From positions 71,362,001-71,426,000 of the forward strand of contig NC_043007.1 of the NCBI RefSeq assembly GCF_006345805.1: a stretch of DNA of 64,000 nucleotides. The letters are read 5' to 3'. The DNA comes from Octopus sinensis (taxonomy: Eukaryota). The notes under the pieces were generated by a model that saw only the letters and a list, made by a program, of their open reading frames with translations, did not search any database and was not told the origin of the DNA. Made by a program: the position numbers and the translations under genes. Shown piece after piece: positions 1 to 64,000 of the stretch (its first letter is position 1; every line of letters starts with the position of its first letter).

Positions 1-485
1 TTACTTATCATAAAACACATATTCTCTTAATAATATCTAAATCATTGTTATAATTGTACAGACAGAGACAATTGGTGAAAAAGATTGCTATGCGATTATG
101 AAGTCACTAGTTCAATCACACTATTGGGTATATCATCTTTTAGCATGATTTTGAGTGGTTGTAAGTCTTGTGAGTGAATTGAATAACTGAGATTGAAGAA
201 ACTAAATAGAAACTTATTAGTTTGATTCTGGTTAAAATTCAAAGAGCCAGCCTTGTTACATTAATTCTGCCCGAGGATTGCACTGTGAGTATATATGTTT
301 GTGGAATATGCCGCCACCTCCATGCTATTGGAATGCATTGATAGCTCTGTTGATCAAACATTTGGAATACTCATCGCTGAAACCAACAGAAGATCCAAAA
401 GCTATAGTTTTTAACTTGGAACATGTAAATATATCACAAGTCTACCGCACAATAAACAAAACAATGTATATTTCCCCATAATATT

Positions 486-650
486 GCACCCACTACACTC
501 TTGGAGTGGTTGGCGTTAGGAAGGGCATCCAGCTGTAGAAACTCTGCCGGATCAGATTGGAGTCCGGTGCAGCCATCTGGTTTGTCAGACCTCAGTCAAA
601 TCATCCAACCCATGCTAGAATAGAAAGTGGACGTTTAAACGATGATGATG
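486..650 (+). mobile_element. RTE-tailed SINE/LINE 3' fragment
   Basis: ttggcgttaggaagggcatccagctgtagaaac...ggacgtttaaacgatgatgatg with a (GAT)n tail. The same family occurs at 986, 14460, 27040 and 61231. Confidence 0.8.
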
Positions 651-776
651 GTAAACATATATGTATTGTTCTTATTGTTGTTTGCTGGACATGCTATTAT
701 GGCAGTGAGAGCGAAGGGAGAAGCTATGTACTTCAGGGAAGAGAATCACATTTTTTTTCTAACTTCTGAGTTCTTT

Positions 777-1452
777 AACTTGTCTCAGTCATTAGACTGT
801 GACCATGCTGGGGTAACACCTTGAAGAATTTTTAGTCAAACAAATCAACGCCAGTAGTTACATTTTGTTAAGTCTGGACTTATTCTATCAGTCTCTTTTG
901 CTAAATTGCTAAGTTACAGAGACATAAACACACCAACGCTGGTTGTCAAGTGGTATTGGGGTACAAACACAGACAGAAAAACAGACATCATCATCATTGT
1001 TTAACGTCTGCTTTCCATGCTAGCATGTGTTGGACGATTTGCAGAGTTTCTACAGCTGGATCCCCTTCCTAATGCCAACCACTCCAAGAGTGTATGGGTG
1101 CTTTTACATGCCACTGGCATGAGGACCAGTCAGGCAGTTCTGGTGATGGCCATGCTCAAATGGTGTTTTTTATGTCACCTGCACAGAAGCCAGTCCAGTG
1201 GCACTTGGCAACAACCTCGTTCAAATGTTGTTTTACACATGCCAGTAAGGCAACGCTGGTTATGGTCACACTCAAATAGTGCTTTTTATGTGCCACAGGC
1301 ACAACATATATATATGACAGTCTTCTTTCAGTTTCTGTCTACCAAATCCACTCATAAAGCTTTGGCCGGTTCAAGTTGCTATGCTATAGGACTAAACTCA
1401 GAACCATCTGGTTGGGAAACAAGCTTTTTACCACACAGCCATACGTGTGCCT
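777..1452 (-). mobile_element. tRNA-derived SINE (family A) interrupted by an RTE-tailed SINE at 986-1300
   Basis: Both halves align with the intact copies at 2835-3230 and 15867-16270. The nested insert begins catcatcatcattgtttaacgtc. Confidence 0.8.
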
Positions 1453-1586
1453 TGTTGGAAAGTTTTTTTTTTCTCTCCCAGTGAAAGGAAAGGAATGAGA
1501 AGAGCATCCATGTTTTATCACAAGTCTCTATTATTACCAGAATATCCATGTATGGTCTCATTTCAGCTTCACCTGCACAGATTAAT

Positions 1587-1771
1587 TTAGTATGCAGACT
1601 ATTCTGCCAAATGTAATCATTATTTATTCACATTGTTTCGAATTAATCTTGCATTATCTTGTAGCTTTGAGATTTTGATGATATAACTGTTTATTTTTAA
1701 AATGACATTGTAGGGTAGGTGTGAGAAGCAGAATATTTTAACCAGATATGGCCAGTTTAAATGCTAAAGAG
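1587..1771. mobile_element. TTAA-flanked piggyBac-type MITE
   Basis: Ends ...ggccagtttaaatgctaaagag-TTAA. Homologous to 9343-9524. Confidence 0.65.
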
Positions 1772-2699
1772 TTAAAAGTTTTTGCTTTTTTTCTTACATC
1801 TTTAAGCTAGTCCATCTAAAGTCATTTAAGAGTTGAAATTAATCAGTATTTTGGGGTTTCTTTTTCATACAAAGGAATGGTTGAGAGAAACTGAAAGAGA
1901 AAATTTGTTTTTCGTACTTAGTTCTTAATGTTGTTTCTCTCTATAATTCTTGTCTAGTGTATTCACCTTGTGATACAACCTTGCATACAGCTACCTGTTT
2001 GTGTTTGTACTGTGGGCTAATATAGCCTCTGTCATTGTCTTTATCAGGTGCAGGTTTGTAAATTATTTGTATTGGTTTTAATTTTAATCTTTCTTCATAA
2101 ATATTTCAAGACTGGAATCTTCAGAATTCTTTATTTACAGAGAATTATCTTTAAAATAATTGCAGCGTGGAAGGTGTTTGTAAGCCATTTAATAAATACA
2201 CAAAAGCCGTTCGATTCACTTCAACATTTAAGTTTAATTTGTCAAAATATTTTCATCGCTTTAAGACCGCAACCTGTTCATTGACAAAAATCCCACGGAT
2301 TTTTGTCAGTGAACAGGTCGTGGTCTTAAAGTACATCTCCGTAATATCTTTAAAATTTTAAACATCAATTATTAGGCGTAATTCTGCTTCTCCCCATAAA
2401 CGCATTCTACATTTAATAGTCTATTGTTAGAATTGAAGCAAAAAATTTGGACTGTACAATTTTTATGCTGTGATTTTAAAAAAGAAAATTCAAAATTTAA
2501 AAACAAAGTTTTAAAAAATTTTTCTAAATTTAAAAAGAAATTTTTTTTGTAGCTATATGAAGAAGACAAATTTACTAAAATTTTCTGAAAATTCCTCAAA
2601 ATAAAAGAAGATATGGCATGCTTAAAGCAGAATTTTGTTAATTATTATTATTTATGATTATTTACAGATAATTATATTATCATTTATATTTATTTACAG

Positions 2700-2781
2700 A
2701 TAATTAAAACAGTTAAAGCTAAGATTGGTATGCGGTCTGATGCTGAATGTTTTGCTCTTTATGAATATATTGGCACAACAG
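2700..2781 (+). CDS. FERM-domain protein (MyTH4-FERM unconventional myosin tail-like), first clearly visible exon; the gene continues upstream
   Basis: tttacag acceptor and gtaagc donor. Encodes IIKTVKAKIGMRSDAECFALYEYIGTT+G (FERM F1 lobe). Splices in frame through 8 exons to a stop at 18388. The family assignment is from motif recall. Confidence 0.9.
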
Positions 2782-2834
2782 GTAAGCAGTCTTGTGTGTC
2801 TCTCTACACTAATAGATTTTTATCTTTTATATAT

Positions 2835-3230
2835 TACTTGTTTCAGTTGTGAGACTGCGGCCATGCTGGGGCACTACCTTGAAGAATTTTTAGTTGAATG
2901 AATCGACCTCAGTACTTTTTCTTTTTCTTAAGCCTGACACTTATTCTGTCTGTCTCTTTTGCCAAACTGCTAAGTTACAGGAATGCAAACACACCAACAC
3001 CGGTTATCAAGTGGTGGTGGGGGACAAACACAGGCACAAAGTCACACACACACACACACACACATGATGGGCTTCTTTCAGTTACTGTCTATGAAATGCA
3101 CCCACAAGGCTTTGGTGGGCTCAAGGATATAGTAGAAGACACTTGCCTAAGGTGCCATGCAGTGGGACTGAACCCGGAACCATGCGGTTGAGAAGCAACC
3201 TTCTTACCACACAGCCATGCCTGCACCTAT
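2835..3230 (-). mobile_element. Full-length tRNA-derived SINE (family A; octopus OR/OK-like)
   Basis: The reverse complement starts ataggtgcaggcatggctgtgtggtaag...ccgggttcagtcccac (A/B-box-like) and has an internal (CA)n tract. Confidence 0.85.
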
Positions 3231-3489
3231 TCATTGATAATTTGTATACTCTTTAGAGTAAATTTCTTACAATCATCATCACCATCATCATCATCATCAT
3301 CAATAACAGCAGCAGTATCATCTTATCTCTTTTTATATTAGCTTCTTTTAGATTACTATTTTGTTTTATTTCTAGTCTCATGAAATGTTGAAGAAATATT
3401 TCATAAACATCCCCAGACTTTTTGTTTTTGGATTCTTGTAGGAAAAATTGAGCTAACTGGTTCTTATAGCCTTTTTCACTTTATATAGA

Positions 3490-4075
3490 TCATGTGACAT
3501 GGAAGCTGTGTGACAGGGAATCTTTGTGACAGACCCTGTGACATGAACACTGTATGATAGGCCATGTGACAGGGAAGCTTTCTGACAGACCCGGTGACAA
3601 CAAAGTTGCAATAGATCGTGTTACAAGGAAGTTGTGTGATAGATCTTGTGACAGGGAAGCTTTGTGGAGGACTGTGTTACATGGAAGATTTGTGACACCA
3701 AGTGACAGACCGTGTGACATGAAAACTTTGTGACACTATGTCATAGGGAAGATGTGTGACAGATCCTTTGACATGGAATCTTTGTAACAGACAGTAACTT
3801 GGAAGCTGTGTGGTAGATCCTGTGACAGGAAAGCTGTTTGACAGACCATGTAACAGGGAAGCTGTGTGACAGTCCATGTGACACAGAAACTTTGTGACAG
3901 TTCATGTGAAATGGGAGCTCTGTGGCACCATGTGACTTGGAAGATGTGTGACAGACCATATGATATGGAAGCTTTGTGACAGACCTTGTAAGAGAGTAGC
4001 TTTGTGACAGACCCTGTGACATGGAAACTTTGTGACAGTTCATGTGACAGGAAGGCTTTGTGATAGACCTTATTA
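3490..4075. repeat. Degenerate minisatellite (~30 bp unit built on TGTGACA)
   Basis: Repeated gaccctgtgacatggaaactttgtgaca-like units. Confidence 0.85.
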
Positions 4076-4114
4076 ACGCATGGAAGTATTCAAACAAAAG
4101 ATGATAAACATTGG

Positions 4115-4654
4115 CCTTTTCAAGCCTAGCCAGTCTCATGGGCCCGGTTTTTGTGGCGTATGTGTTCTCCCCAGCTGGACGGGACACCAGTCCATTGTAG
4201 TGTTACTCAAGAAACAGGAAGAGAGAGTGAGAGAAAGTTGTGGCAAAAGAGTACAACGGGTCGTCACCACCCCCTGCCAGAGCCTCATGGAGCTTTTAGG
4301 TGTTTTCGCTCAATAAACATACACAACGCCCGGTCTAGGAATCAAAACTGCAATCCTCTGACTGCGAGTCCACTGCCCTATCCACTGGGCCATTGCACCT
4401 CCTATAAATGTGCCCTTTTAAAGCCTAGCCAGGCTCATGGACCTGGTTTCCCAGTTTCAATGTCATGTTTTCCCCAGCTGGACGGAACACCAGTCCATCA
4501 CAGCATTACTCATTTTTGTCAGCTGAGTGGACTGGAGCAACGTGAAATGAAGTGTTTTGCTCAAGAACACAATGCGTCACCTGGTCCAGGAATCGAAACC
4601 ACAATCTTATGATCATGATGCTGACACCCTAACCACTAAGCCATGTGCCTCCAC
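4115..4654 (-). mobile_element. Two adjacent tRNA-derived SINEs (4115-4402 and 4412-4654) with shared tails
   Basis: Reverse-complement heads ggaggtgcaatggcccagtggatagg and gtggaggcacatggcttagtggttagg, each with a GTTTCGATTCC-type B-box. The tail caagcctagccaggctcatggg is shared with 7962-8271. Confidence 0.8.
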
Positions 4655-5052
4655 ATTCAATCAAAATAGTATAACAAAATACATAAAACAAGACCAGTAT
4701 TGATATTTTAGAATGTTAAATTTAATAAAACTACGGCCACAACTGGCTGAGTGCTTGCTTGTTAACTATTCTACTTGCCAAATAATTAATATAGTGTAAA
4801 GTAGAATCAAATAAAATTAAACTATAATAGTTTATATCCTGTTACCATTTCTACTGTGACATCGTCTGAGACACTTTATCTCATCAATCCTATCCACTTA
4901 CCTATAAATATATATCCACAGATTTAAACAGCCAATAGAGTGTATAATTAATAAGTATTCTGTTATATCATGGTGTTGAATTTAAATAATTTCATGGGCA
5001 AAACCTAATGAGATGTCTATTAACTGTTATGTAACATTTGTTATCTTTCCAG

Positions 5053-5153
5053 AACGAAATATGTCTTCAGAGGAGCGACTTTCAGACACTGTCAGTAAAT
5101 GGGAACGACTTATCAAAACTAGTGCTAGCAGAGATCCCAAATTAGTGTTCAAG
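5053..5153 (+). CDS. FERM-domain protein exon
   Basis: ttccag/gttggt boundaries, phase 1 to 0. Encodes ERNMSSEERLSDTVSKWERLIKTSASRDPKLVFK. Confidence 0.92.
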
Positions 5154-5800
5154 GTTGGTAATTTTTGAAAAGCATTTTCTTAACGCATTATCTTAAATGC
5201 AAGTAAATCTCTATTTTGCTTGCAGTTGTAGCAATAAAGTGTGTGTAGTGTTATGTGTGTATTCAGAAATATCTTAAGATATTCAGATTCATATCACTTA
5301 AAGGTCATATCATAGAAGTTATTTGTCTATTTTTAATTCATCCTTGACCTACATTTACCACAACTGTTTTGCTTTAGAATACATTGAAATTTTAGATGAG
5401 TATTGTTAAAAATTCTTTAAAAAAATTATATATGTGCTAGCACATTGCTCACTGTTTTATGAATGGCATAAAAAATATTGTTTCATGAAAATAAGGATTT
5501 ATATCCAGAAAAAGAAAGAAAAGAAAAAATTCACATATTGTAAAACAACATTTTTATTATTTGTATACAACTATATAATGTTATTGTTTAGGGCCCAGAT
5601 GCTGTTCTGAAAATGTTCCCTATCCTTCTTCTCACCAACATATAACTAATTTATTTTAATTCTGGGCTTCCTAGTTCTAAGTGCAGCACCCCTGGTACCT
5701 ACCTTAAGACAACTATGGTTATGACACACCACATGTTTCAGACATCTGAATTTAGTGAAGGCCATTTCTCACCAGATCTAACTACAGCAATTTCTTCCAC

Positions 5801-5849
<49 letters not shown>

Positions 5850-6087
5850 TAGATAGATAGATAAAGAGAGAGAGAGACAGACAGACATATATGTATTGAT
5901 TTGTACTTTATTGAACCTGAAGAAATAAAAGACAAATTGCACTTAGCTTGATTTGAACTCAGAGTGCAGAGGGCTAGAGTGAATACCATAAGGTATTGTA
6001 TCCAATGCACTAATGATGTAATATATATATATAATTTCAAAATAACGTGATTAAAATCAAAATAAGCAACAAGGATATCCAGAGGTA

Positions 6088-6181
6088 ATGCAGTACAATC
6101 GTTTCATGCAGCTCCATTTAATTGAACAATGCAATCATTTCATTACATCAATTTAAAATGTAGAGCAATCTTCAGCTGCAC
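6088..6181 (-). ncRNA. Type I hammerhead ribozyme motif in a Penelope pLTR
   Basis: GUGCAG-CUGAAGA-long stem II-GAAA-C(GAUU)GUA/CUGCAU. Stem I pairs fully (one G-U pair). Confidence 0.7.
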
Positions 6182-6900
6182 AAAGACATAGAATTTAATT
6201 AGATTAGAACAAAAGGACACATTAGTATAATTTTACCTAAAATCTCCAAGAAGTTAAGGAGATAGACAAAGAACATGTTATACCAACAACATCATAGCAA
6301 AAAATATATATAAAAAAATAGATAAAAAATATATAGAAATAAAATGCTTGTACGTGAACACAATATAAAAAGCAGGTTCTATCTGTGATCTTGTGGGGAC
6401 CAGCAACATAACAAATATTTAGCCATATATGGACATGATCTAAAAAGTTCAGTTCTTGAATTTAGACATATAGCAGGATCTAAGCTGCTTCTCCAGATGA
6501 GCCATCTTTCCATATTGCAAAGACCACACTTTCCACTGCCTTTGGTGTAAGACTTACACTTGGCTAGGATCTTCCAATGGATGTTGTAATTGACATCTTT
6601 TTCTTTTAAGGACCATATATAACTGGATAATTTGGTTGTTTTTCTTTTATCCCAGTGTCTGAAGCTCAAAGTGTGATTGTTGAACCTGGCTTTAAAATTC
6701 CCCTCTATGACACCCACATATTTCTTTGATGAAACTATGTCCTTAGTGCTTCTAGAATGTATGATGGCTTCATAAATGATGGTCTCGGACATGCAAGCTC
6801 CATTTAGAGGGCACAAATTTTTATTCGTGCATGAACAGCTGGTTTCATTTTGTTGTTTTTGTGTGTTGTGTGTGATTATATTTTAAAAATATTTAGCGGT
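6088..6900 (-). mobile_element. Penelope-like retroelement 3' fragment: GIY-YIG endonuclease plus pLTR
   Basis: Frame CSCTNKNLCPLNGAC...KKYVGVIEGNFKARFNNH...LSSYIWSLK...CGLC..E...LNSRTELFRSC ending at 6379, with a hammerhead motif downstream. Confidence 0.88.
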
Positions 6901-7085
6901 CATTCTAATAGCTCTTTTGCTTGTCTTAATAACGGTCATTTACATAGTAATTTCCCTTTGTTAAACAATCATTTTCATAGCATTTTTGTTTGTCTTAATA
7001 ACTGCTGAGATGCCAGAGCAGATTTCTGTCCTGACATCTGAAACTCGGAGTTTTATTATAGCAACCGAATAATTGTCACATATCA

Positions 7086-7125
<40 letters not shown>

Positions 7126-7366
7126 TACATGCACACTTAAAAGTGGAGGAAGAGTAAACAAGTTGCCAGACAGATGACAAAGAGTGATAACTATATTGAC
7201 TGATAAAATGCAATGAAAGCAGACAGAACACTGAGGTTTATATAGTGTGTGCATGCACATATGTATATGTGTATGTATGTGTGAGATATACTAACTGATT
7301 CAGTTATTATCATCATTATTATTATTATAGATTTCTGCTGATGAATTTTGTTGTTCTTTCTTTCAG

Positions 7367-7486
7367 AAAAGATTGTTTATTGATCCCTATACAAATATCA
7401 ATGATGCTGTGGAATGTGATCTAGTTTTCCACCAACTTGTAGAAGATGTATTTGAACAAAGAATTCCTATTTCTTCACAAGATGCA
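7367..7486 (+). CDS. FERM-domain protein exon
   Basis: tttcag/gtaagt boundaries, 120 nt. Encodes KRLFIDPYTNINDAVECDLVFHQLVEDVFEQRIPISSQDA (FERM F2 lobe). Confidence 0.93.
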
Positions 7487-7961
7487 GTAAGTACTGTCTT
7501 GTACTCAACACTATTTATGGATCTTTCTTTTTTAATACCATTTTCGAAATATCCCTGCATTATGCATAAAGAAAGTTAACTACTTGCATTTTAGAAATAT
7601 TAAAGAATACCAGTACTTGGCAAATTCGTAATTCTGGTTGAGACGAGGCACAAGTGATCCCAACAGAATTTGAATTCAAAGCATAAAAGACGCAAACCAA
7701 ATACCTCAGGGTTTTGTTGAAGACTCTTGCAAATCTTCCTATTGACTTCCTGCTGCCAGTCTACCTTTTATTGCCAACCCATCAAATGCCAAGAATGAAA
7801 CCAAGTTGTGTATCGGTAATGCTGTTTAGTCACAGTTATTACAGTTAAATAGATGGTACCGAGTTTGTAGATACAGTTGAACTGAACAGTCCCCAATTTC
7901 CACTGCACTTTGACTTGAATTTTCATCATTATGTAGCCCAATAAAAGAAGTCAATAAATGT

Positions 7962-8271
7962 AAACGTCACCCCTTTTCAAGCCTAGCCAGGCTCATGGGC
8001 CTGGTTTCCTGGTTTCTGTGGCATATGTGTTCCCCCCAGCTGGATGGGATGCCAGTCCATCGCAGCATTACCCAAGAAACAGGAAGAGAGAGTGAGAGAA
8101 AGTTGTGGCGAAAGAGTACAACAGGGGTTGCAACCACCCCCTGCCAGAGCCTTGTGGAGCTTTTAGGTGTTTTCTCTCAATAAACACACGCAATGCCCGG
8201 TCTGGGAATCGAAACCATGATCCTCCTAACGCAAGTCTGCTGCCCTAACCACTGGGCTATTGCGCCTCCAC
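7962..8271 (-). mobile_element. tRNA-derived SINE
   Basis: Reverse-complement head gtggaggcgcaatagcccagtggttagggcagcagac...gtttcgattcccagacc. Homologous to 4115-4402. Confidence 0.85.
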
Positions 8272-8426
8272 AATAAAAGAATATCAGTAACATACTGGAA
8301 AAAGCCTACTTTTGCGAAATTTAGCTTTGAACCTTTATTAAAGAAAAAAAACAAAAAAAAACTAGAATTTGCTTGACATGACTACTTTCAAAGATAATAC
8401 CTTCACCATTTCTTTTTACTCCATAG

Positions 8427-8494
8427 GTCCGACTTTGTGCTTTAAAACTGCAATCTGAGAATGAAGACATCAAGAGAGGGGAGACTGATTATAG
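8427..8494 (+). CDS. FERM-domain protein exon
   Basis: ccatag/gtaaat boundaries, 68 nt, phase 0 to 2. Encodes VRLCALKLQSENEDIKRGETDY. Confidence 0.9.
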
Positions 8495-9020
8495 GTAAAT
8501 ATTTTAGTTTTAGTGTTTTTATAAATTTAATACTTATCCTTTCTCTCATTTCCTAAAGTATTCATTCACATAACATTGTCGTTTAATCCCAATCAACTTA
8601 TCATCAAAAGAATTTGTATCATAACTGTCCTTTCTTTTATTCATTCATCATTTATCTTAAACTAAAATGGTAGATAAGACTTGGGATGATACACCTGCTA
8701 TTTCTTGAAAATCAAGCAGATGCACAGAGGTTGCCTCATTTACTCACAATGACTGTCTCATTGTTTAATATAGAGACTGTGACAATGCTTTGCATACAAG
8801 CCATCTATCTCATTGGCTCATATCTTTTTGGTTTATGCAGAAGCTATTTCATTGGTATATATAGAGACTGCCTTACTGCATATGCCATATTGTTTTGAAT
8901 TATTTTGGATATTGGTAGATGCCTGAGCATCATCACTGCAATTATTATTATCAACACACACACACACACACACACATTCACACACACAGTATACTGTTCT
9001 GTGAAGATAAGATCAACAAT

Positions 9021-9112
9021 GTGAGCACAGCCTGAAGATTGCATGAAGGCACCAGACATGTTATAAAATGTTGTCTGAGTAGTTTTCATTGCATGAAACT
9101 ACTAGTGGCTCA
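9021..9112 (+). ncRNA. Degenerate hammerhead motif (pLTR remnant)
   Basis: AGC-CUGAAGA-UUGCAUGAA...UUCAUUGCAU-GAAA-CUACUAGUG-GCU. The cleavage triplet is GUG, which is non-cleavable. Confidence 0.5.
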
Positions 9113-9342
9113 TAAAAGTATATACTGTGTTTTTTATTTTTTATGTTTTGCATTGATTTTATTGCTATGACTAACCACTTAACTGCCAAATAACAATGTT
9201 TCTTTTCAGACAGGCAACTGTGCTTCTTTAAGTAGCACCATACAATGGCTATAGTAGTCAGAACTTACAGCCATAAAGTCAGTTGTCCAGCACCAAAATG
9301 TCATAAACATTGTATTTATTACATACTTCTTACATTATTTAA

Positions 9343-9524
9343 ATTCTTTACTATTCAGATTATTCTGTCAAATGTAAACCATGTATTATCTCACATCTTC
9401 AAGATTTCAATGATGTGAATATTTATTTTGGGGATGACATTGTAGGGTAGGTGTGAGAGGCCAGTTTGAATATAAAACTGGTAGAATATTTGGGTTGTAT
9501 ATTGCCAGTTTAAATGCTAAAGGC
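9343..9524. mobile_element. TTAA-flanked piggyBac-type MITE
   Basis: TTAA at 9339-9342 and 9525-9528. Homologous to 1587-1771. Confidence 0.7.
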
Positions 9525-9678
9525 TTAACTAAGCTTAAATTGTGTTCATGTTTATCAGATCATTCAATCATAATTCTACTTAGTCTAAATGTCTTGTTAG
9601 TTGAGCAAAGAAAGTTTTCGGATTTTTACTACCAACTGTAGAACTAAATCAGTCAAAATATTCTCTTTTTTTCTCTAG

Positions 9679-9847
9679 TTCTGTAATGCGGATTCTACCT
9701 CGTGATATGCGGCCTCAGGTAAAAGTAGAAGAAATCCAAGCAGCTTATAAAATGCTAAATGATGTCTCACCTCAACAAGCTATCATGTCCTTTATACAAT
9801 TGTTGAAGGTTTGGCCCCTTTTTGGCTCAACTGTTTTTGAAGTGTCT
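9679..9847 (+). CDS. FERM-domain protein exon
   Basis: ctctag/gtaagt boundaries, 169 nt, phase 2 to 0. Encodes SSVMRILPRDMRP...FIQLLKVWPLFGSTVFEVS, which contains the WPLFGS-type motif at the FERM F2/F3 boundary. Confidence 0.93.
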
Positions 9848-10354
9848 GTAAGTATTTCTGATTGTTATAATGACATATCACACTGACATTTTGCTACAGA
9901 CATAACATCAATGATATTCCACTGATACCACTAACATAATACAAACATCAACACTATCACTGATATGATAGCATTGATGACATACTTATATTGCCTTATC
10001 ACTCCTGACACTCTTCATAACTAACCTGTTGTTTACCTTTTACTGCTATCTTTGTATTGCTAATATTCAATGTCAACACCACATATCAAACCTGCACAGG
10101 TTCTAAGAATAGAAAATAAGGAAACCGTTCTTTCATGTGGTTATACCACACATTTCTCCATCAACACCTCAAAGACAGTCACTGTAAATTTCAAGACAAT
10201 GGTATTGTACTCTTCCTCTAAATATCAATGGCATACAACTAAAATCCTTGAGGTCACTACAAACATAAGGCCTCACTATCATGAATGCACTCTCTTGGTC
10301 GGTACACATCCTTAATGCAACAAAGACATTAAGGTAGTGAACTAGCTGAATCAT

Positions 10355-10560
10355 TAGCATACCAGGCAAAATGCTTAGTGGCCTTTCATCTGTTTTAATG
10401 TTCTGAGTTCAAGTTCTTCTGAGGTTGACTTTACCTTACATCCTTTCAGGGTCGATGAAATAAATACCAGTTAAGTACTGGGGTCATTGTAATCGACTCC
10501 CCCCCCCCGCCTGAACTTACTGGCCTTGTGCCAAAACTTGAAACAAATATATCAAAGACT
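10355..10560 (+). mobile_element. SINE family B (Deu/Nin-like central domain)
   Basis: ctgagttcaagttcttctgaggttgactttaccttacatcctttcagggtcgatgaaataaataccag. Same family at 16833, 52060-52660 and 54271. Confidence 0.75.
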
Positions 10561-10749
10561 AACCTTCCTCTTCAGTACCAGAAGTTACTTCAGTTCTCAA
10601 TAATCACTAACACTGTACTAAATTCAAGTGAAACCTATAACAGAATTCTGCTGCTACAAACAAAAAGGGATCTCTCAATTAATTGGTATAATGTCACATA
10701 CCAGCACATTCCATATTCTGGCCCACAGATATACTGTTTCCTTTCCCTC

Positions 10750-10950
10750 TGTATCATTTCTACTTAGATATTCCTGACTCACTACTAGTTTTACTTTCTT
10801 GTCATCCATACTGTGCCCATCTCGTGCCTTACATTGTCAAGTCTTTCATCCCCAGACTGTTGATTCTCTGGAATATCTTCTCAGTTCATGATTTTCCTGT
10901 AACCAACAACTTAGAAGCAATCAACAGGAACATCAAACCACATGATCTCA
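10750..10950 (+). mobile_element. CR1/L2-type LINE 3' remnant
   Basis: Decayed frame HPYCAHLVPYIVKSFIPRLLILWN..FPVTNNL resembles the CR1/L2 C-terminus. Confidence 0.45.
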
Positions 10951-11164
10951 CCAGTCCTTGACCATGGCTGTACTCCCATCTTCCCGATCAAATCAATAGA
11001 TAAAATATCCTATATTAAACAAAATAATTTGCTAAGTATTGTACCTTACATAATATTACAATACAGTGGCATTACCTTCTTGTTGATATGTGGGTTTATT
11101 TCACTGGAATTCTTATATGTTTACAAGGCCTAGACAAGCATCTCCAACTAGCAGGCTATGCTAC

Positions 11165-11206
11165 TCCAGACTGATGACGAGCAAGACTCAGAAACTAGTC
11201 TCTGGG
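11165..11206 (+). ncRNA. Minimal type I hammerhead ribozyme
   Basis: UCCAGA-CUGAUGA-CGAG(CAAGA)CUCA-GAA-ACUAGU-C/UCUGGG: complete core, GUC cleavage triplet and palindromic stem III. Confidence 0.75.
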
Positions 11207-12304
11207 TGCAGGCTTAGCTGGATGGGGGTGCTTGTCTCCCCCTTGTAAACATAAGGACACAGGAAATGTGTCAAGGCCAATAGGCAGCGTTGATGCTTCC
11301 TAGGGCTAAATAGCAGTGGTGTGATTCCCTTCATGAGACTGTCACATTAAGTTGACAGTATACATCGTACCACTACTGCTTATATATCTCTGAGATATTT
11401 AGAAATGTAATATTTCTATTTTTGAAATCATTTTACATTTTATATTTTGGCCTCTACTGACATTCATATACCACTGCTTTATTTATTTATTGTAACATCA
11501 CTGCTGTGTATATCTTGTACAAAGCAGAGATTTAAGAATAACAAAAAAAAAGGGTTTTTGTGCAAGTAGTGTTCATTGAGTAACAAGGGATTAGAGGAAT
11601 CATGAACAAAGAAGTCACAATGAATGAGACAGTTGTCCTTAATTTAAAAACAAATGATAGTCAAGCAGTTGTTTAGGTTGGAAAAATTGGAGTCAGAAAT
11701 TTAGAGGGCTGTGCAACTGGAGGTCTTTGTGGTTGATGTTCATCTAACTGAAAGACGTAGATGATGAAAAGAACGGATTCTTCCTCAATACTTTTGTCCT
11801 ATTTTATCCTTAAAAGTGTTAGTCTCTATTTCTCATGATGTACCAATAGCTCTTTTTTTCATATTCTCTAAAAAGTTCATACCAATGCAGATTATCACTG
11901 ACCATTCTAATATCACTCTACTGGTCCCTATATCATGCATCATCATCATTGTCCTCATCGTCGTCATCGTCGCTGCCACCACTACTGTTGTTGTCATGAT
12001 GATGATGATGATGTATTACACAAATGTTTCAATCTGCTGTGATTGCAGAATTTAAATCAGTGTAATTGACATTAAATATCTGTGACAGAACAACAAAGTT
12101 GTTGCTAAAGCAAGCAAACTGAAGTTTACTTTGTCAACATAATCACATTTTGTTTCACATGTCAAAGAGTATATGACACTCATACTCTCTATGTGGCACA
12201 CTGCTTTATATGGCACACCACTCAATACAACACATCACAACCAGCCATTATTTTCATTTATATTCTTCATTTCTTCTAACTGGAATATTTTTCTTTTCTT
12301 CTAG

Positions 12305-12388
12305 CAATCTTATACATCAAGTTTACCAAAGACATTGCTTTTAGCAGTGCATCAGCATGGCATTCACTTTCTAGAGCTGAAGTCCTTT
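12305..12388 (+). CDS. FERM-domain protein exon
   Basis: ttctag/gtaagt boundaries, 84 nt. Encodes QSYTSSLPKTLLLAVHQHGIHFLELKSF (FERM F3/PH-like lobe). Confidence 0.92.
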
Positions 12389-12476
12389 GTAAGTATAATG
12401 AAACTTGACAAGCTTTATTAACAAATCAGACTGGTTATTCCTTTTCTCCCCCAGACACTCTTATATCACATTTTAA

Positions 12477-12697
12477 CCCTTTTGTTACCAACCTGGCTGA
12501 AACCAGCTCTGGCTTTGTAGTACAAATGTCTTGTTTTTAAAAGTTCCGATTTAAAATCTTCCACCAAACCTTAGTCACAATTTATGTTCCTAACACTAGC
12601 TTAATTATAACTAAGTTATTTTACTAAATACTTTGTTATACTTAAAATATTTGAAAGAAACACAGAGCATCTCAAAATAAATACAGTAACGAAAGGG
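12477..12697. mobile_element. piggyBac-type MITE, 221 bp
   Basis: TTAA-CCCTTTTGTTAC ... GTAACGAAAGGG-TTAA. Confidence 0.9.
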
Positions 12698-13593
12698 TTA
12701 ATCTAAAATCCAAACATTTAGTGCAGTGTGAAGCAAGCAAAATTCATAACTTTACAGATTTTCCATGTTCTAAATCTATAGGCCATTCTATTGATACTTT
12801 ATTCTGCCTTTCAAACTTTCTGTGGTGAATATACAAACAATTGTATATTTAGGGCTGATTATATCAACTTTAGCTCCTCTTCTACAAAAATTAGCCTTTT
12901 GCTCAGTCAGAAGTAAGCAGGATTAACTCATTCTGTCATCTCTATGGTTATTCTTGACTCTACCATGTCAATAAAGGAAACTGCTATGCATCTGCTCAAC
13001 ATACTAGGAATAGCAGCCAAATCGCCCTCATATTATACCCTATCATGTAAAACATGAAAAACGTATGGAAGGGTATGTGAAATAAATGGATACAGGATTC
13101 CTAAAACCTAGGTAGTGTGGTCACAGCTGGAATGCCTTTGATCATGTGCCTGTTCAGTCTAGGTCATCCAGAGATTACATTGTTGAGTTTCAACTGACCA
13201 AATCCATGTCAGTGTAGAAATATTGACTGAAGTGTTGATTATATCACATCACTGTTATTTATGTTGTGACATCGTCATAATTGAGGTTTTTTAGAGAGAC
13301 AATGGAATTCTGAGTTCAATTTTCTCTCGTGTGTTTGAGGAAGGAAATAAAGAGTTGTTTCAATACTCAGCTTCTGAATAAAGACTCTAATTCCTTTATT
13401 CAGTTGGATTCAGATGTATGAAATGTAACAAAACATTCTTATTAAACTCATCTTTTCAGGAATTTATAATGTGAATATCTTATTGAGCTATGAAAGGTTT
13501 TACAACAACAAGGAGGCAATGATTGTTGAAAGATGATAATTTCATCTCATAAGTGGAATTTAATCATATATTTTAATACTCTAAAGTTCATTG

Positions 13594-14106
13594 TATATAT
13601 ATATAAAAGGCAGGATGTGTGTGTGTGTGTATGAATGTACTTTATGCATGTCCACAAATTAGCACGCATGTTGCTCCAATTTTAGGAGGACGTTGGTCAC
13701 AACCATGGCTGTGCTTTTGTCAACTTATTTTTCCCGAGGCACACACAGATAGCAGTGAAAATAGCTTTTTAGCCATAACTTTCACCAATTTTCACATCAG
13801 TGAAATCCATAAGTTTGCTAATATGAGTTAAGTCCCCTGTCTTATGGATTAATTCACCCTACTACAATGCCTCAAAAAAAATTAAATTTGGACTACCTAA
13901 GCAATCTCAGCATAGGAAAAGAGAAAGAGCTGAAGAGACTGACTATCAGCAGACCCATTAGTAAAATATTATAACTTTTTGGGCTGAAACCTGGCAATAA
14001 TTCCACTACAAAACATTCAATAATATCAAAGCAGTAACTTTCATAAATCAGGGTATGATTTTTGAAGACTCTTTCTGAACCCGGTCAACGACAGATATTT
14101 CTGCTA

Positions 14107-14107
<1 letters not shown>
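13594..14107 (+). mobile_element. Non-autonomous Helitron
   Basis: 5' tatatatatataaaaggcagg...(GT)n. 3' acccggtcaacgacagatatttctgCTAG-T followed by (TA)n. Confidence 0.7.
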
Positions 14108-14168
<61 letters not shown>

Positions 14169-14459
14169 TGTGTCATTCTCTTTTGTAGCCTTAAACAAGA
14201 CAAACTAATAAAACATCATATCTTGTGTACACTAAGATCTACTGTAGCAAATCTTCTGCTCATTTGACTTATGCAGTATTTAATATACCTATTGGCTCAT
14301 CATCTTCCATATTCATTTTTCTATTGTAATTTAAAAGTCCACACCTGAGAGATACTCATATCTGTTGAATCATTTAACAACATAGCTAAAAACTCAGCTA
14401 CATACCAAATATTTTATTGGTCAGTGTACTCAAGGGTGTGTGAGGTGTGCAGCAGACCA

Positions 14460-14970
14460 TACAGGGTGGAAGGGTGACTGGTGAGGTGGCTGAGTTCCTT
14501 TCAAGCATTGGGCTTCAGAGAGGCAAAGTGACTGAGCTCCTGGGCCTCATGGAGGTAAAGTGGATTAGTTCCTTTCAAGTGTTGGGCCTCATGGAGGTGA
14601 GGTGACTGAGTTCCTTTTGAGCATTGGACCTCATGAAGGCAAAGTGGCTGAGCTCCTTTTGAGCACTGGGCCTCATGGAGGCAATGACCAAGACCTTTGG
14701 CATTATGTTGTGCTTGAGAAGAAAACCCATTAAGCTGAACAAAATTGCAGTCATGGCAGATACTGGTGTCATGCAAATGGCACCCAGTACCGGTGGCCTG
14801 TAAAAGCACCCATTACACTCTTGGAGTGGTTAGTGTTAGGAAGGGCATCCAGCCATAGACTAGATCCTGGATCAGACTGGATCCTGGTGCAGCCTTCCAG
14901 CATGCCAGCCCAGTCAAACCACCCAACCCATGCCAGCATGGACAACAGACGTTAAATGATGATGATGATG
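14460..14970 (+). mobile_element. RTE-tailed SINE with an internal ~40-bp tandem array
   Basis: About five units of tgggcctcatggagg...gtgactgagttccttt at 14490-14700. 3' end ggacaacagacgttaaatgatgatgatg. Confidence 0.75.
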
Positions 14971-15866
14971 TTTACTATAGTTGAAGATTATATTATATTT
15001 AAACAAGGGGTAGACCAATTTGGCTACTACACAAGATGGCCCAAATGTATGCTACAGCACTGACGAATTTTACTTGGCGTCAGCATACCTAGTGGGAAGA
15101 ATTAGATATGAGACTTTTCTGCCATTTTAGCTGAGCTTTTTGAACAATTTTAGCTTTACCATTTCTCTATTTAGAGAAAATTTTGTTGAAAAAGAAATGG
15201 ATTTTAAATCAAAATAATTTAACTACTCCATGTTGTCCCAATTTCACAAGATTACAGTCTGGAATGTGTATCTCATTTAAAAAAATTCTCTGTAAGATAC
15301 TGAACAAATTTAGTTTCTCATATTCACCTCTTGAAACCTAATTCTAATAATTTTCTGGCAATTAGAAGGGAAATGTCATGATTCTAATACCATTCTTTGA
15401 TAGACTTACCAATAATTGTTCATCAATTAAATCTAACAACAATGTCCTTAATAACTGCCATTATTGTTCAGCTAAATCATAACCAGATCTATGTTAAGGA
15501 TCATGGAACTAAAGGAAAGCAATTTTTGACATATTTAGCCTTTTCCTGATTTGAAAAAACATCATCATTTAACATCCCTTTTCCATGCTTTCATGGGCTG
15601 GACTGTTTGACAAGCACTAACAAACTAAACTGAGGGGCTGTGGCAAGCTCTGTTGTCTCTTTAGCATGGTTTCTACAACTACTGGATTACAAGTTACTAA
15701 TTAGATCTATGTTAATTCTCTTACTTAGTATAGCTTGCTACAAAATACTAGCAAATACTAATTAAACTTTCTTAGGCTATTTGTAAAGGGTTATTAGAAC
15801 TATCTATAGCTGTTTGATCTCTATTTAAACACTCATATTGTTAGAGATCTGTATACTTTACTTTTT

Positions 15867-16270
15867 TACTCGTTTCAGTCATTTGACTGTGGCCATGCTA
15901 GAGCACTGCCTTTTAGTTGAGCAAATCGACCCCACGACTTATTCTTTGGAAGCCTATTACTTATTCTATCGGTCTCTTTTGCTGAACCGCTAAGTTACGG
16001 GGACATAAGCACAGACATCTGTTGTCAAGCGAGTTGGGGGGTACAAACACAGACACACAAACATATGCACGCACATACATATATATATATATACACATAT
16101 ATATGACGGGATTCTTTCAGTTTCCGTCTACCAAATCCACTCACGAGGCTTTGGTTGGCCCAAGGCTATAGTAAAAGACACTTGCTCAAGGGGCCATGCA
16201 GTGGGACTGAACCCGGAACCATGTGGTTGGTTAGCAAGCTACTTGCCACACAGCCACTGCTGCACCTCTA
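15867..16270 (-). mobile_element. Full-length tRNA-derived SINE (family A)
   Basis: Colinear with 2835-3230. Confidence 0.85.
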
Positions 16271-16489
16271 CATAGTTTTGAGGATCAAAACATCCATAAA
16301 TCTAAATTTTACATATCAGTCATATAATTCACAAATTAAACTAGTTGATACAGGGTTGATACATGACTTTGTTATACTTTAGTCAGAGCTATCTATATAT
16401 ACTTATATATATTTGCTGGGATTTGCTTAACTTATGGACACAGTCTAGAAATTCCTCCTCATAAAACTTATATCAATTTTTCATTGCAG

Positions 16490-16609
16490 AAAGTCATCTC
16501 TTCATTTTCATACTCAGAAGTTGCTCATTCCAGTCCTTCTTTGACCAGTATAATGATTGTTATTGGTCATGTTGCCAAAGGATCCAAATATATGTTTAAT
16601 ACCAATCAG
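16490..16609 (+). CDS. FERM-domain protein exon
   Basis: ttgcag/gtaaaa boundaries, 120 nt. Encodes KVISSFSYSEVAHSSPSLTSIMIVIGHVAKGSKYMFNTNQ. Confidence 0.9.
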
Positions 16610-16832
16610 GTAAAACTGAACTTTGATCTCCTTGTTATTCTTTTTTAAAATTCTTTTATTGGTTTTTCTGTCATTGGACATTGTACAAGCTAATTTGTAG
16701 TAAATATTCTTTATTTACTTTATGTTGTATATTTGAGGCTTCATTCTACCTGCTTTCTTAATTCACAGACACCTGTTGAGTTGGTGTGCACTCATCAGTG
16801 ATTAAATATCGCATTTAGGTCAACTATAATTT

Positions 16833-17030
16833 AAGACGGCGAGCTGGCAGAAACGTTAGGATGCCTGGCAAAATGCCTAGTGGTATTTTGTCTGTCTTTA
16901 CGTTCTGAGTTCAAATTCCGCTGAGGTCGACTTTGCCTTTCATCCTTTCAGGATGATCTAATCTGGGATCGATCTAATCGACTGACCCCCGCCCCAAAAA
17001 TTTCAGGCCTTGTGCCTAGAGTAGAAAAGG
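16833..17030 (+). mobile_element. SINE family B
   Basis: Head gacggcgagctggcagaaacgttag; central ccgctgaggtcgactttgcctttcatccttt. Confidence 0.8.
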
Positions 17031-17829
17031 TCAACTATAATTTTACTGCCTTGCTTCATGTGCAGCTCTCTGCTATAACTTCTGTTGTTCAATGGAAAAA
17101 TCAATTGGCATTACACAATGTATACACACACATGCATACATACACATACAAACATGCATGCACATACATACACACACACACCCACATACATTTCATTAAC
17201 ATAAATTGATTATTAGTTATATAATCAAAACATATTGTTAAATCGTCAGAGATGTGTAACTTTTATATCACGCTATTGAACTGGAAGGATGTTGACAGAA
17301 TTAACCATTGTGATGGTGAGTGACTGTTGCACAGTTTAAGGCTAAGGTTGCTTTGGATGAAATATATATACATGTGTGTGTATATATATTTATTTGTGTA
17401 TGTATCTAAAATTGGCATATTGTTAAGGTAAAAAAACACTGGTTGTATGGAGACAAGAAGAGTTATGGACTCCTGATCCTGCCTCAGTAGGCATCACCAG
17501 CACAGCAGTTACTCACCCTTAGTTGCATAAAAATTCATCACTTAGACAATACAGCAGAAAAAGCAGAACACATCAATGGCTCCAGTAATTAGTATAAATA
17601 AAAGTAAAATGAGCTGAGAGAAATAACTCAGAGTAGCCAATGGCAGTTTCAGTAAGCTGGGAATTTATCTTGTGTGATATTTAATGTGCCTTTATTTGTC
17701 TTTTGTGATTAAATCTACCGAGCAGCTACCTTGGAATGGTGCATTTTTTTTAACCCTGAAAAGATCAATGCTGACTTGATAGGACTTGAATTCAGGGCAC
17801 AGAGTCAGAGCAAATAATGTGCCTACAAG

Positions 17830-18040
17830 AACCTTCATCATCACCATCATCAACATATAACATCCATCTTCCATACTTGCATAGATTGGATTGTTTGACA
17901 GGAGCTGGTGAGGTAGAGGAGTGCACCAAGTTCCAGTGTCAGCTTTGGTATGGTTTCTATGGTTGGGTGCCCTTCCTAAACCCAACCACTTTACAGAGTA
18001 CAATGGGTCCTTTTTATATGGCACCAGCAGCAAGACCCTT
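17830..18040 (-). mobile_element. RTE-tailed SINE remnant
   Basis: catcatcaccatcatc tail and ggttgggtgcccttcctaaacccaaccac core. Confidence 0.55.
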
Positions 18041-18241
18041 CAACATTATATACATATATTCATACACACATACACATACACATACACCCAAACACTCAAT
18101 CACACATATATATCATATGCACATGTATTGTATTTTTCTATTAATATATGTCTTTAAAAATTGTTTTTCTTGAATACTTCAATCTTAACTATTCTCAGCT
18201 GCTTTCATTTCCCATGTCTTCTTGTTTCTGTTTTTCTGTAG

Positions 18242-18388
18242 GCAACTCAAATTTCTCAGTTGATCAAGGATTATGTTGAAGAATTACGTTATCGCTCTGT
18301 CTCAATGCAAGCCAGTTGCCATAACCCAGACATTAGCAGTGGTGCAGATGTAAGAGAGTCAAGCAGGAATTACCACGATACAGGCTAG
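18242..18388 (+). CDS. FERM-domain protein terminal coding exon
   Basis: ctgtag acceptor. Encodes ATQISQLIKDYVEELRYRSVSMQASCHNPDISSGADVRESSRNYHDTG then TAG. The ISQLIKDY segment matches the closing helix of FERM F3. Confidence 0.85.
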   Translation, partial: ATQISQLIKDYVEELRYRSVSMQASCHNPDISSGADVRESSRNYHDTG

Positions 18389-18940
18389 CTAGCATTTTAC
18401 ACCATAAAGCTTGTTCGTGTAGGATCTACAGTAAAACAAACTCTAAAATACACAAGTCACAACTGAATTCCAACAAAGCAAAGTGCTTGGACAATGAATC
18501 CAATAATTCAGCTGAGCTGTGCTGCTCCTAACTTATACCGATTCCATCTTCTTTCAGTTTTCTATTCCCCCATCCAATGACTGTGACCCTGTGAAGATGA
18601 TATGGGGGAATCTGTTGCAACTGTTTTATAATAGTGGTGCATTCAAAGCTACTGAGCTTTTGTCGAGGACATTGTCTTCATTCCCTAGCCGTTAACTATT
18701 TGGGAACAAATACAGTTTGTTTTGTTTTCTTTTTTCTTTGTTTTTTTTTGCCCCCTCCTCCCAGTAAATGAAACTTGCAGAGAGTTATTCATTTCTTCAA
18801 GCTCTCTCTGAGTTACAGTTTTATTGTACTTATATATATGTATATACAGTCACATATATATCTTTGTATGTATGTATGTATGTATGTATGTATATATAAA
18901 TATATATATATATAATAAACATATATATATGTATATGTAT

Positions 18941-18989
<49 letters not shown>

Positions 18990-19594
18990 CATGCATATAT
19001 ATATGTACATATATATATATGCATGTATATATATGTGTATATATATATGTGTGTGTGTGTGTATATATATATATGTGTGTGTATATATATATATATACAC
19101 ACACACACATATATATAAGAAAGTAAAGGTGTGATTTAAATGCTGAAATATGTTAAAAATTAGTGCTTTATTAATTTTTAATTGCTTCTGTTAATCAAAA
19201 GCTATATCTTTATATTCTGTCAAATGAGCATTAAAAATTCTTTTTTTTTTCCCTCCTTCTGTAAAAATGCAGCCTGTATTGAATCCTACATTTAAAAAAA
19301 AAATATATTTGTTTCATTTATTTTGATTTTTATTCAATGTAAGCTTCTGTATTTTGTTACTTTCTTCATTTGTTCAGCTTTTCTTGTCATGTAGTTTTTT
19401 TTTTGTCTGTTTCTGGTTATTGTTTTGTTTTTAACCCCCCAATTCAGATCAATTGATAGTTTGAGCATGAAGAACAGGGTATAACACAACAGAAAAATAT
19501 GTAGAGACATTTTCTTTCATAATCTGCCTGACTTTGACCATCATAAAATTTTTTCATCAATTACATTACTGGACTATATATATATGTATGTATG

Positions 19595-19644
<50 letters not shown>

Positions 19645-19699
19645 GTATATATATATATATATATACATATATATATACATATATATATACATATATGTA

Positions 19700-19732
<33 letters not shown>

Positions 19733-19779
19733 ATATACACACATATATATATATATATGTATGTATATATATATGTATG

Positions 19780-19810
<31 letters not shown>

Positions 19811-19824
19811 ATATATATAAATAC

Positions 19825-19877
<53 letters not shown>

Positions 19878-21215
19878 TGTGCTCTGAAGAAGTTTCAGCC
19901 CTAAAAATTAAGACCCCTGATAACAGTTTTCTAGTTTATTGAAAGAAGTCATGCATGATCCTTATTCTGAATGCTTGGTTCATGAGAACATTTTTTTTTC
20001 TCTCCTGAAAAATAAAGTGAATTCTTTGAGAATGCCTGGTTTAAACAAGTTTAACTCTTCGACATTGATGCATGTGGACACAGATTCAAATGGTTTTCTT
20101 TTGAGTTTCTTTTCATTTTCTATTTAAAAATAAGAGTTTTTTTATTTATTTTGGGATCACACATATGTATTATGGTTATGTCTGCTCAGACTCAAGTGAA
20201 AATGTTTATTGTTAAATGAGAGTGTGTTTATATGTGTTTCTAAAAGTTCTTTTGTAGCAACCATGTATAAGATCATTATGTATGTTTGTGCGTATAAGTA
20301 CTGAAGTTGATAGCATTGTGTGTGTGTATGTTTGTGCGTGTGTGTGTGTGCATGCCTGTGTGTGTATATGTTTGTTGGGGTTGGTTTTATGTATGTATAC
20401 ATGTGTTGTTATGTAGCAGTAAGTTGGTAATTTAAATTTTACTTTGGGGGTTTTTGTTACATTCTAAGCTTTACTTTTTAATCAGCTTTTTTTTGTAATA
20501 CAGTGCTTTCACACCAGTATCACATAACTCTCTCTCAGTACTACTGCATGCACACACACGAAGGCATACACACATGCACACACACATACACACACACACA
20601 CATACATACATACACACATGCATACATACACTCAAACACTCACTCACACACAACACACATGCTCACTCACACAAGACACACACACTCACTCACACACAAC
20701 ACACACACACACACATGGATCTCTGCCAGAAATACACTTAAACCCAAACTGATATAATCTATGATGTTTATTTTTTTTCTTCTTAATTTTAATTTTGTAT
20801 AAATTGTTTTAATTGTTTTCTTTATTTTTGACTCTTACTATTTTATGATTTCTTTAAAAAAAAAATATATATCTTGAAATAAAAGGTATCATGGATTATA
20901 TTAGTAAGTATAGGTGCTCTTAGAACTGTGTTGCAACTCTTCCATGCTGCTAGTTGCAAAACCAGTGAACAAAAAGAAAAAAAGAAGAAAGAAAAATTTT
21001 TAAACTTATTTGGGAAAAAAAAAGGAGTATTTTCAGAGGTATATCTTGTTTTTAGACTGTTCCAACCTCAATATGTACAAAGTTAGTCCTTTCTCAACTT
21101 TCTTTGTTTTCTCTATGGGCAGTGCTCAACTCTGGTTTCCCTAGTCTTAAGCAGATTTGATACAAATCTTCTATTGGATACGAATCTGTTCCATAGCATG
21201 TAACTTTCCAATAAA
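18389..21215 (+). promoter_or_regulatory. Probable long 3' UTR of the FERM gene with candidate poly(A) signals
   Basis: T/U-rich, nearly TE-free stretch after the stop codon with (TA)n/(CA)n tracts. AATAAA at 20878-20883 and 21210-21215. The true 3' end cannot be determined from sequence. Confidence 0.4.
18830..19875. repeat. Compound (TA)n/(TATG)n/(TG)n microsatellites at 18830-19110 and 19575-19875
   Basis: Directly visible. They are the source of spurious YI-rich ORFs. Confidence 0.95.
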
Positions 21216-21918
21216 AAAAAAATCTCTGGTGCCTATACTCCACAACTTGAATAACAGAGGCAAAGTAGGATGAAACATCCTATCCAGTAACACAACGAAA
21301 CACCAGCAGTGGGTTTGAACTCCTGAACCCTAAGCCGACTGTCCAATACTGTATATTTATTCAACCATATCATTTCTATATCTGACATGGTTGACTTATG
21401 CTTTGTTCTATGATAGATTTGTCTCTTATCTGCTTAATTCTACAGAAACTGCCATGAAGTGAAGGCTTTATAAACCCATGCAGTTTGTGAAAGGATTCAC
21501 TTAAATTAATATGTATATGTAATATTTAATATTAACTTGTTTCCAATCAGTTGATTAAACTCATTATAAACTTCTGCAATCTACAAACCAATTTTTAATT
21601 ATAATTTTCATAAAATTACTTACTGTGTCTGAAAATTCAGACACATTTGGTGAGTGATTAATTGAATGTTTCATTCAACATTCTGCAGATCAAAATAAGG
21701 TGAAGGAATGTATTCTAAGAGAATAGAAGATGAAAATGTAACAATGGCAACATCACAGCTGGTGTTGATGAGTTTCCTCTTTCTTCAATCAATAATATAT
21801 ACTTGTATTTATGTATATACATACATGCATACATAAATACGTGTGTGTGTGTGTGGGTGTGGTGTGTATTTGTATGCATGCATGTGTGCGTGTGTATACA
21901 TGTATGTGTGTATATATA

Positions 21919-21950
<32 letters not shown>

Positions 21951-22023
21951 GTATAAATTTCTGAATGTATGGATATATGTACATGTATACCTGTATGAAA
22001 GTATATATATATATATGTGTGTG

Positions 22024-22072
<49 letters not shown>

Positions 22073-22115
22073 GCACACATACACACACTCACACACACAC
22101 ATATATATATATATA

Positions 22116-23332
22116 TCAGGTCATTAAGAATGAAATGTCTGATTTTGAACTGAAAGTTTATTTTACTCTATCTCAACAAAAAGCAATGCACTTAATCAAA
22201 GTATGCCTCTAAATTATCAACACAGTTTTGCCATTTTACCAGTAGCTTATGTATGCTGGCAGTGAAGAATTCTGGAGTGCAAGAGGTGATGAACTCATGA
22301 AAGGTTGTTTTTATATCTTCTTCAGATTTGAAGTTTTTCCTTGCAAAAAGTTGTCTTTTGCCTGGAAAACATGACAGTCGGTGCAAGGTCTGGTGAATAT
22401 GCTGGATGACAGAGTACTTCCAAGTTCAGTTCCTGTAACTTGAGTAGCGTTCTTTGTGCAACATGTGGTTGCACATTACCTTACAAGAGAATTGGCCTGT
22501 CTTTATTGACTAATCTCGGTTGTTTAGTTGTGAGTTCACTCATCATTTCATCCAATTGGTTGATGTATACATCCACTGTAATTGACTTGCCAGGTCTCTT
22601 GAAGCTGTAGTGGATGACACCAGCATTGAACCACCAAACACCATTAGCTTTTTTTGGTGAATATTCTTTTTTGGATCGTGTTTTGGCACTTCATCTCTAT
22701 CTAACCACTGTACAGAATGTTTGCTATTGTTGAAAAGAATCCATTTTGTCTACGATGCAAAAATGGTTTGCTTTTATGCTGTGAAGGCAAACAACAGCAA
22801 GTTTCAAGATGACCTATCACTTGATACTTGTTCACTTCATGTGGTACTCACTTGTCCAGCTTCTTTACCTTGCCAATTTGTTTCAGATGGTCCAATACAG
22901 TTAGAATCAAAACATCAATCCTTGCTGCTAACTCATGCATAGTTTGAGATGTACCTGCTTCCACTACAGTTTCCAGCTCATCAACTGATTTTCAAGAGTA
23001 AAGTTATCAAACCGGAACTTCTCAAACCATTGACATACAATGCACTCATTCGCCACATCTTCACCAAACACCTCATAGATGGTTCTGGCTATCTGTGATG
23101 CATTGGTTCCACGATGGAACTCATATTCATAAACAACACAAATTTTTGATCTATTGATGGTTTCACAAAAATTGATTTACAAGAGAAAACTCACAATATA
23201 ATCAGACACCATGAATGGCATTTTGTAAAGTGATGATGTAAAACAAAGAATTGTCAGGATAAAAACATTAGAGTTAATGATTGTCAAATTTGGTGCTTAA
23301 GAAAATCAGACATTTCATTCTTAATGACCTGA
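22116..23332 (-). mobile_element. Mariner (DD34D) transposon with decayed transposase
   Basis: Perfect 31-bp TIRs TCAGGTCATTAAGAATGAAATGTCTGATTTT flanked by TA. YSPDLAP motif and C-terminus ...KLLVKWQNCVDNLEAYFD on the - strand, with frameshifts. Confidence 0.93.
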
Positions 23333-23559
23333 TATATATGTGTGTGTATGTGAATACATATTTATATATATATGTATATATTCATGTGTATGTATGTACG
23401 CATGTATGTGTTTGTGTGTGAATATATATATGTGTGTGTGTGTGTGTATTCATGCGTGTGTGTGTATTAAATTTTTTTGGATTAAATTTGACAGTTTGCT
23501 GAAAATGTAAAGAAAACACAATATTGCATCCAAGAATGAAAATATTAAAAAAAAAGAAA

Positions 23560-23965
23560 AAATATCAGCTAAATAAGGGCTTGGAGATAACAGTTTACTC
23601 AAAGTAGCTGTCCTCATCTTCCACTATAGCCTCAAGACGGCTCCAGAACCTGGCATGAGTTTTCCCAAAGTGTCCCTGGGAAGGTCTTTGAATACCTCTT
23701 TGATGTTGGCCACCAACTCAGCCTTGGTGTTGCAGACAGAGTGGCTGGTGTCTCTCTCAACTACACTTCACATGTAGTAAATCCATGGGATTACAATCAG
23801 TGGAATTAGAATGACAGGAATTGGGGCTGGTGAAGTCATAGAAATTCTCCAACAACCACTTCTAACTCTTTCTGAAGGTCTGGCAAGGAGCTGAATCCTG
23901 TTATCACACATGTAGCCTTCCAGGCCAGGGTTTCATCACAGTCTCCAGAAGCTTCACAAAGCCAT
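23560..23965 (-). mobile_element. Tc1/mariner (maT-like) transposase fragment
   Basis: Decayed S.DCNPMD motif near 23780-23810. Confidence 0.5.
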
Positions 23966-23967
23966 CT

Positions 23968-24179
23968 GATTGATAAAGCCGTGGGAAATCGTTTTTCTTT
24001 GGAATAGAAAAAAGTCTATCTTTATTTCTTATTTTGCTGGTGTCTCAAATTTAGTTTAAATCAGTGTTTTTCAAAGGGGAGGCCTATGGGATGGTCAGAC
24101 AAGTTATTTTGAGAAAATTTGGTTTAAATATTTGACAACTCAGCACCATCCATTGGACGAGGGGGGGGACGTTTTGCTC

Positions 24180-24180
<1 letters not shown>
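23968..24180 (+). mobile_element. 3' fragment of the non-autonomous Helitron family seen at 30652-31257
   Basis: Aligns with 30820-30934 plus 31162-31257 and lacks the insertion present there. Confidence 0.75.
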
Positions 24181-24223
<43 letters not shown>

Positions 24224-24238
24224 GTATGTATGTATATA

Positions 24239-25413
24239 CAGGGTACATAAGATATCTGGGGACAGATTTATGTTTGTAAAAAAATAACAGATAATAACTT
24301 TATTATCAAAAAATGCTATGAGGATGAAAATAAACCTTTTTTTCAATAATGTTATTCAATAAAGCCACCTTCAGTTACACTAGCTGATTCTATACAAAAT
24401 CAAAATCACCTACATGCTTGAATCAAGTGGTCCTGGTTCATTTTTGACATTACTCTATGACAGCTTTCAAAGAATCTTTGATGTTATGGGTGTATTCATT
24501 GACCTCTCTCAACAATGCACCACATGTAATAGTCCAATGGATTGAGATCTGGGGAATTAGGAGTCCAAATGATAGAGGTTTTGTGATCATGAAAATTTTC
24601 AGCCATCCTTTCCTGCATTACTTGAGCCTTGTGTGATGGTGCAAAGTCTTGCTAAAACACATGGCTTTCCATTGTGTCCACTGTCTATCCAGGGCTTAAC
24701 AACTGTTTCTAGGACCTCATGTAGGTGGCAGAATTAACTCTAAACCCTTGTGGAAAGAAGTAAGGAGGCATCACATGTTCTTCATTGCTGACAACCCCTA
24801 AAGTCATGACAGTTACAGCAAATTTCATAGGTATAACACATTTCTTTTGTTAACTTTCTGATCTTAGTTGAAGTTTTTCTCATCTGAGAAAAACCAAATC
24901 AGATCTTCTTCTGCTGGTTTTTTCAGTTGATATAAGAGCCTTTTAGATCTGGTGTAGCAATATTCTTTTTCTGACATAAATTGACCTTTTCTCATCATAT
25001 AAGAATTATATCTGATGTCTTCGTGGACAACATTTTTGATTGTTCCTTCTGACACATGGAGATCTTTGCAATAGACCTTATGGATTTTCTGAGGCTGTAA
25101 TCAACGGTCTGCTAACTTGGTGTTCTGATGATTTCAGAGTATTTAGAATGCTTTACACTTTGATATGTTTCCACCTTTGGTCTCTAAATCCTTATGAACT
25201 TTGTAGATGAAAGATCTGGTAATTTTTACAAATCAAGATATTTCTAAATCGCTATGCTCAGCCTTTATAGCTATGATAACAACATGCCTCTTCATTTCTT
25301 GAGTAAGGTAAGGGTCTGCTATTATTATTTTCTGAAACAAAGATTATATAGAGTTTGCAAAAAATGCAGCAATGCCCAAAAAGAGGGTATTGTCAAATAC
25401 CTTACGCAACCTG
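24239..25413 (-). mobile_element. Tc1/mariner element (DD37D/maT-like), decayed
   Basis: TA-flanked degenerate TIRs CAGGGTACATAAGATATCTG / CAGGTTGCGTAAGGTATTTG. Motifs FFSDEKNF and WTPNSPDLNPLDYYMW. Confidence 0.85.
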
Positions 25414-25761
25414 TATATATATATATATGAAAGTAATGTTTGTTGCACTGCAACATGGTTGTTCAATACAGAACTACATTATTACCATTTTGTAACCTCA
25501 GGAGGACATCTCTGACTGGTTAATAACACAACCTGTGTCTGATACATTGTGAGCAGGGGCACAACACCTACCATCTAGCAGTAAAAAAGACTAGTTTGCC
25601 AAGACTTCTGGAGTTAAAAAATGATAGCAATGTAATTCCATACAGAACAGCCATGTTCCAGTGGTAACAAAAAATTACTTTTCAGTATTGTTACTACTTT
25701 AACACTATGTGTGTGTGTATGTGTGTATATATATATATGTTTGTGTGTTTGTGTATGTGTA

Positions 25762-26900
25762 TCAGATTGAGTTAGAAGTTTTCTCATATTTCAAGCTTTA
25801 ATTAATAGTTCAATCAAAGTACTTAGGAAAAGCATTTATCCATCAAAATATATTCCATCATATTCTATTGTCTCTTGCCATCTTTGAACCAGAAACTCAA
25901 TTCCATACGTGTACAATTTCATTGGTTTGGAAATAAACCTCATCCACATTGTTGAACCTCCGTCCATCCAGGAAATGAGCTATGGCTCAGAAAAGGTGGT
26001 AATCTGATGGTGCAGAATCTGGACTGTAGACAGGGTAAAGTAGCACTTCCAGCCCCCCAAGTTCCTCAAGTCTGCTCTTGGTTACATTAGCAGCATGTGA
26101 TGAGGTTGTGTCATGCTGTAGGTGTGCATATCTTTGATTGCTCAATGCCAGGTAGAGGGCTTTCAAAGCATCATATACTTGTTGCAGTTGTTGGGCATAA
26201 AGGTTAGTGTTTACAGCATGATAATCTGGGACAAGCCCAAAATGTAACACCTGACTGAGATTCCACCAAAACATACAACAAGGCCTTCTGTTCAAATGAC
26301 CCTTGTTTGACAACTGGTTCTGAAGTGTTATCAGAGTGAAGCCACTGATTTTTCTTATTAAGATTATGAAAATAGATCCAATTTTCATCCCCATTGCATT
26401 TCAACACCAAAAACAGGCATCTTGAGGATTTATTAGCAGTTGTTTGCAAATTTTTACGTATCATTGAGCAGATCATTGGTCAGTTCACAAGAAGTATATT
26501 GATAGTGTCTATTCACAAGGCTGAGCTTATGGAGGTGTCAATTGATGGTGTTTTGTGAAGGAGCAAGTTCTATCAACAATGTATGAGTACTTGTGCTTGA
26601 CTGTCCACCCATTACAGACAAGGCCTCATCTTCCACAACAGAAGGTCGTCCTGACTGTGATTTGTTTTTGAAGCTGTTGTCATCTTTCTTGAAATATCTG
26701 AACCAGTTTTGTACCACATGTTTGTTGACACTTCTTGGGCCTTGCACATCATTAATTTCTTTTGCCACTGCCTATGCATTCAGTCCGTTTTTCACAGGTA
26801 GTGTAAAATGGCTCTCATTGCAATTTTTTTCACCACATATTATCAAAGCTGTAAAATAAAGAATAAACAATTATTGTTCACATTTTATATATGAGAATAA
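25762..26900 (-). mobile_element. Mariner (DD34D) transposon, decayed
   Basis: Fragments VQNWFRYFK...SGRP, GDENWIY, HD...SH and YSPDSAPSDYHLF. Left terminus TA-TCAGATTGAGTTAG; the right terminus is degenerate. Confidence 0.85.
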
Positions 26901-27039
26901 AGAATAAACAATTCAGCAATGAATGAACAGGTTGTATCAAATTAATGATATAACATGGAGATATGAGTTACCAGAAATTATGAATGAAAATCCAAAAGAA
27001 CTTTTGACTCAACCTGGTATATCTGTGTGTGTGTGTATC

Positions 27040-28990
27040 ATCATCATCATTGCTGTTACTAAATGTCCGTTTACCATGCTGGCATGGGTAGGATGGTTTG
27101 ATGGCAGCAGACAAGTCAGAAGACTATGGCATGCATTACTGTCTAGTTCTATGGATGGATACCCTTTGCATTTTACAGGGTGTTATGGGTGTTTTTAACA
27201 TGGTAACAACATCAGTGAGATCCCCAAGTAACTGGCAGGACAAGACCCATCAACTGGGGGTGAGGAGCAGTATTGAGGGACAGAAATGTGTCTTGCATTT
27301 GAAGAGACATGACTTCCTCAGATGGACAAAAGAGTGAGACAAGAAAAATGGTGAAAACGTGACAGAGAGGAGGCAGGGGTCATACAGCCAAGTTACAGGG
27401 TGATTTATGTAGTGAAGTGGACTGGGGATTGGAGAGAGAGGTGGGTGGGTGGAGTCACAAGATTTTGAAAGGAGAGTGGGAGCTAGAGATGAGAAGGAAG
27501 GGAAGAGACTTGACAGGGGTATATTGTGTAGATAGGTAGGTGGATACATGAAGGAGAAAGGATGGGAGAGGGGAAACTGGTGGTGAGCCTGGATGGGTTG
27601 TTGGGTAGGGAAAGGGTCACGGAAATAGATTTTACTTTGTTTGGCAAGTCTTTTCAAGTACAGCATATCACCAGTTGTCTCGGCCCTTTGTAATTTTGGT
27701 GAGGCTCAGCATCTGAAGATCATTTCACCACTTTGTACCACATCTTCCTGGTCTTCCTCTTCCACAAGTTCACTCCACAATTAGAGATTGGCACTTCTTC
27801 ATGCAGCTGTCCTCATCTATATGCATCACAGGACCATAACAGTTCAACTAGGAACTAAACTTTCAGAGCAACCTCTGCACTGCTAATTTGGTCACCTAGG
27901 CAATGAAAACTATCTTCTACCTCCAAGGGCTCCTGGATTTGAAGAAATTTATGTCTTTTACTTTCTTAGTGTTTATTGTATCAGTGTATCTAATACATCC
28001 AAAGAGTACTTTCTCTGTTAACCTTCCTCTGGCTTCATAGCTTGCACTGGTTTCACCAAGTAGAGTTTTATCTACAGTTTTTCTACATATTATATAGGAC
28101 TATTTCCTGAAAGGGATTAGTAATTTGTCTGCTTATAGTACTTTGATCTTTGCTAAATTAACTCCAAGGTCCATAAATTTCAGTCCTTGATTCCATTCCT
28201 GAAATTTCTCTTCTGACTCTAGTAGAGAATCAGCTATAAAGAACAATGTCATCAGCATAGAGGAGCTTCCATGGAAAACCAATCTTGAATTCCTCAGTTA
28301 TGTCCTGGAGGTCTGTGATGATAAATAAGTGGGGGCTGAGAACCGATCCTTGATGAATTCCTACCTACACACTAAATTTATCCCTGTACTCCGTGCTGAC
28401 TTTCACCTTACTGACAGTATCCAACATATGATGCAGACAGTTCTCACCAACCACTCATTTACCCCTAGCTTTTGCATCAACCACTATATGAGGGAGCAAG
28501 GGACCCTGCCAGTGACTAAGTGCTTCACCTGCAGTTGCCTTACTAGGTAGATAGTATCAATAATGCTTTTCCTTGGCATAAAGTCAAACCACATCTCATC
28601 TAGGTTAACTCCCTTCCTAATTAGTTGAGCTGTGATCCTTTTTGTAATATTCATAATCTGGACAGTAATTTGATACCTCTGTAACTACTTCTGTCTGAAG
28701 CATCACCTTTCTCTTTGTAGCACTTGACTATAATGCTGCAGTATCAGTAATTTGGTATGACCCTTCCCTGAACAACCTGGTTCACTATATTGGTGACTAG
28801 GCCATATCTTACTCTGCCAGATATTTTAAGCATTGCAGTGTAATTCCTGATGGGCCAGTACTTTCCCAGTTTTTATATCATTAATTGCTTTATCTATCAT
28901 ACTGCTGTCAGCTTGGATATCTGGTTACTCTGTTGGGTCTACATTAGATAGACTCCTCTTATGCATTACCTACATTTAATAGTCTTTCAT
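27040..28990 (-). mobile_element. 5'-truncated RTE-clade LINE, decayed
   Basis: RT remnants LRTGSVLSP, WKLLYADDIV and VEGTCGRGRPGKMW, with a (CAT)n 3' tail at ~27040. Confidence 0.85.
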
Positions 28991-29089
28991 AATGTTTCTA
29001 TTTATTAGATCAGTGACTGTGTGTCACTTTGAAAATTATATATATTTTCGAACAAAAATTTTGCAGCGCCACCTCTAGCCAAGCAGTTA

Positions 29090-29460
29090 TTCTGTGCCAA
29101 AGAACTGAAATAACTCTGAGAAATTAGCGGTTTTGACGTTGTTATAGAAAGAGATGCTGAGGCCAATGTTTTTAAAGAATCTTCTTAATCTTCTTTTAGT
29201 TTGTTCGATTGTCCGTTTACTAGAATTTTAGCTAGTGAACAGAGCGTCATCTCTGTACAGACCACCGGAGATGGTGGGAAATTGTTCATGGAGACCGTTA
29301 AGTAGGTAGAGTCCGACGAAATCAGTAACTTGGGCGGAGTCACTGGCTCTCATAGGAATGTCGAAATTGGGTGTATCTTTGTGGGCCCAGGATTTCCCAT
29401 CGAAAGATAAGATATTTCAGCGAGCTGCTGGTATCATATCAATATCTTTGAAGAGATAGA
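29090..29460 (-). mobile_element. Penelope-like reverse transcriptase fragment
   Basis: Frame ILSFDGKSWAHKDTPNFDIPMRASDSAQVTDFVGLYLL...GGLYRDDALF (PLE RT motifs 4-5). Not present in the ORF track. Confidence 0.8.
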
Positions 29461-29929
29461 TTGGAATATTCCTTGGCGAAAACTAGAGCCTTAAGCTTTT
29501 TCCTCATAAAACAATTAGCCGTGCTTATACTCCCCAACCTACCTTGCTTATTTATACATTCTTTCTTCCTCACGACCCAAAATATTTCCCCACCCTCTCC
29601 CCTCCAATTTCTCTTTTCTTCAAATACCAATCTCACAATTGAATTCTATGATTAACCTAAAACTTCCATATTATCTACCACCGGGTCGTCCAAATCCTCC
29701 TTTCTCTCCTCTATATTTTATTTTATTTATTTCTCCCCTCATTATATACTTCTCACATACTGTGCTGTCCACACATTCTGACTGAATCCTCTTACTTCAA
29801 CATGTACCTCTCTGCGACAATGTAGCCTTTGATATAATCAAGATATCTATGGGCTGGAGAGTAGTCGCCGGTATACACTTCACTTAGATTTTATTACTTC
29901 TGAAGTTCTACTCCATTCCGTAACTCTTG

Positions 29930-29975
<46 letters not shown>

Positions 29976-30029
29976 TATAACACATATGTATGTATGTATG
30001 TGTGTGTGTATAAGTTTATGCGTCTGTGT

Positions 30030-30215
30030 TTATCGCCCTAACATCACTTGACAACCGATGGTGATGTGTTTACGTCACCATAACATTAGCGGTTCGGCAA
30101 AAGAGACCAATTGAATAAGTACTAAGCTTACAAAGAATAAGTCCTGGGATCGATTTGTTCCACTAAAAGTGGTGCTCCAGCATGGCTGCAGTCAAATGAC
30201 TGAAACAAGTAAAAG
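30030..30215 (+). mobile_element. 3' half of SINE family A
   Basis: cacttgacaaccgatgg...gcggttcggcaaaagagacc...gctccagcatggctgcagtcaaatgactgaaac. Confidence 0.75.
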
Positions 30216-30315
30216 AATAAAAAAATATATATTTATATGAAGATATTATTGTTTATAATAATATCAGTGGCTTGGCATGCGTAAAAAAAACCCATGACTG
30301 TAAAAAAAATTAGCG

Positions 30316-30513
30316 ATTAATAATTAAGGGTACTAACAAGCAGTACCGGCAAGCTAAATGTAGCAGTCAAAATGACCAAACCACAAATTTTCACTTCAGT
30401 ACAAAGGTGAAGGCGAGCAAATGAATAAAAATCCTAAAACCCCGGTGTTTTGGTCATTTTGACTGCTATATTTAGCATACCGGTACTCTTTGTTAGTACT
30501 CTTAATTATTAAT
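30316..30513. mobile_element. MITE/foldback element with ~65-bp TIRs
   Basis: Arms at 30316-30380 and 30448-30513 (attaataattaagggtactaac...aatgaccaaa), roughly 85-90% complementary. Confidence 0.8.
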
Positions 30514-30532
30514 GTGTGTGTGTGTGTGTGTG

Positions 30533-30608
<76 letters not shown>

Positions 30609-30651
30609 TGCCCCAGCATGGCTACAGCTCGTGAGCTGAAACTAGAATCAA

Positions 30652-31257
30652 TCAATATACATTATATAAAATCCGTTCTGTCTGTCTGTGTGTGTGTGTC
30701 TTCCAGGATCTCGGGCATCCTCCATCCGATTGTGCTCAAATTTGATATGTAGATACCGACGGTATCAGGGCGTGTATAAGTCTTGGAAAATTACAAAAAT
30801 CAATTCCAGGTGAGAATGCGATCGATAAAGCCGTGAGAACGTGCATTTGTAAAATCGTTTTTCTTGAAATAGAAAAAAATCTATCTTTATTTCTTCTTTT
30901 GCTGGTGTCTCAAATTTAGGTTAAATCAGTGTTTCTCTAGTAGAGAATCAGCTATAAAGAACAATGTCATCAGCATAGAGGAGCTTCCATGGAAAACCAA
31001 TCTTGAATTCCTCAGCATGTGATGAGGTTGTGTCATGCTGTAGGTGTGCATGTCTTTGATTGCTCAATGCCAGGTAGAGGGCTTTCAAAGCATCATATAC
31101 TTGTTGCAGTTGTTGGGCATAAAGGTTAGTGTTTACAGCATGATAATCTGGGACAAGCCCATGCGATATGGGACGGTCGGGCAAGTTGTTTTGAGAAAAT
31201 TTGGTTTAAATATTTGACAGCTCAGTACCGTCCATTGGACGGGAGTTGTTTTGCTCG
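30652..31257 (+). mobile_element. Non-autonomous Helitron carrying a templated insertion (30935-31161)
   Basis: A|TC 5' end; hairpin CCGTCCA-T-TGGACGG (31228-31242) followed by CTCG|T (CTAG variant). Confidence 0.7.
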
Positions 31258-31277
31258 TATATATATATATATATATA

Positions 31278-33480
31278 CTAGCAGCTAAGCCAGCCGGTCT
31301 GTTTGGATGATGTAGCCGTGATCGTTTTCAGTTAGGCATTATCTATAACAGAGTTTCTCAACCTTATCATTTCGGGTCCCCTGTTTTGGTTGGAGCCTCC
31401 TGCTGTTTTAAAAATTCCCTACCCCCTTGTCAGAAAACAGCTTCAGGAGTTGTGAAAAACGAATTTGTACGTGGTCTGTTTCTGAGAGCTATTCTATTGG
31501 ACTCTGTCTAATCATTAAGACATTGGGCGATCTTTTGATATGGGAACACACGACAAATCACTTACAAACCACCTCTGTCTAATTATTAAAACATTTATTT
31601 AACTATGAACATAGAAAGAAATTATACATTAACCCCTATTTTTGTAAGCAGTTGTATCCGTAAAAATTTATTTGCAGAGAGCAAAAATTTAAAGAAGCTA
31701 TGTGAAATGGACGTGTGTGTGTGTGTGCGTGCGTGCTTGTGTGTGTGTATGTAAGAGAGAGAAAGAGGGTGAGATAGAGCAAGTGAGTGAAGGTGTGTGT
31801 CATTGAGTTACGTTGGCTGGCATGGCGAAGACGAAGCTTTTGAGGCGGCAGACTGGGATGATTTGAAAGATGTGAAGAAATGCCGTCTTTTCAGTGGAGC
31901 GCTTCTTTGTAGGCAACGTTTCTCTTTTTCCCTTCTGATGTACAAAGTATAGACTTTGTGGTCTGCCAACACGAGAGCATCCAACGTAAAGTTGACCGTG
32001 GGAGAACACTTGCTCTGTGAGATTTAAACCAATCATTTGCAATGATTGACTCTGTGCCTTATTTATTGACATTGCAAAGCAGAGTTTGATAGGAAATTGG
32101 AGCCGCTTAAACTTGTAGATCGTATCGGAGGGAGTGACGGACATTGGAGTTATAAGAACATCTTGACCAGCAGCTGGTCCATTCAAGATAGTTGCCTGCA
32201 GAACTCGGGAGTATAATTTTTTGATTATCATCCGCGTGCCGTTACACATTATTGGAGCATCGAAATTCCGCAGCAGCATGATGGGCGCGCCAACTTTAAG
32301 ATGGAGTTCGTGAGGCGGAAGTCCTGCGTGCGTTTAGGAATTAAGGAATTCTGTTGTGAAAACGGTCGTATCATCCGGGTTTTCATGCATGCCAATGGTT
32401 TTGAAGGGAGAGTTTTTCTGCAGGAAGCATATCGAGAAGTTTATTATTGATAGCGTCGACTGTTTTATTGTCAGGCACCAAAATTACTCTTCCTTGTAGG
32501 TAAGTTGTGTCAAGGCTTTGGTATGCAATGTCAGAAAAAACTGAAGAAATCAAATCATCCACGGTAGGCACAAAGTTGCCAGATAGTAAATGGATGGAAC
32601 CATCAGTATCACTAGCTGCAGTTCCATCAGTATCACTAGCTGCAGTTCCAACGTCGAGAATGTAGCCGCGTTTTCGTCGCCATGCACGTGAACTTTCATG
32701 TTCGTAGTCAGGTGAAGTTTCTCGGTGTGGTGCCATTAGTAGGATGATTTTATGGAAGCATTTACCTCGTCAGCTCTTGTCCCCCATGGAATGACTGGTA
32801 GAGTTTGTCAGAAGTCGCCAGCAAGCAGAACAGTCACTCAACCCATCACTCTCATATTGCGTCTTAGGTCTTGAAGAGACCGATCGAGCGCCTCAAAAGC
32901 CGCCTTATGATACATGGTTGCCTCATACCAAATGATAAGGCTGCACTCAGTGAGATTCCCCATGGCTGAGTCACGACTAACATTGCAAGTTGGATTTTCC
33001 TGTTTGGTCAAGTCTAGTGGTAATTTGAAGGCTGAGTGTGCCGTACGACAGCCATGCAGTAGAGTTGCCGCAATGCCGCTTGATGCAACCGCTATGGCAA
33101 TCTGATTTTCCTGGCGAATTGTGGCGAGCAGGAGGTTCATGAGAAAAGTTTTTCCGGTTCCGCCGGGAGCATCCAAGAAAGCAGAAATTGAAAGAAGGTA
33201 TATGAAATGGACATGCGTGTGTATGTGTGTGTGTTTTCCGCTAATTTGGCGGGATTTTTGCAGTCAGCACGAGGTGGTTTGTGTTTATCTCTCGAGTCAA
33301 ATTGTTGTTAATTTGTCTGTAATAGCAATGCCCGGACAAGTGAAAATATCTTCGCAAAAAACAGCTTCAGGAGTTCTGATGAAAGAATTTTTACGTAGTC
33401 TGTTTCTGAGAACTATTCTATTGGACCTCTGTCTAATAACGTCTTTTAAGGTATACACACATACATAGAAAATGTAAGGT
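31278..33480 (-). mobile_element. Helitron with fragmented PIF1-like helicase
   Basis: DAPGGTGKTF...VASSGIAATLL..GRTAHS-like, IIW(D)EA, LCNGTR-like and RLQFPIKLCFAMSINKAQ...HGQLYVGCSRV motifs. 3' CTAG-T at 31281-31277. Confidence 0.92.
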
Positions 33481-34184
33481 CATGTTAGAACATTTTTACG
33501 ATAGTTGATTTATGGAAAAAGATTATGTGAAATTTTTGAAATGCAAATCTGTGAATGAAAATCAAGTTCAGACGTCTACATGGTAGGTAGATCTGGTAGA
33601 AATAGCAGCAAAATCTCCCTCAAAACACCTTACTGTATTAATCTGACAATTCTGCGTATTATGTAGTTTGAATGAGAAACTGTAACTAAAGATGAAGATA
33701 GTTAACCCCACAAAGAGGTGAAAGAAGAGAGACAGCATAAGGAAAGTTTGGGCTGACTGTCACCCTATAGGCTGTGTGAGCAACTGGTTGTTTTAATGGG
33801 GAAACAAAGAGGGAATTTCATGAGAAGTTTTAATCGATCTTGGTAAGTATGGGTGCTAGGAAAAAAATAAAAGAGGCATTAAGAAGTTGACGTTAAGAAT
33901 TGCTTTAACAGTTAGAAAATGTTTAACATTTCAGTCATCACCAAAAAATGAAGTTGTAAGAATTTACAGGCAAATTGTATGTAAGAAGTAAAGCAGAAAT
34001 GATTTTTAACTGTACTGCTAAAGTTCTGCAACTTAATAGCAGACATATCCAATTTAAGAAAAGTGAAGATAAAAGCTAAGTGGAGAAGTATAGAAGTCAT
34101 TGTTATACGCTTACAGAAAAAATAGACACTTTAGAGAAGAAAATGTAGCTGAGAACTATTGTATAGGACATCTGTGTAATCAGA

Positions 34185-34477
34185 GAGCAGAAATTGAAAG
34201 AAGATATATGAAATGGACGTGTGTGTGTTTTTCCGGCTAATTTGGCGGGATTTTTGCAGTTAGCACGGGGTGGTTTGTGTTTATCTCTTGAGTCGAATTG
34301 TTGTTAATTTGTCTGTAATAGCAATGCCCGGACAAGTGAAAATATCTTGTTTTTTACTCCTTCACCTTTTGAAGTCGGCGTGAAAGCGAAAGAGACAGAG
34401 AGAGCACGATTGTATGAGTGAAGTTCTTTTGAAGTTGGCGTGAAGCGGAAGAATTTATGTGCGTGTGTGTGTGTGTG

Positions 34478-34516
<39 letters not shown>

Positions 34517-34850
34517 CGTGTGTGTATGCTTGATGGGGTATGCGATATGGCCGAGAGGGTTAACTGAAATTTTGTTATTCACTTATTGTAGTGAGTAAAT
34601 GTGTGAGTGACAGAGAAAAGGAGAGAGGTTATGTATGTTGGCGGGGGAATTCCATTGGAAAAGTTTTAATCGATTTTCTCGGTAACTATGGGGGCTAAGA
34701 AAAAATACAAACTGCATTCCAATCTATGCACCCGTCTCCACATATGTGCCATTTTTCACACGAGTCCACCTAGCTGTTTGACTGTGAACCTCAAGACAAG
34801 AAAGAATACAACGGGCACCCATGTCCAATTCATATTATATATATATATAC
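34185..34850 (-). mobile_element. Helitron 5'/subterminal remnant; 34185-34350 duplicates 33181-33350
   Basis: ~170-bp direct repeat gcagaaattgaaagaag...ggacaagtgaaaatatctt, ending ...ccaatttcatattatatatata. Confidence 0.6.
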
Positions 34851-35479
34851 ATACATAAATATAGTTTATAGATTAGGGACTGATATTCTCTGTGTAGAAT
34901 ACACTTCGTAGTGCTCAAGAGATTTAAACCTGAGTAGGTAGAAGAGTAAATGTAAGGATACGCAAGTTAGGCAAGTCGATATATAAAAGAAAATTACATA
35001 CGTGTAATACAAAAAATGTACATAAAAAGGCCCGATTTGCACAGAACAGAAATGTTATCAAGAATCAAAGAGGTTGAACAAATGTTTTACGAATCCAACA
35101 GCTGTTTCTAGGGACTTGGTGGTCCAAAATAATGATTACAAATTTATTACATCATCAGATAACACCAGCCTCCATCTTCAGGGAAGAACTTTTGCATTTG
35201 AGGTGTTGACAGAATGGAGATTGTCCATAAACGCTGGTGTATCTAGTGTAAGCTATGGACACACAAGAGGTGCAGCGGATTAATAGGAAGGTCATCTGAG
35301 ATGGTAGTTGTCGTATATGGAAGATGTAGAGGCTTCATAAAAACTACGAAGACATATGCGCAAACTCAAAACAAAACAAAAAAAGAACAGAACAAGCAAC
35401 ACAAGAACAACTTTAACTCATACTCAAGCCAGTACGGAACGTAAAGACCTATGTAACAAAGAAAAACGTTTCGGCATTG

Positions 35480-38400
35480 CGGATGTGTGTTTCGCAACGA
35501 AGCAAGAAGCAAGACGCCGTTCCACAGTGCCACTAAAAGTGAAGATATACTTGTGCCGACGTACTTTGGTCGGCGTGTAACAAAAATAACAATTGGGGAA
35601 ATGAATATATGCTGGCTGGTGACGATAGTCCTCCTAGACATAGAGGACACCGCCACAATACTGGAGGTACACAAGTTGCACTAACAAAATTGGCCGGGTC
35701 AGGGGGTGGAGCTCTTAATCCAAGTGGAACAAGAGAGCATAGAGCTTATCCCCGACTCGTTCAGTCCGGCGAGGTGACACAAGACTATACATGACCGTAG
35801 AGGGCAGGAGGCCGAGGTGTTACCTCTGTGGTGATAAGAACCACCTCAAGGTCTCTTCCCCAGAAAGATAGGGGAGGAACGGCCAGCACTACTACCAACA
35901 CAAGTGTCAGTGTCACCTCCAGCGCAACAACAGCAACAGTAGGTGCAGCAGCAGCAGAGACCAGCGGTCGATGCACCAAGGGCAGCTCTGGCACCATCAC
36001 CACCACCAGCAGCAGCAATAGCGATACTGCCTCCAGCCGTCACTGAGTTTTCAATACCAAAAACCAGGGGAACCACCAGCAACAAATGACCCCCCTACAC
36101 ACACACACAAGTTGAGGACCCACAAAACAACACCACTTTCACCAGCACTACCACCTCAAACACATACAAAAACACAAATTACTCCACACAGACTCCACAA
36201 GCACTACCAGCCTCACTGCCTTAAACACAGACAATATATATTGTTACACACTTAAAGAACAACACAGACACCACAATGGAAGATTTTGTCTTCCCAACAC
36301 AATGCACCACTACAACACATACAAATTCTAAAAACTACACAGCACACATGCAACATTAAAAACAAATTTTCCTGAGGCTGTTAGGTCGTTTCCAAAAACT
36401 TTTTCGAAAAGACTCTACAAAATCCTTCTCGTGGAAACACCCACACCAAGGAACAAGGGGGTCGGTCACTTCACCGAACAACAGCAGTAAGTAGCGCTCA
36501 CCTCCATTAATATTTTTCAGCATGGTCGTGCTCAAAATTGGTTGCATATATGCCTGGGAAACAAGGTCACCTTTTAAACGACCTGAGGTCTCTTAGTGTA
36601 GACGTAGCAGCCATTAGTGAAACCAGACTTTCTGCCCGCTTGCCTTCATGTCCCTCTTAGCTGGATACGAGATCTACCTATCTCCGTGTCTCAGTGCCTT
36701 CAGACTAGTGGTTGCCTATGCTCCGACAGGAGCAGGGCGACCGGATTACTTCAAGTGTCTGGAGGTTTTCCTGGGAACGTCTCGAACTTTAGTGTTAGTA
36801 GGGGATTGGAACACTGTCTTAGGTGGACGTTTGGATTGCGTGTATTTATCTGATAAGAGAAGCGGGTGCACAAGCCTCAAAAACCTGCTCAGACGTTTTC
36901 AGCTGTCTGATAGCTACCGACTAGGCTACCTGAATGTGCCAATGTGGACCTAGACAAATCGCATCGGGTCATCTAGATCGTATTTAGATAGAGTTTTCTG
37001 TAGGCCAAAGGATAAGGATAGTATAGGTTGTCCACATTTTCACATGATCGGTTACGCAGATCACAAATTCGTGATCTGTACGGTCAGCCTAGATAGGCTT
37101 CGTAGACAGGACCCCAGTTACTGGAAGCTGAACACGTCGTTAGCGGCGTGCCAAGCTTACAGAGACCGGATTAGCGTTGACGGATCAATCATCAACAACA
37201 ACTGGTGGTTTTCTCTTAAAAGAGCAATTATAGTAGAATCCATTAAGATTAGTGAAGCTTTAGCGGTAGAAATAGAATAGAGGGAGATTTAGTTAGAAAG
37301 TTAGATGAGTCACTTAGGAAAGGCATCGCAACCGACATGTTGGCAGCGAGGTTGGCCCTCAACCAATTTTTCGACATCAAACACGAAGGCTGTGTTGTTA
37401 GAGTTAAGCGGGGACGGAATGAAAGCCGCTCGACGGGCCCGAGTGGCGGAGGCAAAACGTGGCAACAAAGTCACCATTCGATCTTTGGTGGACTAGAACG
37501 GGTGCGAGATGTCTGAACCGAAGCAGATCTGTGCGGCCTTTCAGCTGCATTTTGCTCGACTGTTCGGGGCGAGTGGTGGGACAGCCTGGACAGCCTGCCG
37601 CGACTCTCGAAGAGCGAGGCGGAGTGCTGCGAAAATCCGATAACAGCTGCGAAAATATAGGAAGCGATGAAGGTCCGCGTAAAAAGCAGATCGCCGGGTT
37701 TGGATGGTCTGCCCTACGAACTTTATATTTCTATGTCAGACTTGTTTGCGGGCTTCTTAGCAGACGTCTACTGCAACTGGCAACAGAATAGGAGAATTTC
37801 CATTTTTGTTTGTCGAGTGGCATGATAGGGGGGCATGATAGAGAAGTTCAGGTCCATCACTCCGCTTGATGCAGAGTTGAAGATTTTGGCCAAGGTGTTA
37901 GCCAAGAGGTTGGCACTTGTCGTGGACAAGCTGATTGGCGATTCGACAAAATGCGCCATTCTAACTAGGACTATTCAAGACGACCTTCCACCTCATACGC
38001 CACATCATAGAGAGGATGAATAACAAAACTGGTATGGGAGGGGCTCTGATCAATTTAGATCAATCTAAAGCCTTCGATAGGATCGACCATCAATACTTGG
38101 CAGCTGTTCTCGCGGCAGCCGGTTTCAGTCCAGTTTTCCGCAGTTGGATCGCTGCTTTGTACAGCGGTATCTGCTCAGTAGTTCGAGTGAGTGGTCACCT
38201 GTCAGAACCACTGAGCATCTTGCACTCGGCCCGTCAAAGGTGCCCTCTCTCCTCCTTTCTGTATGTACTGACTCTTGAGTCACTTCTGCGGAAGCTGGAG
38301 ACATTGAGGGCGTCCCGCATGATCTAGAAAGTGGGAGAAGCGTGTCTGCTTATGCCGATAATGTCACTATCGAGTCACAGGCACATAAACCTGATTAGCG

Positions 38401-38880
38401 ACACACTAAAAGAATATAAAGCGGTGACAAGAGCAAAAATTAACGCAGAAAAATCAGTGGACTTGAAACTCGGCACCTGGAGAGGCAAGTCCATGCCGTC
38501 CAACAACGTTGTAGAGCGCTGGACAGACGGTCTAGTTATATTGCTCGGAATTTGGTTTGGTCCAGAAATCTAGGTTGAGAAAAACTGGGATGATGTAACA
38601 AACAGGGTGGCGAATCTCACCCAGAAATGGGCCGATAGGAAGCTGTCCCTGAAAGGTCGAGCCAAGCTGACGAATGCGTACATCGAATCCGTCATATATT
38701 ACCGCTTGACCGTCGTCCCTTGTCCTTTATGTCCGCTTTTTGTGGAGGGATTGATTTCCGCTGGTAACGTTCTCCATCTGCCGTCAACAGCCGCTGAACT
38801 GGGGCCTAGACATGCTGTGGTTGTTGATACGCAGACATGCGCTCAGGCAGCGATATCTCCAGTGTTTCCCTGACGGTGAG
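35480..38880 (+). mobile_element. L1/Tx1-clade LINE, decayed (ORF1, APE endonuclease, RT)
   Basis: VAYAP, VLVGDWN, SRSYLDRV, DHK and YWKLNTSL (endonuclease). PGLDGLP, KILAKVLAKRL, LDQSKAFDRIDH, RQRCPLS, SAYADNV and KINAEKS (RT). Many stops and frameshifts. Confidence 0.92.
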
Positions 38881-38994
38881 TAGGTGTGATCACCCTTTGT
38901 TAGACTCGCTCTACCACAGCTCGTTTCTTTGACTGAACAGCAATCCTAGATTAAGCGTAAATCAAGGAAGGGTACTTGACACCTCGAGTGCCAT

Positions 38995-39800
38995 CAAGCG
39001 ATCATAGCTCCCTGCAACTTTTCATCTGTGCACTCTCCATTTATTTCTTTATAGAATCTCTTCTGATCTACTCTGAATAACCTATTCTGCTGGTAACCCT
39101 TTATTCTTTGGTCATATCTTACCATAAATGTTTGATTCCATCATCTTCAAATACCCCTAGGTATTTGTAGCGCTCTGCTGGTTCTAACACCTTCATGACA
39201 TTCTGCTGGTCAAGATTAACGTTGGATGTTTCTGTCATTTTTCCTTTGATAAAGGTAGCTTTTGCACATTTATTGAGGCCAAATTGCATCCAGATGTCAT
39301 CAATGAATTGTTTAACAATTGTTAGTAAGCCCTGTAGTTGTTGGTAATTTTTTGCAAAGAGCTTTAAGTCATCCATATAAAAGTGATGATTTATATTTTT
39401 ATCAAACATTTTATAGCCATATTGAGCAATTTCGAGAGAGGTATTAAGGCTAGAAAAAAGAGGAGTGGTGATAGAGAGTCACTCTGGAAAATGACACATG
39501 AAATTCATACATCTCCAGCATTGATAGATTCATTGTCACTGTTCAAAGTCAGTGTGGTTCTCTATGATCTCATACTCCCAGACAAGAAGTTTCGCAGAGA
39601 AGGTGCTATTTAATACATTTCCAAACGTTTCTTAATCCAGCTATGTGGTAGACTATCAAAAGCTTTTTTATAGTCTACCCTGTTTTTGTGTCGTTTGAGA
39701 CAATCTTCCAAGATCATCTTATTGATGAGTAGCTGATCTTGCTGCGTGTATACTCTGCGATGACATCCCTCACGCCGGACTTCTTTCTCATGATCTCGCT
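38995..39800 (-). mobile_element. R4/Dong-like (RLE-type) non-LTR RT fragment
   Basis: LDYKKAFDSLPHSW, IFQSDSLSPLLF, HHFYMDDLKLFAK, FGLNKCA and YKYLGV. Confidence 0.8.
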
Positions 39801-39841
39801 ACTGATGTGCTCTCTCAACGAGATACCAAGTAGTGAAACAT

Positions 39842-39894
<53 letters not shown>

Positions 39895-39899
<5 letters not shown>

Positions 39900-40560
39900 C
39901 CGTATATTCACGGGAACTTCCTTTAAGAAACGCCTTTCCAAACATAGATCCTGTCCTTCAGGGTCCCGAATAGGAGATACGTAACATCGCTGGCTAGCCA
40001 TAACTGGAAACTGAAGGAAGATGGAATTCCATACTCGATATCATGGAAAATCCTCCACCGTCCGAGTCTGTACATAAATGAAACGAAATGATGCAAGCTA
40101 TGCGTAGCCTAACGCATGAAAATCCTGGAAAACTTGCACGTACTAGGGACCATACTGAACTCCAGATTGGAGATTTTCGGGCCGTGCTTGCATTTCAGGA
40201 GATTCCTGTTAGCGTAGTGGCAACAGCATAATGGCGATAATAACGGTATTAGCGATAATTACACCACACCAGGAAATTGATTGCTGATGAGAGTGGGAGA
40301 TAACACCCTATGTTTTACCCTCATATCCGACAGGTGGCATAGCTGAAGGAGGACGACACAGTCGGAAACCGATGACCAACACCAAAAGATGATAATCCCC
40401 ATTGTTTATATCTATATCGTTTCCCCCTCCATATTATAAAGAGGCTATAAGCCAACAGGTCTTATGGTCTGAAGATACGCCATAAAGGTACCCTTTATGG
40501 CGCGAAACCGGCCTTCAGTAATAAACATAGACTGCTCTACTTCTTAGAGAGTGCTTTTTC
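39895..40560 (+). mobile_element. Penelope-like GIY-YIG remnant plus pLTR with hammerhead-like motif
   Basis: FKKRLSKH...LASHNWKLKE..IPYSISWKIL...CKLC...LNSRLEIF, the same lineage as 6379-6816. CUGAAGA...GAAACCGG at 40469-40511. Confidence 0.75.
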
Positions 40561-40743
40561 TCCGGATTTATGTTTCCTAAAAAAACGATATATACATTTA
40601 TTTTATTTATTTGTGCAGCTGAAAATGGCACTGCATGTATATTGATGTAATGATTGCATTGTTGAATTGAATGGAGTCGCTTGAAACAGTCGTACTTGAT
40701 ATCCTGTTGCTTTTTTTGATATATATATATATATATATATATA

Positions 40744-41340
40744 TCAGAATTCTACTTTAAACAAGGTGAAATATTTAAGATCAAATCAAATTTCACCAGA
40801 GCGACGGAAAATCTTATCTATGCTATTACATGTTTAGGGTATGGTAATAATTACATTAGCCAAACAGGAATATCACTGCGTCGAAGACCCACTCTCCACA
40901 AAGAACAAATCCGACACCCACAATACAGACAGATACAGGTTAGTGAACACATAGAAAGGTGTGCTAGAAATCTTAATCCTAATTTCCTAATTTTCCCCTC
41001 CTATCAATGTTCACAGAACACTTCAGTACAACAAAGAATGAATAAAGAGGCAACTTTCATCAATAGATATCTTCCACAACTCAATATGAACACATAGCAT
41101 AATACAGAACGCTACTAACCTTTCAATTAATACCACTAACCCCCATACATCCCATACACCATTCAGATTACTGATTTATATCTTCCCTACTTGCACCAAA
41201 TCCAGAACTACTTACCTCCCTTACACACAATCGTTTTACTCAGGGACTAGTAGACCTGACACCGTTCATTAATCGGTACGCATTCAAAGGAATGATTAGT
41301 AAATTCACGAAACCGGTATGCTTTGAAATCTCTTTAACAA
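40744..41340 (+). mobile_element. Penelope-like GIY-YIG 3' end (open 118-codon frame 40744-41097) plus pLTR remnant
   Basis: FKIKSNFTRATENLIYAITCLGYGNNYISQTG...LRRR...H...VSEHIERC...RMNKEATFINRYLPQLN-stop. Residual GAAACCGGTA/TGCTTTGAA at ~41309-41327. Confidence 0.85.
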
Positions 41341-41504
41341 TTCACAATAATGACTTATATCTATCGTTACTTTTCATAAAAAGCGTTTACTTTTTTGATT
41401 TCCAATGTGCATTTTCGCTTATTTTTCTTCTTACTTTCCCTTACATTTCGACGTGTAGTTTCTATTTTCTTTTTGTAACATATTTCTATTATAAATCTAT
41501 GTTT

Positions 41505-41820
<316 letters not shown>

Positions 41821-41829
41821 CACACCTAT

Positions 41830-42075
41830 GTATAACAGCACGCCTTTAGGCACACGGGCGTCTCTGTAGGTATTTACGAGTGTTTATGTGTTTATGAGTG
41901 TTTAAGTGTTCTGTGTGCGCACGCAGTTGGTGTGTGTGTGTGATTGTATCTACGTTGTATTTCCGTTGGGGCGTAGTTGTATGTACTGTGTTGTAGGTGG
42001 GTAAGCCAGTTGTACTAACACCTTGTATATCTGCAGAGAGAACATCACCATTTTATCCTTACTAAATTGGACGAC
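41830..42075 (+). repeat. Unclassified dispersed repeat; second copy at 63715-64000
   Basis: Shared gtaggtgggta...ttgtacta..ccttgtatatc.gcagagagaacatcaccattttatccttactaaattggacg. Confidence 0.7.
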
Positions 42076-42735
42076 AAGATTCTAACAGTCAGCAAAATTT
42101 CTCGTCACCTATCTTCTTTTTTTCCTTTAATGGTGACAATTATTTTCGCTCTTTTCTCTATCTGTCTTTCTTCCCTTCTCTCTTTTTTTCTTCTTCATAC
42201 TCTTCAAATCTAAAGACACACTCTTGTATATTCATATTGGGTCTAACTCTATGCTTATCGCTTATCGGTTTTCTTGGCATACATCTTCACATTTTTGATT
42301 TTTAATTTTTATTGTATTTTCTACTACTGGCTTCACTTTCCATCTCCACTCACTACTGTGGTGGAGTTGGCATGGGAACTCTGAGCGGCAGTGTAACATT
42401 CATTTCATTAAGATCATCTCAGCCAGATGATTAATTACATTCAGTATTACTCGTTGCAAAACTATTACATTAAGGGGCTCAACTAGATAAGAAACATGCA
42501 GCATGCGTTTTACCTGTTTCACTGTCTCAATTTGGATATATGCATGTATGTATACATATATATATATGTCTGTATGTACACACACGCACACACACATACA
42601 TTAGGAGAGTGAGACTGAGACTGAGAAAGAGAAAGAGAGAGAGAGAGAGAGATTTGTATAAGTCTGCAAACATTACAAATGTAGTACATCAGTAAAATAA
42701 AAGAGGATAATTCTGAAATTTGAAAGATGGTATTC

Positions 42736-42741
42736 TTTAAT
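42736..42741 (-). terminator. Candidate poly(A) signal (ATTAAA) of the M4 gene
   Basis: ATTAAA on the - strand about 180 nt after the stop, just before microsatellite/TE sequence resumes. Confidence 0.3.
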
Positions 42742-42920
42742 GTAACAATTAAGATTCAAATTATGTTTGTTTTCATTTTCCATTTGTATTTTCAATTAAA
42801 TATTAAAAAAGGGAAAATTGCTGTCATCTGCAAAAGCAAGCAATTATGAAATCTCCATTGATTAAATTGTAAATTATTGGACATATTAATTATTCCTGAA
42901 ATCATTAGTTAAAAATCTGA

Positions 42921-44827
42921 TTACATTTTTTTATCACAAATCAACTCGTGAAATAAATCATCTAGAAATGTCTCTCCATCAAAATCTGGATCACAGCGAT
43001 AATTAACACGTATACTAACATCCTGTAAATTTTCAGTAGATTCTGAAGATAATTTGACAAAGAAATTATGTCCTTCAGGCCTTCCCAAATTCAGTTCTGA
43101 TGTGCCTTCAGCTAATAATGTAACTGAATCTGAACCATCTCCCTCTGCTAGCATATTATTCGTTGATACCTTAATACGAACTTTGCCACACATACTAGTG
43201 GCAGTAATTGTAATATTCCCAGCCCAGCTTGGATAAACAAAATAAAAGACTGGGTTTGTTTTAACTGACACTGTAATACCTGAGACTGTTTTGTTAAATG
43301 GCAATCCTCGAATATATTTCTCTACATCACATGGTTTAATTCCCACAAGTTCATAGGCTTTAATAAAGGGGGTTAGATCTTTCCCAAGATCATAGGCAAC
43401 TTTCAACGTATCACAAGCTCCGGAAGTGAAATTTGAGAGAGGATGCCAATATATTTCATTGGCAATAAGGAAAACTCGATAAGCTTCCTTGATATCCATT
43501 TTTAATTCGTGTACAATGTAGTAAAAAATAAAATTATAAATCCCACTTCCATGATGAGGATCCGTGTTTTCAGTGAAGTTATCTACATGACTTATAGATA
43601 TATTGTCCAAGGATGGGTCTGCCATAAATCTCAATGCTTCCTCATTTTTCATGAGGTTGAAGCCAATAAACCAGTCATTCCCACTTGCATAAGCTTCAGT
43701 GACCTCTCCAGTCATATCAGAAAAAGCCTCATTCATAGATCCAGACTGATCAAAGTAAAGCAATCTAGAGTGTTGTTGTGTGAAGCCATGGGCAAGTTCA
43801 TGCCCGATAATATCAGCAACTGTAAAAGGATAAAAGTTTTTATAGCCATCACCAAATGTGCAATATTTCCCATCCCAATATGCGTTAGCAAAATATACTC
43901 CAAAGTGAACACGCAATATAGCTTGTTCGTTTAGTATTGAAGTATTATACCATTCCTGAAACATTTGAGATACTACACTGCCGTAATAGAAAGCATCAAG
44001 TGCTGGAGATATCGCTGCATTGACACTATCATTAAAACCAACGTCACAAAGATAATACATAGGATCTGTATTATTAGAGACTTCATTAAAACTGTTTTTC
44101 ATGTCTATGACCTTCACATAATTATTTTCCAGGAAGCACATTTCACCAATTTGAGTTACAAAAGCTTTGTGATTTTTCTCACTAAATTTGTATATTCCTG
44201 ATTTTTCATTACCGCCGGAACCAGTCAATACTCTGGAAATTGTATCTAAATTGTTATATTTCAACAGTATTTCTCCAGTGTTACCATCAATGACAAATGT
44301 AGGCCGTTTAATAACTATTTCATTTTCTATTCTATAATTAATATAGTATGTTAATCGAGGTTTGTCATTTTCATCCATGAAAATCATAATTTCATATTCT
44401 GGTTCGATACTATTTGCGTAAATCTCATCTCCCTCTGCTTTAAAAGCAATATCAAAGACATCTGATTTGGAAAGCTTTGGTTTTACATTTGTAATATCAT
44501 CTTCAATTCCTTGAATAAATGTTCCTGTTGCATCACCAGTCAAATGTCCATCTTTATCTTCTGTAACAGTTAATGAAGCATCAAAAACAGGAACACCTAA
44601 GAACTTCTCTTGTAAGCGTAAAACTTCTGTGCCTTCAACTGTTTTGATACGGTTTGACTCTTCAACTTCTTCATACTCCTTCAAACCAAGAAGATCTCTG
44701 ACTGTTACTTCAGCTTTATCTAAATGACGCCGCTGAAACGGAGCTGAGGGATGATAAATCATCCTCCTTGCTCTTTCATGGGCATCAACACGATAAGCTG
44801 CATCAGATGTCTTTATCAGTAACAAAC
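42921..44827 (-). CDS. Secreted M4-family (thermolysin/pseudolysin/vibriolysin-like) zinc metalloprotease, exon 2
   Basis: Uninterrupted 634-codon frame with a poly-T-AG acceptor at 44829-44828. Motifs: FTP/PepSY propeptide, mature N-terminus TGSGGNEKSGIYKF, NAYWDG, GHELAHG (HEXXH at 43802-43788), Y..SGSMNEAFSD, LRFMADP, DPHHGSGIYN, two LasB-like Cys pairs and a PPC-like C-terminal domain. Confidence 0.96.
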
Positions 44828-46026
44828 CTAAAAAAAAAAGAAAACATTACAATTATTAATAACAGAACCATCAGAATTTTTTTTAAAAAAAGACTAATTT
44901 TTTAACAATACATACAAACATAGTGACGGAACAACAAAGAATTAAATTATTTAACAATTCAAATTAATAGAAATATGAGCTTATAATATAATATATATTG
45001 CCCAATAAAAAAAAATTACATCAGTCTAACCTATTTTAGTGCGAATAAATTCATCCAAAGAGATATTCAGTTTGTTCATGCAGTTAATTTAATATTTGAT
45101 GAAATAGGGAGGTGATTTGTTACAAGGAGTGATTAGTTTTAAGCGAATGGAAGCGAGTGTTCTTTTAGTAAAACAACGATCAGTATCTGGAAACTACAAG
45201 TTAACTAAGGTCTGCACATCGGTTATGTATTATTTCAACAGAACATAAAAGTGAACAATTCCAAACACATTACAAATGTTTTCTATAAAGATTCTATTGT
45301 AACTCATTTACATGTGTACACCACGGCATAAATAATAAATGGCACTTGATGCATAAAGTGAGTTAAGTTTTATATTCTGTTCCCAAGAAATTCACTTCCC
45401 GAGCCATTGATCTCAACAAAGGTATGTAAGATTTATGTCAGTAAATCCATTATTCCTAGCAATGACATCTTTCTCTTAGATTTCTAAAGTCATTCTTCCC
45501 TGTATCCACAGGTAAGTTAAATTACTGTGACACCTTTTTCTGCGACGAATTTGTATGTTCAGCTATCAGCCCAGGCTCCACTAATCGTCAGAGTATCGAA
45601 AATCAGACGACAGAGTGATAAACAATTGTATTGTGAACGTCATTACTGTACAACTGTTTCTGCAGTAAGATGATGTAGACTCATAGTTGAGTTCCTGCGA
45701 AACAAACACCTCATTGCTTCATCAGAGCCTGAAATATGAAGTGAAATTTATTTGGGAAGAAACATCTACATTTATGCATATACATCCAAAAGCATTAGCA
45801 GTGAGAAGATAAACACATGTGTGAAAGGAATGACATTCAAGGCCCCACTCCCTTGAAATAACATTAATGTTAAGGCTTTATAAGGAAAGGTACACATAGA
45901 TGCAAAGAAACTGTAATTAGATCTATCAGTGAAAATATGTGTATACATTATCACATGAAAAGTATACCCACACACCCAGATCTATATACATATACATACA
46001 AATATATGGATACAAATATTCATACA

Positions 46027-47221
46027 TTGGGTTGGTAAAAAAGTTCGTTGCGTTCTTCAATAGGTGATATGTTTTATCACGTGACAGAAAATGACTAGTA
46101 TATTTTCTAGAAAAGTGGATCTCAACGCATTTTGCTGTTTTAAATTTGTGCGGATTATTTACTTCTACTGTTCTTACGATAAAATTGAAAAAGAAAGAGC
46201 ATGAAATTCATATTCCTCATTTAACGCTCTTTCGTTTCCGGGGAGGCAAAAACGCTGGATAAACAGCAAAGAAGATATGCGCTGTTTACGGGGATGGTGT
46301 TATATCTGAAACTACTCTCTGTAAGTCGTTCGCTAGGTTTATAACCAAAAATTTTGACCTGGAAATCGTGAACTTTCTGGCAGGCCTACAGTCGTTGATA
46401 ATGAACAAATTGAGACTTTTATGAAAATACAATAACCTATGTTACACAGTACGAGACATCGCAGAGATTATCCACGTATCTCATGCGAGCGTTATAAAAT
46501 ATTTAAAAACACTTGGTTATATGAATTGCTACGATGTTTGGGTGCCTCAAAGCTTAACAGAAAAATATTTAATCGAGCGCATTTCCATCTACGGTTCTCT
46601 AATCTGAGGAAACAAAATTGATACATTTTGGAAAAGAGTAGTCACGTGTGATGAGAAATGGATTATTTACAACAACATAAAACGAAAGAGGTCCTGGTGA
46701 AAACGAGATGAACCACCTTCAATTTCTCCAAAACTGGTCTGTATCCGAAGAAGGTGATGCTCTGTATCTGGTGGGATTGGAAGGGTACTGTGTATTATAA
46801 GCTACTTCCACAAAATCAGACGTTAAATTCAGACTATTATTGTTCCCAATTAGACTGTTTAAAGGTGGCAATTGATGAAAAACGTTCAGAATTGGCCAAC
46901 CAAAAGGGACAACGCTAGACCACACGTTTCTTTGGAGACCAGGCAGAAATTGGTGCAGTTTGGGTTGGATGTCCTGCCCTACACATCGTACTTACCTGAC
47001 CTTGCACCTTCGGATTATCATTTATAATAGCCACTTAGACCAGTCATTGACCCAGGAAAATGCTAAGCTCTGGGAGGATGGGATCATGATGCTGCTTCAA
47101 AGATGACGAAAAGTAGTGGAACAAATTGGCAAGTATGTGGTTGAGTAAAGGTGTGTACAACAATCTAAGTATTGTTAATGAATTTTACATAAAAACTGGT
47201 ACAAACTTTTTCCCGACCCAG
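46027..47221 (+). mobile_element. Mariner (DD34D) transposon, decayed, inside the M4 gene intron
   Basis: TIRs TTGGGTTGGTAAAAAAGTT / CTGGGTCGGGAAAAAGTT. Motifs VTCDEKWI, KKVMLCIWWDWKG, DNARPH and PDLAPSDYHL. Confidence 0.9.
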
Positions 47222-47316
47222 TACATATACGTATATATCTATCTCTTTCTCCTCTCTCCGCCCCCCTCTCTCTCTCTGTATATATATATATATATATATA
47301 TATACATACATAAACA

Positions 47317-47363
<47 letters not shown>

Positions 47364-47384
47364 CACACTTTGAGTCGAACCAGG

Positions 47385-47537
47385 GACAGCTGATGAAGGG
47401 GAATTTTCCTTTTATTGTTTGTCCTGTACTCTGTTTTTTCGTTGTTTAAAAAAAGTCCGTTTCTTTGTTTGATTTTATATTCTCGTCTCTCGTTGTGTTC
47501 TACGTTTATTTGTGGGGTCCTGTACTTATATATATAT

Positions 47538-47574
<37 letters not shown>

Positions 47575-47650
47575 GCATGTATATATACATGTAGATGTAA
47601 GTATGTACATATATGTATGTATATATGCATATATTTTATTTATTTATTAT
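47385..47650 (+). repeat. Penelope pLTR-like remnant; homologous to 54900-55190
   Basis: Shared gacagctgatgaagggga.tttt.cctt...gtcctgtac and a downstream gcatgtatatatacat block. Confidence 0.6.
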
Positions 47651-50015
47651 ATTACTATATGACCGAACGCACGCGTTACTTCTCTTCTCCAAGTGGAATT
47701 TCAGAAATGGCAAAATCCAAGTGAGGCGTATACCGCGGGCTACTCTTCAGGCCAAGTATATCTTGATTAGATTCAAGGCTATATTGTTGCAAGGAGGTAC
47801 CATTTGACACAAAGAAGATTCAATCACAATGTGTAGAGAGTACAGTATGAGAGAGGTATATAAATGTAGGGAGAAGGGAAGAATGAAGAAAAAATAGGAG
47901 AGAGAGTGAAATGAAGAAGGAATTCGGTGCGGTAAGTTGACTGGTAGTAGATAGTTTAGAGCTATTTGATGTCTACTTCTAGCGTGTTGATGTTTATCAG
48001 AACCATTTACTATAATTGTATCTGTATAATTATATATCAGTATTAATTGTCCCTATATGGTTTTTATTATACACTGGCCACTTGATAAAATCTTTACAAT
48101 GATTCTTTCCTTAATCATGTATAAATATATATGTTTTACTCCGATCAATTTATATTCACTGGGGTATTATTTTGAGCGTAAACGCATGTGGTTGAGGTGA
48201 TTGAATTAAATTTGACTTGTATATACGTGCAGATTTATGTATATGTATGTATGAATATGTATTATTCGTTTGAGTATGTAAAGATATTTGCATTTATATT
48301 TTTTCGGGTATATTATACTGAAGACGGCATACGGATTTTATATCTCTTAGCTATGTGTGTGTATATGTTTGCGTGTATGTGTTTGTCACCCAACATCCAA
48401 GGCTCCTTCATTGGAACTTCAACATCAACAGGGTATTTTTGTATGTATGTATGTATGTATGTATGTATGTATGTTTGTATGTACGCGTACGTGCAGATTT
48501 GTATTTTTTGCTTTATGTATGCCTTCTCATGCATATACTTACATATCTAGATATGGTCATTTTTCAATCATAAACTAAAAACTTTTACAGATTTTTACAG
48601 TTCCAGTGATGTATGTATGTATGTATGTATGTATGTATGTATGTATGTATGCATATATGTATATAAGTATGTATGCATGTATGTATATTATTATAAAAAT
48701 ATACCTCCAATTCTGCATCTCTCCAGTTCACAGAATATTTAGAAATTATGAAATTTTGAAACCATTTAAGTAAATAAAAATTTTTTTTTTCCAAGAATTT
48801 CAAGCGCATTTTCAATTTATCTTTTCTTTATATTTCTTTGCACATGAAAAAAAAACCACTTAGTTCTATGTTCACATTTACCATCCAAAGAAGAAAAACG
48901 TCAGCAAAGTCTGACTCATGTGGGAAGACAAAAACACAGATATCCTATAAGAACCAAAAGAGATCTCTAAAATTTCGATCTTAACTAAAACAAATTGATA
49001 ATATATGGAACCATACCAAAAAAAATCAACAAGTGAATATGCAGATTTCACCGAGCTTTTCACCGAGCTAATCAAACTTTAAAGCAGTTGTACAAAATTA
49101 TAGAGACAGTAATACAACGCAGTCTAGAACAAAACTCAGAACACAAGCAAGAAAGCAACAATATTTATCAGCAACAAGTGTATTCAGTCAAATACAGCTG
49201 AAATCATATTTGATTCCAAATATTCAAAATTAGCAAGGTGTCGTTTGGAACATGTTTAAAATAATGGCAAAGCTAAAATATATGAAAAGTGGATTTATTC
49301 AACGCCAATTTTGTAAAATATGATCGTGTCACAAACAAGTTTTGTGGTCTGTTTTTTGTAAGGTACTTCAATGAAGGAAAAAAGAGGGTGCTACAAATTC
49401 AAATGATGTTCATTGGCAGCAAACTTCATGCTTGACTTGCCATTATTGAACTTCTAAGTTGTAGAGTGATATCTCTGTATCGTACTAAAGCCTGCAAGGA
49501 ATTTCAGCCCCTAACACATCTTCAGACCAGAAAAAACAAGTCACAGATCTCTATTCTTCCTTGGTGCACAATTTCAGTGGAGCAGCCATGTTTACTCTGT
49601 AACACAAGAAAGAAAACTGGAGCAATCAAAGTAAGCTTGGATACATAAACACAAGAGGGCCAACTTTTGGCGCACGTCTGGAAGGCAGTGCGACCAAAAT
49701 AAAGCGAACGAGCGTGTGTTTGAGTGTATGTGCCTCAGCAGACTCCTGACTGCAATGCTAGAGATGAGTAATACATATTTTGCTGTGATCAATATCATAT
49801 ATTTACAACCTGGGTTCATATCTCGACGGTGATAGCAACTTTACCCTTCATTGTTTCCACTGTCTATCATATAAGTATTGAAATAATATCCATAAGTAAA
49901 ACCTAAGTTCTATAAAATGTTTCATGTAGAAAACAAGTAATTTGTCATAATCAGAAAATATAAAGATAAAATACATGTAAATTCAATAATAAAAAATTCT
50001 TGAAAATATACTTAC

Positions 50016-50064
50016 TGCCAAATAGGAGATGCCAGGAATAAAATATAACCATCAAATGCCTCAT
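50016..50064 (-). CDS. M4 metalloprotease exon 1 (start codon and signal peptide)
   Basis: ATG at 50064 encodes MRHLMVIFYSWHLLFG+A, followed by a perfect GTAAGT donor (50015-50010). The phase-1 donor matches the phase-1 acceptor at 44828, giving MRHLMVIFYSWHLLFGSLLLIKTSDA|AYR..., a typical signal peptide. Total 651 aa. Confidence 0.82.
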
Positions 50065-50141
50065 GATTGTGTAATATTCACAAATCCTCTGCTCTTTTCA
50101 AAAACCAGCTCAAGATGTATCTCAATCATTGCTGACTCTTA

Positions 50142-50149
50142 TTTATATA
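50142..50149 (-). promoter_or_regulatory. TATA box of the M4 protease gene
   Basis: TATATAAA on the - strand, 78 nt upstream of the ATG. The only intervening ATG (50129) is out of frame and lies upstream of the expected start site (~50120). Confidence 0.6.
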
Positions 50150-50759
50150 GTCAGTCTAATCATTACGTGGGCCACCCCCCCCCCCTCAGTATCCACATCA
50201 ATTCAATCTACTGCTTACCGACACTTGAAGAGAAGAAATTTTTGTACCAATATACTGAATAATTGTTATCATTATAAATAATTCACGAGTTATTTGTAAA
50301 TTACTACCTGACATTTAAGGTGAATTAACGAAGTATGTGCTTATTTATCTATAATATCAATTGCTCAATTGCTCGTTAATATCAATTGCTTTAGCTACGG
50401 AATCCACTCAATAAAAATTAGAAGCAATCTTAATTGGTTACATTCTAGGAAATCAAACAGTAAATTAGTAATAATCACTACGGATTCAAATTGATAATAC
50501 AGTAATCTATTCTATTCATCAGTCTGTATCATTTTAGTTTCTGAAATAATTTTTCATCCATTCTTTTCATAAAAGTCTCTCCAATCTCATAAAGTCTGGA
50601 AAAGTTTTTAAAAAATACTATAACTATTTTGTTTTAGTTTAGTTAAACCCCACCTATAACATGGTTTCTACATTTAAAGTTAAGGATCCAGACGATTAAG
50701 ATTAATGGAGACATCTATGCATCATTTACTTCAGCAGAGATTTTGCTGAGTGTGAATAA

Positions 50760-51960
50760 TAAAACTTTAAAATTCTAATTTTAATATGTTTTCATAGAAA
50801 TGGGATTCTATCGGAAGATGTGATAGATCTACAGGCATTTACTGGCAACACATCTAAAGACCTAAGCTGTGTTCCTCCAAAAAGTGCTTTCCGCTTTGAC
50901 CGACCAGGATCCAAACCCAGATTGATTAAGCTGTTGTTTTCGAACTCTACTGAGGCGCGGGCATACCATCTAGCCGCTGATAGGGCTCGGCGCGAAAACA
51001 GAATTACCTTTCGGACACGTCCTGGCCTACCAACTGATGTACGTTCGTTCAAAGCTAAGATCTGTAGCTTCCCTAAATCGCAACTCTGTGCCACAGGAAA
51101 GCTTTAGCCTACGCGACGATGGGAATATGGAAATTCGTCAAGTCTGGTGAGTCATGGATAAGGGATATCAGTTGGTCTGAACATACTGCACCCACAATAA
51201 CTGGCAATACAAAAATCATGGAAAACTAAACAAGAACAATCAGCCATCCCCTGTATATCATCGTCATCTGAAATCCAGATACAAACTGTTGTCTTTAAAT
51301 GCCCGTAGTTTATGCAACAAAGTACATCTTTTTTACTCTTACGTCAAAAGTATCGACTACGATTTCATCACAGTCACGGAAACATGGGCACACTCTGCAC
51401 TCTGTGATGGGGTTTTCAGCATAGCCGGCTACAACCTGTTCCGCAAAGACCGCATTAATCGACGTGGTGGGAGTGTGATGGTTTACGTTCGTTCAAATCT
51501 ATCGGTAATTCCTTGTGATGATTTGAACCAATCTCAACAGGAAGTATTTTTCTGCAATATACACATGACTATGTCAACACTTCTACTCGGAGTTGTTTAC
51601 CGCCTCCCAAATTATCATCAAGACACACAACATTTTGATATCCTCAGAGTTGCTGCCATGAAAACAGCCACTTATGTTTATATTGCGGGGAACTTCAATT
51701 TTCCTTAGATTGACTGAGAGGCCTTCCGTTGGCCGCAAAGTGCAGACGATTTCCTTGAACTGGTGCGGAATTGAAATTGGTCTCAAGTCGTTACCTCCCC
51801 TACAAGGGGTAACATCACTTTAGATCTGCTATTTACCGCTTCTCCTGAAACAATTATTAGTGTCACTACTGAAGAACCTTTAGGTGACTCTGATCATTCC
51901 ATGATCATGGCCGACTTGTCTCTGGTTATAACAAAAACCACAACCGTCTTCAAACTGCCC
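50760..51960 (+). mobile_element. CR1/L2-type LINE 5' part (ORF1 tail plus APE endonuclease), decayed
   Basis: KPRLIKL (ORF1); LNARSL, ITVTETW, FRKDR..RGGSV, VYRLPN, GNFNFP, PTRGNITLDLLF and LGDSDH (endonuclease). Confidence 0.88.
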
Positions 51961-52059
51961 GATTTGACTGGAATAAAGCAGACTGGAACTCTTATTTACG
52001 GAGCTGTGACGCGCAAACTGGCTCGAATTTTATGCCTCTGGAGATGTGAACAATATACT

Positions 52060-52660
52060 TCAGAACATTCTGCTATTTCGTTCTGAGTTCAAATTCCACC
52101 GAGGTCCACTTTGCCTTTCATACTTTAGGCTCGATTAAATAAGTACCGGTTACGCACTGGAGTTGATGTAATCGACTCAATCCCTTTGTCTGTCCTTGTT
52201 TGTCCCCTCTATGTTTATTCCCCTTTGGGCAAAAAAGAAATTAATATTTTAACATTGTAAAAGCGGCGAGCTGGCAGAGACGTTAGCACGCCGGGCGAAA
52301 TGCTTAGTGGTATTTCGTCTGCCGTTACGTTGTGAGTTCAAATTCCGCCGAGGTCGACTTTGCCTTTCGACAATTTCGGAGTCGATAAATTAAGTACCAG
52401 TTACGCACTGGGGTTGATGTAATCGACTTAATCCGTCTGTCTGTCCTTGTTTGTCCCTTCTGTGTTTAGCCCCTTGTGGGTAGTAAAGAAAGGTATTTTC
52501 TCTGCCGTTACGTTCTGAGTTTAAAATCCCGCCGAGGTCAGCTTTCCCTTTCATCCTTTCAGTGTCGATAAATCAAGTACCAGTTGCGTACTGGGATCGA
52601 TATAATCGATTGGCCACTTCCCCAAAATTTCGGGCCTCGTGTCAAGAGCAGAAAAGAATA
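52060..52660 (+). mobile_element. Cluster of three family-B SINE copies
   Basis: Three successive ctgagttcaaattcc.ccgaggtc.actttgcctttc cores at ~52082, ~52333 and ~52515; full head at 52262. Confidence 0.85.
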
Positions 52661-52849
52661 TTTTAACATTGTTAACTTCTTTCTCAATTCTAGTCGTCTT
52701 TAAAGAAATCCCAAATATAATTTCAGTCTCGAAAACAATACAGATGCAGATGAGAACATATTGACATGTCCCATCACTGTTCAGGCACATGGTGTAAATA
52801 ATTTCGAAATTTATAATTTTGTCTTTGGGTCTATCTTAACAACATGTCT

Positions 52850-53600
52850 ACATGACTAAATTAATGTAAACTGCATGAGAATTCAAGACACTACAACCAT
52901 AACTCACCTTCATGAACTAGGAAATATATCTGAAGTAGGTCAGTGGGTCCTTTATTATTGGAAAGAGAGGAGCGTCAGCCGCCTGTAGATAAGTGATTGT
53001 AGTATGTCATATATGGATTGAATAGAAAATATGGACAGGGAACCATCCACGCGTTGACTAGTGACTGAAGTATGTCTATGATTGATGGAAATGGAAGACA
53101 GAGAGTGATGACTAAATGCATATGGAACAGTTATTGTTGCATGTCTGTTAGCGATCGTGTGTCACTCAATCCATATGTCCTTCTTTGGATGCATTCCAGG
53201 ATGAGTCTGCACATAACAGCAGCACTGTCCCAAATCTGAGAGGAGCACTCTATTATGGTATTAACTTGAGATTTGCAAGATATCAGAATTTGTTGAGGAC
53301 TGAAATTTTTCTATCATGTAGATAAGGGCCAGTTTCTGTTACGTAGTACCAGCTATATTTATGGATGGACTTTTATTCTGAGAGATTCTTGGTGATAGCG
53401 AGGCCTGTCATTTGAAGTGACTGCAATGGCTCTAACTGCGTGGAACTCATCTATACTGGATGTGGCAATGCTGGTAGTGATTTTTTGATATGAGTAGAGA
53501 TTGTGCTGTTTTGCATTTAAAACCAACATGATCAATATGAGTAGAAATTGTGCTTTTAGCATTTCAAACTAATATGGTCCCAATGAGGATTTTTTGAGGT
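52850..53600 (-). mobile_element. CR1/L2-type LINE RT 3' remnant
   Basis: Decayed ECSSQIWDSAA...ECIQRR motif and a CR1-like 3' end. Confidence 0.55.
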
Positions 53601-54020
53601 TTCTTTTCATGAAATCGATGTTGGCTTATTATGTGTTGTATAGGATGTTTGTGATTGAAAATGTATATATGATTGCGTAGACATTCAAATGTACGTGTAA
53701 GTACTCTATTTATCTACTTACTGTTTTGTTCCATTTATATTTTATAATTTGTCAACATTTTGGTGTTGATTTCGCGTGTGTGTTTCGCACATGTTTTTTC
53801 TGAGACATCGTGCATAGGAGAAAGTGTGCTTTGTATGGAAGTAAAATTTCATTTTTGTGATTATTTTCATTAAAAGACCTCTCCCTTCAAGTCTTCCACA
53901 GGTTCCTTTATCCCATTCCACCAATGTTGTTAGATTAGATTTGTTTTTGAATGGAGAGCCCGGTGTAGCACATCCATGTTGCTATTCAACGCGGAGCATT
54001 TTATCTTATTATTCGCGCGA

Positions 54021-54113
54021 AGCTCTTCTTCTTCTTCTTCTTCTTCTTCTTCTTCTTCTTCTCTTCTTCTTCTTCTTCTTCTTCTTCTTCTTCTTCTTCT
54101 CCTCCTCCTCCTC

Positions 54114-54152
<39 letters not shown>

Positions 54153-54160
54153 GTTATTAC
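54021..54160. repeat. Compound (TTC)n-(CTC)n-(CTA)n trinucleotide microsatellite
   Basis: Directly visible. It is the source of the poly-S/R/E/L ORFs. Confidence 0.95.
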
Positions 54161-54270
54161 TATTTCATACATGCAGAACAGATTAGACTGTTGGAAAAGA
54201 AAAGTCCTTAACATCGGGTTACAACAGGTAGCCTCACATACCAAAATCTCTCCTAAATATTTTAGCTGTT

Positions 54271-54480
54271 CGGCGGTGAGATGGCAGTAGCTCGCCGGGC
54301 GAAATGCTAAGCGTTAGCTCGCCCATCGCTACGCTCTGAGTTTAAATTCCGCCGAGATTGACTTTGCCTTTCATCTTTTCTAGGTCGATAAATTAAGTAC
54401 CAGTGAAAAACTGCGGATTGATGTAATCGATTTATACCCTCCCCCCAAATGGCTGCCTTTGTGGCAAAATTTAAACCATT
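54271..54480 (+). mobile_element. SINE family B followed by an (ATT)n tail
   Basis: ggcggtgagatggcag...ctgagtttaaattccgccgagattgactttgcctttcatc. Confidence 0.8.
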
Positions 54481-54499
54481 ATCATTATCATCATTATCA

Positions 54500-54549
<50 letters not shown>

Positions 54550-55183
54550 TATTATTATTATTATTATTTATTCATGTATTTATTTATTTATCTATTCATT
54601 TATTTGATGAAAGAAGCAAATATTCCATAGGTACGGGTTTTGTAGCTTCTTTGGCTTTTAAAATTATATGTGTATATAAATGTTGTATATTATATATAAG
54701 CATTTACATATATTTACATGAGTGTATTACATGTATCTTTAATTTTGTATTGTTTTTTTGTGCAGTTCTTTGTTACGTCCTTTTTGTGTTACTTTTTTTT
54801 TTGCTCGTTTTACCCCTCTACAAGGTTATTTTATTTTAATTCTCTCGTAGGAAGGCCTAGCATGGACAGACGTGTCCAGTCTTGCCTTTGAAACACGCTA
54901 TGTCTGCGAGCGACAGCTGATGAAGGGGATTTTTCCTTGTGCAGCATGTCCTGTACTTCGTTTTTCTGCTGTACATAATTGTTTTTCCCGTTTTCGTTTC
55001 GTCTTGTTCCACGTCTCTGTCCTTCTGTTGTAACAAAATGGCTTTTCCGTTTTCGTTTCTGTTGATTTTTACGTCTTCTTGTGGTGTCCTGTACGTATAT
55101 ATATTTATATATGCATGTATATATACATATAGATGTCGGTACGTACACATATGTTTGTATGTATGCATATATTTTATTTATTA

Positions 55184-55802
<619 letters not shown>

Positions 55803-55859
55803 AATATATTCAAGTGAAAACATTTACAGATTTTTTCTCTTATGGGATTTTTCACGCTA

Positions 55860-57045
55860 ACTACTTGATAATTTCTTATGAAGATTTAATCCTTGTACGT
55901 ATTAGACATTCATTTACGTGCACTTCGTCTGGTCTCATATATTGCATAAAATGCACCCTCTGCGGGATGCTGTATGTAGGACAGACGGGACGCCGGTTGG
56001 TCGACCAATTCGCCGAACATCTAAGGGGTGTTCGGCTGCGTTCCAATTCTCCCGTCGCACGCCACTTCTGCTCGGCCAGCCATTCCCCGATGACATCTCT
56101 GTGTTTGGTCTCGCCCCACACAACGGTCCTCCACAATCCAGGCTTCACTTGGAGCAACGGTTCATATTCACTTTACAGACTAATACCCCGCACGGACTCA
56201 ACACAGCCCCTCCTCTTAGTGACTGCGCTCCACCTACCGCAACAAGCAACTTTTTTTTATTTCTTATTTCTTCCTTCCCTTTTTTTTCATTCCTTTCCCT
56301 ACGTGCTATAACGTCTTTTATATTATTTATTGTTTTTTTATTATTTTATTGTTTTTATAAATTATTGTCCTTATACAGAAACACATACACACACATACTC
56401 ACGTATCCACGAACACACACATACTTCCAACACACCACGCACATACAACATACATGCACATATACGCACACATACTTCAACACATATATACACACGCACA
56501 CACACAAAAATACACACACCTACACACCCACAAACCCTCACGCGCACATGCACATAAGCCCGTGCACACACACACGTGCACAAACGCACACAAACGCACA
56601 AGAATGCACAGAAACCTAACCTATCCCATCCAGCATACACAGACACACAAACCTTTAGACACATACCTTTAGACACACACACATAAACGTACACATAGCC
56701 ACATACGCTCACATACTCAAGCACACGCGCGTACACACATTAAAATGAACACAACCCAACACACATCTCCACGGTCACACACACGTACGTACATACGCAC
56801 ACAATACACGCACACACACATACAAACGTACATACACACAGACCAGCACAGATGCCCACATATACTTCCAACAAACAATACTCATACAGATACGCACACA
56901 CTTATACATACATGGGCACATACACACACACACATACACGCACTTAAGCGCACACACGCACACAAGCACACGCATGTACATTACGCCCACACAACTAAAA
57001 AAATCCCCCCACACACACACGCATACATTCACACACACACATACA

Positions 57046-57080
<35 letters not shown>

Positions 57081-58488
57081 GGGGTTGGCTGTATTGCAGG
57101 CGTGCGTCAGTGTATCTGTGTGTGCCTGTGGATTCACATACACCCACACCAATTTTTTTCCCATCAATCTTTCAAATATAACGTGTGTGCGTGCATACAT
57201 ATATATACACACATATAAACCTCTACATTTGTACACACACGCACATGTATACATACATTCACTCGCACGCACGTACACAGACATACACACGCACATACAC
57301 ACACACCAGCACAGATGCCCACATATACCGCCAACAAACAATACTCATACAGATACGCACACACTTATACACACATGGGCACAGACACACACACACATAC
57401 ACGCACGTAAGCGCACTCAAGCACACGCACGCACATTACGCCCACACAACTCCACCCCACCCCCACACGCATACACAAATTCACATACACACCGATACAT
57501 ATACATACACACAATATATGCCTACACGCGCACACACACATACACATACGTATACACATATAGGCACAGACACACACACACATACGCACACATAAACATG
57601 CGCACACATACGCACGCACACACGCACACCAATGCACACACCCAACACTCACAACACCACGGATACACGCATATACATCAATATAAACTTACACACACAC
57701 ACATACAAACGCACACGTACACGCACACACAACTACACGCACGCACATACATGCACACACACACACACAAATGAACCCACACATACATCCCATACATACG
57801 GCACACAATTATACATACATATATACACACATACGCAGGTACAAGCACACACGCACACATACACTAAGTAAAGCACAGTTATTCGCCACACACCCAAACT
57901 CTACGCATACACACACGATACATATACATACACGCACACACACACATACTTCAAAGTAACAGTACTGACCTGTGGCAGGGACAAAAACACCACTCCTTAT
58001 TCTACTAGCCTTACAAACTAGCCAGCCTTACTACTAGCCCTTTGTTTACAGCCACAACCACACACACATAGACACACACACGCACGCACACACACACACA
58101 TGCACGCACACACACACACACGTGTCATCATTGCACACATGCACACACATACGCACACACAGACCTCCGTGCACGCACATATCCACACTTACACACACAT
58201 TCCCCCCTCTACCATTCTGATGTCTTTGACAATACTACTCTTCTGTCTTTGAAAACATCTTTCTTCACCCTTTTCCTTCCGGTCGTTCAAAATGTGACCT
58301 CGTGTGTACCGTTGGCGATTTTTTTCTTCTCTGGATCTTTCCTTCTCCTATGTTTGCGACGAAGAGCTCCGTTCGAAACGTTAAACCCTCCTTCTTTCCT
58401 ACTTTCCTGAGCGTCCAATAATACCATTTTTGTTCCACGTCCTCGCGTTGTTGTGTTTTTTTTTGTGCTTTCTTGTTTGGATTAACTA

Positions 58489-58490
<2 letters not shown>
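55860..58490 (+). mobile_element. Penelope-like element 3' part: frameshifted GIY-YIG, CA-rich expansion, pLTR
   Basis: FTCTSSGLIYCIKCTLCGMLYVGQTGRRLVDQFAEHL (frame of 55814) shifts near 56080 to DDISVFGL...RLHLEQRFIFTLQTNTPHGLN (frame of 55918). pLTR-like end with gcgacgaagagctccgttcgaaacgtt at ~58346-58382. Confidence 0.85.
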
Positions 58491-58576
<86 letters not shown>

Positions 58577-59400
58577 TGTCCTATGTCCACTTTTGTAAGG
58601 CTTGTTTATCTATTTATTGCTTGTTCGTTCTCGTTCTGTTATGTTTTGGTCCCATTTCTTGGTATTTTCTCATGCCGGGACCACCGGAAAGGAAACAACA
58701 TTATCGTTAAAAATACGAAATTGCGTTCGACCGTGTGGTTGATGACTGATGCTATGTCAGTTTTCCGTTCGTTTATGCATTTGTTATATGTTTCCCCACT
58801 TATTAACTAATAGAACACTACGTACCTTCGATTTTATTCATAGTAAGTGCTCATATATTCGTATGACTTTTATTTGTATCCCTCTTCTTTCTTCTTTCCC
58901 TTTCCCTCTTTCTCTCTCTCTCCCTCATGCTTACTTTCTTCCTCCTCTTGCTGAAGCAACCAGTCGTATTTTTCTCTGGTCTGCACCTCAACCTGTTTCG
59001 CTGTACATCCTTTTCTCTTTCTCTGTCATTCTGTCTGTCTGTCTGTCTCTCTGTCTGTCTCTCTCTCTGTCTCTCTCCCCCTCTCTTTTTCTCTCCCTCT
59101 TTTTTCCTCTTCCCTCTCTGCTCGCTACCACTTCTCTCCCTCCTGCTACTCACACATGACCCGTGGTCATCCTTTTTATTTTTTCTCTTTCTCCTTTCTT
59201 TTTTACGCAGACCTCTGAAGCAAGCGGCCGTATATTTCTCTAGTCTCCATTTCAACCTGTTTCACTATATGTTGTCTTCCAGTTTCCAATCGTTTAGGAT
59301 TTTCTGGGATTGCTAATTATATTTCTTTTATTCTTCTTGACTCTTCCTTGGGTGATTTACACACCCCGCCTTACTTTTCTCTACACAGATGCTTGTGGGA

Positions 59401-59434
<34 letters not shown>

Positions 59435-59447
<13 letters not shown>

Positions 59448-60310
59448 TGAAATGCGTTTTTACCGCTTGGATCGCTTTCAATGCCACTACATCCCGTCCC
59501 TTTCGCTCCAAAATTTACAGGGACATGTAGAATGAGGTGACGAAGCTCGTGGGCTACCTTAGAAATCCCTATCTTAAAAGATGTGGTTGCTAGGGGCCAT
59601 CGTCCTCACTCACGCTATTTCCTCCTTTCCCTCTCTTACTCCCCTTCATAATAACTTTGAGAAACCACTACCGTTATTTAATGTATTCCCCTCAACTCCC
59701 TTTCACTTTCCCTTTATAAGTTCGTCAAGCGGCTTTCTTTGATGTATCTGTTTGCATTCATAGGGAGAATTATTATCGCTACCAACAACACACAATCATG
59801 AAAACAAATATTATGAATCAGATATTCTTGCGTTCATTTATATGTGTGTGTGTGTGTGTGTTCTATATATAAATATGTATATATAATGTATGTGTGTGTG
59901 TTCTATATATAAATATGTATATATAATGTATGTGTGTGTGTGTGTGTTCTATATATAAATATGTATATATAATGTATGTGTGTGTGTGTGTTATATATAT
60001 AAATATGTATATATAATGTATATATACAAAGTGTATATATCTGTATTTATGTATATTAAACTTTTTCATACTTTTTCATAGTTATATATATTTTTAAACA
60101 AATTATAAATATAATTTAATAATTTTTATTTTCAATTTAAATAATTTAAATTTTTCAATTTTATATTTTATATATTTTCTATATTATATATTTTTTTAAT
60201 GTTTTTGTTTTTGGTTTTTCACTGTTTGATTTGCCTATTAGTGGTTTTATCTCTAATTTAATTTATACAGATATATATCTCATTTGTATACATTTGTATA
60301 TATAATGCGT

Positions 60311-60359
<49 letters not shown>

Positions 60360-61603
60360 CACACATATATATATACACACATATATATATACACATATAT
60401 ATATATATATATATATAATGTGTGCATTACGTAGTCGGTCGATTCAGCTGAAAATATGCACACCTATGTTAAAAGTGCTGGCAAGTTTGCATGACAACTA
60501 TTTTTTTCCTCAAATGAAAGGCGTCACCTCTAGGACAAAATTCCTCATCTTATAAAATGTGGCCCCAGTAGACCCGAATGAAATCGGGTTATATTAACCA
60601 AAATGTGAAAAGGGGTCTAAATGGGGCTGGAAGGGAATTAAAATTTCAAGGAGCGGGTGTTTAGGAATTCTCTGTTACATCAAGCTAAAAAATTTGCGCC
60701 AGCCTTTTAATCGTCAATGTGTTGCCGTCCATGATAAAGAAGTTTTGAATGCTTGCCATGGTGAGTCTACTGTCGTGAGAAAGAATCACTTCAAAAATTG
60801 GTGTTTACGAATTTTCTTTTACATCAAGTTCAAAATTTTACGCCAGCCGTTAAACTGTCACTACGTTGCTGTCCGTCGTTAAGAAATGCCAGCCATGGTG
60901 ACTCTACTATCCTCAGATTCTATCCCTTCAAACTTTGGTTTCCAATATTTTATTATTTTTATTCAGCTCGCAAGTTCGTCTGTCCCTTTTAAATGTTAGC
61001 GTTTTGCTGTCTGCCTTGAAGCAGACCTTTCCATTGCCACTGCCTTATATTTCTGATTGATCTTTCTAAATATTTTATTTCTCAACTTACTCAAGATCTT
61101 CTGTTGTTTATAAATGGGAGAGAGATAGATAAAGATAGAGAGTAAGAGAAAGCGAGGGAGAGTCCGAGAGAAAAGAAAAGTAAGAGAGTGGGAAAGTGAG
61201 AGAGAAAGGAGAGAGAAACAAATACGGAGAATCATCATCATCGTTTAACGTCCGTTTTCCGTGCTAGCACGGGTTAGACAGTGTGACCGGGGTCTGGGAA
61301 GCCAGGAGGCTGCACCAGGCTCCAGTCTGATCTGGCAGTGTTTCTACAGGTGGATGCCCTTCCTAACGCCAACCACTCTGTGAGTGTAGTGGGTGCTCTT
61401 TTCGTGCCGCCGACACAAGTGCCAGGGGGGCTCGCAGCGGCAACGATCGGTTGGTGCTTTTTACGTGCCACCGGCACAGAAGCAAGTCAAGGCGGCGCTG
61501 CAATCGGCCACGTTCGGATGGTGCTTTTTACGTGCTGAAAGGAAGCAATAGAAAGTAACAACCACACTCTTACCCGCGCGTAGAGCGGGTCACCTTCAGC
61601 TAG
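59435..61603 (+). mobile_element. Non-autonomous Helitron, unit 1 (RTE-tailed SINE inserted at 61231-61535)
   Basis: 5' tatataaaactg; 3' hairpin ACCCGC-GCGTAGA-GCGGGT (61572-61590) followed by CTAG (61600-61603). Confidence 0.8.
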
Positions 61604-63509
<1,906 letters not shown>

Positions 63510-63647
63510 TATATATATATATATTTAAATAGGTGAATGAATTATCCTATGTTTATCATCAGCATGGTAGAGGAATTTTGTTAACATCTTCGTTCGACTC
63601 CATTCTTTCATTTATATATACATATATATCGAACGTATGTATACATG

Positions 63648-63679
<32 letters not shown>

Positions 63680-64000
63680 ATACATGTGTGTGTGTGAGTG
63701 TGTGTGTGTGCTATGGGTAACCGCGCGCCATTAGCCACACGTGTGTTTGTATATGTATTTACGTGCGAATACGTGTTTACATGTTCTGTGTGTTCATGCA
63801 TGTGTGTGTGTGTGTGTGTGTTTGTGTTAGTATGTGTGTGTGTGTGTGTGTGTGTGTGTCTGTCTGTCTGTTTATATCTACGTGTATTTCTGTTGGCGTG
63901 TAGGTGTATGTTCTATGAAGTAGGTGGGTAGACCGGTTGTACTAGCGCCTTGTATATCCGCAGAGAGAACATCACCATTTTATCCTTACTAAATTGGACG

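Follow-up and report, generated by a model that had tools for sequence, protein, structure and literature searches.

Gene structure and genomic setting

We analysed a 64,000-nucleotide window of Octopus sinensis DNA whose minus strand carries, between positions 42921 and 50064, a two-exon gene encoding a predicted M4 metalloprotease. The coding part of exon 1 (50064–50016, 49 nt; this matches the NCBI CDS span) provides the initiator Met and the first 16 1/3 codons of a putative signal peptide (MRHLMVIFYSWHLLFG plus one nucleotide), and is directly followed by a GTAAGT donor (50015–50010). A phase-1 GT-AG intron of 5188 nt (50015–44828; 33% GC, rich in microsatellites) ends in a T10-AG acceptor, with the AG at 44829–44828, and exon 2 (44827–42921, 1907 nt) encodes residues 17–651 together with the stop codon (42923–42921). 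While the open reading frame at this position (42921–44825, minus strand) encodes 634 residues, joining the two exons in phase 1 gives an in-frame coding sequence of 1956 nt, or 651 codons plus the stop. The joined product matches the 651-residue NCBI/RefSeq protein "neutral protease-like [Octopus sinensis]" with 100% identity along its full length (100% coverage), and the NCBI gene span on CM016869.1, a 77.5-Mb chromosome, corresponds exactly to 42921–50064 of the window. The original prediction, made from the sequence without database searches, had proposed this two-exon model with its separate signal-peptide exon and phase-1 junction, and the product and CDS span, both identical to those in RefSeq, bear it out; its guess that M4-like genes of molluscs might already be annotated was also right. 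The gene model is therefore not new, as automatic pipelines had annotated the O. sinensis M4 gene in RefSeq.

The intron contains a decayed mariner transposase (46206–46897, plus strand; the element extends over ~46.1–47.15 kb), recognized through Pfam matches to HTH_48 (E-value 3e-12) and Transposase_1 (5e-22) in two different frames and disrupted by frameshifts and stops; the surroundings of the gene consist of eukaryotic transposon debris. The coding sequence has 35.2% GC and a GC3 of 26%, compared with 36.6% GC for the window, in agreement with the AT-rich, host-like codon usage that had been claimed, and its CpG depletion matches that of the window. Just beyond the window end lies a tandem paralogue, 91% identical and of the same exon structure, down to the phase and position of its intron, and at least three copies of the gene are linked. 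Compared with the tandem paralogue, dN/dS was 0.86 overall; it was ~0.45–0.5 for the propeptide and for the catalytic domain, but reached 2.1, on small counts, for the C-terminal third, which makes the constraint on that part of this copy uncertain.

A candidate TATA box, TATATAAA, was seen in the sequence at 50149–50142 (minus strand), the predicted position 78 nt upstream of the ATG. The window holds 27 copies of TATATAAA versus 9 expected by chance, making the motif alone weak promoter evidence, and while it is kept in the tandem paralogue, the whole upstream region there is 93% identical. A run of 11 G residues is located ~20 nt further upstream. On the other side of the gene, the first candidate polyadenylation signal after the stop, read from the sequence only, is an ATTAAA at 42736–42741 (minus strand, ~180 nt past the stop), with a further AATAAA and ATTAAA at 42313–42301.

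Domain composition and relationship to characterized M4 enzymes

The hydropathy profile places the end of the signal peptide (…SLLLIKTSDA; 44827–44799) at the start of exon 2, and cleavage is predicted after Ala26 (S-D-A/A) by the rule of small residues at −3 and −1. This is followed by a propeptide (residues ~27–214; 44798–44235) that opens with a clade-specific AYRVD motif, holds FTP and PepSY regions and aligns with the propeptide of LasB, its model matching the MCP-02 propeptide chain with a TM-score of 0.68. The mature M4 catalytic domain (residues ~215–516; 44234–43329) was delimited by Pfam, a PDB sequence search, invariant alignment columns and structure matches. Of the Pfam families that the original prediction had listed for this protein, Peptidase_M4 (PF01447; 79.2 bits, cut-off 22.4, residues 230–367), Peptidase_M4_C (PF02868; 88.6 bits, cut-off 24.4, residues 370–513), in that N-to-C order, and FTP (22.8 bits, cut-off 21) scored above their cut-offs, PepSY (16.8 bits, cut-off 24) fell below, and PPC (PF04151) gave no match to the octopus protein at E ≤ 0.01.

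The catalytic domain contains the glu-zincin signature, with HELAH at 43802–43788 (coordinates checked by translation) and E383, within NEAFSD, 20 residues past H363. The zinc ligands H359, H363 and E383, the catalytic residues E360, Y374 and H441, and R416 show no variation among 52 aligned M4 proteins from molluscs, eukaryote-like contigs and bacteria, and are the claimed equivalents of thermolysin H142, H146, E166, E143, Y157, H231 and R203, respectively (our protein numbering is the earlier ORF numbering plus 17). The two cysteine pairs and GxGGNxKxG mature N-terminus pointed out at the same time were found as well: Cys247/277 and Cys488/516 correspond in the alignment to the LasB pairs and are invariant or nearly so among the 52 sequences, and GSGGNEKSG (residues 219–227) fits the motif. 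At positions conserved in at least 85% of sequences the octopus protein shows only three deviations, all common to the tandem paralogue. An AF2 model (pLDDT 86) has the two-lobed thermolysin fold as its predicted structure, and its mature domain superimposes on vibriolysin MCP-02 with a TM-score of 0.95 and an rmsd of 1.5 Å.

The C-terminal region (43328–42924) was assigned by hhalign, the AF2 model and a PDB structure search as a PPC-like beta-sandwich (residues ~525–630) followed by a cysteine-containing terminal helix (residues 637–647). An hhalign comparison of the mollusc C-terminal alignment with a bacterial PPC alignment gave a probability of 75% (E-value 2.5e-5, 98/105 columns), and the model of this domain (pLDDT 88) best matched the collagenase PPC domain 5sv5 (E-value 4.6e-5, TM-score 0.70) and then the collagen-binding domains of ColG and ColH, so that the predicted structure has a PPC/collagen-binding beta-sandwich directly after M4_C. 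Clade relatives (P0054, P0140 and P0145) still have a recognizable PPC domain. Judged by its sequence, then, the octopus protein has all the parts of a vibriolysin/pseudolysin-type M4 preproenzyme, ending in a PPC-like domain that has become degenerate.

The M4 family is overwhelmingly bacterial, and its peptidases are textbook examples of proteases secreted by bacteria and of virulence factors. The best solved relative of the octopus protein is Pseudomonas pro-elastase (E-value 3e-81), the match running from the propeptide through the end of the catalytic domain, and both its bit scores (277 against pro-elastase, 96 against thermolysin) and its TM-scores (0.95 against MCP-02, 0.81 against thermolysin) uphold the proposed placement in the LasB/vibriolysin group rather than with thermolysin. 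The vibriolysins MCP-02 (Pseudoalteromonas) and those of Vibrio have the same layout of FTP/PepSY propeptide, two-lobed M4 domain and C-terminal PPC-type domain, and share the zinc-binding and catalytic residues, at only ~34% identity; unlike them, the octopus protein has a eukaryotic signal peptide encoded across an intron, a PPC domain too diverged for Pfam, an extra terminal helix with cysteines, eight N-x-S/T sequons for N-glycosylation and an extra Cys339. Pseudolysin (LasB, Pseudomonas aeruginosa) has both cysteine pairs, the HExxH...NEAFSD motif and the active-site Tyr and His in common with the octopus protein, whose model matches LasB with a TM-score of 0.93–0.95 and Legionella ProA with 0.88; however, LasB and ProA lack a C-terminal PPC domain and use bacterial type II secretion, whereas the octopus protein is the product of a spliced animal gene. 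Thermolysin and bacillolysin, the Firmicute M4 enzymes, belong to the same family with the same fold and catalytic mechanism, but thermolysin lacks the two cysteine pairs and is clearly the more distant relative.

Distribution of homologs and a shared signal-peptide intron

We searched 5.8 billion sequences, examining the best 120 matches of each search after candidates were pre-filtered by shared words, and among these matches molluscs were the sole named animals with M4 homologs. Homologs were found in chitons, gastropods, bivalves and cephalopods (the chiton Liolophura, Haliotis, Pomacea, Mya, Mercenaria, Octopus species and Argonauta), including orthologues in the independently assembled genomes of O. 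bimaculoides, O. vulgaris and Argonauta; no oyster, mussel, Aplysia, Lottia or Biomphalaria proteins were among the top matches listed, and the patchy spread among named molluscs implies many losses. Related genes were also found on large, gene-poor, eukaryote-like contigs that are not of molluscs. In addition, a 50%-identical homolog was present on short contigs from three sequencing runs, with its signal peptide contiguous with the remaining CDS, which is indirect evidence for transcription and splicing in the host.

A phase-1 intron within the signal peptide, 10–14 codons upstream of a conserved V-D, is present in each of the eight eukaryotic loci that we compared (those of Octopus, Haliotis and Pomacea, and five eukaryote-like loci). 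Just after this shared intron and signal peptide the eukaryotic loci encode an A-x-R-[VI]-[DN] motif, which is missing from the only bacterial N-terminus read, that of a Vibrio protein (P0024).

There are thousands of bacterial M4 relatives, and yet among 185,579 prokaryotic species genomes none exceeded 36% identity to the octopus protein; the best prokaryotic relatives (29–36% identity) included those of soil and freshwater Lysobacterales and Roseateles, and also of Vibrio and Shewanella. Our trees were built by neighbour-joining only, and in these trees, which contained no thermolysin-type outgroup, the molluscs were monophyletic with 97–100% bootstrap, and molluscs and eukaryote-like sequences together formed a clade that excluded every named bacterium (70% and 52% bootstrap). 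Within it the internal nodes joining the subgroups scored 16–42%, and no bacterial sister group of the clade was resolved. The proposal that the donor was a marine gammaproteobacterium is thus not demonstrated, the best relatives being so distant and including soil and freshwater lineages, and the sequences do not resolve the donor within Pseudomonadota.

Origin and possible role of the gene

An ancient bacterial transfer followed by intron gain, as originally proposed, is the best reading. As the same signal-peptide intron occurs on the non-mollusc eukaryote-like contigs, the transfer appears to reach further back, and more widely, than one confined to octopuses or molluscs. Taken together, we consider it very probable that the octopus locus is a functional nuclear gene whose product is a secreted M4 zymogen, and that it arose through a single bacterial transfer, capture of a host exon and vertical descent. 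A bacterial gene for the whole preproenzyme, from propeptide through M4 to PPC, would have entered one eukaryotic genome once and then gained a host 5' exon that gave it the Met and the start of its signal peptide; it would have been fully recoded to host composition, have been inherited vertically from the last common ancestor of living molluscs, or from still earlier, and have been duplicated in tandem in octopods. By analogy with the family, the eukaryotic signal peptide, split by the phase-1 intron, would route the protein into the secretory pathway, and the FTP/PepSY propeptide would serve as folding chaperone and inhibitor until its autocatalytic removal near residues 213–217. In the mature domain zinc would be held by H359, H363 and E383, with E360 acting as the general base in peptide-bond cleavage and Y374 and H441 stabilizing the transition state. 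The degenerate PPC-like domain may bind substrate or, like that of bacterial vibriolysins, be removed by trimming. That the transcript is spliced and its product secreted, processed and active is what we infer from these features.

We weighed several other explanations. It is unlikely that bacteria donated the mollusc and eukaryote-like genes in two or more separate transfers, or that these genes spread between eukaryotes, with a convergent signal-peptide intron: the whole eukaryote-like clade has a bootstrap of only 52–70% with poorly scoring nodes between its subgroups, and a profile search with the eukaryote-like group had bacterial proteins outscoring mollusc ones among its best 120 matches, but the same intron phase at nearly the same position in 8/8 loci, the common motif after the signal peptide (missing in the single bacterial N-terminus read) and the lack of any named bacterium inside the clade in the neighbour-joining trees speak against it. 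The finding that the gene is old, contains an intron and is fully host-like in composition would also be consistent with an M4 gene of ancient eukaryotic origin that was passed down vertically and has disappeared from nearly all other eukaryotes. We regard this as very improbable, since the protein belongs to a single subfamily (vibriolysin/pseudolysin, as the LasB and thermolysin scores indicate) of an overwhelmingly bacterial family and retains the propeptide and PPC layout of the bacterial enzymes, the named proteins in the matches listed are from molluscs only, and the sole intron shared across lineages falls outside the bacterial-like gene body.

The remaining explanations concern the octopus copy itself. 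Since it has at least two further copies linked to it, and given the overall and C-terminal dN/dS values noted above, it might be a decaying or catalytically silent duplicate, i.e., a pseudo-protease or binding protein; this we think improbable, as the frame is unbroken over all 651 codons and has canonical splice sites, the catalytic, zinc-binding and disulfide residues are all kept, no private substitutions occur at conserved sites, and dN/dS is ~0.45–0.5 over the propeptide and catalytic domain. Although the protein is of a classically bacterial type, contamination or misassembly is effectively refuted: the coding sequence has a GC3 of 26% and is CpG depleted, its spliceosomal intron carries microsatellites as well as a mariner element, it lies on a chromosome of 77.5 Mb beside a paralogue of the same structure and has orthologues in three independently assembled genomes, and its bacterial relatives are all at or below 36% identity.

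Beyond the single transfer and vertical descent that we favour, a fuller history can be offered tentatively: one transfer of a whole vibriolysin-type preproenzyme before the mollusc radiation, made secretable by the captured host exon, may have persisted for over half a billion years, in molluscs as well as in at least three non-mollusc eukaryote lineages, with large tandem arrays in the latter, and the fast-evolving tandem family of octopods may then be a salivary, venom or digestive protease. Our most likely guess at its role is extracellular protein digestion, in saliva or the digestive gland. To our knowledge, the enzymes usually listed for cephalopod saliva and digestion do not include the M4 class.

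Transfers of this general type have been described before, which together with the existing automatic annotation makes the interest of the gene moderate. Bacterial genes have been domesticated by animals, e.g., toxin families recruited into centipede venom (PMC7864903), and like the octopus M4 gene these gained a eukaryotic signal sequence and an intron, took on host composition and underwent lineage-specific tandem duplication; they differ in protein family, and the M4 transfer, before crown Mollusca, would be much older. We found no animal-domesticated M4 case in the literature searched. An intact M4 with all its catalytic residues, retained from a time before chitons, snails, clams and cephalopods diverged, would offer a clean, datable example of a bacterial secreted enzyme turning animal, and suggests a pattern for this transition in which the bacterial leader is swapped for a host exon via a phase-1 intron and the composition is fully recoded, while the accessory PPC domain decays and the catalytic core stays frozen. 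From its sequence, the octopus enzyme is predicted to respond to M4 inhibitors such as phosphoramidon.

A two-exon protease gene of the octopus genome

The open frame at 42921-44825 on the minus strand comprises 634 codons, and on the same strand a 49-nt segment at 50064-50016 begins with ATG and is followed directly on its 3' side by GTAAGT; the acceptor before the long frame consists of ten T residues and an AG (44829-44828). Joining 50064-50016 to 44827-42921 across an intron of 5188 nt (33% GC) gave 1956 nt, in frame and in phase 1, that encode 651 residues and a stop codon. When we searched 5.8 billion proteins, "neutral protease-like [Octopus sinensis]" (651 aa) matched this joined product with 100% identity over 100% of its length, and the public gene, on chromosome CM016869.1 of GCA_006345805.1 (a 77.5-Mb contig), spans exactly 42921-50064 of the window, which thus equals 71362001-71426000 of CM016869.1. 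As protein and span are both identical to the public record, the two-exon, phase-1 structure put forward in the original prediction is the RefSeq model. All coordinates and residues of that prediction were reproduced by translation, adding 17 to its ORF numbering to obtain protein positions (H359, E360, H363, Y374, E383, R416 and H441). The observation of a two-exon, bacterial-type M4 gene in an octopus is confirmed, and the main points of the accompanying interpretation are supported by the analyses described here.

The M4 gene is a host gene and not a contaminant. The composition of its coding sequence is host-like, as had been predicted (GC 35.2%, GC3 26% and CpG observed/expected 0.51, with 36.6% GC and a CpG ratio of 0.55 for the window), and its intron contains a decayed mariner element (~46.1-47.15 kb) on the plus strand, in which HTH_48 and Transposase_1 matches (46206-46897) lie in different frames with internal stops, as well as long runs of (ACAT)n, (TG)n and (TA)n. 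Eight N-x-S/T sequons are present in the protein, and its N-terminus reads as a plausible signal peptide of eukaryotic type (MRH, a hydrophobic core and a putative S-D-A|A cleavage site). TATATAAA, located 78 nt upstream of the ATG, had been read as a TATA box; this motif is present in 27 copies in the window versus 9 expected (three times over-represented), so we discount it as TATA-box evidence and, given its frequency throughout the window, regard it only as a candidate promoter element.

No further M4 copy was found inside the 64-kb window. A paralogue annotated as "elastase" (656 aa, 91% identical) lies on the minus strand ~1.5 kb past position 64000, at window-equivalent 65521-72215 (L002, a fetched genomic locus, 10001-16695), and has an equal 49-nt first exon, the GTAAGT donor, a pyrimidine-AG acceptor and the same intron position; a third copy, 73% identical, is on the same chromosome. 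Retention of TATATAAA in the tandem paralogue is uninformative, since the whole upstream region is 93% identical between the two copies. Between these two copies dS was 0.05, and dN/dS was 0.45 for the signal peptide and propeptide, 0.50 for the catalytic domain and 2.1 for the C-terminal third, where the differences cluster (37 non-synonymous vs 5 synonymous changes); with copies so alike and counts so small these ratios are too weak for firm conclusions, and they give a hint of rapid change in the C-terminal tail. Long-term constraint is seen more clearly in the catalytic residues, which do not vary, and in the reading frames, which stay intact throughout the phylum. In the O. bimaculoides protein P0003 (723 aa), which is without a signal peptide, the propeptide segment "DLLGLKEYEEVEESNRIKT...TGDATG" is present twice, and this looks like either a mis-joined gene model or a genuine internal duplication.

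Family, predicted fold and C-terminal domain

Of the Pfam families that the original prediction had named for this protein, Peptidase_M4 (residues 230-367, 79.2 bits, cut-off 22.4), Peptidase_M4_C (residues 370-513, 88.6 bits, cut-off 24.4) and FTP (residues 75-113, 22.8 bits, cut-off 21) scored above their cut-offs; PepSY remained under its own (16.8 bits, cut-off 24), and Pfam identified no domain, PPC included, in the last 135 residues. Among proteins of solved structure the closest was the pro-elastase of Pseudomonas (E 3e-81, 277 bits), with an alignment that begins in the propeptide, at residue 57, and ends at residue 525; Legionella ProA and the vibriolysin MCP-02 followed, and thermolysin came well behind at 96 bits. 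In an AlphaFold2 model of the protein (mean pLDDT 86) the mature domain superposed on MCP-02 with a TM-score of 0.95 (rmsd 1.5 A), on LasB with 0.93-0.95 (1.7-2.0 A), on ProA with 0.88 (1.6 A) and on thermolysin with 0.81 (3.1 A); the modelled propeptide matched the MCP-02 propeptide chain less closely (TM 0.68, rmsd 5.7 A). Both the scores and the folds thus bear out the predicted placement in the LasB/vibriolysin subgroup over thermolysin.

In an alignment of 52 sequences (from molluscs, from bacteria, and from a set of eukaryote-like homologues on large, gene-poor contigs that group beside the molluscs) the zinc ligands, the catalytic Glu, the Tyr, His and Arg residues, Cys247 and Cys516 were invariant, Cys277 and Cys488 were nearly so, and GSGGNEKSG (residues 219-227) formed a conserved start of the predicted mature enzyme. 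At sites conserved in ≥85% of sequences the window copy deviates only three times, all three in common with its tandem neighbour, and no private damaging substitution was found in it. Judged from sequence and model, the protein has every feature of sequence and fold that marks MEROPS family M4 and its vibriolysin/pseudolysin subgroup, and these data establish the gene structure, the family, the predicted fold and the conserved catalytic machinery. Besides the two LasB-type pairs there are four further cysteines, Cys339, Cys563, Cys628 and Cys647 (window ~43860, 43190, 42995 and 42936): Cys339, in the catalytic domain, is kept in most molluscs and missing from bacteria, and Cys628 and Cys647 are likewise kept in most molluscs.

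A profile of 16 mollusc C-termini could be aligned with hhalign to one of bacterial PPC domains (98 of 105 columns, probability 75%, E 2.5e-5). Modelled separately (pLDDT 88), this region forms a beta-sandwich and a terminal helix, the best PDB match being the collagenase PPC domain 5sv5 (E 4.6e-5, TM 0.70), followed by the collagen-binding domains of ColG and ColH. Cys628 and Cys647 may tie the terminal helix to this PPC-like sandwich. Three clade members (P0054, P0140 and P0145) retain a canonical PPC domain. Taken with the M4 and propeptide matches, the PPC-like fold suggests that the full bacterial architecture of propeptide, M4 and PPC is present, the PPC part of the octopus protein being strongly diverged.

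M4 enzymes have a propeptide that assists folding, inhibits the enzyme and is removed autocatalytically, and they depend on zinc to cleave peptide bonds, preferably at hydrophobic P1' residues. By analogy, the signal peptide would direct the octopus protein to secretion, and the propeptide would assist its folding, inhibit the enzyme and be cut off autocatalytically right before GSGGNEKSG; the mature enzyme would then carry out zinc-dependent cleavage favouring hydrophobic P1' residues, and the PPC-like domain could possibly be trimmed or serve in substrate binding.

Distribution, origin and possible role

The original prediction had cautioned that related genes might already be annotated in molluscs, and the named matches include such genes in O. 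sinensis, other octopods, bivalves and gastropods, the gene having been picked up by automatic annotation in several molluscs. Annotated orthologues with 66-82% identity occur in O. bimaculoides, O. vulgaris and Argonauta hians, homologues with 37-41% identity in Mya arenaria, Mercenaria mercenaria, Haliotis rufescens and Pomacea canaliculata, and the chiton Liolophura sinensis was reached via one 90% cluster; with the chiton included, both main branches of Mollusca are covered. No named animals other than molluscs were among the matches listed in two protein searches. Oysters, mussels, Aplysia, Lottia and Biomphalaria were absent from the top matches, which suggests losses.

The eukaryote-like set came from ENA, JGI and Logan assemblies (including ERZ26052378, ERZ25767047, ERZ25069853 and GCA_022702835.1); the fetched loci lie on contigs of 0.6-2.2 Mb (other members up to 7.6 Mb), have ~38% GC and hardly any other called genes, and one contains tandem M4 copies. 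At four ENA loci and on the GCA_022702835.1 contig a long ORF without its own start is preceded by a phase-1 pyrimidine-AG acceptor. The phase-1 intron is shared by Haliotis and Pomacea (the latter with two further introns in its propeptide); in these two, as in the octopus and the five eukaryote-like loci, it is located 10-14 codons ahead of the V-D in an A-x-R-[VI]-[DN] motif; this motif follows immediately after the signal peptide, is also found in N-terminally complete clade sequences, and was absent from the single bacterial N-terminus examined. In short contigs from three sequencing runs, a 50%-identical homologue, probably decapodiform, has its signal peptide contiguous with the remaining coding sequence, an indirect sign of splicing for that homologue. 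In ERZ26052378 the M4 homologue is amplified: a fetched locus (L006, 10001-12265 and 21080 onward; also L007) has two copies separated by ~9 kb, and the two 90% clusters (P0026 and P0050), of 16 and 21 proteins, are confined to a few large contigs. A repeat that encodes YQIRKIAGCACxGNAGNVFP is found on these contigs too and reaches >100 copies across ENA contigs.

In neighbour-joining trees (Kimura distances, bootstrap, 456-473 well-aligned columns) the molluscs were monophyletic with 100% (117 sequences) and 97% (234 sequences) support. They grouped with the eukaryote-like set at 88.5% in the 117-sequence tree; in the 234-sequence tree this grouping reached 70% for a clade of 51 sequences and 52% for one of 54; no named bacteria fell inside this clade, and the next node outward, toward the bacterial sister, had 8% support. 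The putative nesting within bacterial enzymes is argued from the asymmetry of scores and folds described above. Among 185,579 prokaryotic species (one genome each) we identified at least 575 relatives, of which the best 80 all share 29-36% identity with the octopus protein; with none of these above 36%, we reject a close bacterial donor. These 80 belong to Lysobacterales, Xanthomonadales, Burkholderiales (Roseateles, Undibacterium), Vibrio, Shewanella, Pseudoalteromonas and others, and their taxonomy points to some member of Pseudomonadota as the putative donor, the predicted "marine gammaproteobacterium" being plausible. A viral vector is unsupported, as 2.9 million viral contigs yielded no more than three M4 matches, all of them partial and weak (29-34%).

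Animals are known to have domesticated bacterial genes, and we consider the octopus gene an old, well-preserved case from a protease family not usually tied to animals. A full-text search of a limited library found no paper that deals with M4 peptidases of molluscs or cephalopods, or with their transfer, which is no proof of absence. Based on the predicted secretion of the protein and the tandem expansion, our guess is a digestive, salivary or digestive-gland role in the octopus; homologues in grazing and filter-feeding molluscs speak against a venom-specific role and in favour of a general one in digestion or defence. A further-reaching reading, which we put at somewhat below even odds, has the gene transferred once, before molluscs radiated, retained also in non-mollusc eukaryotes, and later expanded in octopods to serve as a secreted protease for feeding.

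Transposon debris around the gene

The remaining window consists of eukaryotic transposon debris, in agreement with the description of the ORF as lying amid decayed elements. A search with Rfam gave no matches anywhere in the window. Pif1/Helitron-type helicase fragments at 31803-33263 on the minus strand include a P-loop segment (GGTGKTF) and, towards the C-terminus, a segment that Pfam matches weakly to Pif1_2B; they sit in a block of higher GC (26-40 kb). By eye, stop-free segments at 36621-39478 and 51181-52083 resemble non-LTR retrotransposon endonuclease/reverse transcriptase (e.g., YMDDLKLF), 62897-63196 (minus strand, "...EIITAETNRYA") resembles the N-terminus of a piggyBac-like transposase, and 25990-26400 (minus strand, "...YSPDSAPSDYHLF") a second mariner fragment. 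The plus-strand segment "IYCIKCTLCGMLYVGQTGRRLVDQFAEH" (55781-56308) had no Pfam match and bears no more than a resemblance to a GIY-YIG nuclease motif as in Penelope-like elements. Imperfect CA/CACG-rich low-complexity sequence extends over ~1.3 kb at 56500-57800 and includes a pair of similar sub-blocks, each a few hundred bases long, and the 56-58 kb bin has extreme strand asymmetry (GC skew -0.52, AT skew +0.30).
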